Positions 1-64,000 are shown, counted from the first letter of the stretch. The stretch is 64,000 bases of DNA from Bdellovibrionales bacterium (GCA_965261545.1 CBDHDF010000002.1:256001-320000), one strand, 5' to 3'. Notes: generated from the sequence alone by a model not told the origin. Numbers and translations are program-made.

Positions 1-38
1 TGACCGGAACCATTGCTTTTGATAACGCAAAGGTTCAA

Positions 39-938
39 GTGACAAGAGCTGATACTTATGACCCCGATATTAACTCTGAGTTTCACCTCTTGTGTGATCA
101 CTACAATGTGGCTCCTTTGGCGATGAGGCCATCTCGCCCCAAAGACAAGAGTCTTATCGAAAATACCCTTGGAGTCTTTTGGCGCTGGTCTTGGCCCCAG
201 ATAAGAGAGCGGCAAATGTATTCTCTAGCAGACATCAACGCTGAGTTGAAGCATTTGGCAGCTATTTTCAATGATCGTATTCAAAAAAAGTATGGGTTGA
301 GTCGTCGACAGAAGTTTGAATCTTTTGAGAAGTCAAAATTGAATCCTCTTCCTGAAAGACGCTATGAGAGTGGATTCTGGAAGCATTCCAAGGTTCATCC
401 GGATTGTCACATTCAATATAACTACAATTTTTACTCTGTTCCTTATAAGCATCGCGGCAAGAAGTTAGATATTCGTATTAGCCAACAATGCTTGGAGGTT
501 TATTCAGAATTAGAGCGGGTGGCGATACATCACATCCCCCAGGGCAGTCGAGGGCGCTACTTTACGACAAAATCTCATCTCCCTAAGTCCCACCGGGCCA
601 TTTTAGAGCAAACGCCACAAAATGTACTTAAAGAGGCATCAAGCCTTGGAGAAAGCATTCACAAAGTTGCCGAGCGGCTTATCAAAGAGCCTCGCCATCC
701 GCTTATGTATCTTCGTCGTGTTCAGGGGATACTCAATCTAAGAAAACGGTATTCAACAGCTTCTTTGGAGCAGGCTTGCTCATTTTTTGTAGATGCAGCT
801 TTAAGTGACATTAGGGTTCGTGGAGTTGAGAAAGTTATTTCAGCAAAAAGTCATCGAAAAGAGGAGCCAAGAGTCTGCCGTCAACCTAATGAAAATTTAA
901 GAGGTTCAGAGCACTGGGAGAATGCTTGCCGCCACTAA
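39..938 (+). CDS. istA: IS21 transposase IstA, C-terminal part (5' end outside window)
   Basis: RPSRPKDKSLIEN catalytic-Glu motif and VHPDCHIQYNYNFYSVP C-terminal motif typical of IstA. Confidence 0.88.
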   Translation: MTRADTYDPDINSEFHLLCDHYNVAPLAMRPSRPKDKSLIENTLGVFWRWSWPQIRERQMYSLADINAELKHLAAIFNDRIQKKYGLSRRQKFESFEKSKLNPLPERRYESGFWKHSKVHPDCHIQYNYNFYSVPYKHRGKKLDIRISQQCLEVYSELERVAIHHIPQGSRGRYFTTKSHLPKSHRAILEQTPQNVLKEASSLGESIHKVAERLIKEPRHPLMYLRRVQGILNLRKRYSTASLEQACSFFVDAALSDIRVRGVEKVISAKSHRKEEPRVCRQPNENLRGSEHWENACRH

Positions 939-1019
939 TCACATAGCCCCGGTGGGTGGTTCTCAACCACCTAACGGGTCATTTTGACCTCCATAAGAGA
1001 GGTCGTATAGGAGAAGAAA

Positions 1020-1748
1020 ATGATTAAACAAACAGAAAATTTATTAGAGATATTAAAAATGAGGGGAGTTTTAGCAACCTTGAGCCAGAGGCTCAAAGAA
1101 GCTGAGGAGCAGGATCTTGGTTACGAGGACTTTCTAAATGTCATCTTTGAGGACGAAAAAATCCATCGTGAAAATCAGAAGGTCTCAAGACTTATCAAAA
1201 GAGCAGCTTTGCAGCAAAAAGCAAGCCTTGAGGCCTTTGAAACCAAATCCAACCGAGGAGTCGATCGAAGAGTTTTGAGTGATCTAGCCCTTATGAGATT
1301 TGCTCAAAGAGGTCAAAATATAATTATCTCTGGCCCAACGGGTGTTGGAAAGTCATATTTGGCTTGTGCCATAGGTAATCACGCCTGTCGCCAAGGTTTT
1401 TCCACTCAGTTCTTCAGAATGAATACTCTTGTTGAAAAATTCAACTTAGAAAGAGCCCAGGGGACATATCTAAACTTCCTTAAAAGGCTAAAATCAGTCT
1501 CGATACTTGTGTTGGATGATTTTGGTATCAAGCCCCTTACCTCTAACCAATATCAAGACCTTTACGATGTGATTGATGAACGAGGCCCTGACCTGAGCCT
1601 CATTCTTACAACCCAACTTCCAATAAAAAATTGGAGTGAAGTCATTGAGGATCCCATCGTTTGTGAAGCTATTATGGATCGCATAACCTCTCAAGCTATC
1701 AAAATAGCCATGTCTGGAAGCTCATTTAGGCAGAGAAAGACGATTTAA
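1020..1748 (+). CDS. istB: IS21 helper AAA+ ATPase IstB
   Basis: Walker A GPTGVGKS, Walker B LVLDDFG, TTQLPIKNW, AIMDRI. Confidence 0.92.
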   Translation: MIKQTENLLEILKMRGVLATLSQRLKEAEEQDLGYEDFLNVIFEDEKIHRENQKVSRLIKRAALQQKASLEAFETKSNRGVDRRVLSDLALMRFAQRGQNIIISGPTGVGKSYLACAIGNHACRQGFSTQFFRMNTLVEKFNLERAQGTYLNFLKRLKSVSILVLDDFGIKPLTSNQYQDLYDVIDERGPDLSLILTTQLPIKNWSEVIEDPIVCEAIMDRITSQAIKIAMSGSSFRQRKTI

Positions 1749-2229
1749 GGAGAATCCATGCAAAGGCAGACCTTGGAAGACACCATCGGGAGACACTCCA
1801 TCGGAACTATTGAATCATGTACCCGCCAGTTATCCACAAAATTTACCCACGGCAGCGCTGCGTTGATAGACATCGGGGTCACAGACGCAGCGTCACCATG
1901 GATAAATTTGTGGATAACTGGCTCGCTATTCTCTGCCATTTTGAGCAATGGATTCAACATCCCCATTGAAAAACCCTCCATTGAAACCTCAGAAATGGGG
2001 AGGGTCGAGATTCTCAATGACAAAGTGGCCAATTTTAGTTGGCATCTAACATTCTGGCAAATAAGCCTTAACCCACCGTTGGGACATCGTGACATTGAGG
2101 GTGTAAAAGTTACTGAGTCAGCAGAAAAAAGAAGGTTTAAATTGACAAAGTTTGAGCCACCGTGAAATTCAAAATTGGACCTCAAATTGACTGACTGAGG
2201 GGTGGGTCAAACTTCGTGAAATTCAGCAA

Positions 2230-2451
2230 GATGACTTCCAGGAAATCATTCTGGACCGATACTCAGCGAGAAAAAGCACTCTTATTACCTCCAATCGTAT
2301 CATTGAAGATTGGGGAAAGTGTTTGGGCGATAATACCGTGGCCTCTGCCATCCTGGATCGCCTTCTCCACTGCAGCCAACTATTAAAATTTGAGGGAAAA
2401 AGCTACCGATTGAAGGAAGCTTCAAACCGACTTGTTAAGATAAAAAATTAA
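2230..2451 (+). pseudogene. istB: C-terminal fragment of a second, different IstB, interrupted by the first IS21
   Basis: Manual translation DDFQEIILDRYSARKSTLITSNRIIEDWGKCLGDNTVASAILDRLLHCSQLLKFEGKSYRLKE; IS21-like end sequence tggatggttttgatccgcccctcgg near 2488-2512. Confidence 0.8.
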
Positions 2452-2533
2452 AGGTAGGGTGAGCCCATCTTGTCAGATCGCCCTAAATGGATGGTTTTGA
2501 TCCGCCCCTCGGGATCTATGGAAAGAAAATTTT

Positions 2534-3511
2534 TTACTTTTTTGGGAGAGCCTTGATTTCGTCTTCAGAAAGCCCTGTTGCTTCGGCTATCTCCAAAGCT
2601 TCCTGTCCTTTTAAAATCATCTTTAAAGCAATGGCCTCTCTCTCTTTCCTTCGCCCTTTTTCAAGCCCTTCTTCACGCCCTCTTTCAAGCCCTTCTTCAC
2701 GCCCTTTTTCACGCCCTCTTTCAAGCCCTTTTTCAAGCCCCTCTTCATGGGCTGTGTCGATCTGTGACAAACGATCTCGACGCTGCTTATCTTCAGCTTC
2801 AAGTCGCTCTCGCATAAGTTCGTCTTGAGACAAGTTCCACAAATTTTTGACGGCTCTTCCCATGTCCCTTCCTTTTTTGGCTAGCTCTTGGCTGGTTTGT
2901 TGATTCAGCTCATCCGATCTCTTTAAGAAATAGCACCACGCTTCACGCTGGTCAACAAGGCTGTCTAATCTGCCAATGAACTTGTTCAATTCTACAATGA
3001 CAAATTGCATACCATCGGTGAGTCTCAAATGAGGGTGTCTATCCTGCCTCATGCTGCATGTGTGGTAATAATCGTTGTCCTTGCGTAGCTCAGGAAGGTC
3101 CACAGTACTGAAAACAAGGGAGTAAACAGTTCTTAATTTCTCGTATTTTTCTCCTTCTTTCACTTGATTGGAGTAGACCCGTCCCGCATAGGCAAGAAGG
3201 CGATTTGTAAGGTCTCTTTGGGAGACGGTTTGCATTTCCACGTTCACAGTTTCATCTTCGACCCATTCCCCACTGGATAATTGTCGAGAGATACGAAGCT
3301 TCATATCCAAGATGAAGGTTTTTCCCGAAGGCTTGCTCGCCTCTGAAGAGTTTTCTTCGGCATCTAACAACTGAACATGTTCCACCCGACAACCGGGTGG
3401 CAAAGGAAGAAAATCTTGCAACAAAGGCTTGAGCAAGTCCTGGTCGTGCTTAAAAAATGCTTTAAAAGTGTTATCAAGGGTTAAGCAAAGGGGAGGGAGG
3501 AATTTTTTCAT
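2534..3511 (-). CDS. Rpn-family PD-(D/E)XK nuclease (type A) with C-terminal 4-aa G(L/R)E(E/K/R) repeats
   Basis: LDNTFKAFF...ILDMKL...NVEMQ...RLLAYAGRVYSNQ; 12-bp repeats at ~2650-2745; EIAEATGLSEDEI tail. Confidence 0.88.
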   Translation of the reverse strand: MKKFLPPLCLTLDNTFKAFFKHDQDLLKPLLQDFLPLPPGCRVEHVQLLDAEENSSEASKPSGKTFILDMKLRISRQLSSGEWVEDETVNVEMQTVSQRDLTNRLLAYAGRVYSNQVKEGEKYEKLRTVYSLVFSTVDLPELRKDNDYYHTCSMRQDRHPHLRLTDGMQFVIVELNKFIGRLDSLVDQREAWCYFLKRSDELNQQTSQELAKKGRDMGRAVKNLWNLSQDELMRERLEAEDKQRRDRLSQIDTAHEEGLEKGLERGREKGREEGLERGREEGLEKGRRKEREAIALKMILKGQEALEIAEATGLSEDEIKALPKK

Positions 3512-3790
3512 AAGTAAAAATTATGCATCTTGCTTTGGAGTAAAGTCAATGGCTGTTTTCATTTACAGTTGTAGCCTACAACTCTCTCCCCGTACTTTTT
3601 AAACGACTTTTCTGATCTCCGGGCATACGATATAGGCCATATGATTTCATTGGTTTTGTCTTTGGCATCTCATTTTCTCTACGAAGATGAACCGCAGCCC
3701 GAGGGGCAGACCCGGAGGGCCGCAGAGAGAACTCTCCTCGGTATATCTCGTGGAGCATCTTGCATACTTTGTTGATTTTTTTGAAAAAAC

Positions 3791-5330
3791 GTAACTGCTC
3801 GCACCCCTTCTACACCAGACTTTTAGCCTAAAGACCATTTTTATACTAAAGTATTGATTCTCAAGCCTCCCCATTTAATAATTCTTTCGTGAATACAAGA
3901 AAACAATCCTTACGAAGCGAAATTGAAAACCTCCAGAAGGAATCTAAGAAGATTCTTTCTGACAAGAGTATCCCACGAGAGACTAAACTATTTATTCAGT
4001 CCATGCTGACCATTCTCACAGTTGTAGTGACTTTATTTTTGGAAAAAAAGACTCGTAAAAACTCCAGCAATAGTGGGCTGCCCCCTTCTCAGAACTCTGG
4101 TAGCAATGGGAACCGTAATAAGGAAGGGGCTGAGGAAGACAGCAAGAAAGGATCAAGGCTCGATAACAGTAAGGACACAGAGAGCAAGGAAACAGTGTCT
4201 CCTCAAATTGCTCTAAATGTGGGGCCGATTTGAAGGAAACTGAGATGAAAGGCTCCGAAGAGCGTAAAAAAATTGATATTCTCTATGAGATAAACACCCA
4301 CACTGTCACCTCTGAAATCAAAGAGTGCCATGAATGTGGTACAGAAAACAAAGGCCCATTCCCAGAGGGCATAGATGGACCGATCCAATATGGTATTGGC
4401 ATTAGGGCCTCAATTATTAATTTTATTGTCATTCAAATGATGTCTCTCCAGCGTGTTGGTGAACACTACAAGGGTCTCGTTGGCCGCTTTATCTCACCCT
4501 CAACCATGTTGAAGTATATTTCTCAACTGAGCGAATCTCTTCAAGAGTGGGAACAATGGGCAAAACAACAAATCCTTGAGTCTGTGGTCATTCATGTTGA
4601 CGAAACCTCCATGAGAGTCAATAAGAAGAACTACTGGATTCATACTTATAGCTGTGGTGATCTTACATTGCAGTTCATCCATCCTTCCCGTGGAAAAGAT
4701 GCCATCAAAGATATTGGCATATTGGACAGGTATGGAGGTATCTTGGTACATGACTGTTGGAGTCCCTATTTTTCTTATACAGATATGCTTCATGCTCTGT
4801 GTGTTGCCCATCTTCTTAGGGAATTGAAATTTGTGGAGGATAGCTCTGGTTCGAAATGGGCCACCAATCTGAAAAAACTTCTTCAGGAAGCTGTTGAATT
4901 GGTCCAAAAAAGAAAATCTAAGATATTGACTCGAAAGGAGTATCAAACTCTTCAGAGGAGGTATAGAAATATTCTCACAAGGGCTTTAAAGGAGCTTCCT
5001 CCCTTTCCAGAGAAGAATGGTAAAAAAGGACGAGTGAAACATACAGATGCTCAAAATCTTTGGCTCCGCTTTAAAAAATATGAAGCAGAAATCCTTCTCT
5101 TTGCCAAAGTGAAAGAGGTGGACCCAACCAACAACAGAGCCGAGCGAGACTTGAGAATGAATAAGGTGAAAAAGAAAGTATCAGGTTGCTTCAGGACAGC
5201 AAAAATGGCAAAGCACTTTTGTCGGATTACCAGTTATGTCAAGACTATGAGAAACAAGGGGTTCTCTTCCTTAGAGGCCATCAATATGGCTCTCAAGGGA
5301 GAAATTCCTATGTAAGGTGCGAGCAGTTAC
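3791..5330 (+). mobile_element. IS66-family element, ISBst12-like (no accessory genes)
   Basis: Perfect 15-bp terminal IR gtaactgctcgcacc / ggtgcgagcagttac; flanks (gaaaaaac vs gaaaaatg) do not form an exact TSD. Confidence 0.88.
3889..5315 (+). pseudogene. IS66 transposase split into two overlapping frames (3889-4233, 4230-5315)
   Basis: KNSSNSGLPPSQ N-terminal motif; HVDET, LVHDCW, LCVAHLLREL, TNNRAERDLR; frame break near 4200-4230. Confidence 0.85.
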
Positions 5331-5559
5331 GAAAAATGAGCTATACAAAAAAATGACAAAAGCCGAACTTTATAAGATATTAGACCGTCTCAAGTTGTAT
5401 GAGCTAGCCACAGGCACTCCCATACTTGGTGAAGTGTCAAAAAAGCAAAAAGATATTTTTAAGGCGTTCAATGTAAGTACAAATATTAATCCCAGCCGTC
5501 GCTTCACAATGTCAGGACCTTAGGCCAGAATCCTTGTTACCATTTTTGTAGAATTCAGG
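5331..5559 (+). pseudogene. IS1634-like transposase C-terminus and right end (gaattcagg)
   Basis: ELYKILDRLKLYELATG is paralogous to the C-terminus of 5589-6368; gaattcagg terminus matches the IS1634-like end at 41151-41159. Confidence 0.65.
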
Positions 5560-6595
5560 ATGATAAAGGACTATCTTATATTATCCCTATGAGCTTTGTG
5601 TCAAATCTTTCCAAAGAACTTGTAAATTCCTTATCTTCTAACCTTTCGTCTTCGGCTTCAGCATTTGGTTTCCAAGGAGATACCTATTGGTATTGTCAGA
5701 AAGAGATAAAAATAGGGAAGGTAGATTGTGTAGCCCACCTATATTTGGACAAGAAAAAAAGAACTCAACAAGAGTCTAAATTTCTTGCAAAGATATATGA
5801 ATTTGAAAATATTTTCTATCAGAAGACGTTTCAAGATGAATCTTCTTGTCGCACCTATATAAATGATACTTTCGGAGTTCAAAAGAAATTTTTTAAGATT
5901 AAAAAGGAGAATGAATATTTTGTTTTAGAAAGAAATGTGGATGATCTTGAGGTAGAAATCAATCGCATGGGGTGCGTCATCCTTCTAACAGATTCTAAGA
6001 TAAATATCTCTAGGGATGAGGTACTATCTTTGTATAGAAACAAAGATAGTATAGAAAAAATATTCTTCTCTTTAAAGCATAATCTTAATGAAAAAAGAAA
6101 TAGAATGCATTCTCTTCAAAATATGAAAGGAAGTCTTTTTATTAACTTTATAGCCTTGATTCTAATTTCATGGATCGATCATGTAATGAAAGAAAAGGAA
6201 CTTTATAAAGATTTTTCAAAAGATGAAGTCTATAAAATATTAGATCGCTTGAAATTTTATAAGTTAGCAACAGGTAAGGTCGTTTTGGGAGAAATATCAG
6301 GGAAGCAGAAGACTATTTACTCAGCCTTTAACATAGGAACTCATGTGGATCACAGGTTTGAAATATAGTGTATTCGTTGCTTTAGAGCCTGTCGAGCCTG
6401 TCCTCATAATGAAATTGTACTTCAGTTTCCATACCTTAATCCAGTCGAAAAGAAACAAAGGAGGCAAAGATTTATTTATTTTGAGTATACAAAAAAATAA
6501 TGGCCACTATTCTTCTCATTGAAGGAAGGTCTTAGGTCTTGGTTTATGCAAGCCTTTGGTCCTGAAACCTAGTCATAACTGAAGGGGATTTCAGG
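5560..6595 (+). pseudogene. IS1634-like transposase, 3' half (ORF 5589-6368), and right end
   Basis: LYRNKDSIEKIFFSLK (YxxKxxIExxF) and GSLFINFIALIL; terminus gatttcagg at 6587-6595. Confidence 0.75.
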
Positions 6596-7415
6596 TATTT
6601 CTCCATTATGTCTTAGATGAATGGTTTGAGAAGGATGTCAAACCACGACTCAAAGGATACGGGTTTATGGCTCGATACTGCGATGACTTCGTGATGGGAT
6701 TCCAGAGGGAAGAGGACGCACGGCGAATCTACGAGGTGTTGCCAAAAAGACTTACTCGATTTGGCTTAACAATGCATCCCGAGAAGTCTCGGATTGTAGA
6801 TTTCCGCCCTCCTCCGTACCGCATTTCCCGCACGAACCTCAAGGAATACGAGAGGGATGTGAGAAAAATCCAGTCGTTTGACTTCTTAGGTTTCAGTCAT
6901 ACATGGCGGAGATCACAGAAAGGAAACTGGGTTGTTTTTCGAGGCACGATGAAAAGTCGTTTGGACAGGGGGCTAGCATCCGTTAGCCTCTGGTGTAAAC
7001 GACATCGTCACGCTCCCATCAAGCATCAAGCCAACCGTTTGCAGCAATTTCTCTACGGTCACTACGCCTATTATGGTGTCTCCGGAAACTACCGAAATAT
7101 AAAGCGGTTCTACCGAGTGGTCATCAGAATATGGAAAAAGTGGCTTATGAGGAGGACGCAAAGGCACCGGATCAACTGGGAGGCTTACAACCGATTGTTG
7201 AAGCGTTTCCCGTTACCCATACCAAGGCTTAGGCGCCCCTACCAGCAATTCCAATGGAATGTCTAATAAGGAATGCTAGAAGACTCCCACGCGAGTGCGA
7301 GTTGGTGTACCTATCCCAACAAGCAGTGAACCTATAATCAGAGGAGCCTAATGCGTGAGTTGCGCACGTTGGGTTCTGGGAGGGGGAAGGGGGGAAACCT
7401 CCTTCCCTACTCGAC
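6596..7415 (+). mobile_element. Group II intron, 3' part (RT end, domain X, DV, DVI)
   Basis: DV/DVI sequence gaggagcctaatgcgtgagttgcgcacgttgggttctgggagggg...cctactcgac at 7341-7415; 5' part removed at an IS end. Confidence 0.92.
6598..7266 (+). pseudogene. Group II intron reverse transcriptase/maturase, C-terminal fragment
   Basis: FLHYVLDEWF...RYCDDFV, GLTMHPEKSRI, FDFLGF, GHYAYYG maturase motif. Confidence 0.9.
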
Positions 7416-7543
7416 AGGCAAGGAACTGGCGAAGAGCGTCAAGACCCAAAAGAATATTTAATAAAAATTGTAATTGATTTTCCTTTTTTTTTAATTATAC
7501 TTCTCTCTTAATAATAACTAGACTAAATATTTGGGAGGATTAC

Positions 7544-8233
7544 ATGAAAAAAATTATATTAGTATTTTTATTGGTCATAGGCTCATTAATAACAACACAA
7601 GCTCAGGATTATGGTGTTCGAATGCCGACTGTTGCATTTCTCACCACTGGACATGGCGTATCGAATGATGGAATTCCCCCTCAACCCTATGAAACATTTG
7701 CTTACGATTCAGCTTTACATATGGCAGCTATCGAAGATTTTAATGTTGTACCTTATACCTCTGTTTTACCTAAAGGTTTGAAGTATATTCTATGGGCGGA
7801 GGAAGCGAAAATTGATCCAACAAAAAAAGATATATACCACGGTGCTGTTTTAGAAGTCATTATGGCCGGCGGAGGGGCTGAATACGGTGTGACTTTGGCT
7901 TCAAGTGGAAATCCGGCTCAGGCCATTGGTACTGGATTGGGGTTTACTAAGAAGGCGAAAAGGGTTGATGGAACTATTGTCGGTGGTTATGCTGTAGAAT
8001 ATGTAGAACTTTATGATCATCATGTGACGTCTGACGAAGTTGCTGCCGCAGGTAAAGCGCAGTTAAGCAAAGCTTTGGATCATGAGTTATCTATTCGTGG
8101 TTTGACTAGAGATCAACCACACACATACCTTTTTGATTATGTAAATTTGGATGGTGAGAGTGCGGGTTCTAAGCATGGTTACTCTTTGACTGCGCTGGGT
8201 TTCTTGCAATTTACAAATGCGCCTCTTCCATGA
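7544..8233 (+). CDS. aaxB: Pyruvoyl-dependent arginine decarboxylase (Chlamydia AaxB-like) with N-terminal signal peptide
   Basis: DGIPPQPYETFAYDSAL, FNVVPYT-SVLP self-cleavage motif, HGAVLEVIMAG, HELSIRGL; RBS ggagga; hydrophobic leader MKKIILVFLLVIGSLITTQA. Confidence 0.85.
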   Translation: MKKIILVFLLVIGSLITTQAQDYGVRMPTVAFLTTGHGVSNDGIPPQPYETFAYDSALHMAAIEDFNVVPYTSVLPKGLKYILWAEEAKIDPTKKDIYHGAVLEVIMAGGGAEYGVTLASSGNPAQAIGTGLGFTKKAKRVDGTIVGGYAVEYVELYDHHVTSDEVAAAGKAQLSKALDHELSIRGLTRDQPHTYLFDYVNLDGESAGSKHGYSLTALGFLQFTNAPLP

Positions 8234-8745
8234 AGTGGATTCTCTTGTAAAAAAAAGGGTGTAGTCATTTCTCATCAACTGATTCACTCTGTCTTCATCC
8301 TCATTTATGCTCATTTGAATCTTTGTATAACTGAAGAGCCAAAAAAATAAGGCTTTAAGTAGGGGGAATTTTTTTAAACGCCCACCCATGGCCTTCAAAG
8401 GCAAGCTCCACTGTTTGAGTGAGCTTAGGAAGGAGACTTAGAAGATGAATGTCATTTTGTTGAAATTTTTAACTTGAGGTACTAAAAAGTACCCGTCAGT
8501 AGTGTCTAGAAGTTTAACAATATTTTTCTGATACGATAGGAAAATGGGAATATGAGGGATTGTAAATGAGATATATTAAGCCACCAACTTATACCCATTC
8601 TACGCAATAAGCAAATGAAGGTGCATTTGCAGCCGCTCATGAGTATGCTCGAAGGTTTGCATCTCGTCAATTTGAACTATGTATGAATATTGTTCTCTTA
8701 ATCTTTAATTCTTGTTTTTGGCTTTGCCAAGTTAGAAGGGCTACA

Positions 8746-10005
8746 TTGAAAATTTTGAAACTTTTGAAATTCTTAATTTTCTTTTTTGGGGCACACAACC
8801 TCTCCGCCCAGACGGCAACTCAAACTGTATCCTCTGTTTATGGCCACGGTCTTCATCCTCTTGTAGAAATCTCTGATCAGGGTCAGACTCTTAATATTTT
8901 TGTTCCTGGAGGCGAAATTTTAGCTCAAATGGTGAGTAATGAAATTCACTACTTACTTGCAGACCATAGGCGTTCCACTAGGGTTGTTCTCAAAGAAGAC
9001 AGTAGCCTCTTGGGAAATTTTGACTATACTCCCTATGGAGAAACAAGTTCCACGGGTGATGTCGAGTTGGTGCTTTATCGCTACGCTGGTCAACCTATGG
9101 ACTCCAAACTCAATAATTACCACTTTTCCTATAGAGAATATGCCCCAAGTGTTCTCCGGTTCACAAGCATCGACCCAGCCAGGTACAATGAATCTCCTTA
9201 TATTTACAGCAACAGCAATCCCACCAATTTTATAGACCTTACAGGAGGGCATCCTGTAAACCTTTGGTTGAGTCAAAAGTCGAGCGATCTCGACTATAAT
9301 CACCTCATGGGCTTGGTGGAGGACCATAATAATTTACATGTTATGAAAAAAACTACCATATTTGGTGAACTTGAATTACATTCTCAATTCAGTCAGCCTA
9401 GGGGGCTCTTATTTGATAAAACATTTTCTTTAGAATCAGTTATAGTCAGGGCTCATGGAAGCCCAGGGATGATAGGGCTCGACTCTCGTCCAGGAAAAGG
9501 TCTGAGTCCAGAGGACTTTGTTGGTCACTTAATTCGTCGTATAGGTGAAATAGATCCACTGGGAGTGGAGCAGGTAAAGAACATTACTTTTTTTGCATGT
9601 CGTATAGGTTGTGCGGAGAATAACCAGCCCTCTTTTGCCAGCCGATTTTTGGGCGAGATATCAAGAAGAACAAGTATAGGCGAACCTTCTTTCTTAGCAT
9701 TGGAGCATGTTACAAGTTCTCCTTATCAGGTAGCCTTAAACAGCCTTCTATCAACCTGGCACAACATGTTTATTCGTTTCACTACGGAGCGAAAATGGAA
9801 CCCAAGTAGTGCAAATTATACTGAAGAGACAGCGCTGGGTACGATGAGTACAACTTCATTTTTAAGAGGGGAAGGAGCTCGTGCAATGAGGGAAACCCAT
9901 TGGCAAAGGAATCATTATAGTACACAAGAGTCCGAGGAGCCGACCGATAGGGAAGAAATAAACGATTCTAATCCCCCTTTGCTAGTAGAAGATGAACTTT
10001 TATAA
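8746..10005 (+). CDS. Secreted mini-Rhs protein 1 (signal peptide, Rhs core, His/Cys protease-like domain)
   Basis: YLLADHRRSTR, FDYTPYGE, RFTSIDP...PYIYSNSNPTNFIDLTG; VRAHGSPG...TFFAC; TTG start at 8746 inferred from paralog 3 (ORF track starts at 8683). Confidence 0.8.
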   Translation: MKILKLLKFLIFFFGAHNLSAQTATQTVSSVYGHGLHPLVEISDQGQTLNIFVPGGEILAQMVSNEIHYLLADHRRSTRVVLKEDSSLLGNFDYTPYGETSSTGDVELVLYRYAGQPMDSKLNNYHFSYREYAPSVLRFTSIDPARYNESPYIYSNSNPTNFIDLTGGHPVNLWLSQKSSDLDYNHLMGLVEDHNNLHVMKKTTIFGELELHSQFSQPRGLLFDKTFSLESVIVRAHGSPGMIGLDSRPGKGLSPEDFVGHLIRRIGEIDPLGVEQVKNITFFACRIGCAENNQPSFASRFLGEISRRTSIGEPSFLALEHVTSSPYQVALNSLLSTWHNMFIRFTTERKWNPSSANYTEETALGTMSTTSFLRGEGARAMRETHWQRNHYSTQESEEPTDREEINDSNPPLLVEDELL

Positions 10006-10214
10006 CTTGACCTAGTTATCGTGTGTTCATAGTGTCTAAACTCTGTACATTAATCAAGAGATACTGCCCAACAGCCGACCTAATTGATACTTTCTATAAA
10101 TTATAGAACAACAGTATATCTCATATTAATAGAGCGCGAGTTGACAGTTATTCCACAATAATATTAGTCGTTTACACAGAATGAACACACGATAATTAGG
10201 TCAGGTTAAAATTT

Positions 10215-12406
10215 TTACTTTTTTTGAAGAGCCTTGATTTCGTCTTCAGCAAGCCCTGTTGCTTCGGACATCTCCAAAGCTTCCTGTCCTTTTAAAATCA
10301 TCTTTAAAGCAATGGCCTTTCTCTCTTCCCTTCGCCCTTTTTCAAGTCCTTCTTCACGCCCCTCTTTACGCCCTTCTTCACGTCCTTTTTCAAGCCCCTC
10401 TTCATGGGCTGTGTCGATCTGTGACAAACGATCTCGACGCTGCTTATCTTCAGCTTCAAGTCGCTCTCGCATAAGTTCGTCTTGAGACAAATTCCACAAA
10501 TTTTTGACGGCTCTTCCCATGTCCCTTCCTTTTTTGGCTAGCTCTTGGCTGGTTTGTTGATCCAACTCATCCGATCTCTTTAAGAAATAGCACCACGCTT
10601 CACGCTGGTCAACAAGGCTGTCTAATCTGCAGAAATTCCCGCCGAGCTTGAAAAAACATTGAAATTCCTCCAAATCTCAGTGTGAGAATTGCACTGCATC
10701 GAATAAGGTAAACCTCCCCGTCTTCGCCATTTAGAGGCGAATGTCCAGACTTTAGTTTAGGGCAAATACGTTAAACTCTTTGGGGCACTTTGAGAAAAAT
10801 GGCTGCTCATGATGTGTCGAAAACATCTGAGGCAGCAATAGGCTTAATCCCATAAGCCATTATGGCGAGGAGTTCCTGCCAATTTTTAAAGTATAGGGTA
10901 TGGAAATACCCCCTCATATGATCCCATAGATAAGATAGTCTCCTCTCTTTTTCTACCGCCTTTTGAAACAATTTACAGGCCAAATGTTGAAGTTGGTCCA
11001 CTAAAAATACCAGCATCATAATCACGGCTAAATTGTTACACAAATTTTGCTTGCCGTGGCCAAAATTGTGCTCAAAGTTGTAACCCAAATTCTTTAACGT
11101 ATTAAATGTTTCATTTTCTATCTTCCAGCGTGCTCTTCCCCCCCCTCATTATTTGCATTATGTTGTCTTCGTTGATCTCAATGTCAGTCACCCAGCTAAA
11201 GTGCTGAACCTTACCGTTTGCTTTCGTCTCTTTGTATTCAATAAAATTCACTCGACAATCAGGATTTGAATCATTGAGTGAAACATCATTTATGAATCGA
11301 AATTCATGTGTCACTCCATTCTCTACCACGGTGAAGTGAGAAACTGTTCCTAAGCTATCTGCTCCATTTACAAACTCAAATAAAACTTTGTGGTCCCCCA
11401 TCTTACAGCCTAAAATATAACTTAATTTTAATTCGTTAAGAAGAGTGATGTGAGGAGCATTGGAAGCCAATCCATCCTCAATAACAATCACTGGAAGGTG
11501 AGGGTGTTCCCTGCGAAAATCTTCAAGGAGTCGTTTGGCTGCATTACGCTCACAATCATTTTTGCTCGATCCATCTGTGTTTGAAATGGGCTCTGGAGCA
11601 ATAGGTATAACCTGTTTCTTATCGGGGTGAACAATCACTCCTGCTAACATTTGATGATAGTAGGTCTTCGTCTCATCACGATGATTCTTTATACAACAAT
11701 TCTCACAATGAATAGTCGAGGAGCTAAAGGCACCTGTTCCATCAATGCTGAGAAGATATTTTCCACCCAAATATGGGTAACCCTCCAAAACCTTCCCTCT
11801 TTGAGCTACGGTAAACAAAGATTTAAAAAAATTTTGAAACTCACGGGTTGGAACAGGATCTAAAATCTCTCGCATAGCCGTATCACTAGGAATTTGGCCT
11901 ATTTGAAACAAATGGTGTAGGTTGTTTTTTGCCACTGGGTCATGGACACGATCACAAAACTGAAGCATGGATGGATCTTTCAAGGCAAACATTGCCACAG
12001 ATGACATAATGGCATCGCTCAGAGGAATCCTATGGGGACGCTGCGATCTTATATCTGGAACTGCAAGAGATTTACTGTGTAGCAGGGAATACATTCCTGA
12101 AGCGGATAGACCTTTTCTAAAATGTTGATGCGACATGACGAACCCTCCTTGGTCTGATGTGCAACAACAAATATTCAAACAGATACTTAGGCAAAAGTCT
12201 ACGAACTCTTTTTGAGGCGAATCTTTTGGAAGCCACTACTGTGGCCTAAACTATTTTTCGACGGGAATTGCTGTCTAATCTGCCAATGAACTTGTTTAAT
12301 TCTACAATGACAAATTGCATACCATCGGTGAGCCTCAAATGAGGGTGTCTATCCTGCCTCATGGTGCATGTGTGGTAATAATCGTTGTCCTTGCGTAGCT
12401 CAGGAA
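10215..12406 (-). pseudogene. Rpn type A copy interrupted by an IS and truncated by a MITE
   Basis: Near-identical to 2534-3100; sequence resumes at 12274 after the IS. Confidence 0.88.
10630..12273 (-). mobile_element. ISNCY/IS4-like DDE element with frameshifted transposase (11111-12178 and 10807-11088)
   Basis: IR cagaaattcccgccga / cagcaattcccgtcga; 9-bp TSD tctaatctg; IDGT, KNDCERNAAKR, EDGL, FEHNFGHG; frameshift at a C/G homopolymer near 11137-11145. Confidence 0.85.
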
Positions 12407-12496
12407 CAATGCCGTTTCTTTAAGCCATTTTGGGTATATGGAAACACGCTCATAGGGGGTTAGGAGTCAAAGAGTGAGATTAAGGAAACGACATTG
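12407..12496. mobile_element. 90-bp MITE with IS4-type IRs (copy 1)
   Basis: caatgccgtttctttaag ... ttaaggaaacgacattg, matching the IRs of the IS4 at 26696 and 35363. Confidence 0.85.
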
Positions 12497-12643
12497 CCTT
12501 AGAATGAGTCCATTTTTTTCTAGGTGCTTGACCACTCTATGGGCTATGCTCACCAAGACATGATCCATTTCACTTTGGGTGTGGGCCTATGGAGTGAAAA
12601 TGAGGTTTGCTTTGCCGCACTTGCAGCGATTGGAGGATACGCC

Positions 12644-14875
12644 TTGGCTACCGACGAACCCACCATCGATCCGCCAGGCATCAGCCGCGACCCAGGCCTG
12701 AACCAGCGCCTCGTTGCCGCCTATGATGCGAAGAGTCATAACTATATCCCGCGCACCCATCTGCTGAACGCGCATGGCCGCGCCACCTACATCAACCGGC
12801 TGATCCTCGAGGCCTCGCCTTACCTGATCCAACACGCCCACAACCCGGTCGACTGGCGCACCTGGGGCCCGGAGGCGCTGGCCGAGGCGGCGGCGCGCGA
12901 CCTTCCCATCTTTCTCTCGGTCGGCTACGCCACCTGCCACTGGTGCCATGTGATGGAGGAGGAAAGCTTTGACAACGAAGCCGTCGCGCAAATCCTGAAT
13001 GCCCATTTCATCACCATCAAGATCGACCGCGAGCAGCGCCCCGATCTCGACCACATTTATATCACCGCGACCCAGCTCCAGCAGGGTCATGCTGGCTGGC
13101 CAAACTCGCTGTTCCTGCTGCCGGACGGACGACCCTTCCATACCGGCACCTATTTCCCCCGTCCGCAATTCATTCAGATCCTGCAGGCGTTGGCACAGGC
13201 CTGGCGCGGCGGCAAGCGGGCCGATATCGAGGGTGTCGCCGGGCAGTTATCTGCCGCCATCGCCCGCTTTGCGCCGTCGGAGATCGCCAGCGCAGCGCCG
13301 CCCGGCCCGGCTGAATTCGCTGCCGCTGTCACCCAGCTTGGCAGCATGAATAACGAGTTAGAGGGAGGCTTTTCCAATACTCAACAGTTCCCGCAGGAAG
13401 GCTTCCTGCTGTATCTCATCGACCACTGGCGCCGCACCGGCGACACCCGGGCGCTGGGCATCGCGTCTCGCAGCCTCGATGCCATCGCCGCCGGTGGCAT
13501 CCACGACCACGCTGGCGGCGGCTTTCACCGCTATACCGTCGATCCGAATTGGCGCACCCCGCATTTCGAAAAGATGTTGTATAATCAGGGCCAGCTTTCT
13601 CGCATCTTCATCGAGGGCTGGGAGGCAACCGGTAATCCCGCCTGGCACCGTGCCGCACAGCGCTGCTTTGCCTATGTGCTGCGCGACCTGATCGACGGTC
13701 AGGGTGCCTTCTACGCCGCCGAGGATGCTGACAGTCGCGATGCCACCGGCGCGCTGGAGGAGGGTGCTTTCTACGTCTGCTCGCCTGCCGAGGCCCAACT
13801 GGCGTTGGGTAAAGATGCGGATTACGCCATCGCAACCCTCGGTCTGACCGAGTCTCCTACACTGGAGGCCGGACCGGTCGCCCATCTCGATCCCACCGAG
13901 ACGACTGATTTCGCTGCTCTCGACCCCCTTCTTGAACGCTTGCGCATCGCCCGCGACGTCCGCGCCCGGCCGCTGCGCGACGACAAGGTGATCGCCGGCT
14001 GGAACGGCCTGATGATCCGTGCGCTGGCCGAGGGTGCGGTGGCGCTCCAGGCGCCAGAATATGCCGATGCCGCCGCCCTTGCCGCGCGAGCATTGTGGTC
14101 TCGGCTATGGACCGGCGACCGGCTGATGCGCCTTTGGGCGGGAGACCGGGCACTGGAAGACGGTGCGTTGGAGGATTATGCGTGGCTTGGCCTCGGCCTG
14201 CTGGCGCTATACGACGCTACCGGCGACACCCTTTGGTGCGACCAGGCGGCAACGCTCGCCACCAGCGCCGTCAACCGTTTCGACGATGGCAAGGGCCGGC
14301 TGAAGATGGCCGCCGCCGACGGTCCCATCGGCCCGGTCTACGACACCGCCGACGGCGCCACCCCGGCTGGCGAAAGCGCCATGCTGGAACTGCTCGCCCA
14401 CCTGTCCCTACGGCTGCCCGATCCGGCATTCCCGGCCCACGCCGAACGGCTGCGCGGCGCCCTGTCCGGCCAACTCAGCCAGACGCCGCTGCTACGCCCG
14501 GATGCACTAGTTTCCAGCCGTATCATCGACGATGGCGAAAGCACGCTGCGCCGCAGCCTGGCCAAGGGCGCCATACGCGCCCACCTTTCCAGCGCCGGAT
14601 CACGGTTGATCCTCGACATCGCCCCCGGTTGGCACCTGAACGCCCATCAACCCGGCCCGGACTGGCTGATCGGCGCCCGCATCGACGGCGCGACGGTCAA
14701 CTGGCCGCCGGGCCAGGCGTTGACGCTGAGTTTCAGCGACCAGCCGGTGCGGGTCTACCAGGGCCAACTAGACCTCACCGTTGATGGCACCGCCGATCTG
14801 ATAACCCTGTACGCGCAAGCCTGCTCGGATTCCGTCTGTCTCGATCCAGTCAGCGCAACATTCCGGTTGCGCTGA
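12644..14875 (+). CDS. Thioredoxin-domain DUF255/YyaL (SPATA20-like) protein, high GC
   Basis: [58 protein letters not shown]-terminal QACSDSVC (DsbD N-terminal-like); RBS ggagga before TTG at 12644. Confidence 0.9.
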
Positions 14876-14988
14876 GGGAGGCTGGCATATTTGGCAGGGA
14901 ATAGAAAGGATAAAAGGTCTTTTTTAGAAATCCGCAAGGCATGCAAGGCATATCAGTAAGAACTGCAGAGGCCAGCGAAGACTTCAAT

Positions 14989-15093
14989 AGGATTTTTGGG
15001 CTTCATTGGTGGTTTAGGGTGGTGTTGGGCAAAGTTTGAGGAAAATAAGGCCAGAAAAATATGTTGTTTTATGGTGTTGAGACGTACCTCTCC
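14989..15093 (+). repeat. ~105-bp direct repeat, second copy at ~17185-17289
   Basis: ggatttttgggctt...ttgagacgtacctctcca occurs twice. Confidence 0.75.
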
Positions 15094-15105
15094 ATAGACA
15101 TAGAG

Positions 15106-15195
15106 CAATGCCGTTTCCTTAAGCCATTTTGGGCATATGGAAACACGCTCATAGGGGGTTAGGAGTCAAAGAGTGAGCTTAAGGAAACGGCATTG
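15106..15195. mobile_element. 90-bp MITE with IS4-type IRs (copy 2)
   Basis: caatgccgtttccttaag ... cttaaggaaacggcattg; near-identical to 12407-12496. Confidence 0.88.
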
Positions 15196-15339
15196 ATTCA
15201 GGGGGGCATGAGTTTACAGAGAGAGATTTATATTTTCTCTGGTAAGAAGGAGCAATTTACCTCTTGAACTCTGCTACCCCCCCCCGTATTGGGTCATAAG
15301 TAAACGACACCACACAAAACTAGGTCAGGTTAAAAAATT

Positions 15340-16665
15340 CTACAAAGAATCCTCTTGTAGAAAAAATGTGGGAAAAGACAGCGTCCCCGAATCGTCCATG
15401 GGAGCGTCGTGATAAGTATCTGAACGAAAAAACTCTGATTTTTTCTCTTCGAGTGTGCGATAATGCCTTCTACGCGTAACTTCATTTGTTCCCCGAATTG
15501 CACGGACTCCATCACCACTTAAAAATTGAGCGGTATTTAGTTGGATATCTATGTTGTCTGTAAAATAACTTTTGCTTTTTTCGCTCCATTTTAGGGCCGT
15601 GGAAAATTCTATATTCATGATGTCCTTGTTTGACGTAGTCGTCTTAAGGGACATAAGGGACATTTTGTAGGGGGAACTCACAACACGATCCAAATTAGGA
15701 AAATGAGGTTCGCCCACCTCTGCCCTGCGTAGGGCTTCATCAAAGAAGCGTTTTGCAAAAGAAGGTTGTCCCTCCTCCGAACAACCCACCCGACATGAAT
15801 ACAGCGTAATGGTCTCAACCTGCTTCACTCCCGTTACATCTATTTCACTTACACGACGAATTAAATGACGAAAGAAATCTTCTGGCCCCAAGCTTTCTTG
15901 GCCATCCACACCCATTACAAGTATCCCCTCGGGATTTCCATGAGCAGTGACTACAATGGATTTTAAACGAACATCCTCAGAAAATAGTTTCATTGGTTGG
16001 TTCCCAGTTAGTGGAAGCTCCATAGATACAATTTCTATAGGACTACTTTTACCTTCGACAGGAGGAGCAGTTCGAACCTGATGATTATACCCACTCGCAA
16101 ATGTTATCGTCGCAGAACTTCTCCCCCCATGAAGCCAAAGGACGACATCTTCTGGCTGTCCCCCTGTGGGATCCATAAAATTGCTGGGATTGCTATTGCT
16201 GTAGATATAAGGAGATTCATTGTAGTGAGATGGATCAACACTTGTGAATCGAAGAATATTTGGGTCGTATTCTCTTTGGTAGAAGTGGTAGCTATTGAGT
16301 CCAAAATTTACGGGTTGGCCCGTGTAACGATAGGGCACGGAATCGACATCCCCCATGGCATTCGTTTCTCCATAGGGAGTGTAGTCAAAGCTTCCCAATA
16401 GATTATTGTCTTCTTTGAGGACAATCCTAGTAGAGCGCCTATGGTCTGCAAGTAAATAACGGGTTTCACTGTTGACTACTTGGGCCAAAACCTGGCCTCT
16501 AGGAGCAAAAATATTAAGTACCTGAGTCTGGCCCTGATTAGAAATTTCCACAAGAGGCTGAAGGCCAAGCCCATAAATAGTGGATACAGTTTGAGTCGAT
16601 GCCATTTGAGCTGAGAAGCCATGTGCCCACAAGAAAAAAACAATTAAAAGTTTCAAAAATTTCAA
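15340..16665 (-). CDS. Secreted mini-Rhs protein 2
   Basis: Leader LKFLKLLIVFFLWAHGFSA; Rhs core ending NPSNFMDPTG; VTAHGNPEG...TLYSC; TTG start inferred (ORF track starts at 16785). Confidence 0.8.
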   Translation of the reverse strand: MKFLKLLIVFFLWAHGFSAQMASTQTVSTIYGLGLQPLVEISNQGQTQVLNIFAPRGQVLAQVVNSETRYLLADHRRSTRIVLKEDNNLLGSFDYTPYGETNAMGDVDSVPYRYTGQPVNFGLNSYHFYQREYDPNILRFTSVDPSHYNESPYIYSNSNPSNFMDPTGGQPEDVVLWLHGGRSSATITFASGYNHQVRTAPPVEGKSSPIEIVSMELPLTGNQPMKLFSEDVRLKSIVVTAHGNPEGILVMGVDGQESLGPEDFFRHLIRRVSEIDVTGVKQVETITLYSCRVGCSEEGQPSFAKRFFDEALRRAEVGEPHFPNLDRVVSSPYKMSLMSLKTTTSNKDIMNIEFSTALKWSEKSKSYFTDNIDIQLNTAQFLSGDGVRAIRGTNEVTRRRHYRTLEEKKSEFFRSDTYHDAPMDDSGTLSFPTFFLQEDSL

Positions 16666-17498
16666 TGTAGATTTTCTATTCATATCCATACCCATTACAA
16701 TACCCATACCACCTAGTTCCTGTCCAGAAAGGCCCATTTTTTGTTCTCTGACATATAGTGTAGAAAAAATTTTATATCCAGACAAGTGGACTATGAAAAA
16801 TACGTATGATTATTATGCAATACCCCATGACTTTATGGGTCTATACCCAATGCCGTTTCCTTAAGAAGAATTTCTTGAAATCATTAAATAAATCGAATTG
16901 GGTAGAAGGGCCGGTTACCCGACCCAACCCCCATTACCACCACATCGTGCCCTATTGGCAATGGGCTTAAGGCAATGGGCGGACGACAGTTCTGCTCACT
17001 CAACTATATCAATATCGATCTATTCCCACAGTTTTCTACAAAAAGGGTGAATGTTATCTTCCACTTTATTGACAGTGTCGACCACCACGGTAATGTCTCT
17101 TTCGAGGCTCAATCACTTCAACCTTACGGCTTACGGCCCTTCTTTCTTGCTATCTATCTACGCTTAACTCATATTGTTACCTCAGGATTTTTGGGCTTAA
17201 CTGGTGGTTTAGGGTGGTGTTGGGCAAAGTTTGAGGAAAATAAGGCCAGAAAAATATGTTGTTTTATGGTGTTGAGACGTACCTCTCCAGGAAACATAGA
17301 GGGAGCAGATGATACAGATCTATGCGTCATTCAGGACAGTCAGAAGTTAAGAAAATGAGTCGAAACTCTCACTTTGTGGGGGCCTCTGGGTGGCCATAGA
17401 GAGGTAAACAATTAACTTTCTACAAAATTTCTACAAAAAATGGGAAGATCGATTTGTAGAGTTCTGCCTGTCTGCCTGTCTACGAGAAATGGCCAATA

Positions 17499-17841
17499 CA
17501 AATTCCACAAATTTTTGACGGTTCTTCCCATGTCCCTTCCTTTTTTGGCTAGCTCTTGGCTGGTTTGTTGATCCAACTCATCCGACCTCTTTAAGAAATA
17601 GCACCACGCTTCACGCTGGTCAACAAGGCCGTCTAACTTTCCAATGAACTTGTTCAATTCTACAATGACAAATTGCATACCATCGGTGAGCCTCAAATAG
17701 GGGTGAGTATCCTGCCTCATGCTGCATGTGTGGTAATAATCGTTGTCCTTGCGTAGCTCAGGAAGGTTCACAGTACTGAAAACAAGGGAGTAAACAGTTC
17801 TTATTTTCTCGTATTTTTCTCCTTCTTTCACTTGATTGGAG
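17499..17841 (-). pseudogene. Internal fragment of Rpn type A
   Basis: Near-identical to ~2830-3172. Confidence 0.85.
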
Positions 17842-18051
17842 GTATCTATTCAGGGGGGCATGAGTTTACAGAGAGAGATTTATATTTTCTCTGGTAACCT
17901 TCATGGGGGAGCCTTACTTCCCCCCACGCCTTGAATGTTACGTACTGTGTAAGTAAGTACACATAGCTGTAGGGGACGGTAGAATTCAAGACGCAGCGTG
18001 CATATTGAAGAGTCTGTCAAACTCGTAACTCCTCTTCATCCTTTCAGTAGT

Positions 18052-18792
18052 TTATTTATTAGGAACTATAGAGAATATAACAGTAACCGCCGAAGTATAA
18101 GTGGTTTCACCACCTGCTATAGGAACACCTCGTTCTGCTGAATCACCAAAACCATAGCTTGGTCCTCTTGCTTTGTGGCTTGTACCCTCACGGACCTCTA
18201 TAATGGGACCTAGCTTGAATTTCCCCGCGGATGCATATCGTCGAGCTCGTTGGATAGCGTCACCCATGGCTAATTCTTGCGCTTTGTTTTTTAGCTCCAC
18301 CAAGTTTTCGACAATAAAGTGGATTCCCCCAATTTTAGTTACACCAACTTTTACCATGTCATCCAAAATGTTACCAACTTGATCGATAGCACGAACAACA
18401 ATAGTAATAGCATTTGATGTTTCATATCCGAGGAACTCCTCATTACTATTACTATTATTATAACGATATTTTGGTGAAAAACCAATATTTGAAGTCTGGA
18501 TATTGTTTTGCCCTATATCATGATGGTTTTTCAAAGTATCAAACACGCGCTCCATAATTTCGTTGTTCAACTGAATCGACTTACTAGGTGAATCTTCTAG
18601 AGTGATGACTGAAGCTTGAATCCTCACCTTTGTTGGTACCCCACTTACAATACCTTTACCAGAAACGGTTATCGATGGTTGTTCTTCTTCCGTGGCGGCC
18701 TCAGAGGTGACACTCCAGGAATTGATAGAAAAACCCAGAACAAAAGTACATGATATAATAAATAATAATTTACAACTCTTAATATGACTCAT
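18052..18792 (-). CDS. SIMPL (DUF541) domain protein, exported
   Basis: SITVSGKG, IQTSNIGFSPKY, GYETSNAITI, AMGDAIQRARRYA, LGPIIEVRE; N-terminal hydrophobic leader. Confidence 0.88.
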   Translation of the reverse strand: MSHIKSCKLLFIISCTFVLGFSINSWSVTSEAATEEEQPSITVSGKGIVSGVPTKVRIQASVITLEDSPSKSIQLNNEIMERVFDTLKNHHDIGQNNIQTSNIGFSPKYRYNNSNSNEEFLGYETSNAITIVVRAIDQVGNILDDMVKVGVTKIGGIHFIVENLVELKNKAQELAMGDAIQRARRYASAGKFKLGPIIEVREGTSHKARGPSYGFGDSAERGVPIAGGETTYTSAVTVIFSIVPNK

Positions 18793-19380
18793 GATCTTAT
18801 ACTCCTTATTTGTTTTGTTAATTTTTTTGTTAAATTGTTGAATTTTTTATTATTTTCTTACTCCTACATATGGAAATATGCAAACTTGCAAGCTCATGCA
18901 CTTAAGTACTTAATCAAGGTCAAGGTCAAGGTCATTTTATATTTTAATTTTTTTAATGAAAATAGTGCATTACGTCATAGAATCACGTTAAGAATAAGAA
19001 AGAATAAGAAAATAGAGTCATGTAGAAGAGAAGCCTCCTCCCCCAGAAACGCTTAGGAGCCGTTTCAAAATAACTTGAAATAGTTTTGGCTTCACTTTAA
19101 GCTAGTGACACGTCAAATAAAATCAAATATTTGTTTAAAAGCTAATTGAAGCATTGATGACTCCATGATCTAACAACTGGGGTTAAAGTTTTTTCAAAAT
19201 TGACATTGAAGGATCAACATTTCAGGGATCGACATTGAATGTTTCTCCAAAGGGCTCTTTTTCTTCAAGGTGGCTTCTTTATTTGGCTTCCCTTAGGGTC
19301 TTTGGAGCGCTTTTTCCTATTTTGATTTCTCTCTTTCAACTCAATGAGGTTGAGCCTAAAATTTGGTCTCATATGAGGTC

Positions 19381-19760
19381 CTATGTCCTTCCAAGGGCCA
19401 ATGCCATTCGTCTATGAAAAATAAGAGCACTATTTTTATAGGATTTCCTACATCCTTTAATCTCTCTTTCATACCATCTTGACATCCTCTTTCTTTTTGA
19501 GATATTTTTTGTAACAAGATTTTTCATCAGATTCACAAATCCCTCAATTTCCTCAAACCATATCTTTTTCAACCAATCAAAAGACATTTCTTCTAAAAAT
19601 TTAAAATTAACTTTCTTCGTAATGGGAGTATCTGGACTTACCTCGAAACCTCCATTTTCATGAGCTTCTAGGCGGAGCATATTATTAAGAATGAATGAGG
19701 CATACAGCTCTTGTAAGACTCCATTAATACTTTTTGAATGCAAGGATTCCAGGGCGCCAA
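19381..19760 (-). pseudogene. IS4-like transposase C-terminal fragment
   Basis: LESLHSKSINGVLQELYA resembles MEQWHSTSLNGILQELYS of the IS4 in this window. Confidence 0.65.
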
Positions 19761-19812
19761 GAAACGAACGAAGGAGGTGGAACAAGAAAGAACAGTTCGT
19801 ATGTTCTGAAAG

Positions 19813-20155
19813 CAATGCCGTTTCCTTAAGCCACCACACCCCTCTGCCTCTGCGTTAATCTATTTCTTTTAAAAGAACTCCCAGCCCTTTTAAGAGACCT
19901 TTCATAGCTTCTTTTGAAGTGCCTCCTCTTCTCCATTGAAATCTTCATGAGAGACTTTACCTGCTTCCTAAATTTCTGATAGAGCTCCGCAACAAAAAGA
20001 GGGATTCTATCCATTATGAAATCAAGAATCAGTTTAAAGTTAGGTTTTTTGTAGTCACTTTTCACCAACTGATTCACACTGTCTTCATCCTCATTTATGC
20101 TCATTTGAATCTTTGTATAATTGAAGAGTCAAAAATAAGAATACAGCTCTTGCAA
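19813..20155 (-). mobile_element. Truncated IS4 copy (IR and transposase 3' end)
   Basis: IR caatgccgtttccttaag at 19813; near-identical to 26696-27040. Confidence 0.85.
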
Positions 20156-20281
20156 TCAAATAAACGCGATACATCCCTGTCGTTTGCGCCTCAAAATAGT
20201 AGTAAGACGAGGGCAGGGATGTAATCAGCAAAGCTGATTTCTCTTCTCCTCATCGCCAATTGGAAGGAAGTCATTTTTCGT

Positions 20282-22594
20282 TTACTGAAAAGGCTCCATT
20301 TTGTCCACGGAGTGCCTGAAATAATCCAAAAGCCATTGTTCTTGTCGAATGAGCTTCGTGGGTGTATTTTTCGAGTTAAAAACATATGAAATTTCATCAA
20401 TAATGGCAATGCCTTGGTGGTAGTACACAGGTGACTGGGTCCTTCTATGATTTTTCTTGAGGAGGCGGCCTATTTCTGAAGAGGGGGGTGTCATGTGAAT
20501 ATTATCATTATCTGCCATGGAGTTAAGGTCAACTCTATTCGCTCTATCGCCTCTATCTGTTCTATCGGCTCTATCCGCATCTTTATTTGATTTTTTATGA
20601 GTGAGTGGGGAGGAAGAGTTTGTGGGAGTGAGTCTTATTGTGTGAGGTGAAACAAGAGAGCTTCCCAGCCATTCTTCTGGTTCTTCCAATCCAAGTATAT
20701 AAGTCACGGTGGGGGCAATATCTAAATGAGAGGATGCATTGAGGTAAGTTCCTTTCATAAAATGTAGCTTTCTTAGCCAGTGGGAATTTTTCTTATTGGT
20801 TTCAATATTATTGGGACCCATATTATTGGAACCAATATTATTGGAACCAATGCTATTGGGAGCCAATGGGGGAAGGAGAGGAGTTTGAGGCTCCCCGGGC
20901 AAATCTTTGTGATAAATAAGAAGGGGTATGCATTCTCCATGGCAATTCAAGGGAGTCATATTGCCATTATGATCTGAATAAATAAATAAGAATGTGTTTT
21001 CTAAGAGATCATTCTTGGCAAGATCATGGAAAAATATTTTAAGAGCCTGGTCAGCCTCATAGATCGATGCTATATAATTAAAGAGACCCTGGTCCTGTCT
21101 TGTTATTTCTTTGTCTTTGTGAGAAAATTCCCTAGATCCATTTAAAAAATATTCTTTGGCTTTCAAGCTATAGTTTTTAAAGTTATAGTGGGATTGCACG
21201 GTGATTAAATAAGAGAAAAAAGGTTTATTTTGATCAAAATCTTTTTTCATATGCTGAACGGATTGTTGGTAAAAAGGAGCATCTAAGGCTCCCATTGTTC
21301 CCATCTGTGGTCCTTGAAAGGACTTTTTACCAAAGTACTTTGCCTCAATGCCGATGCTTTCATGGAGTTGATTGCGTCTAAAGAAATTAATTTCATTGGC
21401 GTGGAAAGAGGCTGTTTGGTAACCTTCTTCTTTGAGAAGATCGACGAGTGTGGAGTAGGATTTTTTGATATTAAAGGGCTTGGCAGGATGTGGGAGGAGG
21501 CTTAGTAAAACACCTCTTTCAGGATCGGAGCTTCCCCCCGAGTCGTGGATGGCATAGAAATTCTCAAAATAAAGGGAGCGCTCTTTTAGCTCTGAGAGAA
21601 AAGGGGCTATGGGTTTGCCATTAAAACTATGGTTGAGAACCCATGTATCGAGAGATTCAAATTGAATAAAAATAAAGTTGGGTTTTGTTGTGTCTTGAAT
21701 AGGCGCAATAGGTGCATGTGTACTGTTTTGCGTCGAAACCTTTTCTTCCCCTATGGGAAGGTCTTTCAACAAAAGGAGAGACAGTTTGCCTGGCATTTTG
21801 TCAGGTTTGGTCTCTACAAATTTCTCTACGATATGCATATCTATATAAGTCTTAAGAAAGCCTTGGCTGACAGCATAGAGAGTGGGGTAGCGATATATCT
21901 CTTTCGTTTGGCTTATGAGAAAATTCTTTGAAAGTATTTGAAAAATAGAGTTTATAGGAGCAATAAGATTCATAAGGACGAAGATAAAACTATAGAGAAC
22001 TATTCTTTTGTACACCATTTTCTTATAAAGTTTTATTTCTTGAAAGTTGGTAAAAAAGAGGAGAGAGGAAGTAAGAACCAACAAAGTCATGCTGATCAAA
22101 TAATAGGGCTCAAAAAAAAGGTCGATGATAACGCTTGGACCTAAGGCCAATACCTCTGCGGCATTCTTGTAGGATCCAAGACTAATAATATTTCCAAACC
22201 ATTGAACATGTCGTGCTGTGACCAGGGTGAAAAGTCCATAGACTCCAAGAAACAAAAAAGAAAGAAGATTTGGAAAGATACGTGGAAAAGAGAATATTCT
22301 CCCCAAAAGTTGCCACCCCCAGACGGGACCGATAATAAATAGACTCACAACAAATAATCCATTGAGAGTAAAGTAGAGGTAAGCAATGTAGTTATCTTTA
22401 GGGGAATATTGATATAGTTGTATGCAAAACATGAAATAATGAATAAATAAAAGAACACAAAAAGCGAGGCCCCGATGGGCGAGGAGAGAGACCAATGAAC
22501 AATTCCATTGTGGATGATGTTGGGAATTTAGTTTCTTATCCGGACGGGAGGGCTTACTTGTTATTATGTCATGATTAATATGAAAGAGCTGCAC
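20282..22594 (-). CDS. LTA synthase/sulfatase-family membrane protein
   Basis: N-terminal TM helices; NFIFIQFES, GGSSDPE, FHAN, TVQSH, YSDH, SHLDIAPT motifs; start uncertain. Confidence 0.85.
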   Translation of the reverse strand: MQLFHINHDIITSKPSRPDKKLNSQHHPQWNCSLVSLLAHRGLAFCVLLFIHYFMFCIQLYQYSPKDNYIAYLYFTLNGLFVVSLFIIGPVWGWQLLGRIFSFPRIFPNLLSFLFLGVYGLFTLVTARHVQWFGNIISLGSYKNAAEVLALGPSVIIDLFFEPYYLISMTLLVLTSSLLFFTNFQEIKLYKKMVYKRIVLYSFIFVLMNLIAPINSIFQILSKNFLISQTKEIYRYPTLYAVSQGFLKTYIDMHIVEKFVETKPDKMPGKLSLLLLKDLPIGEEKVSTQNSTHAPIAPIQDTTKPNFIFIQFESLDTWVLNHSFNGKPIAPFLSELKERSLYFENFYAIHDSGGSSDPERGVLLSLLPHPAKPFNIKKSYSTLVDLLKEEGYQTASFHANEINFFRRNQLHESIGIEAKYFGKKSFQGPQMGTMGALDAPFYQQSVQHMKKDFDQNKPFFSYLITVQSHYNFKNYSLKAKEYFLNGSREFSHKDKEITRQDQGLFNYIASIYEADQALKIFFHDLAKNDLLENTFLFIYSDHNGNMTPLNCHGECIPLLIYHKDLPGEPQTPLLPPLAPNSIGSNNIGSNNMGPNNIETNKKNSHWLRKLHFMKGTYLNASSHLDIAPTVTYILGLEEPEEWLGSSLVSPHTIRLTPTNSSSPLTHKKSNKDADRADRTDRGDRANRVDLNSMADNDNIHMTPPSSEIGRLLKKNHRRTQSPVYYHQGIAIIDEISYVFNSKNTPTKLIRQEQWLLDYFRHSVDKMEPFQ

Positions 22595-23007
22595 CTGCTC
22601 ACCACCTGGAGGTTTTTTTATTGAATTTATTATGTAAATTTATTATAAATTTTCATATAAAAAAGTACCCTATGCTACCAAGGACACCAATAAGAAATGG
22701 TCCAGAGATAAGGTCTTGCAAAATGACTCTCCACGCACAAGAAGCAATGATGAGTCGCATCATTTCTTATCGGTTGCATGCAATCAATAGTGAATGCTAG
22801 GGCGTGTCGTTCTTTGAATTTGTAACCACATATCATCTGTTAAAATTCTTCTAGTCATTGAAACCTCCATTCTTCAAACTTTAAGAAATTCCTGAGGGAT
22901 CGGATCGATATTCAGAATTTTGGAAGGTATAGGATGACCGGATAGCTGATTTTCAGCCTAGAAACAAGTAAATAGAGATTTTGCTGTCTCCAGGGAAAGA
23001 GTTTTTC

Positions 23008-23551
23008 TCAGGATTTTGTGTTTTTGACTTTTTTACGCAGATTTTCCACGTTTTTGGAAGTGAGTCTAGTACATAGACAAATCGCTTCTACCTCAAACTC
23101 ATCCAAGTTTATACCCATCTGAAACAACTCCACAATGGTCTCATGGCGAAGCTTCCAGATACTACTCATTATAAGCAAAATCGGCCTAGAAAGCAAATTC
23201 CTGCCAACTCCACGGTAAAGGTTTATATCATGGATATTCAACAACTTACAACGAAAATTGAGGATATTCTTTCCAAATTTTTGTCTTAAAACGGGAGTGA
23301 GCCCATCCAGAGAATCTTGAAAATTCAGGGGGCCTCTCCAGTGTTTTTGTCGTCCGTGATAGACCAGTATGGGAATGACTGGGTAATTCCAACGATTGTA
23401 AACAAGAGTCTGGTACCTCAGAATCTGCTGGAGAACTTGAGAATCCTGATGACTTTTGTGTTCGAGCAGAAAAAAGAGACGTACCCGTTTTTTGGACCCC
23501 TTGACTTGAACTGAGAATAAAAGGTCAATGCGCCGCTCATTGCCCTCTTCA
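23008..23551 (-). pseudogene. Rpn type B copy, 5'-truncated, with an in-frame internal deletion removing the repeat region
   Basis: Near-identical to 29528-30538 but ...GINLDE joins directly to FEVEAICLC. Confidence 0.85.
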
Positions 23552-23769
23552 AATGATATTCGCCTCCACTCTGTCATCAAAGGTTATGGGGCGCCCCGCT
23601 CTTGGGGCGTCTTCGTGTTGTTATCTTGAAAAACTTCTTGGACGGAGTACTAGAAAGAACTTGGTGAGAGATTTCGGAAGGACGGGTGACCGTATGCAGC
23701 AAAAGATGGTAATTTTTTGCAAAATGGATAGGTATATTTTCTTGACATACTTTTTCATAGACGAATGGC

Positions 23770-23985
23770 ATTGTGCCGGGGGTGGTGGCGAGAACATCCA
23801 CTTATGCCCTCACCAATGCGACTTTCAAGTATTGCTCTATGCTGGCATCCATGGGAGTGGAAGCTGCTGTGAGTGAAGACCCCGCTCTTTACAAGGGACT
23901 CAATTGTTACGGTGGTTATGTGACTTATGAGGCTGTTGCCAATGATTTGGGTATGGAGTACAGGGATTTCAAGACTTTGATTTAG
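23770..23985 (+). pseudogene. ald: Alanine dehydrogenase C-terminal fragment
   Basis: PGVVARTSTYALTNAT...ALYKGLNCYGGYVTYEAVANDLG. Confidence 0.75.
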
Positions 23986-24008
23986 TTTCTTTAAATTGAT
24001 GGATCTTC

Positions 24009-24506
24009 TCAATCTAGAGCTCCATCTTTGATGGACCAACCTTTATTCACTAAGTTAAATCGTGCGGCCTCAGCTTTGGAATTATATTTTAATTGGCCCA
24101 CATCAATTTTTCTCCAGATGTCGGTTTTTGTAGGTGTGTTCTTACTGAGATTTATTAAGAGTTTTGAATAATTCTCAGTGGATAGACCTGATGAATCAAA
24201 GACCTTTTTGAAAGAAGTCACATTTTTAAAATTCCAACTACTTGTATCTGGATTTGCTTTGGGGGCAAGGCTAAACATAAATTCCATATGAGTGACCTTA
24301 GAAGTGTTCCAGCGACTTGTATCTGGATTCGCTTTGCTCAGTTCGAAGACACTTTCAAACATTTGTGCCATATTAGTGACATTGGAGGTATCCCAGCCAC
24401 TTGTGTCTGGCTTCGCTTCATGAGCATGAGCAAACATAGCTAACATATTAGTGACACTGGAAGTATCCCAACCACTTGTATCTGAATTTGCTTCGATATA
24501 ATTCAT
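24009..24506 (-). CDS. DUF285/BspA-like repeat surface protein, probably a 5'-truncated fragment
   Basis: Repeats of (N/K)PDTSxWDTSxVTNMxxMF; C-terminal ARFNLVNKGWSIKDG. Confidence 0.75.
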   Translation of the reverse strand: MNYIEANSDTSGWDTSSVTNMLAMFAHAHEAKPDTSGWDTSNVTNMAQMFESVFELSKANPDTSRWNTSKVTHMEFMFSLAPKANPDTSSWNFKNVTSFKKVFDSSGLSTENYSKLLINLSKNTPTKTDIWRKIDVGQLKYNSKAEAARFNLVNKGWSIKDGALD

Positions 24507-24537
24507 AATGCAGGCGTTGTTTAGAAGTTCAGAAAAA

Positions 24538-24632
24538 TATGAGGATATATGCCATTAATGAAATCCCTTATTATTGGGTGATAGACCCCATCGGTAGAAC
24601 TTTAGAAATTTTTGTTCTTCAAGATGAAGCCT
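24538..24632 (+). pseudogene. Uma2 endonuclease fragment
   Basis: MRIYAINEIPYYWVIDPIGRTLEIFVLQDE is identical to part of 42200-42799. Confidence 0.75.
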
Positions 24633-24829
24633 ATTTTTTTGGAAGACGTTTGACGCGCAAGAAAATTACGGAGAACGAACTTTTCCCCGATATTTGTTGT
24701 GTGCTTCGAGAGTGGGAATAACAACTTGATGAGCGGAAACTTATGGGCTATAAACTACTTAGGCTCACAGAAATGCATTAACAACATCCCTGGATTTGAT
24801 TTTGGTTTCACCAGGTTAGGAAGGCTACA

Positions 24830-26137
24830 TTGAAACTTTTAATCTTCTTTTTTTTGTGGACCTATAGTCTTTCGGCCCAAACTGTATCCACTGTTTATGG
24901 TTTAGGAATCCACCCTCTTGTAGAGATTTCTGATCAGGGTCAGACGCAGATCCAGATGCTTAATATTTTTGGTCCTGGAGGTCAGATTTTGGCTCAAGTA
25001 TCGAGCGGTAAGACACGCTATTTACTTGCAGACCATTGGCGCTCCACTCGGGTTATTTTCAAAGAAGACAATAGTCTATTAGGAAGCTTTGACTACACCC
25101 CTTACGGAGAGACGAATTCCACGGGAAATGTAGATTCAGTGCTGTATCGTTATACGGGCGAACCTGTGAATTTCGGACTTAGCGAACTCAGTAGCTACCA
25201 TTTCTACCAAAGAGAATACGATCCAAACATCCTCCGATTCACAAGTGTAGACTCAGTTAGGTACAATGAATCTCCTTATATCTACAGCAACAGCAATCCC
25301 ACTAATTTTATGGACCCCACGGGGGAACAGCCAACATACACCACCCTTTGGCTTTCTGGAAACCTTAAGGCGAGTCGAGTTTATGGCCAGGAGACGGCAT
25401 TCATAGATAGATATAATCATTCTTTAAGTTCCGGACATCCTGGTCATCCAAAAATCATGCATGAAGACCTTAGCTTAAATGGTGGTGAGGGTGTGAGAGG
25501 GAGCCATTTTTCTGATAGTCCTTTGGGAACAATTGTAGTCGCGGCCCATGCAAAGACCTCTCTCCTTAGAGATGCTCACCATGGGGTCAACATAGGTGAC
25601 AAAGAATCTGTCGATGCAGATAGCTTATTTGACCGTGTATTTAGTCGTGTCAAGGAAATAGACCCACTGGGAGTGGAACAGGTAGATAGTATTTCTTTGA
25701 TTTCATGTTTAGCAGGTTGTTCGTATTCGGAAAGATCCTCTTTTGCAGATCTCGTTTTCGCAGCAAATTTCAGTGGAGACAACAATTTTCCAAAGCTTGA
25801 TCGTGTAGTGAGTTCTCCCTACATGATGCAACCTCAACTTAAAAGTTCAGATGCAGATGTCATGCCTTTCAGATTCGTATCGCACATGAAGAAAAGTCAA
25901 CAAATGAATCTTTATTTTGAAGATAGAGTAGATGTCAAACTAGATTCTGCTCGATTTTTACGAGGGCATGGAGCCAGTGCCATCAATCATATAGATGAAT
26001 ACAAATATAGATATTATTATAGAACACCTAGCAGAGGAACAGTACGTCGTTTAGATAGAGATCCTCTCAATGAGCCAGACAGCTCTGGCAAGCTTTCTTT
26101 TCCTTCGTCCGTGCTGGGTGAGACTTTAGATTTATAG
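24830..26137 (+). CDS. Secreted mini-Rhs protein 3
   Basis: Leader MKLLIFFFLWTYSLSA; Rhs core ending NPTNFMDPTG; VVAAHA...SLISC; RBS aggaagg. Confidence 0.82.
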   Translation: MKLLIFFFLWTYSLSAQTVSTVYGLGIHPLVEISDQGQTQIQMLNIFGPGGQILAQVSSGKTRYLLADHWRSTRVIFKEDNSLLGSFDYTPYGETNSTGNVDSVLYRYTGEPVNFGLSELSSYHFYQREYDPNILRFTSVDSVRYNESPYIYSNSNPTNFMDPTGEQPTYTTLWLSGNLKASRVYGQETAFIDRYNHSLSSGHPGHPKIMHEDLSLNGGEGVRGSHFSDSPLGTIVVAAHAKTSLLRDAHHGVNIGDKESVDADSLFDRVFSRVKEIDPLGVEQVDSISLISCLAGCSYSERSSFADLVFAANFSGDNNFPKLDRVVSSPYMMQPQLKSSDADVMPFRFVSHMKKSQQMNLYFEDRVDVKLDSARFLRGHGASAINHIDEYKYRYYYRTPSRGTVRRLDRDPLNEPDSSGKLSFPSSVLGETLDL

Positions 26138-26138
26138 C

Positions 26139-26248
26139 ACACCTAAGAGGAACAACATTACGTCGTTTAGATACATATCCTCTCAATGAGCCTGAGCCAG
26201 ACAGCTCTGGCGAGCTTTCTTTTTCTTCGTCCGTGCTGGGTGAGACTT
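26139..26248 (+). repeat. Diverged tandem duplicate of the 3' end of mini-Rhs 3
   Basis: agaggaaca...cgtccgtgctgggtgagactt repeats ~26025-26126. Confidence 0.8.
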
Positions 26249-26323
26249 CACCCGAGTTTGACAGCAGCATATGTGTCAAAAGTGCTCACTCAAACCTATC
26301 GACCTTAACTTGAAAGACTGACA

Positions 26324-28748
26324 TTGCCGCCAAAGAAAACCTCAGAAAAAAGAAAACAACAGTCTCAGTCCCATAATGCTCTATTCAATGAAACTTTCCT
26401 GAATGAGAGATATTGCCTAGACATTTTCCATCTTGTCTTGACGACACAGGAGTTTAAGCTCTTTAACTGGAAAACTCTCAAACCAGAAATAACTGTCTTT
26501 ACAGATGAAGAGGGCAATGAGCGGCGTATTGACCTTTTATTCTCAGTTGAAGTCAAGGGGTCCAAAAAGCGGGTGCGTCTTTTTTTTCTGCTCGAACACA
26601 AAAGTCATCAGGATTCTCAAGTGCTCCAGAAGATTCTGAGATACCAGACTCTTGTTTACAATCGTTGGAATTACCCAGTCATTCCCATCCTGGTCCAATG
26701 CCGTTTCCTTAAGCCACCACACCCCTCTGCCTCTGCGTTAAGCTATTTCTTTTAAAAGAACTCCCAGCCCTTTTGATAGACCTTTCATAGCTTCTTTTGA
26801 AGTGCCTCCTCTTCTCCATTGAAATCTTCATCAGCAACTTTATCTGCTTCCTAAATTTCTGATAGAGCCCCGCAACAAAAAGAGGGATGCTATCCATTAT
26901 GAAATCAAGAATCAGTTTAAAGTTAGGTTTTTTGTAGTCATTTTTCACCAACTGATTCACACTGTCTTCATCCTCATTTATGCTCATTTGAATCTTTGTA
27001 TAATTGAAGAGCCAAAAATAAGAATACAGCTCTTGCAATATTCCATTAAGGCTTGTTGAGTGCCACTGCTCCATTTTCATTGTCGATGTAAAATCACGAA
27101 ATGTCGTTTCTATTTCCCAACGACGAGAGTAAAGAGCAACCATATCCTTCTTGTCCAAGGAGCCATGCGGAAGATTAGTGGCCAAAACAGAGAACTCCCC
27201 AGTCTTTGGGTTTTTATACTTATAGAGATGAATGACCACCCCCTCAATAACCATTCGTGAATACCAACCTGGGCCATTAAATAAATTTACAATGGGGATA
27301 AAAGTAGAGCCTCGCTTACAACGCGCAATAAAGAAGTTACTGGCTTGAGCATGGGCCTAATAATCTCTGTAGATAAATAAAGCCTATCGTAGAGAGTTAT
27401 GCTATTACTCTCAAAACTACCTATCATTTGAATAGCATTGGCGATTTCGTTGAGGGCGGGAGAATAGCAAAGATTCTTTGTCACACCCGATAAAACGTCA
27501 TAAGCATGAGATAGATACATACGTAAGAAATGAGTTTCCATCTCATTTGGGCAAGGGTACCCACAATAACCCTCCTTTAAAAGATCTTTAGAGCGAGGAA
27601 GTGCTAATTGGTCGCCATCTATGGCATAGATATAAAAACCATGAAACGTTTTTCTCAATGGTTCGTAGTCTGTAATCAGAGATTCAAAGATATTTTTAAA
27701 AAATAGGTAAGAAATACTTTGACGTATCTTGCTGAGACTGCTTTTGACTGGCATGAGAAGCAGGTCACCAAAATGAGTCCATACCGTCTTAAGAGCGATT
27801 TGGTAGCCTTCGTAATTTGTTCCGGAAATAAGATAGATAATGGTAAAAAAGAAAATTTGAGGATTAAATTTTCGATTCCTTTTTTGTTTTTCTGGATCGA
27901 CAAGGTGCTCTGGCTTGAAGGAAGAATCAAGTTTTGGTAGAATAAAATGGTCATCTGTGACGCGAACTCGTCATTTGGGGGCTTTCGAGATCAATATTGG
28001 ATTGCATGTGACTTACTCCTTGGTTGAGGGTTGGGTGTAAAATAAAACAAGTCTTATTCTTGTCGATTTATCTAATAATTTCAAGAGATTTTTCTTAAGG
28101 AAACGGCATTGCATCCTGGTCTATCATGGACGACAAAAGCACTGGAGGGGTCCCCTGAATTTTCAAGATTCTCTGGATGGGCTCACTCCCGTTTTAAGAC
28201 AAAAATTTGGGAAGAATATCCTCAATTTTCGTTGTAAGTTGTTGAATATCCATGATATAAACCTTTACCGTGGAGTTGGCAGGAATTTGCTTTCTAGACC
28301 GATTTTGCTTATAATGAGTAGTATCTGGAAACTTCGCCATGAGACCATTGTGGAGCTGTTTCAGATGGGTACAAACTTAGGTGAGAAGGATCAACAGTTC
28401 CTTATTCAAAAAGCAGTGGATTATATCCACCGAAACGATTCAGATTTTACTTTAAATGTACTCAGTAAGATTGAAAAAGAAAGTATCGAGGAGGATCAAA
28501 GAGTTATGTCAGCATTGCAATGTTCTTTGGATGAAGCTGAGGAAAAGGGAATGAGAAAGGGCCTCAAAGAGGTCCGCGAAGAGGTCCGCGAAGAGGGTCG
28601 TAAAGAGGGCCTCAAAGAGGTCCGTAAAGAGATAGCATTACGAATGATTCAACATGGCTTTGAGGTAGAAGCGATTTGTCTATGTACTAGACTCACTTCC
28701 AAAGACGTGGAAAAGCTGCGTACAAAAGTCAAAAACACAAAATCCTGA
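26324..28748 (+). pseudogene. Rpn type B copy interrupted by IS4
   Basis: N-terminal part 26324-26695 and C-terminal part 28112-28748; tail repeats EVRE/EGRK rather than GIEK. Confidence 0.9.
26696..28111 (-). mobile_element. IS4-family element with broken transposase
   Basis: 18-bp IR caatgccgtttccttaag; 10-bp TSD catcctggtc; AIDGD, LYDRLY, YSRRWEIETTFR (YREK-like). Confidence 0.92.
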
Positions 28749-28850
28749 GAAAAACTCTTTCCCGACACAACGACGAACCCAAAGAGGCAAGCTGCTCATG
28801 GGTAACATTCATGGGGGTAGCAGAGTTCAAGAGGTAAATGACTCCTTATC

Positions 28851-29450
28851 ATGAGTAAAGCAGAGAAAATAAAGACATATTCAAGTTTGTGGGAAGAATT
28901 GTGTGATTTACCAGCAAATGTTGTGGGTGAGATTTTTAACGATGAACTTGTGGTCTCTCCAAGGCCTGGTCCTAAGCATGCAGTAACTTCCTCTTCTCTT
29001 GTGGATGAACTCTTGAGTCCTTTTCAAAAGGGAAGAAATGGAGGTCCAGGAGGTTGGTGGATTATTGGTGAACCAGAGCTTCATTTCGAAAAACCTGTTC
29101 AAAAAAGAGAGAAGACCAATGTGATTGTACCTGACTTAGCAGGTTGGAAAAAAGATCGTCTCCCAAAGCTTCCAGAAACGGCTTATTTTGAGTTGCCTCC
29201 AGACTGGGTTTGTGAGGTTTTGTCTCCATCAACAGCTCGTTATGACAGGATTTCAAAGATGAGAATATATGCCGTTAATGAAATCCCTTATTATTGGGTG
29301 ATAGACCCCATTGGTCGCACTTTGGAGATTTTTGTTCTTCAAGATCAAATCTACCGAATGGAGATAGGTTTTACTGGAAGCGATGAGGTTTTAGCTCCGC
29401 CCTTTGAAGCGATCGGGTTAGATTTAGGGGCACTATGGGATTACGAATAA
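28851..29450 (+). CDS. Uma2-family endonuclease
   Basis: EIFNDELVVSPRPGPKH, GWWIIGEPEL, VPDLAGW, PDWVCEVLSPST, YWVIDP. Confidence 0.9.
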   Translation: MSKAEKIKTYSSLWEELCDLPANVVGEIFNDELVVSPRPGPKHAVTSSSLVDELLSPFQKGRNGGPGGWWIIGEPELHFEKPVQKREKTNVIVPDLAGWKKDRLPKLPETAYFELPPDWVCEVLSPSTARYDRISKMRIYAVNEIPYYWVIDPIGRTLEIFVLQDQIYRMEIGFTGSDEVLAPPFEAIGLDLGALWDYE

Positions 29451-29527
29451 GCCGTCATTTGCCTAGAATGTTACCCATCAGCAGCTTGCCTCTTTGGGTT
29501 CGTCGCTGTGTCGGGAAAAAGTTTTTC

Positions 29528-30538
29528 TCAGGATTTTGTGTTTTTAACTTTTATACGCAGCTTTTCCACGTCTTTGGAAGTGAGCCTAGTACATAGACAA
29601 ATCGCTTCTATCTCAAAGCCATGTTGAATCATTCGTAATGCCATCTCTTCGCGACCCTTCTCGATACCCTTCTCGATACCCTTCTCAAGACCCTTTTCGA
29701 TACCCTTCTCGATACCCTTCTTAAGGCCCTTTCTCATTCCCTTTTCCTCAGCTTCATCCAAAGAACATTGCAATGCTGACATAACTCTTTGATCCTCCTC
29801 GATACTTTCTTTTTCAATCTTACTGAGTACGTTTAGAGTGAAATCTGAATCGTTTCGGTGGATATAATCCACCGCTTTTTGAATAAGGAACTTCTGATCC
29901 TTCTCACCTAAGTTTGTACCCATCTGAAACAACTCCACAATGGTCTCATGGCGGAGTTTCCAGATACTACTCATTATAAGCAAAATCGGCCTAGAAAGCA
30001 AATTCCTGCCAACTCCACGGTAAAGGTTTATATCATGGATATTCAACAACTTACAACGAAAATTGAGGATATTCTTCCCAAATTTTTGTCTTAAAACGGG
30101 AGTAAGTCCATCCAGAGAATCTTGAAAATTCAGGGGGCCTCTCCAGTGCTTTTGTCGTCCATGATAGACCAGTATGGGAATCACCGGATAATTCCAGCGA
30201 TTGTAAACAAGGGTCTGGTATCTCAGAATCTGCTGGAGAACTTGGGAATCCTGATGACTTTTGTGTTCGAGCAGAAAAAAAAGACGCACCCTTTTTTTGG
30301 ACCCCTTGACTTGAACTGAGAATAAAAGGTCAATACGCCGTTCATTGCCCTCTTCATCTGTAAAGACAGTTATTTCTGGTTTGAGAGTTTTCCAGTTAAA
30401 GAGCTTAAACTCCTGTGTCGTCAAGACAAGACGGAAAATGTCTAGGCAATATCTCTCATTCAGGAAAGTTTCATTGAATAGAGCATTATGGGCCTGAGAC
30501 TGTTGTTTTCTTTTTTCTGAGGTTTTCTTTGGCGGCAA
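29528..30538 (-). CDS. Rpn/YhgA-like nuclease (type B), 5 G(I/L)EK repeats
   Basis: HNALF...RRIDLLFSV...LLEHKS...VIPILVYHG; 12-bp repeats. Confidence 0.9.
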   Translation of the reverse strand: MPPKKTSEKRKQQSQAHNALFNETFLNERYCLDIFRLVLTTQEFKLFNWKTLKPEITVFTDEEGNERRIDLLFSVQVKGSKKRVRLFFLLEHKSHQDSQVLQQILRYQTLVYNRWNYPVIPILVYHGRQKHWRGPLNFQDSLDGLTPVLRQKFGKNILNFRCKLLNIHDINLYRGVGRNLLSRPILLIMSSIWKLRHETIVELFQMGTNLGEKDQKFLIQKAVDYIHRNDSDFTLNVLSKIEKESIEEDQRVMSALQCSLDEAEEKGMRKGLKKGIEKGIEKGLEKGIEKGIEKGREEMALRMIQHGFEIEAICLCTRLTSKDVEKLRIKVKNTKS

Positions 30539-31110
30539 TGTCAGTCTTTCAAGTTAAGAGGGTTTAAGATGGGGTGGTTTAAGAAGATTATGGACAAGTG
30601 TATGAGTAAATGAGCGGAGTTATCTGTCCATAAATCATCAAGACAAGATAAAAGGGGGTGGGTTCTCCGGTCAAGTCAAAAAGTAGATTTAGGGGGTTTG
30701 GAAAACTCCATTCATAGAGAATCAACTGCCAGAGTTGATTCTCTATGAATGCCTCTATCACACAATCCATCACCTAAATGCACCTTTATTTTACCACTTG
30801 AGCGAAAGATCAAGCCTAGCACCTTGCCTTTCCGCCCCGCTTAACTCATTTATATCATTTTGAGATGGCCCAGATCCCAAATGATAGTTGCTGGTGGGGC
30901 GGCTCTACTGGCTCTGGGGGGCGGTCCCTGGCGCTGATGGGGCGGCTTCTGGCGCAGGTGGTGTTGGTGGTGATGCTATTTGAACTTGAATCATTTCCTC
31001 ATTCAAATAATTAAAGTCATGGGGAAAACGAGTTTTGTGTGAAGGACTAAAAGAGAACTTGGCCCCTGCGAGATTAGCTTCTGTGAGACCAGTAGTTTGC
31101 CCGCCCACAA

Positions 31111-31260
31111 ATGGCCTGGTTTAACCCGCCCATCGGGGCATCTAAGGATGGCATTGCTCCCCCGAAGAATCGTGAGAATCGGATGGTTCCCATCAATGAT
31201 GACTTGAGTGCTTTCCTCAAAGGCTTAAGAGCTAAACAAGAAAGCTATTCTCAAAGCCTA
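31111..31260 (+). pseudogene. Possible tyrosine-integrase fragment
   Basis: IAPPKNRENRMVPINDDL resembles the K...R.VP beta-strand of phage integrases. Confidence 0.35.
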
Positions 31261-31304
31261 AGGAGTGGCTCAAAAAGTAGAAGTTCAGTGGTGACGACAC
31301 TTTC

Positions 31305-32912
31305 TTACTGACCACGAAATCTTATTAGCGCCCTGTTAGCATTTGACAACGGCGACCCATTGATACAGATCGCACCAGATGCGGCGCAATCCGTCGTGGC
31401 AGGTAAAATCACCTGCATTTCACCGCGGCTCGACGGCATCACTGTGATCACCCAATGTTGATTCGAAGAACGCTTCAGACGCTGTGCATAGGCCACCCTG
31501 CCGCCCACCACCGTAAACGACACATCACGCAGTGTCCTGTAACTCAAATCCGTCACATTCTCGCTAAAATTCAAATTAAAACGCACCGCAGCCGTCCCAT
31601 TGTGATCCGCTGGAACCTTGCTGAAGGATGCCTTCAAGACAGAAGAACTCGATGTTGATGCTTGAACTCCAGGAACAACATGCCTCAAAATACTTGTTAA
31701 CATCCGACCATCAGTACTGCAGATGCCCCCTCTTGCGGTGCAATCTGTGGTCGCAGACAACTCGATCTCTACACTACGATTCGAATATGGCCGAACCTGG
31801 ATACTCCAACGCTCGTTACTTCCACCCACCACACGCCGTGCTCCTTCCACACGGCCGTGCTTCACCAAAAAGGCGCTTGAGGCCAAGGTTTTATAGCTGA
31901 GACCAGACACATCCTCACTGAAGGTGAGCGTGAAGGAGAAAGATTGCCAATTGTGAAACGATGGGAAGTCAGACATTGTTGCCGTCAATGCAGGCGGTGT
32001 TATTAATTCTTCCTTTTGCGCATTGGATTCTTCCTCTTGCGCATTGGATTCTTCCTCTTGCGCATTGGATTCTTCCTCTTCCACATTGGATTCTTCCTCT
32101 TCCACATTGGGAGGAGCACTTGTTGGCGGCACAGTGGAAGGAGTGTTTGCCTGCTGTGTCGTGGGAGTCGTGATAGAGGCTGCAGCAAGCTTTGCCGCGC
32201 GTCGAGCAGCTAAAATCGACTTAACATTAGGATTCCAATCAGGATGGTGAATGAACTTTCCCCGAGAATATGGGAAAACTAGTGGTTGTGGCTCACTTCC
32301 ATCAGACTCAACTGCAGACCAATCCGAAGTTGTTGCCTTCTGTGTGCGAAGCTCAGCGTTGAGGAGAGCCCTCACCTTCGAGATAAATTGTCCGCATATA
32401 ATAGTATAGGTATTTATCCAATGCGAACGAGTGCCATCTGTTCTTATGACATGTAGGTTCCAGCTTCTATAGAGCGAAGCATGATTTGGACGAATGGCGC
32501 TAACTGTATTTTGATCACGTATGATAGGTTCTGCTGCATTCGAAGAGGTTGCATATGCCACATCATCTGATGATGATTTTTTGTAGTCAAAGCGATTCAG
32601 CTGATATCCGGCGAAGTCATCTCCGGTGTACTTTGGCCAAATCAACTTTATTGACTTGTATTTCCAATGTAGGGGCGGAGCATTTTCGTTCCTTGAGCGA
32701 TCGACAATAAGTTCTCCTTGGTCATTGATCACACTGTTCAGAGCTACCTTAAAATAATCTTTAATTCCATCTGGGTCTTCAATGCATTTCGCAGCATATG
32801 CATTCATGGTCACCAAGGGTGATGCCATGGTCGTGATTAAGAGCACTACACAGAAATACTTCTCCCGACTCGTATTTACAAGATTTTCAAACTTAGATCT
32901 TTCAAATTTCAT
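31305..32912 (-). CDS. Putative secreted protein with an EEEESNA linker and two tandem C-terminal Ig-like domains
   Basis: Hydrophobic leader; 21-bp repeats at ~32008-32110; two ~100-aa repeats FxLxFSExV.xLSYxTL...ATTDCxAxGxIC. Confidence 0.7.
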   Translation of the reverse strand: MKFERSKFENLVNTSREKYFCVVLLITTMASPLVTMNAYAAKCIEDPDGIKDYFKVALNSVINDQGELIVDRSRNENAPPLHWKYKSIKLIWPKYTGDDFAGYQLNRFDYKKSSSDDVAYATSSNAAEPIIRDQNTVSAIRPNHASLYRSWNLHVIRTDGTRSHWINTYTIICGQFISKVRALLNAELRTQKATTSDWSAVESDGSEPQPLVFPYSRGKFIHHPDWNPNVKSILAARRAAKLAAASITTPTTQQANTPSTVPPTSAPPNVEEEESNVEEEESNAQEEESNAQEEESNAQKEELITPPALTATMSDFPSFHNWQSFSFTLTFSEDVSGLSYKTLASSAFLVKHGRVEGARRVVGGSNERWSIQVRPYSNRSVEIELSATTDCTARGGICSTDGRMLTSILRHVVPGVQASTSSSSVLKASFSKVPADHNGTAAVRFNLNFSENVTDLSYRTLRDVSFTVVGGRVAYAQRLKRSSNQHWVITVMPSSRGEMQVILPATTDCAASGAICINGSPLSNANRALIRFRGQ

Positions 32913-32988
32913 TACTTGTCTCCTCCATCGATTCTACAATTTTATTTTATTCGGTACACTAAACGCCTACTACAAAAACTAATCTCTG

Positions 32989-33135
32989 GTAACTGCTCAC
33001 CCCTTTGGTGATTTAATTCGTTATCTGCGGCGATGGTTTCTTTCAAAGTACACAAAGTATACCTCCAGTTGCTGCCGCCCTGGTGCCTTCTGTCTCATCC
33101 AAGCGGTTAGCATCTAAAAGGATGTGAGTAGTTAT
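32989..33135. mobile_element. Possible IS66-derived MITE
   Basis: gtaactgctcaccc...gtgagtagttat resembles the IR of the IS at 3791-5330; no TSD seen. Confidence 0.45.
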
Positions 33136-33484
33136 GAATGTTTTTCCTCTAAAATACTGGATTTATTAATAAATCCTATTTTAATACACAACTCATGGGC
33201 GTGGGTGGGGAAGCAAGGCGCCCTCATGAATGTTGTAACCTCTGAAGATCTCTGAAGAAAAAAACTCAGCTGAATTATTATTGTTGATTTAATTATATTT
33301 TTTAATATTTACGTTATTAATCTATTATTATGTAAACATTATATTAAAACATAACCTTCATTGTTAGATTAGCAAAATATTATCATTAAATAAAGTGTTA
33401 ATTTAATATATTTCATAGTGCCCTACTTAATTGATGCTGCTCAAAATGAGAAAGTGACGAAAAATGGCACTTGGCGTTTCAAAT

Positions 33485-33865
33485 TTAAGTTATTTTTTGG
33501 GGAGATAGACCTTTTAAAACCCAACCAAATAAAGCCATTGAAGCAGGGATAGTGCCAATTATAGAAACAAGTACCCAGGAATGAACTTCATGTTTAAAAT
33601 AAATAATACATTCAATCAATATAAAGTATATTATATTAAAACAGATCAGAAACTTGAATGTTTTGTCAGCGTAATTTTCCCTAAGTTCCCTTTCTAATTT
33701 AATATCCTTAATCTTCTCCTGTCTCTTTTCATTTTTAAGAATACCCTTTTTAGTGTATTCATCAGGTTCAATGTTAGCTGATCTCTTATCAGTGATTTTA
33801 ATCTCATCTATTTTAGCGTTTGTTTTCGCATCAGAGATTCCTAAAGGTTTATTTTCATTGACCAT
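33485..33865 (-). CDS. Putative membrane toxin with two C-terminal TM helices, partner of the Panacea antitoxin
   Basis: Start overlaps the upstream stop (TAATG coupling); two hydrophobic C-terminal segments. Confidence 0.55.
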   Translation of the reverse strand: MVNENKPLGISDAKTNAKIDEIKITDKRSANIEPDEYTKKGILKNEKRQEKIKDIKLERELRENYADKTFKFLICFNIIYFILIECIIYFKHEVHSWVLVSIIGTIPASMALFGWVLKGLSPQKIT

Positions 33866-34377
33866 TAGTTAGAAGAATACTCACTGAGTTTTTTTTTGAA
33901 TGATTGCTTTATAACATCAGCTGAGATAATAGGTTTATTATCAAGATTATACTTACAATTTTCAGCAACAATAGTCCATGGCTCACCTTTATCATGAGTC
34001 ATATTAGATAGTTGAATGCCTATCTTATCACCATAACAATTCCATATATTCTCAAGAAAATTATCAATATTTTTTTCTACATGAGGTGCTTTTTCTCCAT
34101 TACTTAAAACAATATTACCTAATCTATCTATATTCCTTCTTCCAAATTCTCTAAATTCATAATAAAGAGACCGAATAACTGGACCGTGAGGCCAAGCCTC
34201 AATGTTTTCTTGAAATAATTGTGTATCGTAATAAACAAGATACCAGCCAGCAGCATAAAACGTGAGTTTGTTAATTTTTATTTGATCGCAAGGTGGAGCC
34301 GATTGATCTTGCCAGTTTTTTATTAAAAACCAATTTGCAATAGCTATTGGATAAGATGGATATATATTATGTGTCAT
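33865..34377 (-). CDS. Panacea/DUF4065 (SocA/GepA-like) antitoxin
   Basis: IANWFL...KINKLTFYA...FQENIEAWPHGPV...LSNMTHDKGEPW. Confidence 0.88.
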   Translation of the reverse strand: MTHNIYPSYPIAIANWFLIKNWQDQSAPPCDQIKINKLTFYAAGWYLVYYDTQLFQENIEAWPHGPVIRSLYYEFREFGRRNIDRLGNIVLSNGEKAPHVEKNIDNFLENIWNCYGDKIGIQLSNMTHDKGEPWTIVAENCKYNLDNKPIISADVIKQSFKKKLSEYSSN

Positions 34378-35099
34378 TTATGATCTCCATTCCTTAATTC
34401 CTTCATGTTACTCACTTACCTTCGAGTTTACTCTATGATTAGTGCGAAGACAATATGCGTCAAGCCGAAGGTGCTCCACCGACTGCCAGCCTTTTGTACA
34501 CCACCATTTAACCTAAGTCTATGGCAAATTGAGTAGTAAATTGACAATCCTTTAATTTATTTCTTGAATGATTTTTGATACTTAGAAGACCGTGTCTCAT
34601 ATTGGCTCATGAAGCAGCATCAATTAAGTAGGGCACTATGATATATTTAATATTTTATTTAATTTAGTACCCGTCAATAACGTCTAGAAATTTAATAGTA
34701 TTTTTATGAGACAATTCAGACTGTGCTGAAGGACTCCAAAAGTTTGACAGTTCCAGGATTCTAGGAAATCCTCCTTAAGAACCGCTCAAAGTTCAATAAG
34801 GAGGATTATATGAGTTATGAAAAACTCAAGCATACAACTTGGGATTGCAAATATCATGTTATATTTATTCCAAAGTTTAGGAAAAAGTCTATTTTTGGTC
34901 AACTCAAAAGGAGTCTTGGCCCTGTGTTTAAGGACTTGGCACGTCAAAAAGAAGCAAATATTGTGGAGAGCCATTTAATGGTGGACCATGTCCACATGCT
35001 TTGTCAGTTCCTCCCAAATACTCTGTTGCTCAAGTGGTGGGTTTTAAGGTAAGAGCGCTATGTGGGTTGCGAAACATGTTGCTGGAAAACAAAGAAATT

Positions 35100-37104
35100 G
35101 TGTGCCACGAAGTCACGGAGGTGACATGCTGATGTGAAGATGGAGGTAGGCCCTCCGTACTCGGATTTCAGGATTTGAGTGCAAACAACCTTGCTGCTGC
35201 ATGGGAGGCAAGGCCCTTGTAGTGAGCGAGCAAGGAAAAGGCCGTCGTAAACGGTCATGTAAGTACTAGGGAGATGAGCGAAAGCAAACCCACCGAAGAC
35301 GCATCGAAATGTTAACAGTCACGTCAAAACCGAAGGAAGAGTTTCTCCGTCGGGACAAGCCTCAATGCCGTTTCCTTAAGAAAAATCTCTTGAAATCATT
35401 AGATAAATCGACAAGAATAAGACTTGTTTTATTTTACACCCAACCCTCAACCAAGGAGTAAGTCACATGCAATCCAATATTGATCTCGAAAGCCCCCAAA
35501 TGACGAGTTCGCGTCACAGATGACCATTTTATTCTACCAAAACTTGATTCTTCCTTCAAGCCAGAGCACCTTGTCGATCCAGAAAAACAAAAAAGGAATC
35601 GAAAATTTAATCCTCAAATTTTCTTTTTTACCATTATCTATCTTATTTCCGGAACAAATTACGAAGGCTACCAAATCGCTCTTAAGACGGTATGGACTCA
35701 TTTTGGTGACCTGCTTCTCATGCCAGTCAAAAGCAGTCTCAGCAAGATACGTCAAAGTATTTCTTACCTATTTTTCAAAGATATCTTTGAATCTCTGATT
35801 ACAGACTACGAACCATTGAGAAAAACGTTTCATGGTTTTTATATCTATGCCATAGATGGCGACCAATTAGCACTTCCTCGCTCTAAAGATCTTTTAAAGG
35901 AGGGTTATTGTGGGTACCCTTGCCCAAATGAGATGGAAACTCATTTCTTACGTATGTATCTATCTCATGCTTATGACGTTTTATCGGGTGTGACAAAGAA
36001 TCTTTGCTTTTCTCCCGCTCTCAACGAAATCGCCAATGCTATTCAAATGATAGGTAGTTTTGAGAGTAATAGCATAACTCTCTACGATAGGCTTTATTTA
36101 TCTACAGAGATTATTAAGGCCCATGCTCAAGCCAGTAACTTCTTTATTGCGCGTTGTAAGCGAGGCTCTACTTTTATCCCCATCGTAAATTTATTTAATG
36201 GCCCAGGTTGGTATTCATAAATGGTTATTGAGGGGGTGGTCATTCATCTCTATAAGTATAAAAACCCAAAGACTGGGGAGTTCTCTGTTTTGGCCACTAA
36301 TCTTCCGCATGGCTCCTTGGACAAGAAGGATATGGTTGCTCTTTACTCTCGTCGTTGGGAAATAGAAACGACATTTCGTGATTTTACATCGACAATGAAA
36401 ATGGAGCAGTGGCACTCAACAAGCCTTAATGGAATATTGCAAGAGCTGTATTCTTATTTTTGGCTCTTCAATTATACAAAGATTCAAATGAGCATAAATG
36501 AGGATGAAGACAGTGTGAATCAGTTGGTAAAAAATGACTACAAAAAACCTAACTTTAAACTGATTCTTGATTTCATAATGGATAGCATCCCTCTTTTTGT
36601 TGCGGGGCTCTATCAGAAATTTAGGAAGCAGATAAAGTTGCTGATGAAGATTTCAATGGAGAAGAGGAGGCACTTCAAAAGAAGCTATGAAAGGTCTATC
36701 AAAAGGGCTGGGAGTTCTTTTAAAAGAAATAGCTTAACGCAGAGGGGTGTGGTGGCTTAAGGAAACGGCATTGGGACAAGCCTAGAGGAAGCCTGATGAC
36801 CGATCTAGACGGCGTGCGGTGTATATAGGGGGCTGAACTAGTACAGGCTTCGTATCGGAACGCGGGAACCTGCTGGTGGATGATAAGGGAGACCCCCGAA
36901 GTGCTAAATACCGATGCCACCAACCAGGGGCAGAGTGATTCGTAGTAGTGATGAAGTTCTTGTAATGAGAATGGAGCGAAGGGGTCACATGATTTATGGA
37001 AGTAGTCAGGCCAACTTGGTTATGCTGAGGAGGAGCCTAACAAAACGGAAAATCATAGGAGCCGTGTGAGGGGCAGTGGGGGAAGTTCCCATTGCCTACT
37101 CAAT
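35100..37104 (+). ncRNA. ORF-less group II intron (IIB-like) inserted in IS200 tnpA and interrupted by IS4
   Basis: 5' end gtgtgccacg; cggaacgcgggaacctgc; DIII cgtagtagtgatgaag...gtaatgagaatggagcgaagg; shortened DV ggagccgtgtgag; 3' end cctactcaat; removing it restores the tnpA frame locally. Confidence 0.85.
35363..36773 (+). mobile_element. IS4-family element (second full copy) with broken transposase
   Basis: Same 18-bp IR; 10-bp TSD ggacaagcct; near-identical to 26696-28111. Confidence 0.92.
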
Positions 37105-37327
37105 TTTCAGGCCAAAGCTTTTGGTCTAGAGGATACTTTGTATCAACGGTTGGTCGAGATAAGATTGTCATTCGAGAGTACATCAAAAATCAAGAGGTGG
37201 AAGACCAGCGGGTAGATCAACTAAAGTTGTTTTAAATTATAGCCGGCGTAGCCGGCCAGACCGCTTTGAGCGGTCACCTTTTGGAACCTCCAGCTTTACT
37301 GGAGGGGCAACCATTAAGCTATTTCTT

Positions 37328-37431
37328 GTAACTGTTCAGGGGGTAGCAGAGTTCAAGAGGTAAATTGCTCCTTCTTATCAGAGAAAATATAAATCTCTCT
37401 CTGTAAACTCATGCCCCCCCTGAATAGATAC
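37328..37431. mobile_element. IS66-like MITE (~104 bp); partial copies at 15196-15285, 17842-17877 and 28803-28840
   Basis: gtaactgttcagggg...cccctgaatagatac IR with a GTAA-type terminus; internal sequence recurs elsewhere in the window. Confidence 0.65.
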
Positions 37432-37633
37432 GTTATTTCTTTGTCTTTGTGAAGAAATTCCCTAGATCCATTTAAAAAATATTCTTTGGATTTCAAGCCA
37501 TAGTTTTTAAAATTGTAGTGGGATTGCACGGTGATTAACCTGAATTTCTGCCCAGAAGTATACACCAGGTTTCTTAAGGGCGTATCACATGGTTTTTGAG
37601 AACATTTGAGTCTACTGATCGTAATATTCTTTC

Positions 37634-39521
37634 GAGCCTGTAAACTATTTTGTGTAACTGCCGAATCATATTAGGATGAACTATCATCCTGAAAGGAGAA
37701 GGCAGAATGGATATCAAGACAATAGGCAAGGAACTAGCGAAGAACGTCAAGACCCAAAAGGATTTATCCGACATAACGGGTCAACTGATGAAGGTTGTTT
37801 TAGAGACGGCCCTTAATGCGGAAATGGACGATCACCTAGGTTATGAGAGGCATGAGAAGTCTGAGACCCGCAAATCCAACACTCGCAATGGTTACAGTAG
37901 AAAGACCATAAAGGGAGAGAAAGGCGAGGTGGAGCTTCAGGTCCCCCGTGACCGAAGTGCCTCCTTTGAACCTCAAGTCATTCCCAAGGGTAAGACTCGT
38001 CTTGAGGGCTTTGAAGACAGTATCCTGACCCTCTATGCGAGGGGAATGACGACCAGGGATATTCAAGGAGCTATCAAAGACCTCTACCATGGTGCAGAGA
38101 TATCCCACTCAGTGATAGCCAACGTGACGGATGCTGTTATTGATGAAGTTACGGCTTGGCAGAACCGCCCCTTGGATAGCACTTACCCTATCGTATTTTT
38201 GGACTGTATCGTGGTGAAGGTCCATCAAGACAAGAGAGTTATTAATAAGGCGATTTACCTAGCTCTTGGTATTACAGAGGAGGGTCAGAAAGACTTGTTG
38301 GGCCTATGGATTTCTGAAAATGAGGGTTCAAAGTTTTGGTTGAGTGTTTTGACTGAGCTGCAAAATCGAGGGTTGAAAGATGTATTTATATTTTCTGTAG
38401 ATGGTCTTACAGGTTTTCCTCAAGCCATTTCAGCGGCTTTTCCCAAGTCTAAAGTGCAACTGTGCATTGTCCATATGGTCCGCAATTCCCTTCGCTATGT
38501 TCCTTCCAAGGATATGAAAGCTGTCGCCCAAGACCTCAAGTCCATTTATGGCTCTACGACTCTGACAGAAGCTGAAAAGGCCCTTGAGGAATTTTGTACC
38601 AAGTGGTCTTCAAAGTATCCGAATATTGAAAAGTCTTGGCGTAGGAATTGGGACAATCTCATCACTATTTTCGATTATCCGGATGAAATCAGAAAGATTT
38701 TTTATACCACAAACGCCATAGAGTCGTTAAATAGCGTGATCCGCAAGGCGATCAGAAATCGTAAGATATTTCCCAGTGATCGGTCGGCTTTAAAAGTTGT
38801 ATATTTAGCGATAAAAATGGCCTCTAAGCGATGGACACGACCATTACACAACTGGAAGCCAGCCATGAACAGGTTTGCCATTGAATACGGTGACCGTTTT
38901 GACAACTAAGTTTTTTAATAAGGTCCACCACCTGCCTTATAAGGGGGCTTAAAAGCCCCTCTAAGGCGTTGACAGAAGTACTGGAATACCGAGACTATGG
39001 TTAGGGTAATATAGTATGGGAACCTAAATACATGCCCTCTTGGTGCAGATTTGGGTTTCCATTTTTTTTCATATTTCATCCCAATTCTGGTATTTCTCGA
39101 ATATCCTAAGTTAAAAAAAATAAAAAAAAGGGGGTAATATAGTATGGGAACCTAAACACATGAACCCTTTGATGAGATTGGAATTTCCATTTTTTTGAGA
39201 GAGCCATTGCTGATTTTTTTTCAACCAAGATGATAATTATTTATTTGAGTTCTTTCCAGTTCTGATATGATCCCATTACGGCTCCATAATACAATCAAAA
39301 GTCCAGAGTAACTAAAGAGGCCAATTATATAGACCAGCGAAGATGTCCCCTCCCCATTAACTTATAATGCATTGTGACTGACAAAATCGCTTGAAGGAAA
39401 AAATGTCAATTATACATTGACGAATAATATGGGACTGTGCTTTTTACCAGGAGTGGAGCCACATAAGTGGCTTTAAGATTTAAGAAAAAAATTGCAGTTA
39501 CACAATTATTTTTACAGTCCC
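37634..39521 (+). mobile_element. IS256-family element inserted in the IS1634 transposase 3' end
   Basis: Imperfect IR gagcctgtaaactattttgtgtaactgc / gcagttacacaattattttttacagtccc; 8-bp TSD attctttc. Confidence 0.9.
37707..38909 (+). CDS. IS256 transposase (appears intact)
   Basis: RNGY, VPRDR, FLDC, VDGLTGF, QLCIVHMVRN, YTTNAIESLN. Confidence 0.95.
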   Translation: MDIKTIGKELAKNVKTQKDLSDITGQLMKVVLETALNAEMDDHLGYERHEKSETRKSNTRNGYSRKTIKGEKGEVELQVPRDRSASFEPQVIPKGKTRLEGFEDSILTLYARGMTTRDIQGAIKDLYHGAEISHSVIANVTDAVIDEVTAWQNRPLDSTYPIVFLDCIVVKVHQDKRVINKAIYLALGITEEGQKDLLGLWISENEGSKFWLSVLTELQNRGLKDVFIFSVDGLTGFPQAISAAFPKSKVQLCIVHMVRNSLRYVPSKDMKAVAQDLKSIYGSTTLTEAEKALEEFCTKWSSKYPNIEKSWRRNWDNLITIFDYPDEIRKIFYTTNAIESLNSVIRKAIRNRKIFPSDRSALKVVYLAIKMASKRWTRPLHNWKPAMNRFAIEYGDRFDN

Positions 39522-40990
39522 ATTCTTTCTTGATGTTTACTTAAAGTCACAGATCTAATAAATTTATTTTTCTTTTTATTATCACAAAAATAAACATTGT
39601 ACATATCCTCTAAATCTTCAATTGCTTTTTCTGACGATATATCTATGCCTTTAGATTTTAAGTTTAATTTTAAAATTGATAGTATAAGATAAGATAAATA
39701 GCATATAAACACGTGAGTCTCCACACGTTTTTTTAATCTAAATCGAATAGGCCTTAACTTTGATACTCCCTTAAGAGTACGAAATGCTTTTTCTATAATA
39801 TCTTTATCATAATAAAGTCTTACCATATCTTCATCAGGTATATTTTTAGTACAAAAAATACATGAGTATCCATCAAATTCTTCAGCATTTTGAAGTACGA
39901 ATTCTCTTAATCTTCCTGTAGAAGTTAAATATTTATCAAGACCGATCAAAATTTCTTTATTTTCATTTATTAATTTCTGAGCTTCCACAATTTTGTTTCT
40001 TCTAGATTCTTTAATCTCTATTCTCTTAGTCTCATTATAACAAATGGCTAATTTTCCTTTAATCGATCCAAATTTGTGTGGAATTCCTTTGACATAAATA
40101 ACATTTCCATTTATTTGAACCATGTTAGAAAATTGATCCATAGACCCCTTCTTCAACAATTTTCTAATGGCATTCTTTTCTTTTTCTCTCATTGTTAATC
40201 CACAAAGTGTTTTCCAGCCCATTTTACCTATAGAATTTAGGTTTTTTTCAGAGGTGATGCCTCGGTCATATACAAATAAACCTGAATTCAATCGGTACTC
40301 ACTAAAACTATCTGAAAGAGACATTAAGGTTCTACTGTCATGAATATTTCCCTTGAAACTTTTATGAAAAACTGGGATGCCTTCTTTTTGAGTTGTTGCT
40401 AAACCTATTTGTATGAGGTCATTTTGACGTTTGCCATCTTTACTCTTTCCTTTCTCTCCAAAACCACATGTTTTTCCATGAAAATAAGTATTTGTTACAT
40501 CGTAAACAATTCCTTTTGAATTTAATTTATATATCTTCTTTACATTGTTAAAGATATTTCTTTGATATTCATGTATCTTAGATTCATTTAGATTATCCAT
40601 GGCTGAGACTAAACGATTTTCTGTTAGCTTGTCTAAACCTAAAAGAAGATTTAAATCTGTACGCTTATACCATGATGGCATTTTGTGAACACTCTTATAA
40701 TCCATACAATGAGCATAAACCATACTTAATATTTCATTAGAATATTCTCCTAGAATATCTGGAAGATTAATCTTCTTCGCAATACTATGAAATACAAGAA
40801 GTGGGCCATAAATTTTTACACTATCAACTTGAAGATCTTTTGATGAAAGAGAAATTACTGTTTCACCGTCGACTTCTTTGCCAAGATAACGAATGTGTTT
40901 TTGCACAGACTTACCATCAATCCACTTATTTTCAACCTCAGCTAAATAAACTTGACCGTTCTTTTTCTTTATTCTTCTTATAAAACTCAT
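39512..40990 (-). pseudogene. IS1634 transposase; native C-terminus (ILRSVDSNVLKNHVIRP) displaced to 37574-37633
   Basis: YDVTNTYFHG, KGKSKDGK, VYDRG, YYDKDIIEKAFRTLK, LRPIRFR, HVFICYLSY. Confidence 0.88.
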
Positions 40991-41159
40991 TTCACCCCCT
41001 TTGTCATGGTGTATATTTTATACACCATTTTTGAGAAAATGAAAATAGATTTTTTATTAAAATCTAAGAAAAAATTGAATTTTCCCTTTGAAAATGAGAT
41101 TTTTTCAAAATTTTTGAAGAAGAATAATCCTGGTGTATATTTTTAACCATGAATTCAGG

Positions 41160-42150
41160 TGATTAAATAAGAGAAAAAAGGTTTATCTTGATCAAAATCT
41201 TTCTTCATATACTGAACGGATTGTTGGTAAAAAGGAGCATCTAAGGCTCCCATCGTTCCCATCTGTGCTCCTTGAAAGGATTCTTTACCGAAGTGCTTTC
41301 TCTCAATGCCTATGCTTTCATGGAGTTGATTGCGTCTAAAGAAATTAATTTCATTGGCGTGGAAAGAGGCTGTTTGGTAACCTTCTTCTTTGAGAAGATC
41401 GACGAGTGTGAAGTAGGATTTTTTGACATTAAAGGGCTTGGCAGGATGTGGGAAGAGGCTTGTAAAACACCTCTTTCAGGGTCGGAGCTTCCCCCCGAGT
41501 TGTGGATGGCATAGAAATTCTCAAAATTATGAGAAAATTCTTTGAAAGTACTTGAAAAATAGAATTTATAGGAACAATAAGATTCATAAGGACGAAGATA
41601 AAACTATAGAGAACGAGTCTTTTGTACACCATTTTTTTATAAAGTTTTATTTCTTGAAAGTTGGTAAAAAAGAGGAGAGAGGAAGTAAGAACCAACAAAG
41701 TCATGCTGTGGCCAGGGTGAAAAGTCCATAGACTCCAAGAAACAAAAGGAGAATATTGATATAGTTGTATGCAAAACATGAAATAATGAATGAATAAACA
41801 AAAGAACACAAAAAACGAGGCCCCGATGGGCGAGGAGAGAAACCAATGAACAATTCCATTGTGGATGATGTTGGAATTTAGTTTCTTATCCGGACGGGAG
41901 GGCTTACTTGTTATTATGTTATGATGAATATGAAAAAGTTGCACCTGGTCACCATCTGGAGGTTTTTTTATTGAACTTATTATATAAATTTATTATAAAT
42001 TTCCTTATAAAAAGGCACCCTATGCTACCAAGGACACCAATAAGAAATGGTCCAGAGATAAGGTCTTGCAAAAATGACTCTCTACGCACAAGCGGCAATA
42101 ACGAGTCGCATTATTTCTTATCGGTTGCATGAAATCAATAGTGAATGCTA
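41160..42150 (-). pseudogene. Degenerate duplicate of the LTA-synthase gene and its upstream region (continues at 37432-37478)
   Basis: Colinear with 21200-22800 but with several deletions and frameshifts. Confidence 0.85.
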
Positions 42151-42199
42151 GAAAGTTCAAACAACTTCCCTTAATTTTAATAACTTAGGAGTCAATATC

Positions 42200-42799
42200 A
42201 TGAGTAAAGCAGAGAAAATAAAAACATATTCAAGCTTGTGGGAAGAATTGTGTGATTTACCAGAAAATGTTGTGGGTGAGATTTTTAACGATGAACTTGT
42301 GGTCTCTCCAAGACCGGCTCCCAAATACGCTGTTACTTCTTCTTCTCTTGGTGGTGAACTTGTAAATCCATTTCAAAAAGGTAAAAACGGGGGGCCAGGA
42401 GGTTGGTGGATTATTGATGAACCAGAGCTTCATCTCGAAAAACCTGTTCAAAAAAGAGAGAAGACCAATGTGATTGTACCTGACTTAGCAGGTTGGAAAA
42501 AAGATCGTCTCCCAAAGCTTCCAGAAACGGCTTATTTTGAGCTACCTCCAGACTGGGTTTGTGAGGTTTTGTCTCCATCAACAGCTTGTTATGACAGGGT
42601 TTCAAAGATGAGGATATATGCCATTAATGAAATCCCTTATTATTGGGTGATAGACCCCATCGGTAGAACTTTAGAAATTTTTGTTCTTCAAGATGAAACC
42701 TACCGAATGGAGATAGGTTTTACTGGAAGCGATGAGGTTTTAGCTCCGCCCTTTGAAGCGATCGGGTTAGATTTAGGGGCACTATGGGATTACGAATAA
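42200..42799 (+). CDS. Uma2-family endonuclease (second full copy)
   Basis: Highly similar to 28851-29450; RBS aggag. Confidence 0.9.
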   Translation: MSKAEKIKTYSSLWEELCDLPENVVGEIFNDELVVSPRPAPKYAVTSSSLGGELVNPFQKGKNGGPGGWWIIDEPELHLEKPVQKREKTNVIVPDLAGWKKDRLPKLPETAYFELPPDWVCEVLSPSTACYDRVSKMRIYAINEIPYYWVIDPIGRTLEIFVLQDETYRMEIGFTGSDEVLAPPFEAIGLDLGALWDYE

Positions 42800-42876
42800 G
42801 CCGTCATTTGCCTAGAATGTTACCCATGAGCAGCTTGCCTCTTTGGGTTCGTCGCTGTGTCGGGAAAGAGCTTTTC

Positions 42877-43947
42877 TCAGGATTTTGTGTTTTTGACTTT
42901 TTTACGCAGCTTTTCCACGTCTTTGGAAGTGAGTCTAGTACATAGACAAATCGCTTCTACCTCAAAGCCATGTTGAATCATTCGTAATGCCATCTCTTCG
43001 CGACCCTTCTCGATACCCTTCTCGATACCCTTCTCGATACCCTTCTCGATACCCTTCTCGATACCCTTCTCGATACCCTTCTCAAGACCCTTTTCGATAC
43101 CCTTTTCGATACCCTTCTCGATACCCTTCTTAAGGCCCTTTCTCATCCCCTTTTCCTCAGCTTCATCCAAAGAACATTGCAATGCTGACATAACTCTTTG
43201 ATCCTCCTCGATACTTTCTTTTTCAATCTTACTGAGTACATTTAAAGTAAAATCTGAATCGTTTCGGTGGATATAATCCACTGCTTTTTGAATAAGGAAC
43301 TGTTGATCCTTCTCACCTAAGTTTGTACCCATCTGAAACAGCTCCACAATGGTCTCATGGCGAAGTTTCCAGATACTACTCATTATAAGCAAAATCGGTC
43401 TAGAAAGCAAATTCCTGCCAACTCCACGGTAAAGGTTTATATCATGAATATTCAACAACTTACAACGAAAATTGAGGATATTCTTCCCAAATTTTTGTCT
43501 TAGAACGGGGGTGAGCCCATCCAGAGAATCTTGAAAATTCAGGGGGCCTCTCCAGTGTTTTTGGCGTCCGTGATAGACCAGTATGGGAATGACTGGATAG
43601 TTCCAGCGATTGTAAACAAGGGTCTGGTACCTCAGAATTTGTTGGAGCACTTGAGAATCTTGATGACTTTTGTGTTCGAGCAGAAAAAAAAGACGCACCC
43701 TTTTTTTGGACCCCTTGACTTGAACTGAGAATAAAAGGTCAATACGCCGTTCATTGCCCTCTTCATCTGTAAAGACAGTTATTTCTGGTTTGAGAGTTTT
43801 CCAGTTAAAGAGCTTAAACTCCTGTGTCGTCAAGACAAGACGGAAAATGTCTAGGCAATATCTCTCATTCAGGAAAGTTTCATTGAATAGAGCATTATGG
43901 GCCTGAGACTGTTGTTTTCTTTTTTCTGAGATTTTCTTTGGAGGCAA
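42877..43947 (-). CDS. Rpn type B, array copy 1 (10 repeats, 356 aa)
   Basis: Rpn motifs; repeats counted in the translation. Confidence 0.9.
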   Translation of the reverse strand: MPPKKISEKRKQQSQAHNALFNETFLNERYCLDIFRLVLTTQEFKLFNWKTLKPEITVFTDEEGNERRIDLLFSVQVKGSKKRVRLFFLLEHKSHQDSQVLQQILRYQTLVYNRWNYPVIPILVYHGRQKHWRGPLNFQDSLDGLTPVLRQKFGKNILNFRCKLLNIHDINLYRGVGRNLLSRPILLIMSSIWKLRHETIVELFQMGTNLGEKDQQFLIQKAVDYIHRNDSDFTLNVLSKIEKESIEEDQRVMSALQCSLDEAEEKGMRKGLKKGIEKGIEKGIEKGLEKGIEKGIEKGIEKGIEKGIEKGIEKGREEMALRMIQHGFEVEAICLCTRLTSKDVEKLRKKVKNTKS

Positions 43948-44597
43948 TGTCAGTCTTTCAAGTGAAGAGGGTTTTAGATGGGGCGGCTTAAGAAGATTAT
44001 GGACAAGTGTATGAGCAAGTGAGCGGAGTTATCTGTCCATAAATCATCAAGACAAGGTAAAAGGGGGTGGGTTCTCCGGTCAAGTCAGATCAAGTCAAAA
44101 ATTGGAAAGTCATCATTAACTATCATAAAACCGGAGAATTGATTATTCTTATCCTCCTCTCCGATATGGCTATCGCCGCCCTCTTCCGCTGTAATTGTAC
44201 CTGACTTAGCAGGTTGGAAAAAAGATCGTCTCCCAAAGCTTCCAGAAACGGCTTATTTTGAGCTACCTCCAGACTGGGTTTGTGAGGTTTTGTCTCCATC
44301 AACAGCTCGTTATGACAGGGTTTCAAAGATGAGGATATATGCCATTAATGAAATCCCTTATTATTGGGTGATAGACCCCATCGGTAGAACTTTAGAAATT
44401 TTTGTTCTTCAAGATGAAACCTACCGAATGGAGATAGGTTTTACTGGAAGCGATGAGGTTTTAGCTCCGCCCTTTGAAGCGATCGGGTTAGATTTAGGGG
44501 CACTATGGGATTACGAATAAGCCGTCATTTGCCTAGAATGTTACCCATGAGCAGCTTGCCTCTTTGGGTTCGTCGCTGTGTCGGGAAAGAGCTTTTC

Positions 44598-45680
44598 TCA
44601 GGATTTTATGTTTTTGACTTTTTTACGCAGCTTTTCCACGTCTTTGGAAGTGAGTCTAGTACATAGACAAATCGCTTCTACCTCAAAGCCATTTTGAATC
44701 ATTCGTAATGCCATCTCTTCACGACCCTTCTCGATACCCTTCTCGATACCCTTCTCGATACCCTTCTCGATACCCTTCTCGATACCCTTCTCGATACCCT
44801 TCTCAAGACCCTTTTCGATACCCTTTTCGATACCCTTCTCGATACCCTTCTCGATACCCTTCTTAAGGCCCTTTCTCATCCCCTTTTCCTCAGCTTCATC
44901 CAAAGAACATTGCAATGCTGACATAACTCTTTGATCCTCCTCGATACTTTCTTTTTCAATCTTACTGAGTACATTTAAAGTAAAATCTGGATCGTTTCGG
45001 TGGATATAATCCACCGCTTTTTGAATAAGGAACTTTTGATCCTTCTCATCCAAGTTTATACCCATCTGAAACAGCTCCACAATGGTCTCATGGCGAAGCC
45101 TCCAGATACTACTCATTATAAGCAAAATCGGCCTAGAAAGCAAATTCCTGCCAACTCCACGGTAAAGGTTTATATCATGAATATTCAACAACTTACAACG
45201 AAAATTGAGGATATTCTTCCCAAATTTTTGTCTTAGAACGGGGGTGAGCCCATCCAGAGAATCTTGAAAATTCAGGGGGCCTCTCCAGTGTTTTTGGCGT
45301 CCGTGATAGACCAGTATGGGAATGACTGGATAGTTCCAGCGATTGTAAACAAGGGTCTGGTACCTCAGAATTTGTTGGAGCACTTGAGAATCTTGATGAC
45401 TTTTGTGTTCGAGCAGAAAAAAAAGACGCACCCTTTTTTTGGACCCCTTGACTTGAACTGAGAATAAAAGGTCAATACGCCGTTCATTGCCCTCTTCATC
45501 TGTAAAGACAGTTATTTCTGGTTTGAGAGTTTTCCAGTTAAAGAGCTTAAACTCCTGTGTCGTCAAGACAAGACGGAAAATGTCTAGGCAATATCTCTCA
45601 TTCAGGAAAGTTTCATTGAATAGAGCATTATGGGCCTGAGACTGTTGTTTTCTTTTTTCTGAGATTTTCTTTGGAGGCAA
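44598..45680 (-). CDS. Rpn type B, array copy 2 (11 repeats, 360 aa)
   Basis: Rpn motifs; repeats counted in the translation. Confidence 0.9.
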   Translation of the reverse strand: MPPKKISEKRKQQSQAHNALFNETFLNERYCLDIFRLVLTTQEFKLFNWKTLKPEITVFTDEEGNERRIDLLFSVQVKGSKKRVRLFFLLEHKSHQDSQVLQQILRYQTLVYNRWNYPVIPILVYHGRQKHWRGPLNFQDSLDGLTPVLRQKFGKNILNFRCKLLNIHDINLYRGVGRNLLSRPILLIMSSIWRLRHETIVELFQMGINLDEKDQKFLIQKAVDYIHRNDPDFTLNVLSKIEKESIEEDQRVMSALQCSLDEAEEKGMRKGLKKGIEKGIEKGIEKGIEKGLEKGIEKGIEKGIEKGIEKGIEKGIEKGREEMALRMIQNGFEVEAICLCTRLTSKDVEKLRKKVKNIKS

Positions 45681-46330
45681 TGTCAGTCTTTCAAGTGAAG
45701 AGGGTTTTAGATGGGGCGGCTTAAGAAGATTATGGACAAGTGTATGAGCAAGTGAGCGGAGTTATCTGTCCATAAATCATCAAGACAAGGTAAAAGGGGG
45801 TGGGTTCTCCGGTCAAGTCAGATCAAGTCAAAAATTGGAAAGTCATCATTAACTATCATAAAACCGGAGAATTGATTATTCTTATCCTCCTCTCCGATAT
45901 GGCTATCGCCGCCCTCTTCCGCTGTAATTGTACCTGACTTAGCAGGTTGGAAAAAAGATCGTCTCCCAAAGCTTCCAGAAACGGCTTATTTTGAGCTACC
46001 TCCAGACTGGGTTTGTGAGGTTTTGTCTCCATCAACAGCTCGTTATGACAGGGTTTCAAAGATGAGGATATATGCCATTAATGAAATCCCTTATTATTGG
46101 GTGATAGACCCCATCGGTAGAACTTTAGAAATTTTTGTTCTTCAAGATGAAACCTACCGAATGGAGATAGGTTTTACTGGAAGCGATGAGGTTTTAGCTC
46201 CGCCCTTTGAAGCGATCGGGTTAGATTTAGGGGCACTATGGGATTACGAATAAGCCGTCATTTGCCTAGAATGTTACCCATGAGCAGCTTGCCTCTTTGG
46301 GTTCGTCGCTGTGTCGGGAAAGAGCTTTTC

Positions 46331-47389
46331 TCAGGATTTTATGTTTTTGACTTTTTTACGCAGCTTTTCCACGTCTTTGGAAGTGAGTCTAGTACATAGA
46401 CAAATCGCTTCTACCTCAAAGCCATTTTGAATCATTCGTAATGCCATCTCTTCACGACCCTTCTCGATACCCTTCTCGATACCCTTCTCGATACCCTTCT
46501 CGATACCCTTCTCAAGACCCTTTTCGATACCCTTTTCGATACCCTTCTCGATACCCTTCTCGATACCCTTCTTAAGGCCCTTTCTCATCCCCTTTTCCTC
46601 AGCTTCATCCAAAGAACATTGCAATGCTGACATAACTCTTTGATCCTCCTCGATACTTTCTTTTTCAATCTTACTGAGTACATTTAAAGTAAAATCTGGA
46701 TCGTTTCGGTGGATATAATCCACCGCTTTTTGAATAAGGAACTTTTGATCCTTCTCATCCAAGTTTATACCCATCTGAAACAGCTCCACAATGGTCTCAT
46801 GGCGAAGCCTCCAGATACTACTCATTATAAGCAAAATCGGCCTAGAAAGCAAATTCCTGCCAACTCCACGGTAAAGGTTTATATCATGAATATTCAACAA
46901 CTTACAACGAAAATTGAGGATATTCTTCCCAAATTTTTGTCTTAGAACGGGGGTGAGCCCATCCAGAGAATCTTGAAAATTCAGGGGGCCTCTCCAGTGT
47001 TTTTGGCGTCCGTGATAGACCAGTATGGGAATGACTGGATAGTTCCAGCGATTGTAAACAAGGGTCTGGTACCTCAGAATTTGTTGGAGCACTTGAGAAT
47101 CTTGATGACTTTTGTGTTCGAGCAGAAAAAAAAGACGCACCCTTTTTTTGGACCCCTTGACTTGAACTGAGAATAAAAGGTCAATACGCCGTTCATTGCC
47201 CTCTTCATCTGTAAAGACAGTTATTTCTGGTTTGAGAGTTTTCCAGTTAAAGAGCTTAAACTCCTGTGTCGTCAAGACAAGACGGAAAATGTCTAGGCAA
47301 TATCTCTCATTCAGGAAAGTTTCATTGAATAGAGCATTATGGGCCTGAGACTGTTGTTTTCTTTTTTCTGAGATTTTCTTTGGAGGCAA
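46331..47389 (-). CDS. Rpn type B, array copy 3 (9 repeats, 352 aa)
   Basis: Rpn motifs; repeats counted in the translation. Confidence 0.9.
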   Translation of the reverse strand: MPPKKISEKRKQQSQAHNALFNETFLNERYCLDIFRLVLTTQEFKLFNWKTLKPEITVFTDEEGNERRIDLLFSVQVKGSKKRVRLFFLLEHKSHQDSQVLQQILRYQTLVYNRWNYPVIPILVYHGRQKHWRGPLNFQDSLDGLTPVLRQKFGKNILNFRCKLLNIHDINLYRGVGRNLLSRPILLIMSSIWRLRHETIVELFQMGINLDEKDQKFLIQKAVDYIHRNDPDFTLNVLSKIEKESIEEDQRVMSALQCSLDEAEEKGMRKGLKKGIEKGIEKGIEKGIEKGLEKGIEKGIEKGIEKGIEKGREEMALRMIQNGFEVEAICLCTRLTSKDVEKLRKKVKNIKS

Positions 47390-48039
47390 TGTCAGTCTTT
47401 CAAGTGAAGAGGGTTTTAGATGGGGCGGCTTAAGAAGATTATGGACAAGTGTATGAGCAAGTGAGCGGAGTTATCTGTCCATAAATCATCAAGACAAGGT
47501 AAAAGGGGGTGGGTTCTCCGGTCAAGTCAGATCAAGTCAAAAATTGGAAAGTCATCATTAACTATCATAAAACCGGATAATTGATTATTCTTATCCTCCT
47601 CTCCGATATGGCTATCGCCGCCCTCTTCCGCTGTAATTGTACCTGACTTAGCAGGTTGGAAAAAAGATCGTCTCCCAAAGCTTCCAGAAACGGCTTATTT
47701 TGAGCTACCTCCAGACTGGGTTTGTGAGGTTTTGTCTCCATCAACAGCTCGTTATGACAGGGTTTCAAAGATGAGGATATATGCCATTAATGAAATCCCT
47801 TATTATTGGGTGATAGACCCCATCGGTAGAACTTTAGAAATTTTTGTTCTTCAAGATGAAACCTACCGAATGGAGATAGGTTTTACTGGAAGCGATGAGG
47901 TTTTAGCTCCGCCCTTTGAAGCGATCGGGTTAGATTTAGGGGCACTATGGGATTACGAATAAGCCGTCATTTGCCTAGAATGTTACCCATGAGCAGCTTG
48001 CCTCTTTGGGTTCGTCGCTGTGTCGGGAAAGAGCTTTTC

Positions 48040-49062
48040 TCAGGATTTTATGTTTTTGACTTTTTTACGCAGCTTTTCCACGTCTTTGGAAGTGAGTCTA
48101 GTACATAGACAAATCGCTTCTACCTCAAAGCCATTTTGAATCATTCGTAATGCCATCTCTTCACGACCCTTCTCGATACCCTTCTCGATACCCTTCTCGA
48201 TACCCTTCTCGATACCCTTCTCGATACCCTTCTCGATACCCTTCTTAAGGCCCTTTCTCATCCCCTTTTCCTCAGCTTCATCCAAAGAACATTGCAATGC
48301 TGACATAACTCTTTGATCCTCCTCGATACTTTCTTTTTCAATCTTACTGAGTACATTTAAAGTAAAATCTGGATCGTTTCGGTGGATATAATCCACCGCT
48401 TTTTGAATAAGGAACTTTTGATCCTTCTCATCCAAGTTTATACCCATCTGAAACAGCTCCACAATGGTCTCATGGCGAAGTTTCCAGATACTACTCATTA
48501 TAAGCAAAATCGGTCTAGAAAGCAAATTCCTGCCAACTCCACGGTAAAGGTTTATATCATGAATATTCAACAACTTACAACGAAAATTGAGGATATTCTT
48601 CCCAAATTTTTGTCTTAGAACGGGGGTGAGCCCATCCAGAGAATCTTGAAAATTCAGGGGGCCTCTCCAGTGTTTTTGGCGTCCGTGATAGACCAGTATG
48701 GGAATGACTGGATAGTTCCAGCGATTGTAAACAAGGGTCTGGTACCTCAGAATTTGTTGGAGCACTTGAGAATCTTGATGACTTTTGTGTTCGAGCAGAA
48801 AAAAAAGACGCACCCTTTTTTTGGACCCCTTGACTTGAACTGAGAATAAAAGGTCAATACGCCGTTCATTGCCCTCTTCATCTGTAAAGACAGTTATTTC
48901 TGGTTTGAGAGTTTTCCAGTTAAAGAGCTTAAACTCCTGTGTCGTCAAGACAAGACGGAAAATGTCTAGGCAATATCTCTCATTCAGGAAAGTTTCATTG
49001 AATAGAGCATTATGGGCCTGAGACTGTTGTTTTCTTTTTTCTGAGATTTTCTTTGGAGGCAA
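48040..49062 (-). CDS. Rpn type B, array copy 4 (6 repeats, 340 aa)
   Basis: Rpn motifs; repeats counted in the translation. Confidence 0.9.
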   Translation of the reverse strand: MPPKKISEKRKQQSQAHNALFNETFLNERYCLDIFRLVLTTQEFKLFNWKTLKPEITVFTDEEGNERRIDLLFSVQVKGSKKRVRLFFLLEHKSHQDSQVLQQILRYQTLVYNRWNYPVIPILVYHGRQKHWRGPLNFQDSLDGLTPVLRQKFGKNILNFRCKLLNIHDINLYRGVGRNLLSRPILLIMSSIWKLRHETIVELFQMGINLDEKDQKFLIQKAVDYIHRNDPDFTLNVLSKIEKESIEEDQRVMSALQCSLDEAEEKGMRKGLKKGIEKGIEKGIEKGIEKGIEKGIEKGREEMALRMIQNGFEVEAICLCTRLTSKDVEKLRKKVKNIKS

Positions 49063-49622
49063 TGTCAGTCTTTCAAGTGAAGAGGGTTTTAGATGGGGCG
49101 GCTTAAGAAGATTATGGACAAGTGTATGAGCAAGTGAGCGGAGTTATCTGTCCATAAATCATCAAGACAAGGTAAAAGGGGGTGGGTTCTCCGGTCAAGT
49201 CAGATCAAGTCAAAAATTGGAAAGTCATCATTAACTATCATAAAACCGGAGAATTGATTATTCTTATCCTCCTCTCCGATATGGCTATCGCCGCCCTCTT
49301 CCGCTGTGATTGTACCTGACTTAGCAGGTTGGAAAAAAGATCGTCTCCCAAAGCTTCCAGAAACGGCTTATTTTGAGCTACCTCCAGACTGGGTTTGTGA
49401 GGTTTTGTCTCCATCAACAGCTCGTTATGACAGGGTTTCAAAGATGAGGATATATGCCATTAATGAAATCCCTTATTATTGGGTGATAGACCCCATCGGT
49501 AGAACTTTAGAAATTTTTGTTCTTCAAGATGAAAGTAAATCATCGAGGAACCCCGTCTTTCAATAATTTTGAGATGTAATAGACTGAATCCATAACCACT
49601 AACTACTTACGAGGAGATAGAT

Positions 49623-50021
49623 ATGGATTTAGAGATTTTACGCAAGAAATTGAGCACATATCGTGGCCCAAGCGGCCGCATACGAGGAGCCAGTGATGAA
49701 CTCCTTTATGAGTTGCTGACGGCCTGGGAGAATTGGTCGGGTCCGATGAGCGGCTTCTATAAATCTCTTGGAGTCAGTAGGAATGGTATGGCCTCAATGA
49801 TAGGCAAGGCAAAGAAGCTAAAAAGAGAGGGCCATTTTCCGGAGTCAGAGTTTAAAGAGATCAAGATGGAGCCAAGTTCTTCGCTCCCAGGGGTGAGTTC
49901 TCCCTCCCATTCAGGCATCATTTTGAGATGGTCAAGGGGGCAAGTCATCCGTTTTCCCCATGTGGATGGGCTGATTGAATTTCTAAATAAGACAGATAAG
50001 ACAGAAAAGAAGGCCTCATGA
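49623..50021 (+). CDS. IS66 accessory protein (TnpA position)
   Basis: First ORF of the IS; RBS gaggag; overlaps tnpB by ATGA. Confidence 0.65.
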   Translation: MDLEILRKKLSTYRGPSGRIRGASDELLYELLTAWENWSGPMSGFYKSLGVSRNGMASMIGKAKKLKREGHFPESEFKEIKMEPSSSLPGVSSPSHSGIILRWSRGQVIRFPHVDGLIEFLNKTDKTEKKAS

Positions 50022-50410
50022 TAGCTTTGAACCGCAGGACCAAAATATTCGTCTGTAAGGAGCCCACAGATATGAGGGCTTCTTATGATTCTTTATTTCA
50101 TCGAGCCAAGACAGTTTTAGACAAGGACCCTTTTTCGGGTCATTTATTTTTGTTTGTCAACCGCCGTCGTACGTCGTGCAAGTGCCTGTACTATGATGGC
50201 ACAGGATTGGTAATTTTATCCAAGCGTCTTGAGCAGGGAACATTTTCTAGGATCAATCCTTTTCATAGTAAAGAAATTGTATTAACAGAGGCCGAGTTTG
50301 GTTTATTTTTTGAGGGAGCGAATTTAGAAAAAAGGTTTATAGAAAGTCCTTTGGAGATAAAAAAAGTTGCTAAAAAAATATTCCCAATGAGTCAAGAGTT
50401 GTCACTTTAA
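50018..50410 (+). CDS. tnpB: IS66 accessory protein TnpB
   Basis: PTDMRASYDSL, DPFSGHLFLFVNRRR, YDGTG, KRLEQG. Confidence 0.9.
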   Translation: MIALNRRTKIFVCKEPTDMRASYDSLFHRAKTVLDKDPFSGHLFLFVNRRRTSCKCLYYDGTGLVILSKRLEQGTFSRINPFHSKEIVLTEAEFGLFFEGANLEKRFIESPLEIKKVAKKIFPMSQELSL

Positions 50411-50416
50411 AAATAT

Positions 50417-52069
50417 TTGTTTATCCTTTTATTTATGAGCCAAGAAGATCTTTTCAAAGTTGTTCCAAAGACTCGATTTGACTTGATAAAAAAAGGTGAA
50501 GTTGTTTACCTTTTCCAAGAAGCCGAGCACACCATCCGCAAGCTGCAAAAAGAGATCAAAGACTTAAGAAATCTCCATGGAGAACTGAAGCAAAAAACTT
50601 TCTTGGTGGATGAGCAATATATTCTTTTAAAGAACAAGCTTTTTGGCAAAAGCTCAGAAAAGGAATCTCCAGATAATAAGAAAGATTCATCCCACCCAGC
50701 TTCGTTTCAAAATTCTACTTCTGACAAGGATGAAAAAAGAAAAAAGCGTATCCAGCTCCCCTCGGAAAGATATCCCAATGCCCCCGTTGTTGAACAAGAG
50801 GTGGAGCTTCAAGAACCTCCCAAATGCACTTGCTGTGGGGCCGAGATGAAGGACTCAGGTCTTACGGAAGCCAGTGAGTACCTCACCGTGGTTCCTGCCA
50901 AATATCTTATTATTAGACAAAAACGCCACAAATATAACTGTGGCCGTTGTCACGGGAGTCTTAAAACCGCTTCTACCCCCCCTCGAATCAAACCAAAGAG
51001 TTCTTACAGCGATGAAATGATGTTGGATGTGTCTTTGACCAAATACTGTGACCTCATTCCCATAGAGCGCTATGGGGCCATAGCTGGAAGAGCTGGGCTC
51101 GAAGGCTTACCTCCCCAAAGTCTCATAGAGTTGACCCACCATGTGGCCGACTTTACAAAAGGAGCTTACGATAAGCTCAAAGAAGAGATTCAAAGCAGCC
51201 AGGTTCTTCATGCCGATGAAACCCCTCACAAAATGCTTGAGAGAAATGGGGGGAAGAGTTGGTATTTATGGGGATTTTCCAATACAAAGACGAGTTATTT
51301 TGAAATACACAACACTCGCTCTGGGGATGTGTCTTCAAAGATGATAAAGAACTCCAAGTGTGAATATTTGGTCAGTGATGTTTTTTCTGGCTACAGCAAA
51401 ACAGTGAGAGAAGTGAATCAATACCGGAAAGACAGAGAAAATAAAGAAGAATTTAAGAAACTTTACAATGTGTACTGCAATGCCCATGCGAGGAGAAAGT
51501 TCAGGGAGGCCGTGGTGGCGAACTTGAACAAAGAGCCAGATCCATCCCAGTGTGCCCAATATTTTGTGAATATCTATGGAAAGATTTATCGTCTGGCAAA
51601 AATAGCCAAGAATGGGGAGCAAGGCTGTGATAAATTCCTGCGTGCTCAAAGGCTTATGCTCTGTCTATTTGAGAAGATGAAGGTGCGGGCCATGGAAGAT
51701 ATGGGGGGCTACTCTTCCAAAAGCTCTATGGGCAAGGCCATGGGATATCTTCTCAGAAACTATAAAGGCTTGACTTTGTTTGCTCACCACCACGGCTTGC
51801 CCATTGACAATAATTGCCAAGAACGACAGCTTCGCAGTCCTGTGGTGGGGCGCAAGACATGGTATGGAACGCACTCTAAAAGAGGGGCTGAAACAGCCTC
51901 CATATTGTTCTCCTTGGTAGAGTCATGCAAACTCAATCAGGTCAATCCAAGGGAGTATTTCAAAAAACTGGTCCAAGATATCCATCAAGGCAAAAATCCA
52001 TATACACCCTCTCAATACAAGATCTTGTATCCTCCCAACGAAAATAAAGACGATTTATTGCATATGTGA
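50417..52069 (+). CDS. tnpC: IS66 transposase TnpC
   Basis: LFGKSSEK, CTCCG and CGRC zinc motifs, HADET, CNAHARRKF, IDNNCQERQLR, SLVESCKLN. Confidence 0.92.
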   Translation: MFILLFMSQEDLFKVVPKTRFDLIKKGEVVYLFQEAEHTIRKLQKEIKDLRNLHGELKQKTFLVDEQYILLKNKLFGKSSEKESPDNKKDSSHPASFQNSTSDKDEKRKKRIQLPSERYPNAPVVEQEVELQEPPKCTCCGAEMKDSGLTEASEYLTVVPAKYLIIRQKRHKYNCGRCHGSLKTASTPPRIKPKSSYSDEMMLDVSLTKYCDLIPIERYGAIAGRAGLEGLPPQSLIELTHHVADFTKGAYDKLKEEIQSSQVLHADETPHKMLERNGGKSWYLWGFSNTKTSYFEIHNTRSGDVSSKMIKNSKCEYLVSDVFSGYSKTVREVNQYRKDRENKEEFKKLYNVYCNAHARRKFREAVVANLNKEPDPSQCAQYFVNIYGKIYRLAKIAKNGEQGCDKFLRAQRLMLCLFEKMKVRAMEDMGGYSSKSSMGKAMGYLLRNYKGLTLFAHHHGLPIDNNCQERQLRSPVVGRKTWYGTHSKRGAETASILFSLVESCKLNQVNPREYFKKLVQDIHQGKNPYTPSQYKILYPPNENKDDLLHM

Positions 52070-52077
52070 CAAACTTT

Positions 52078-52374
52078 TTATCCATTTGGCTTGACGACTT
52101 CCCATACAGCTAGCCTTAAATGCCCCTTAACTTTGTGTGCAACGCCAACAGCATCAAGTAATGCAAGCCGTTCTAGAGGAATACTATCAATATTTTGGTC
52201 GTCTTCAAATTCTAAGTGAATGACCTTTTTGTGAAGAAACTCCTTCATCTCTGGTCGAATATTTTTGTCAATAGTAACAACCAAAAAATTAAAATGATTG
52301 GCCTTTGTCTTCATAGGCCAAAACCCAAGACTTCGAAGTCTGCTCAATTTCTTGTGTAAAATCTCTAAATCCAT
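52078..52374 (-). CDS. IS66 passenger ORF sharing its first 11 codons with the TnpA-position ORF
   Basis: MDLEILHKKLS vs MDLEILRKKLS; RBS gaggagg. Confidence 0.55.
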   Translation of the reverse strand: MDLEILHKKLSRLRSLGFWPMKTKANHFNFLVVTIDKNIRPEMKEFLHKKVIHLEFEDDQNIDSIPLERLALLDAVGVAHKVKGHLRLAVWEVVKPNG

Positions 52375-52641
52375 ATTTACCTCCTCGTAAGTGGTTATGG
52401 ATTCAGTCTATTACACCTTCAAATTATTGAAAGACGGGGTTCCTGGATGATTTACAGATGAAACCTACCGAATGGAGATAGGTTTTACTGGAAGCGATGA
52501 GGTTTTAGCTCCGCCCTTTGAAGCGATCGGGTTAGATTTAGGGGCACTATGGGATTACGAATAAGCCGTCATTTGCCTAGAATGTTACCCATGAGCAGCT
52601 TGCCTCTTTGGGTTCGTCGCTGTGTCGGGAAAGAGCTTTTC

Positions 52642-53676
52642 TCAGGATTTTATGTTTTTGACTTTTTTACGCAGCTTTTCCACGTCTTTGGAAGTGAGTC
52701 TAGTACATAGACAAATCGCTTCTACCTCAAAGCCATTTTGAATCATTCGTAATGCCATCTCTTCACGACCCTTCTCGAGACCCTTCTCGATACCCTTCTC
52801 GATACCCTTCTCGATACCCTTCTCGATACCCTTCTCGATACCCTTCTCGATACCCTTCTTAAGGCCCTTTCTCATCCCCTTTTCCTCAGCTTCATCCAAA
52901 GAACATTGCAATGCTGACATAACTCTTTGATCCTCCTCGATACTTTCTTTTTCAATCTTACTGAGTACATTTAAAGTAAAATCTGGATCGTTTCGGTGGA
53001 TATAATCCACCGCTTTTTGAATAAGGAACTTTTGATCCTTCTCATCCAAGTTTATACCCATCTGAAACAGCTCCACAATGGTCTCATGGCGAAGTTTCCA
53101 GATACTACTCATTATAAGCAAAATCGGTCTAGAAAGCAAATTCCTGCCAACTCCACGGTAAAGGTTTATATCATGAATATTCAACAACTTACAACGAAAA
53201 TTGAGGATATTCTTCCCAAATTTTTGTCTTAGAACGGGGGTGAGCCCATCCAGAGAATCTTGAAAATTCAGGGGGCCTCTCCAGTGTTTTTGGCGTCCGT
53301 GATAGACCAGTATGGGAATGACTGGATAGTTCCAGCGATTGTAAACAAGGGTCTGGTACCTCAGAATTTGTTGGAGCACTTGAGAATCTTGATGACTTTT
53401 GTGTTCGAGCAGAAAAAAAAGACGCACCCTTTTTTTGGACCCCTTGACTTGAACTGAGAATAAAAGGTCAATACGCCGTTCATTGCCCTCTTCATCTGTA
53501 AAGACAGTTATTTCTGGTTTGAGAGTTTTCCAGTTAAAGAGCTTAAACTCCTGTGTCGTCAAGACAAGACGGAAAATGTCTAGGCAATATCTCTCATTCA
53601 GGAAAGTTTCATTGAATAGAGCATTATGGGCCTGAGACTGTTGTTTTCTTTTTTCTGAGATTTTCTTTGGAGGCAA
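52642..53676 (-). CDS. Rpn type B, array copy 5 (7 repeats, 344 aa)
   Basis: Rpn motifs; repeats counted in the translation. Confidence 0.9.
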   Translation of the reverse strand: MPPKKISEKRKQQSQAHNALFNETFLNERYCLDIFRLVLTTQEFKLFNWKTLKPEITVFTDEEGNERRIDLLFSVQVKGSKKRVRLFFLLEHKSHQDSQVLQQILRYQTLVYNRWNYPVIPILVYHGRQKHWRGPLNFQDSLDGLTPVLRQKFGKNILNFRCKLLNIHDINLYRGVGRNLLSRPILLIMSSIWKLRHETIVELFQMGINLDEKDQKFLIQKAVDYIHRNDPDFTLNVLSKIEKESIEEDQRVMSALQCSLDEAEEKGMRKGLKKGIEKGIEKGIEKGIEKGIEKGIEKGLEKGREEMALRMIQNGFEVEAICLCTRLTSKDVEKLRKKVKNIKS

Positions 53677-54326
53677 TGTCAGTCTTTCAAGTGAAGAGGG
53701 TTTTAGATGGGGCGGCTTAAGAAGATTATGGACAAGTGTATGAGCAAGTGAGCGGAGTTATCTGTCCATAAATCATCAAGACAAGGTAAAAGGGGGTGGG
53801 TTCTCCGGTCAAGTCAGATCAAGTCAAAAATTGGAAAGTCATCATTAACTATCATAAAACCGGAGAATTGATTATTCTTATCCTCCTCTCCGATATGGCT
53901 ATCGCCGCCCTCTTCCGCTGTAATTGTACCTGACTTAGCAGGTTGGAAAAAAGATCGTCTCCCAAAGCTTCCAGAAACGGCTTATTTTGAGCTACCTCCA
54001 GACTGGGTTTGTGAGGTTTTGTCTCCATCAACAGCTCGTTATGACAGGGTTTCAAAGATGAGGATATATGCCATTAATGAAATCCCTTATTATTGGGTGA
54101 TAGACCCCATCGGTAGAACTTTAGAAATTTTTGTTCTTCAAGATGAAACCTACCGAATGGAGATAGGTTTTACTGGAAGCGATGAGGTTTTAGCTCCGCC
54201 CTTTGAAGCGATCGGGTTAGATTTAGGGGCACTATGGGATTACGAATAAGCCGTCATTTGCCTAGAATGTTACCCATGAGCAGCTTGCCTCTTTGGGTTC
54301 GTCGCTGTGTCGGGAAAGAGCTTTTC

Positions 54327-55313
54327 TCAGGATTTTATGTTTTTGACTTTTTTACGCAGCTTTTCCACGTCTTTGGAAGTGAGTCTAGTACATAGACAAA
54401 TCGCTTCTACCTCAAAGCCATTTTGAATCATTCGTAATGCCATCTCTTCACGACCCTTCTCGATACCCTTCTCGATACCCTTCTCGATACCCTTCTTAAG
54501 GCCCTTTCTCATCCCCTTTTCCTCAGCTTCATCCAAAGAACATTGCAATGCTGACATAACTCTTTGATCCTCCTCGATACTTTCTTTTTCAATCTTACTG
54601 AGTACATTTAAAGTAAAATCTGGATCGTTTCGGTGGATATAATCCACCGCTTTTTGAATAAGGAACTTTTGATCCTTCTCATCCAAGTTTATACCCATCT
54701 GAAACAGCTCCACAATGGTCTCATGGCGAAGCCTCCAGATACTACTCATTATAAGCAAAATCGGCCTAGAAAGCAAATTCCTGCCAACTCCACGGTAAAG
54801 GTTTATATCATGAATATTCAACAACTTACAACGAAAATTGAGGATATTCTTCCCAAATTTTTGTCTTAGAACGGGGGTGAGCCCATCCAGAGAATCTTGA
54901 AAATTCAGGGGGCCTCTCCAGTGTTTTTGGCGTCCGTGATAGACCAGTATGGGAATGACTGGATAGTTCCAGCGATTGTAAACAAGGGTCTGGTACCTCA
55001 GAATTTGTTGGAGCACTTGAGAATCTTGATGACTTTTGTGTTCGAGCAGAAAAAAAAGACGCATCCTTTTTTTGGACCCCTTGACTTGAACTGAGAATAA
55101 AAGGTCAATACGCCGTTCATTGCCCTCTTCATCTGTAAAGACAGTTATTTCTGGTTTGAGAGTTTTCCAGTTAAAGAGCTTAAACTCCTGTGTCGTCAAG
55201 ACAAGACGGAAAATGTCTAGGCAATATCTCTCATTCAGGAAAGTTTCATTGAATAGAGCATTATGGGCCTGAGACTGTTGTTTTCTTTTTTCTGAGATTT
55301 TCTTTGGAGGCAA
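54327..55313 (-). CDS. Rpn type B, array copy 6 (3 repeats, 328 aa)
   Basis: Rpn motifs; repeats counted in the translation. Confidence 0.9.
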   Translation of the reverse strand: MPPKKISEKRKQQSQAHNALFNETFLNERYCLDIFRLVLTTQEFKLFNWKTLKPEITVFTDEEGNERRIDLLFSVQVKGSKKRMRLFFLLEHKSHQDSQVLQQILRYQTLVYNRWNYPVIPILVYHGRQKHWRGPLNFQDSLDGLTPVLRQKFGKNILNFRCKLLNIHDINLYRGVGRNLLSRPILLIMSSIWRLRHETIVELFQMGINLDEKDQKFLIQKAVDYIHRNDPDFTLNVLSKIEKESIEEDQRVMSALQCSLDEAEEKGMRKGLKKGIEKGIEKGIEKGREEMALRMIQNGFEVEAICLCTRLTSKDVEKLRKKVKNIKS

Positions 55314-55951
55314 TGTCAGTCTTTCAAGTGAAGAGGGTTTTAGATGGGGCGGCTTAAGAAGATTATGGACAAGTGAGCGGAGTTATCTGTCCATAAATCA
55401 TCAAGACAAGGTAAAAGGGGGTGGGTTCTCCGGTCAAGTCAGATCAAGTCAAAAATTGGAAAGTCATCATTAACTATCATAAAACCGGAGAATTGATTAT
55501 TCTTATCCTCCTCTCCGATATGGCTATCGCCGCCCTCTTCCGCTGTGATTGTACCTGACTTAGCAGGTTGGAAAAAAGATCGTCTCCCAAAGCTTCCAGA
55601 AACGGCTTATTTTGAGCTACCTCCAGACTGGGTTTGTGAGGTTTTGTCTCCATCAACAGCTCGTTATGACAGGGTTTCAAAGATGAGGATATATGCCATT
55701 AATGAAATCCCTTATTATTGGGTGATAGACCCCATCGGTAGAACTTTAGAAATTTTTGTTCTTCAAGATGAAACCTACCGAATGGAGATAGGTTTTACTG
55801 GAAGCGATGAGGTTTTAGCTCCGCCCTTTGAAGCGATCGGGTTAGATTTAGGGGCACTATGGGATTACGAATAAGCCGTCATTTGCCTAGAATGTTACCC
55901 ATGAGCAGCTTGCCTCTTTGGGTTCGTCGCTGTGTCGGGAAAGAGCTTTTC

Positions 55952-56998
55952 TCAGGATTTTATGTTTTTGACTTTTTTACGCAGCTTTTCCACGTCTTTG
56001 GAAGTGAGTCTAGTACATAGACAAATCGCTTCTACCTCAAAGCCATTTTGAATCATTCGTAATGCCATCTCTTCACGACCCTTCTCGATACCCTTCTCGA
56101 TACCCTTCTCGATACCCTTCTCGATACCCTTCTCAAGACCCTTTTCGATACCCTTCTCGATACCCTTCTCGATACCCTTCTTAAGGCCCTTTCTCATCCC
56201 CTTTTCCTCAGCTTCATCCAAAGAACATTGCAATGCTGACATAACTCTTTGATCCTCCTCGATACTTTCTTTTTCAATCTTACTGAGTACATTTAAAGTA
56301 AAATCTGGATCGTTTCGGTGGATATAATCCACCGCTTTTTGAATAAGGAACTTTTGATCCTTCTCATCCAAGTTTATACCCATCTGAAACAACTCCACAA
56401 TGGTCTCATGGCGAAGCTTCCAGATACTACTCATTATAAGCAAAATCGGCCTAGAAAGCAAATTCCTGCCAACTCCACGGTAAAGGTTTATATCATGAAT
56501 ATTCAACAACTTACAACGAAAATTGAGGATATTCTTCCCAAATTTTTGTCTTAGAACGGGGGTGAGCCCATCCAGAGAATCTTGAAAATTCAGGGGGCCT
56601 CTCCAGTGTTTTTGGCGTCCGTGATAGACCAGTATGGGAATGACTGGATAGTTCCAGCGATTGTAAACAAGGGTCTGGTACCTCAGAATTTGTTGGAGCA
56701 CTTGAGAATCCTGATGACTTTTGTGTTCGAGCAGAAAAAAAAGACGCACCCTTTTTTTGGACCCCTTGACTTGAACTGAGAATAAAAGGTCAATACGCCG
56801 TTCATTGCCCTCTTCATCTGTAAAGACAGTTATTTCTGGTTTGAGAGTTTTCCAGTTAAAGAGCTTAAACTCCTGTGTCGTCAAGACAAGACGGAAAATG
56901 TCTAGGCAATATCTCTCATTCAGGAAAGTTTCATTGAATAGAGCATTATGGGCCTGAGACTGTTGTTTTCTTTTTTCTGAGATTTTCTTTGGAGGCAA
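55952..56998 (-). CDS. Rpn type B, array copy 7 (8 repeats, 348 aa)
   Basis: Rpn motifs; repeats counted in the translation. Confidence 0.9.
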   Translation of the reverse strand: MPPKKISEKRKQQSQAHNALFNETFLNERYCLDIFRLVLTTQEFKLFNWKTLKPEITVFTDEEGNERRIDLLFSVQVKGSKKRVRLFFLLEHKSHQDSQVLQQILRYQTLVYNRWNYPVIPILVYHGRQKHWRGPLNFQDSLDGLTPVLRQKFGKNILNFRCKLLNIHDINLYRGVGRNLLSRPILLIMSSIWKLRHETIVELFQMGINLDEKDQKFLIQKAVDYIHRNDPDFTLNVLSKIEKESIEEDQRVMSALQCSLDEAEEKGMRKGLKKGIEKGIEKGIEKGLEKGIEKGIEKGIEKGIEKGREEMALRMIQNGFEVEAICLCTRLTSKDVEKLRKKVKNIKS

Positions 56999-57220
56999 TG
57001 TCAGTCTTTCAAGTGAAGAGGGTTTTAGATGGGGCGGCTTAAGAAGATTATGGACAAGTGTATGAGCAAGTGAGCGGAGTTATCTGTCCATAAATCATCA
57101 AGACAAGATAAAAGGGGGTGGGTTCTCCGGTCAAGTCAGATCAAGTCAAAAATTGGAAAGTCATCATTAACTATCATAAAACCGGAGAATTGATTATTCT
57201 TATCCTCCTCTCCGATATGG

Positions 57221-58504
57221 CTATCGCCGCCCTCTTCCGCCATTGCTATCATCGTCCTCGCCATCCCGATTGTCCTCGCTATCCTCTTCGGTCATGGTTA
57301 TCGCCCATCCCCCATTGCCACTATCATCCTCGTCATGACTATCTTCCTCGTCGGTGATAATTCGTGGTCTTCGCCACCACCACCATCGATTATCACTATT
57401 ATCATTATCATCGTCATCTAGGAATCTTCCAAAATACTTTTGCCAGATAATTTGTGGGTTTTGCTGCCTCTTTTCAGTGCGTTTGATTCTGGCTCTTCGT
57501 CTGTGTTTTGGTTTTGGTTTTTGTTTGTCCAGACGTTTTCTTTTTTCTTCCTCGGCTTTTGCTTTGGCTTGAGCTCGGGCTCTTGCCTCCCCATATTCTT
57601 CAAATTCCTCGGCCCCATATTTGTTGCTTCGGAGAAGCCATGGGGGGGTGTAGTAGGGGGGAATTTCTTTATCGTAGAGGGGGAATTTTGGAAGTCGATG
57701 TGGTGGGTCGAAGTATTTCTTAACGATCTTGTTCCACAGGCTCGCAAGACAAACGAGAGAGCAAAATGTGGGAGCCAATATGGGGAAGTAGGCTTCAGTG
57801 AGAAAGAGGGAGGCCGTTAATATGAGGAGGAGTAACCATATAAAGCTTAGGTAGATCCATATATTTGTTATGTCTGTGATCGTGGGGACCCGGTGACGCC
57901 AAAAACAATACCAAATGTACACATAGGCGGGGATTCCCAAGGGAATGGCCGCGACCACAAAAACAAAGCCCGGGAGAGCTGTGCCTAGGAAGGAGGGATA
58001 CAAAAGGGAAGTCACCAAGGGAATGGCAGGTATGACAATATACCAAATGGTGACCTTGTGCCTATAATAGCCTTTCAACCGGGGGCCAATGAAAATCAGA
58101 TGCAAAAGGCAAAGGAGGGAGAAGGCTGAGGTCAAGTAAACATTTTTAAAGAAGGTGTGAAAGGGGATGATGAAGAGAGCGACTGGTAGGAGGGCATGGG
58201 TAGTAATGATTTCAAAGCTCATAAGAGCATAGGAAAAAAACCTGATTTTTTGAGATAAGAAGACCAGGGTGATTATTTCATAAACAATGAGTATTTGTAT
58301 AAATTCTGGGAGGTTGTGTTTAAGTATGAAGCTAAAATCTTGATGGGATTGACCTGACTGGACCCACCAGAGTTCAAGGAGGTGACCTAAGATAAAGCAC
58401 ATGTAGAGAATTTGGCTGAGTTTCCAGCCCCATTCAACCCTCTCTCTTCTCAGGCGAGGAGAAAGCGGAAGGTGCCTTTTGGGTATGGGAGGTTTTTCAA
58501 GCAA
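57221..58504 (-). CDS. Multi-pass membrane protein with a basic then acidic low-complexity tail; function unknown
   Basis: About 8 hydrophobic segments; K/R-rich then D/E-rich C-terminus; start uncertain. Confidence 0.65.
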   Translation of the reverse strand: MLEKPPIPKRHLPLSPRLRRERVEWGWKLSQILYMCFILGHLLELWWVQSGQSHQDFSFILKHNLPEFIQILIVYEIITLVFLSQKIRFFSYALMSFEIITTHALLPVALFIIPFHTFFKNVYLTSAFSLLCLLHLIFIGPRLKGYYRHKVTIWYIVIPAIPLVTSLLYPSFLGTALPGFVFVVAAIPLGIPAYVYIWYCFWRHRVPTITDITNIWIYLSFIWLLLLILTASLFLTEAYFPILAPTFCSLVCLASLWNKIVKKYFDPPHRLPKFPLYDKEIPPYYTPPWLLRSNKYGAEEFEEYGEARARAQAKAKAEEEKRKRLDKQKPKPKHRRRARIKRTEKRQQNPQIIWQKYFGRFLDDDDNDNSDNRWWWWRRPRIITDEEDSHDEDDSGNGGWAITMTEEDSEDNRDGEDDDSNGGRGRR

Positions 58505-58867
58505 GGGCCATCTCCACTTCGAGAGGACAAAGTGAAGTGGACTCCCCCATTCTTCCCCTCTTAGCTAAGGGGAAAGCCCCTTTTACCTTCCTCTTTTATT
58601 ATTCTTTTGTGGGCCCCTTAGACTTAACTTTAATTATAATCTATTATTTTTCATGGAGCAAATTTTCGCTTTTACTTGGAGTTTCTTAGCTCTTTATTTT
58701 GACTTTTGTTGAGGGTCTTTTGGGGGGGGCTTCTCGGTGTTGTTGATGGATGAGGCACAGGGAATTCATCTGGTGAACTCCCGGCCTTTTGTAATTACTT
58801 TATCTCTTATGATCTTTTCATTTTTTCTTCTTGTGATCACCTGTTTTTTGTAGCCACCACACCTTCA

Positions 58868-61800
58868 CTATTTTTTCTTCTTTTTAGGTGCAGGTGTGCG
58901 AGGAGGAACGGGAAGACCTGGTGGATTCCTGCGGAGAATGGCACAATTGTTATAGCAATACACATGGCAGCCTGCTATGGAATTATCAGCGGTGCTATCT
59001 GTGCGAGGATCTGGAAAGCATTTCGGTGGGGGAGCCGTATCTTTGTCAGCTTTGTCACAATCTTGAGTGCATTGTCGTATGCACCTTGTGGCTCCCTCCC
59101 AATCATTATCTTTTTTGGGGTTGGGGTCGGGGGGTTTCGGGAAGTTGTTGCAAAGCCAAGGAGCTTGTCGACAATAGTAGGTCCCACCACTTTCTTTGCA
59201 TCTCTTGGTGTAGTACTCACAGCTATTGGTTCCATAGAGTCCAAAGGGGTCCTTAAGGTTGGTGGGATTGTTGGCGGCGTAGGTATAAAAATTGTGACCG
59301 CCATTGAAGCCAAGGGAGTCGGCGCTGAGAAAGCGTCCCATTTCAGGGTCATAGTATCGAGAGCGGTAGTAATAAAGTCCTGTTTCAGGGTCAAATTCTC
59401 GACCTGTGTAGGTGAAGGGGTTTGGTAGGTATTTCGGACTGCTGGGTGTGATGACATTGTTTTGGCCATCGTAGATGGTCATTTTGCCATAGGCATCGTA
59501 GACATACCTTTGCACCACATCCCCTGAAAAATTGGTGATCTCTGTGATATTTCCCAACTTGTCAGCGTGGTAGTGGAAGTACTGCTCTTGGAATGAGGCA
59601 TTGTAGTAGGGATTGCGACCTTGGCGTATCATTCGGAAAGGTTGATCCACCTCGACCCCGTGGATGTATTTGGCATTGGGAAAATCTCCAGTGGGGTATC
59701 TTTCAAATTCTAGAAATATGTTTTTTCGATCGTAGACATACATGATGATGGTTCCATTGACATTTTTATGAACTCTGCGATTCAAAGGGTCGTATTTGTA
59801 GGAAATAGTTTTTGTGGCCGTGGTACTATCGGCAGAACTTTTTTCTTTGACACCGATGAGCCTATTTTTGTAATCCCATTGATACTCGGTGACTTTGCTA
59901 GAGGCTGTATGGGTTCTCTTTGTGAGGTTGCCGTTGTGATCGTAGATATAGGTGTATTTCTTATCATTGGTGAGTTCATTGTTGTCGTTAAAAGTGGAGT
60001 TCACCGTTTCACCATCTCGCTGGAGCCTGTTCCCCAAGGCATCGTAGGCGAAGGTTTCTGACCCCGTACCTATGGGCTTGGTGGCAGAAATCAATCGGTT
60101 GAGATTGTCGTAGCTGTAGGTGAGTGAGGAGTTGATGGAGGGCGTGGTGGTAGCGGTGGTGGAGCCGGAGCTTGTGCCTGCGCTTGTGAGAGTGCCTCTT
60201 GAGGTGGTCAGGCTTGTGATGTGGTCATTGAGGTTGTAAGCGTACCTAAAGGAGGAAAGGGTTTTGGTGACGGTGGCGATGTTTGTGGTGGAGGTGGAGC
60301 CAGGAGGTGGAGCAGAAACTTCAATATGTTGATGTCGGACATCATAGAGCTGATTGGGTTTTCCTGCGAAATAGGAGAAGGTGGTTGTGGGTACTTCTCC
60401 AGGATAGTTGATGCGAGAGATTCTCTGGAGGTGGTCATAGCGAAATCTCAATGAATGGGTACTCGGTAGGGGGTGATGGCCTAGTTCGATAACGCGATTA
60501 TTCTTGTTGTATTTGTAATAAGCCTTGCTATAGGAGTTGTAGTTACTTCCAACACTAGTAACACTTATGACATTGTTATTGCCATCATACCCATAGGTAA
60601 GTTTCACCCTAGGTTGAGTGGGTGTTGTGCCCGTGGCAACAGTGAGAACCCTTCCTGAACCATCATAGGTGTAGTTAAGAGAGGTGTCCCCGTTGGACAT
60701 AGAGAGAACATTTCCATTGGCGGAGTAGGTATAGGCTTCACTGGTGTTATCGGGGTAGAGAATATTTGTAAGCCTATTGAGGGTATCATACTGGTAGGTG
60801 ATGCGAGCGCCATTTCTATCCTGTCGTTCCACCATATTATTATTTCCATCATAGGAGATGGTTTCTGTGCGCCCCAAGGGATTGATCATTCCAACCAGTC
60901 TATTGAGATTGTCGTAGGTAAAAGAAGTGTTGTGCCCTCTTTGGTCATTGAGAGAGGCTAAATTTCCCATAGCATCATAGGTCATGTTGAGAACTCCTCC
61001 CATGGCATCGGTTTGGGTCAACATTCTATTGAGAGAGTCATGGGTAAAAGTGATTGTATTTCCCAGAGTATCTGATTGGGTGAGGAGATTTCCTGCATTG
61101 TCGTAGGTGAGCCTTGCGAAGATGCGATTTAAAATCGAAATATCTTTGACAGTGCTCAGGCGGCCATTGGTATCGTGTTCGTAGCGATACCCTTCATAGG
61201 GCCCAATTTGTAGAGATTCTAGTTGATAGAGGTTTCTATAGGTCATGACAGCATTTCTATTCTCAGGGCTTCTAATACTTGTTATATTGCCATAGTTATC
61301 ATATTGAAAAGTAGTGACATTGCCCCTTTCATCGGTGATAGTGAGGGGTTGGTGAAAGTTAGTGGAGGGGTCTGCCATATAGGTGTAATGAATGGTGCCT
61401 GTGGGTTTTGTGATGGAGAGAACATTTCTATGGGTATCCCGAGGCATGCTGTAGACATTTCCACTTTCATCAGTGGTGCTTGTAACATTGTTATTACTAT
61501 CTCTCACAGTTGTTGTTTGCCCTCCCATGGGGTTGCGAGTTTGGATAATGGCACCAAAGGCATTGGTTTTCATGCGAGTTTCACCGCCTTTAGGATCTAT
61601 AAAGGAGGACGTGAGTTGTTCTTCAAAAAGGGCTGCGAAATTTGAATCTGAAGGGTTGCTACCTAGAAACTTAGAGTTGGCCGATTGAATTTTGACCGTG
61701 GCATTGTCGGGGCGAATGTACTGTGTAACATTTCCCATTTTGCCATAGGTGTAGTTCTTTGTTCGTCCCAACTTATCAGATTGAGAGGTCATAGCTCCGT

Positions 61801-64000
61801 TGAGGGCGTACTCAAAGGTTCTCGATGTTTGATCGGGGTCTGTGATGCGAATCACATTCCCGTGAGTGTCGTGGGTGAGACGGGTGATTCGCCCAGCGGG
61901 GTCTGTGATAGTTTCAACCAAGCCATTGGCTCCGTACCCAAATCGAGTGGTGGTTTTATCACGGGATTGAAAATAGGAGTATTCAATATAAGATAAGTTT
62001 CCATTGGTGAGGTAGAAATAGGTGGTACTTCGGTAATAGCGATCCACACTGCTAAGCAAAGTGCCTGATTTATTAAATATATAATTAGTTCCCTCTTGTG
62101 TCTTTAGGGTGAAGCCACCTATGGGGGAAGGTATGGAAGTTAAAGTGGAATAATCTCCATCGGGTGAGCTATAGCTATGCCACGTGAATTGTTCATTTGT
62201 ATTGGGGTCCTCTTGTGTGATGGTAGTATCATTTTTCGTAAAAATACGATACTTGAAATTGTCATAAACGAGCATGACCTTTTCAGGGGCCACAGGCATG
62301 TCCTCTCCATTAAGTCCATAAAATTGCTTCATCTCTCCGAGTTTCCAGCCCCTTCCGAATTCTGTTTCAGGGGAGACAACGGGATAGAGGGATTTATTGA
62401 TTCTTGTTCTCACCACATTCCCGTTGGACAAACGGAGACCTATTTTTGTTTTCAATTCATAAAGACCTGTTTTTAAACCCTGGGTATTGATGGTTTTATT
62501 TGTAAGAAAGGTTCGATTGAGAAGGGAGGTGAGTGAGGTATTTGATGGAAGTTTAAAAACTGATTTGGGTGTGTTTCTCCCATTGAGTTCAAGGCTCACG
62601 GCAAAAGAGGCACTGAGATCAAAAGGTGCTCTTCCTTGGGCATCCCCTGTGGTGTAGCGATGGGATGTGCGTACACTCATGTTTTCCAATGAACTTGTGT
62701 TGGTGTAAAACAGTGTGGGCGCAATATCCTGTCCAGATATCTTCACTCTTGGAAGTGTGTGATCTTCCCTCAAAGTTCCCGTGGTCATACAGAGATCACT
62801 GCCAGGACAACCACCTCCCCCTCCACTGTTGCCGCCATTGGGACCATTGCCCCCAGAGTTGGGGCTGCCTGCAAGAGAGGGGAGACGAGGCATGGGAAGG
62901 TGCCAAGTGGTGGCTCTCACACCCCCCTCAATCATGGTGATGGTGCGACGATCGCTGGAAACACGACCTGTCCCCACTTTTTCAAAGCCTCCCTTTTCTG
63001 ACAGAGAAAATATATCCAAAAGAAGACCTGCGGCATAGTTATCTGTGTTGGGGAAGGTGATGGGCACAGGGTTGGCAAATCGAAGACCTACGGGTTGCAG
63101 GGTGATAATAAAGTTGGGGCTGAAAAATTCTGGAAGCTCCCTTGGGGTGGCATCAATGGGAACACTAGAAACAGACAAGGGGCCTGTGTACACAGTGCCA
63201 TCGGATTTTTTCACTCCACCGGCGGGCACGGTCATAGAAACACCAATGCTGGTATTGCTCACCACGGTGCTGCTTGTGGCACTCACTGTGGCCACATGGG
63301 CGGGATTCACTCGTGGGAGCATATAGTCCCTAATGGGGCGGTTGAGGATATTTTGCATAATGGGAGTGCGACCACTGAAGTTGGCGTAGAGATGACCGTT
63401 GGGAGCAGTGATTCCTGTGGCGTCAAGGCTTACAATTTTTGCCCCGTGGGGAATGCCCGAAATGGTAAACCTTCCCTGGGCATCTGTGGTGGTGGTGACG
63501 GTGGAGCCTTCCACACTTATTCTCACACCTGCAATGGGAACAATGGATTTATTTTCTGAATAGGCGTTGGCGTCGATGACCCTGGATTGAAAAGCTGTGA
63601 CTTGACCCGTGTCTGCGGGCAGCACTGTGATGACCACTTTTTGAGAATCACTTTCTTTGCCATCGGTGGCGATGAAGTTGATGGTGTGGGTTCCCACTTG
63701 GTTGGGAGCCGGTTTAAAGCGAAATTTTCCTGTTCCTTCATCGAGCCTTGAGTTGGCAGGCAAACCCGTGGCGATAAACGAGATGGTGTCGTGGGTGTCG
63801 GCATCCAGGGCTGAAATGGTGAACCTCACCTCTGTGCCTATTTGCATAGTTTGAGGAGTGGTGATAGTTGCAAGTACTGGGGGGTTGTTCATTTCACCTG
63901 TCACTGTGATGGTGACATCATCGGGGCGGCTATCAAGTGAACCATCGTTGACCACAAGCCTTGCGATATAGGTGCCATCTCTGTCGGTGATAAAAACGGG
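58868..64000 (-). CDS. Large Rhs/YD-repeat protein with N-terminal Ig-like domains (5' end outside window)
   Basis: Many YD repeats; core YTGREFDPETGLYYYRSRYYDPEMGRFLSAD...NPTNLKDPFG; Cys-rich C-terminal tip; frame appears open to the window edge. Confidence 0.92.
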   Translation of the reverse strand, partial: PVFITDRDGTYIARLVVNDGSLDSRPDDVTITVTGEMNNPPVLATITTPQTMQIGTEVRFTISALDADTHDTISFIATGLPANSRLDEGTGKFRFKPAPNQVGTHTINFIATDGKESDSQKVVITVLPADTGQVTAFQSRVIDANAYSENKSIVPIAGVRISVEGSTVTTTTDAQGRFTISGIPHGAKIVSLDATGITAPNGHLYANFSGRTPIMQNILNRPIRDYMLPRVNPAHVATVSATSSTVVSNTSIGVSMTVPAGGVKKSDGTVYTGPLSVSSVPIDATPRELPEFFSPNFIITLQPVGLRFANPVPITFPNTDNYAAGLLLDIFSLSEKGGFEKVGTGRVSSDRRTITMIEGGVRATTWHLPMPRLPSLAGSPNSGGNGPNGGNSGGGGGCPGSDLCMTTGTLREDHTLPRVKISGQDIAPTLFYTNTSSLENMSVRTSHRYTTGDAQGRAPFDLSASFAVSLELNGRNTPKSVFKLPSNTSLTSLLNRTFLTNKTINTQGLKTGLYELKTKIGLRLSNGNVVRTRINKSLYPVVSPETEFGRGWKLGEMKQFYGLNGEDMPVAPEKVMLVYDNFKYRIFTKNDTTITQEDPNTNEQFTWHSYSSPDGDYSTLTSIPSPIGGFTLKTQEGTNYIFNKSGTLLSSVDRYYRSTTYFYLTNGNLSYIEYSYFQSRDKTTTRFGYGANGLVETITDPAGRITRLTHDTHGNVIRITDPDQTSRTFEYALNGAMTSQSDKLGRTKNYTYGKMGNVTQYIRPDNATVKIQSANSKFLGSNPSDSNFAALFEEQLTSSFIDPKGGETRMKTNAFGAIIQTRNPMGGQTTTVRDSNNNVTSTTDESGNVYSMPRDTHRNVLSITKPTGTIHYTYMADPSTNFHQPLTITDERGNVTTFQYDNYGNITSIRSPENRNAVMTYRNLYQLESLQIGPYEGYRYEHDTNGRLSTVKDISILNRIFARLTYDNAGNLLTQSDTLGNTITFTHDSLNRMLTQTDAMGGVLNMTYDAMGNLASLNDQRGHNTSFTYDNLNRLVGMINPLGRTETISYDGNNNMVERQDRNGARITYQYDTLNRLTNILYPDNTSEAYTYSANGNVLSMSNGDTSLNYTYDGSGRVLTVATGTTPTQPRVKLTYGYDGNNNVISVTSVGSNYNSYSKAYYKYNKNNRVIELGHHPLPSTHSLRFRYDHLQRISRINYPGEVPTTTFSYFAGKPNQLYDVRHQHIEVSAPPPGSTSTTNIATVTKTLSSFRYAYNLNDHITSLTTSRGTLTSAGTSSGSTTATTTPSINSSLTYSYDNLNRLISATKPIGTGSETFAYDALGNRLQRDGETVNSTFNDNNELTNDKKYTYIYDHNGNLTKRTHTASSKVTEYQWDYKNRLIGVKEKSSADSTTATKTISYKYDPLNRRVHKNVNGTIIMYVYDRKNIFLEFERYPTGDFPNAKYIHGVEVDQPFRMIRQGRNPYYNASFQEQYFHYHADKLGNITEITNFSGDVVQRYVYDAYGKMTIYDGQNNVITPSSPKYLPNPFTYTGREFDPETGLYYYRSRYYDPEMGRFLSADSLGFNGGHNFYTYAANNPTNLKDPFGLYGTNSCEYYTKRCKESGGTYYCRQAPWLCNNFPKPPDPNPKKDNDWEGATRCIRQCTQDCDKADKDTAPPPKCFPDPRTDSTADNSIAGCHVYCYNNCAILRRNPPGLPVPPRTPAPKKKKK

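Follow-up and report, generated by a model that had tools for sequence, protein, structure and literature searches.

The E. coli proteins RpnA-E and RpnP2 are intragenic toxin-antitoxin systems of the RpnL/RpnS type (Zhong et al., 2023; PMC10327210, PMC10400941; PDB 7TH0). Within Rpn, protection against phage has been described for RpnP2 in E. coli only, and the published support for repeat specificity is a single variant of RpnC, in which one extra repeat abolished neutralisation (PMC10327210). Repeat variation has been proposed to stop in-trans inhibition among multiple rpn copies, and the copies may target different phages (Koonin, 2023; PMC10400984). Arrays have been described as well. In Parabacteroides sp. 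Marseille, too, a directly duplicated genomic segment gave head-to-tail rpn copies (Zhong et al., supplement Fig. S1B); the figure legend, by which alone the two arrays are compared here, carries no per-copy repeat numbers, and a similar ladder of lengths is possible there. No description of such a ladder within one genome was found in the text of the open literature, where the only relevant sources were Zhong 2023, Koonin 2023 and Kingston 2017. Because the literature already covers this type of system, its arrays, the notion of insulation through repeats, repeat-number specificity and the multi-copy repertoire (Zhong et al., 2023; Koonin, 2023), the locus described here brings no new mechanism.

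The window is a stretch of 64,000 nucleotides from a Bdellovibrionales bacterium (GCA_965261545.1). It holds a head-to-tail array of seven intact rpn genes (PF04754) at 42469-57240, both limits being exact by self-comparison and unit alignment (Table 1).

Table 1. The rpn array, its neighbours and other rpn copies of the window; array units were delimited by self-comparison and unit alignment, and repeat units are G(I/L)EK.
Feature	Position	Strand	Size	Repeat units (position)	Predicted RpnS	Remark
rpn remnant	23008-23580	-				internal deletion, without repeat helix
Broken rpn	26324-28748	+				split by 1.4-kb DDE-transposase element (~26696-28112); RpnS part still open
Dispersed intact rpn	29528-30538	-	336 aa	5		adjoins own intact Uma2 gene, 28851-29450
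Intact Uma2-family nuclease gene	42200-42799	+	199 aa			PF05685, E 4e-25; PADLOC PDC-S03, E 7e-20
Array unit 1	42469-44189
rpn copy 1	42877-43947	-	356 aa	10 (43006-43125)	43191-42877, 104 aa
Array unit 2	44190-45922
rpn copy 2	44598-45680	-	360 aa	11 (44727-44858)	from 44924, 108 aa
Array unit 3	45923-47631
rpn copy 3	46331-47389	-	352 aa	9 (46460-46567)	from 46633, 100 aa
Array unit 4	47632-49304
rpn copy 4	48040-49062	-	340 aa	6 (48169-48240)	from 48306 (Met253), 88 aa
Array unit 5	49305-53918					with IS66
IS66-family element	49535-52455	+				132-aa ORF, tnpB, tnpC; PF05717, PF03050
rpn copy 5	52642-53676	-	344 aa	7 (52771-52854)	from 52920, 92 aa
Array unit 6	53919-55543
rpn copy 6	54327-55313	-	328 aa	3 (54456-54491)	from 54557, 76 aa
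Array unit 7	55544-57240
rpn copy 7	55952-56998	-	348 aa	8 (56081-56176)	from 56242, 96 aa
ORF of no known family	57221-58504	-	427 aa			right breakpoint, 57240, within its last codons

Each unit of 1.6-1.7 kb comprises rpn, the 3' half of a Uma2 gene and the final 20 bp of the 427-aa ORF, and one junction recurs six times, four times as one variant and twice as another. The duplication was a single one, with breakpoints inside both neighbouring genes; because the left breakpoint falls within the Uma2 gene, units 2-7 lack its 5' half. An IS66 element of 2921 bp splits unit 5, sitting in that unit's Uma2 remnant between 8-bp target duplications (49527-49534 and 52456-52463), and has inverted repeats of ~120 bp. 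By inspection, rpn itself was judged not to be an insertion sequence (ISNCY-like): the copies are not bounded by constant ends that bear inverted repeats and are flanked by target duplications, the array breakpoints fall inside neighbouring genes, and the flanks of the dispersed copies differ and end variably. The 427-aa ORF has no Pfam or NCBIfam match, and its top ESM Atlas score of 0.75 is a lead at most. A promoter scan of the last unit gave one site against 2.8 expected by chance. The neighbourhood of the array includes a Uma2/PDC-S03-like gene, a SocA/Panacea antitoxin-domain gene and Rhs genes.

The encoded proteins belong to the Rpn/YhgA family, as the initial annotation had recognised: PF04754 (Transposase_31) matches residues 16-211 at 83 bits, against a curated cut-off of 21. 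The whole-protein model TIGR01784, built from other clades, narrowly missed its cut-off (47.1 vs 52.1 bits) yet matched residues 19-331 (E 2.6e-12). In the predicted structure, residues 17-168 align with NucS (2vld; Z 6.8, rmsd 2.8, 102 aa) and also with Can2, McrC and SdaI, in keeping with a PD-(D/E)XK core fold, though all at middling Z-scores below 8. Foldseek returned nothing at E 0.001, its best match having E 9e-3 and its top matches all being restriction-like nucleases, and a PDB sequence search with Rpn gave no match. D70 and E91, the equivalents of the RpnA catalytic residues D63 and E82, are invariant in 74 aligned homologues. In contrast to RpnA, with which identity is ~20%, Asn18 occupies the D11 position, Lys replaces Q84 and the start codon is TTG; the His-Asn pair, with Asn at the D11 position, is seen in several homologue subclades. 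Asn18 therefore lowers the odds of RpnA-like activity, while family identity is unaffected. The nuclease part is almost invariant in the array, as previously described: each copy lies 0-4 amino-acid-changing sites from copy 4, copies 2-7 are one or two residues apart, and a dN/dS of 0.03-0.10 indicates purifying selection.

An internal antitoxin is predicted within each gene. GAGGAGG, 11 bases and then ATG are found in 8/8 intact window copies, though this spacing is long and codon-level conservation is weak evidence, the motif being a sequence feature only. The ATG, Met253, aligns with RpnA Met244, where RpnA-S starts, and a motif like GAGGAGG is present at all 18 of the relative loci that gave a hit (20 examined). 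The combination of a PF04754 nuclease domain with an internal Shine-Dalgarno and a Met at this position is that of the RpnL/RpnS systems of Zhong et al. (2023). Also as in those systems, the 4-aa repeats begin 15 residues past the internal Met (8-20 reported), and in the model the variable repeats would lie within a long helix (255-309) followed by a small bundle of three short helices, including 314-321 and 325-339. The modelled tail superposes on RpnA-S (7TH0) over 46/46 residues (rmsd 1.4 Å, Z 5.9), 7TH0 being rank 9 among its structure matches, alongside other helix-turn-helix folds; BLASTP of the predicted RpnS against RpnA-S gave no alignment. Further likenesses are stand-alone RpnS-type genes, here downstream of rpn in two relatives (L035 and L039), the lack of defined element ends, and arrays formed by tandem duplication. 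Because of the internal Shine-Dalgarno and Met253, the 7TH0-like modelled tail and the low nuclease dN/dS, the array genes are very likely RpnL/RpnS toxin-antitoxin modules, judged from sequence and modelled structure, and the internal RpnS of the initial annotation holds as a prediction. Unlike the described systems, of which it is a predicted new member, the array consists of seven near-identical neighbours.

Other rpn copies place the array in context. The dispersed gene at 29528, separated from the array copies by a dS of 0.19, is an older paralogue and does not belong to the array's amplification. About 40% of the genome consists of near-identical repeats, and the whole genome has 23 matches to PF04754 and 24 to PF12784; 15 of the 23 have an open nuclease part. 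All 20 full rpn 5' ends start with TTG, where G041 has ATG, and one intact pair, C2:785182 and C5:13185, encodes identical RpnS. A second array lies at C2:342-390 kb, its partner gene matching Hjc (Pfam). Like the window array, this one and the rpn runs of G360 (6, 4, 3, 3 and 3) combine tandem arrangement and near-identical nucleases with a hypervariable repeat; unlike it, they mix different repeat units, and several lengths recur within their arrays. A search of related genomes with the Rpn protein matched 4 of 40, every match distant, and PF04754 is expanded in a few genera (32/390 genomes of the class).

The gene lengths, repeat counts and array limits given by the initial annotation are exact, and its account of their origin, amplification plus 12-bp slippage, agrees with the recurring junction and with a nearly pure 12-bp repeat that gains and loses whole units. 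Outside the repeat, units 2-7 differ by 1-6 substitutions per ~1.6 kb, whereas the repeat differs by 1-8 units, so the repeat evolves far faster than point mutation. The predicted RpnS start and tail are identical in copies 2-7, where the repeat alone differs (3, 6, 7, 8, 9 and 11 units). For variable-number tandem repeats of E. coli O157, mutation rates of 4.4e-5 to 1.8e-3 per generation have been published, changes by one unit being about as common as changes by several (PMC3777172).

The initial annotation took eight different lengths as the possible sign of a diversified repertoire and proposed a neutral simulation as a check. Given the range, the probability of seven distinct lengths in seven is 0.076 (uniform) or 0.084 (normal), with genealogy simulations giving 0 to 0.08, and that of eight in eight, counting the 29528 copy, is 0.019, all for a set chosen post hoc because it looked striking; the pattern is unexpected only marginally. 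Other sets of the same genome gave p = 0.45 (intact) and 0.18 (all); pooled with the window set they gave 0.03 and 0.015. The pattern did not recur in independent sets: 103 paralogues (12 sets, six related genomes) yielded 57 tied pairs against 57.5 expected, no deficit, and 64 distinct length values against 64.0; a count of 87 copies had 48 tied pairs against 48.2, and the G360 tandem arrays 3 of 32 against 2.5. Because equal lengths in related genomes match the chance rate, the all-different pattern is most likely a chance outcome of a fast-mutating repeat. This tie test addresses a question left open by Zhong et al. and Koonin, namely what drives repeat diversification: repeat number is not overdispersed within genomes, so selection for unlike lengths between paralogues is not evident. 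Equal lengths are not in excess in close rpn pairs either, which fits neutrality only if the repeat is saturated. At the level of repeat sequence, identity was found in 0/609 pairs among the 103 paralogues of relatives, in 1/105 pairs of this genome's rpn family, and in none among the 16 copies of an unrelated amplified repeat-bearing nuclease in the same genome.

The locus is best explained, with a probability of about 0.6, as a seven-fold amplification of an rpn gene with predicted RpnL and internal RpnS, whose repeat numbers derive from neutral slippage and recombination in the 12-bp repeat. The array would have expanded by unequal recombination. RpnS would be translated from Met253 as antitoxin of the RpnL nuclease toxin, and each repeat would add about one turn to the long helix. 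Copies of different length would then cross-neutralise poorly, as a by-product and not a selected cause, and seven unlike lengths would be a chance event with a probability of ~0.02-0.08. Neutral slippage, named in the initial annotation as the alternative to its repertoire, is the better fit of the two, although the length differences may still separate the copies functionally. The repertoire idea is itself not new, having been put forward by Koonin (PMC10400984), where it is a proposal only; in the tie test above, paralogues were of equal length as often as expected. That each length senses or resists another phage factor or antitoxin mimic, with the ladder selected, is quite doubtful. RpnP2 does guard E. 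coli against T-even phages (PMC10327210), the nuclease is under strong purifying selection, the neighbouring genes named above are compatible with such a role, and PF04754 is expanded in a few genera; against this, length is not overdispersed in relatives, many rpn copies are broken, and tblastn with the RpnS region against 50,697 phage records gave no match, a weak result with the low-complexity filter on.

An unlikely but more substantial alternative holds that each RpnL yields only to an RpnS whose repeat helix matches its own. Duplication would let one copy alter its helix, after which both would be addictive, and the array would ratchet towards all-unique, self-locking and mutually incompatible modules. 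A unique copy would be kept unchanged because its loss or change would release its toxin, redundant copies would drift or be deleted, and the array would only grow or persist because diverged copies are individually addictive; uniqueness would lie in the helix sequence, showing as a ladder of all-different lengths in a nearly pure repeat and as an absence of identical helices in mixed-repeat relatives. By analogy, the logic would be shared with restriction-modification systems, which when of the same specificity fail to enforce their own maintenance (reviewed in PMC3874152, which cites Kusano 1995 and Sadykov 2003), except that specificity would reside in a protein helix and not in a DNA site. 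The RpnC variant speaks for it, and so does a toy model that forbids both deletion and length change of any unique copy (all-distinct arrays at 0.09-0.89 vs 0.007-0.022 under neutrality); the lack of identical repeat sequences among the 103 paralogues leaves room for it. If true, it would explain the persistence of rpn arrays against recombinational collapse. However, those paralogues show no equal-length deficit, uniqueness may be the default since the unrelated nuclease shows it too, and blocking deletion alone hardly lifts the all-distinct probability (0.02-0.05; at most 0.125 in a first version with small samples). Repeat numbers also differ between strains within a species (PMC10327210), one intact pair has identical RpnS, and toxin-dead copies are common. 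Public run X4 speaks for this reading and for a further one, that the tandem layout was produced in assembly from only one or two true copies varying in repeat length. In contigs of that run the junction depth is 4.0, near the single-copy 3.5, as if the array were far shorter there, and its size may thus be in flux; no contig of the public runs, which may be the source sample, spans the array. An assembly artefact is nevertheless hardly credible: an X1 contig reads through the novel junction, with 122 letters on one side and 34 on the other, at a depth of 24.5 where unique flank has 2.0-2.2, and in X3 the depth beside the junction is 25.8 against 3.0-3.8. Unit-specific substitutions, the six-fold recurrence of the junction, the unique IS66 with its target duplication, a 920-kb contig and the similar arrays of G360 point the same way. 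It is also very improbable that the proteins are inactive as nuclease or toxin and the array is passively amplified DNA. D11A abolishes all RpnA phenotypes and Asn stands at that position, the TTG start has a weak ribosome site, and the genome is repeat-rich, but the invariant D63 and E82 equivalents, the recurrence of His-Asn and the dN/dS values argue for function.

Copies 2-7 form a natural test set of six predicted antitoxins with repeat-only differences, from which a full specificity matrix could be built. The other copy, copy 1, is a mosaic with the 29528-type copy, and copy 6 has a 12-bp deletion in its upstream region.

The rpn array is a real and unusually clean case of a known system, and its main value is as a test set. 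The gene lengths and repeat numbers of its seven copies, and the five repeats of the dispersed older paralogue, were reproduced as initially annotated (table), and every length difference among copies is a whole number of 12-bp units. The amplified unit has its left end at 42469, inside an intact Uma2 gene; its right end corresponds to 57240, within the final codons of a 427-aa ORF. The resulting junction occurs six times genome-wide, always within the array and in two variants (4 + 2); inspection of it showed no microhomology. With the repeat excluded, units 2-7 lie 1-6 substitutions apart and unit 1 lies 10-15 apart. Seven of the 10 private sites of unit 1 match the dispersed copy, which suggests that unit 1 may be a product of conversion with a copy of that type.

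Features of the window, which spans C2:256001-320000, and of other loci discussed (window positions unless a contig is named)
Feature	Position	Strand	Details
rpn copies 1-7 (array)	42469-57240	minus	356, 360, 352, 340, 344, 328, 348 aa; G(I/L)EK units 10, 11, 9, 6, 7, 3, 8
Dispersed rpn copy	29528-30538	minus	5 G(I/L)EK units
Inverted repeat 5' of every rpn copy	43990-44040 and matching places per unit
IS66, in unit 5	49535-52455		2921 bp; 8-bp target duplication
Inward-reading ORF in IS66	52078-52374		98 aa
427-aa ORF	57221-58504		hydrophobic; acidic and basic low-complexity tail
Second Rpn family (PF12784)	2534-3511; 10215-10673		repeat numbers 3-14
SocA/Panacea antitoxin-domain gene and overlapping partner	33485-34377		partner 126 aa
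Rhs core fragment	24830-26137
Large Rhs protein	58868-63955		Ig-like N-terminus
Second array, this genome	C2:342-390 kb (stretch 342000-401500, partly L196)		rpn and Hjc-like nuclease genes mixed
rpn runs in G360, including	C7:761696-771811; C6:101687-107823 (L055-L078)		2-3 tail types

When repeat units are typed by DNA sequence (a-d), the alleles of copies 1-7 read abbcaaaaaa, aabbcaaaaaa, aabbcaaaa, aaaaaa, aaaaaad, aaa and aabcaaaa, and that of the dispersed copy abcaa; they differ by gained or lost runs, several exceeding one unit. We infer a single duplication followed by unequal recombination. The amplification and 12-bp slippage proposed initially are supported by the whole-unit differences, the one junction seen six times and the near-identical units. 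In the inverted repeat upstream of rpn, a 12-bp direct repeat is missing from unit 6 through loss and second-array copies have gained 6 bp, so slippage also affects non-coding repeats. The IS66 element (two full copies and one partial in this genome) has inverted repeats of ~120 bp. These take in the ribosome site of its first ORF together with the initial codons, and the right end of the element therefore opens the inward-reading ORF. No family match was found for the 427-aa ORF.

Five public sequencing runs contain the stretch, as contigs only, four of them from one sample that is possibly the source of the assembly. In run X1, a contig of depth 24.5 spans the junction (122 + 34 letters either side), where unique flank has 2.0-2.2, and in X3 the piece adjoining the junction has depth 25.8 against 3.0-3.8; these values support a multi-copy junction in both runs, although contig depth does not measure copy number. 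X4 shows the ancestral junction variant only, at 4.0 versus 3.5, which hints weakly that the array is shorter there, and array size may differ between populations. No contig in the runs spans the whole array, and the order of lengths thus depends on the assembly. That the array itself is an assembly artefact is very improbable.

The tested copy matches PF04754 (83 bits, cut-off 21) and falls below the cut-off of TIGR01784 (47.1 versus 52.1 bits). A tandem rpn array in Parabacteroides is named in a supplement legend of Zhong et al. (PMC10400941). The internally translated C-terminal antitoxin RpnS of the initial annotation is upheld as a prediction: all eight intact window copies carry GAGGAGG, then 11 bases and an in-frame ATG, whose Met253 aligns with RpnA Met244; within the predicted RpnS, the repeats begin at residue 15. 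Of 20 relative loci examined, 18 have a similar site. In the structure model (pLDDT 92, 74 sequences), the tail is predicted as a single helix (255-309) followed by two short helices; it aligns with RpnA-S over 46/46 residues (1.4 Å, Z 5.9, middling, with many helix-turn-helix matches besides) and the model with NucS over 102 (Z 6.8, also middling). In relatives, stand-alone RpnS-type genes lie downstream of rpn at loci L035 and L039 and, in truncated form, at L050; the gene in L035 has a repeat number unlike that of its upstream rpn.

Asn and Lys stand at the positions of RpnA D11 and Q84, and D11A and Q84K are each reported to inactivate RpnA (PMC5350276). Inactive proteins are nonetheless very unlikely, and we infer nuclease activity: D70 and E91, equivalent to RpnA D63 and E82, do not vary across 74 homologues, most sequences in the alignment have Lys at the Q84 position, His-Asn recurs in other subclades, and dN/dS in the nuclease part is 0.03-0.07 in comparison with this genome's eight non-array copies and 0.07-0.10 in comparison with six from G041. 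The full-length start is TTG in this genome's family copies and ATG in G041; a TTG start could lower toxin output.

With independent draws over the observed range, seven copies would all differ in length with probability 0.076 if the draws are uniform or 0.084 if they are normal; for eight copies the probability is 0.019-0.022. The set was chosen for its all-different pattern. In neutral genealogies, the kind of simulation suggested initially, the probability is 0 to 0.08 when the range is held to 7-9 and reaches 0.17 at most without that condition. The remaining sets in this genome show 14/15 distinct values among intact copies (13.3 expected, p 0.45) and 22/25 among all (p 0.18); pooled with the window set, p is 0.03 and 0.015, respectively. 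For G041 and another genome, p is 0.58. An independent test used six copy-rich genomes (142 loci, including 30 of 42 matches in G362 and 30 of 48 in G316), with 103 copies grouped by eye on shared anchor motifs into 12 sets; the 39 loci left out were truncated or broken, in sets of one or two, or without anchors. Against a uniform draw given the range, which ignores relatedness and could hide a small deficit of ties since relatedness would raise the expected number, there are 57 tied pairs (57.5 expected) and 64 distinct values (64.0 expected). Repeat number is not visibly overdispersed in this family, and the relatives lend no support to the idea of eight lengths as a selected repertoire. The 24 copies of G360, 92-100% identical and in several tandem runs, have three ties in 32 within-array pairs (2.5 expected); their tail types are shuffled relative to the repeat region.

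The all-different lengths would best be explained by amplification followed by neutral hypermutation of the repeat (probability about 0.6). Measured VNTR mutation rates, which span 4.4e-5 to 1.8e-3 per generation (PMC3777172), are high enough to randomise the repeat. This weakens an addiction lock that would keep any unique copy from being lost or altered, a logic shared with same-specificity restriction-modification systems as described in PMC3874152. Such a lock is unlikely but has points in its favour: no repeat sequence is shared in 609 pairs among the 103 copies of relatives, and in this genome only 1/105 rpn pairs is identical, through exact duplication of a 2.3-kb segment. If both the sequence and the length of the repeat set specificity, copies with mixed repeats could be unique at equal length, whereas those with the nearly pure repeat of this array could not. 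A toy model with unique copies both undeletable and unalterable gives all-distinct sets with P 0.09-0.89, compared with 0.007-0.022 under neutrality and 0.02-0.05 with deletion alone blocked. However, the unrelated Hjc-like family also shares no repeat sequence among 16 copies. Lengths matched to distinct phages are less likely still; multi-copy insulation and the distinct-phage idea were already stated by Koonin (PMC10400984). No literature was found on a within-array length ladder or an overdispersion test in rpn.

This genome has 23 PF04754 matches, 15 with the nuclease part open, and 24 PF12784 matches; PF12784 genes have a candidate internal ribosome site before a Met at about residue 217. 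PF04754 matches occur in 32/390 genomes of the class, mostly in few genera, and the nearest named relatives of the Rpn protein are from Bdellovibrionales MAGs (identity up to 83%). Repeats of 500 bp or more with 97% or higher identity make up about 40% of the genome. The partner of the SocA/Panacea gene matches no Pfam family. In the second, larger array, rpn copies have 5, 6, 8, 4, 10, 5 and 7 total units, rich in GREE, and 18 Hjc-like copies (247-347 aa) carry variable N-terminal 7- and 11-aa coiled-coil repeats; the stretch is riddled with insertion elements.
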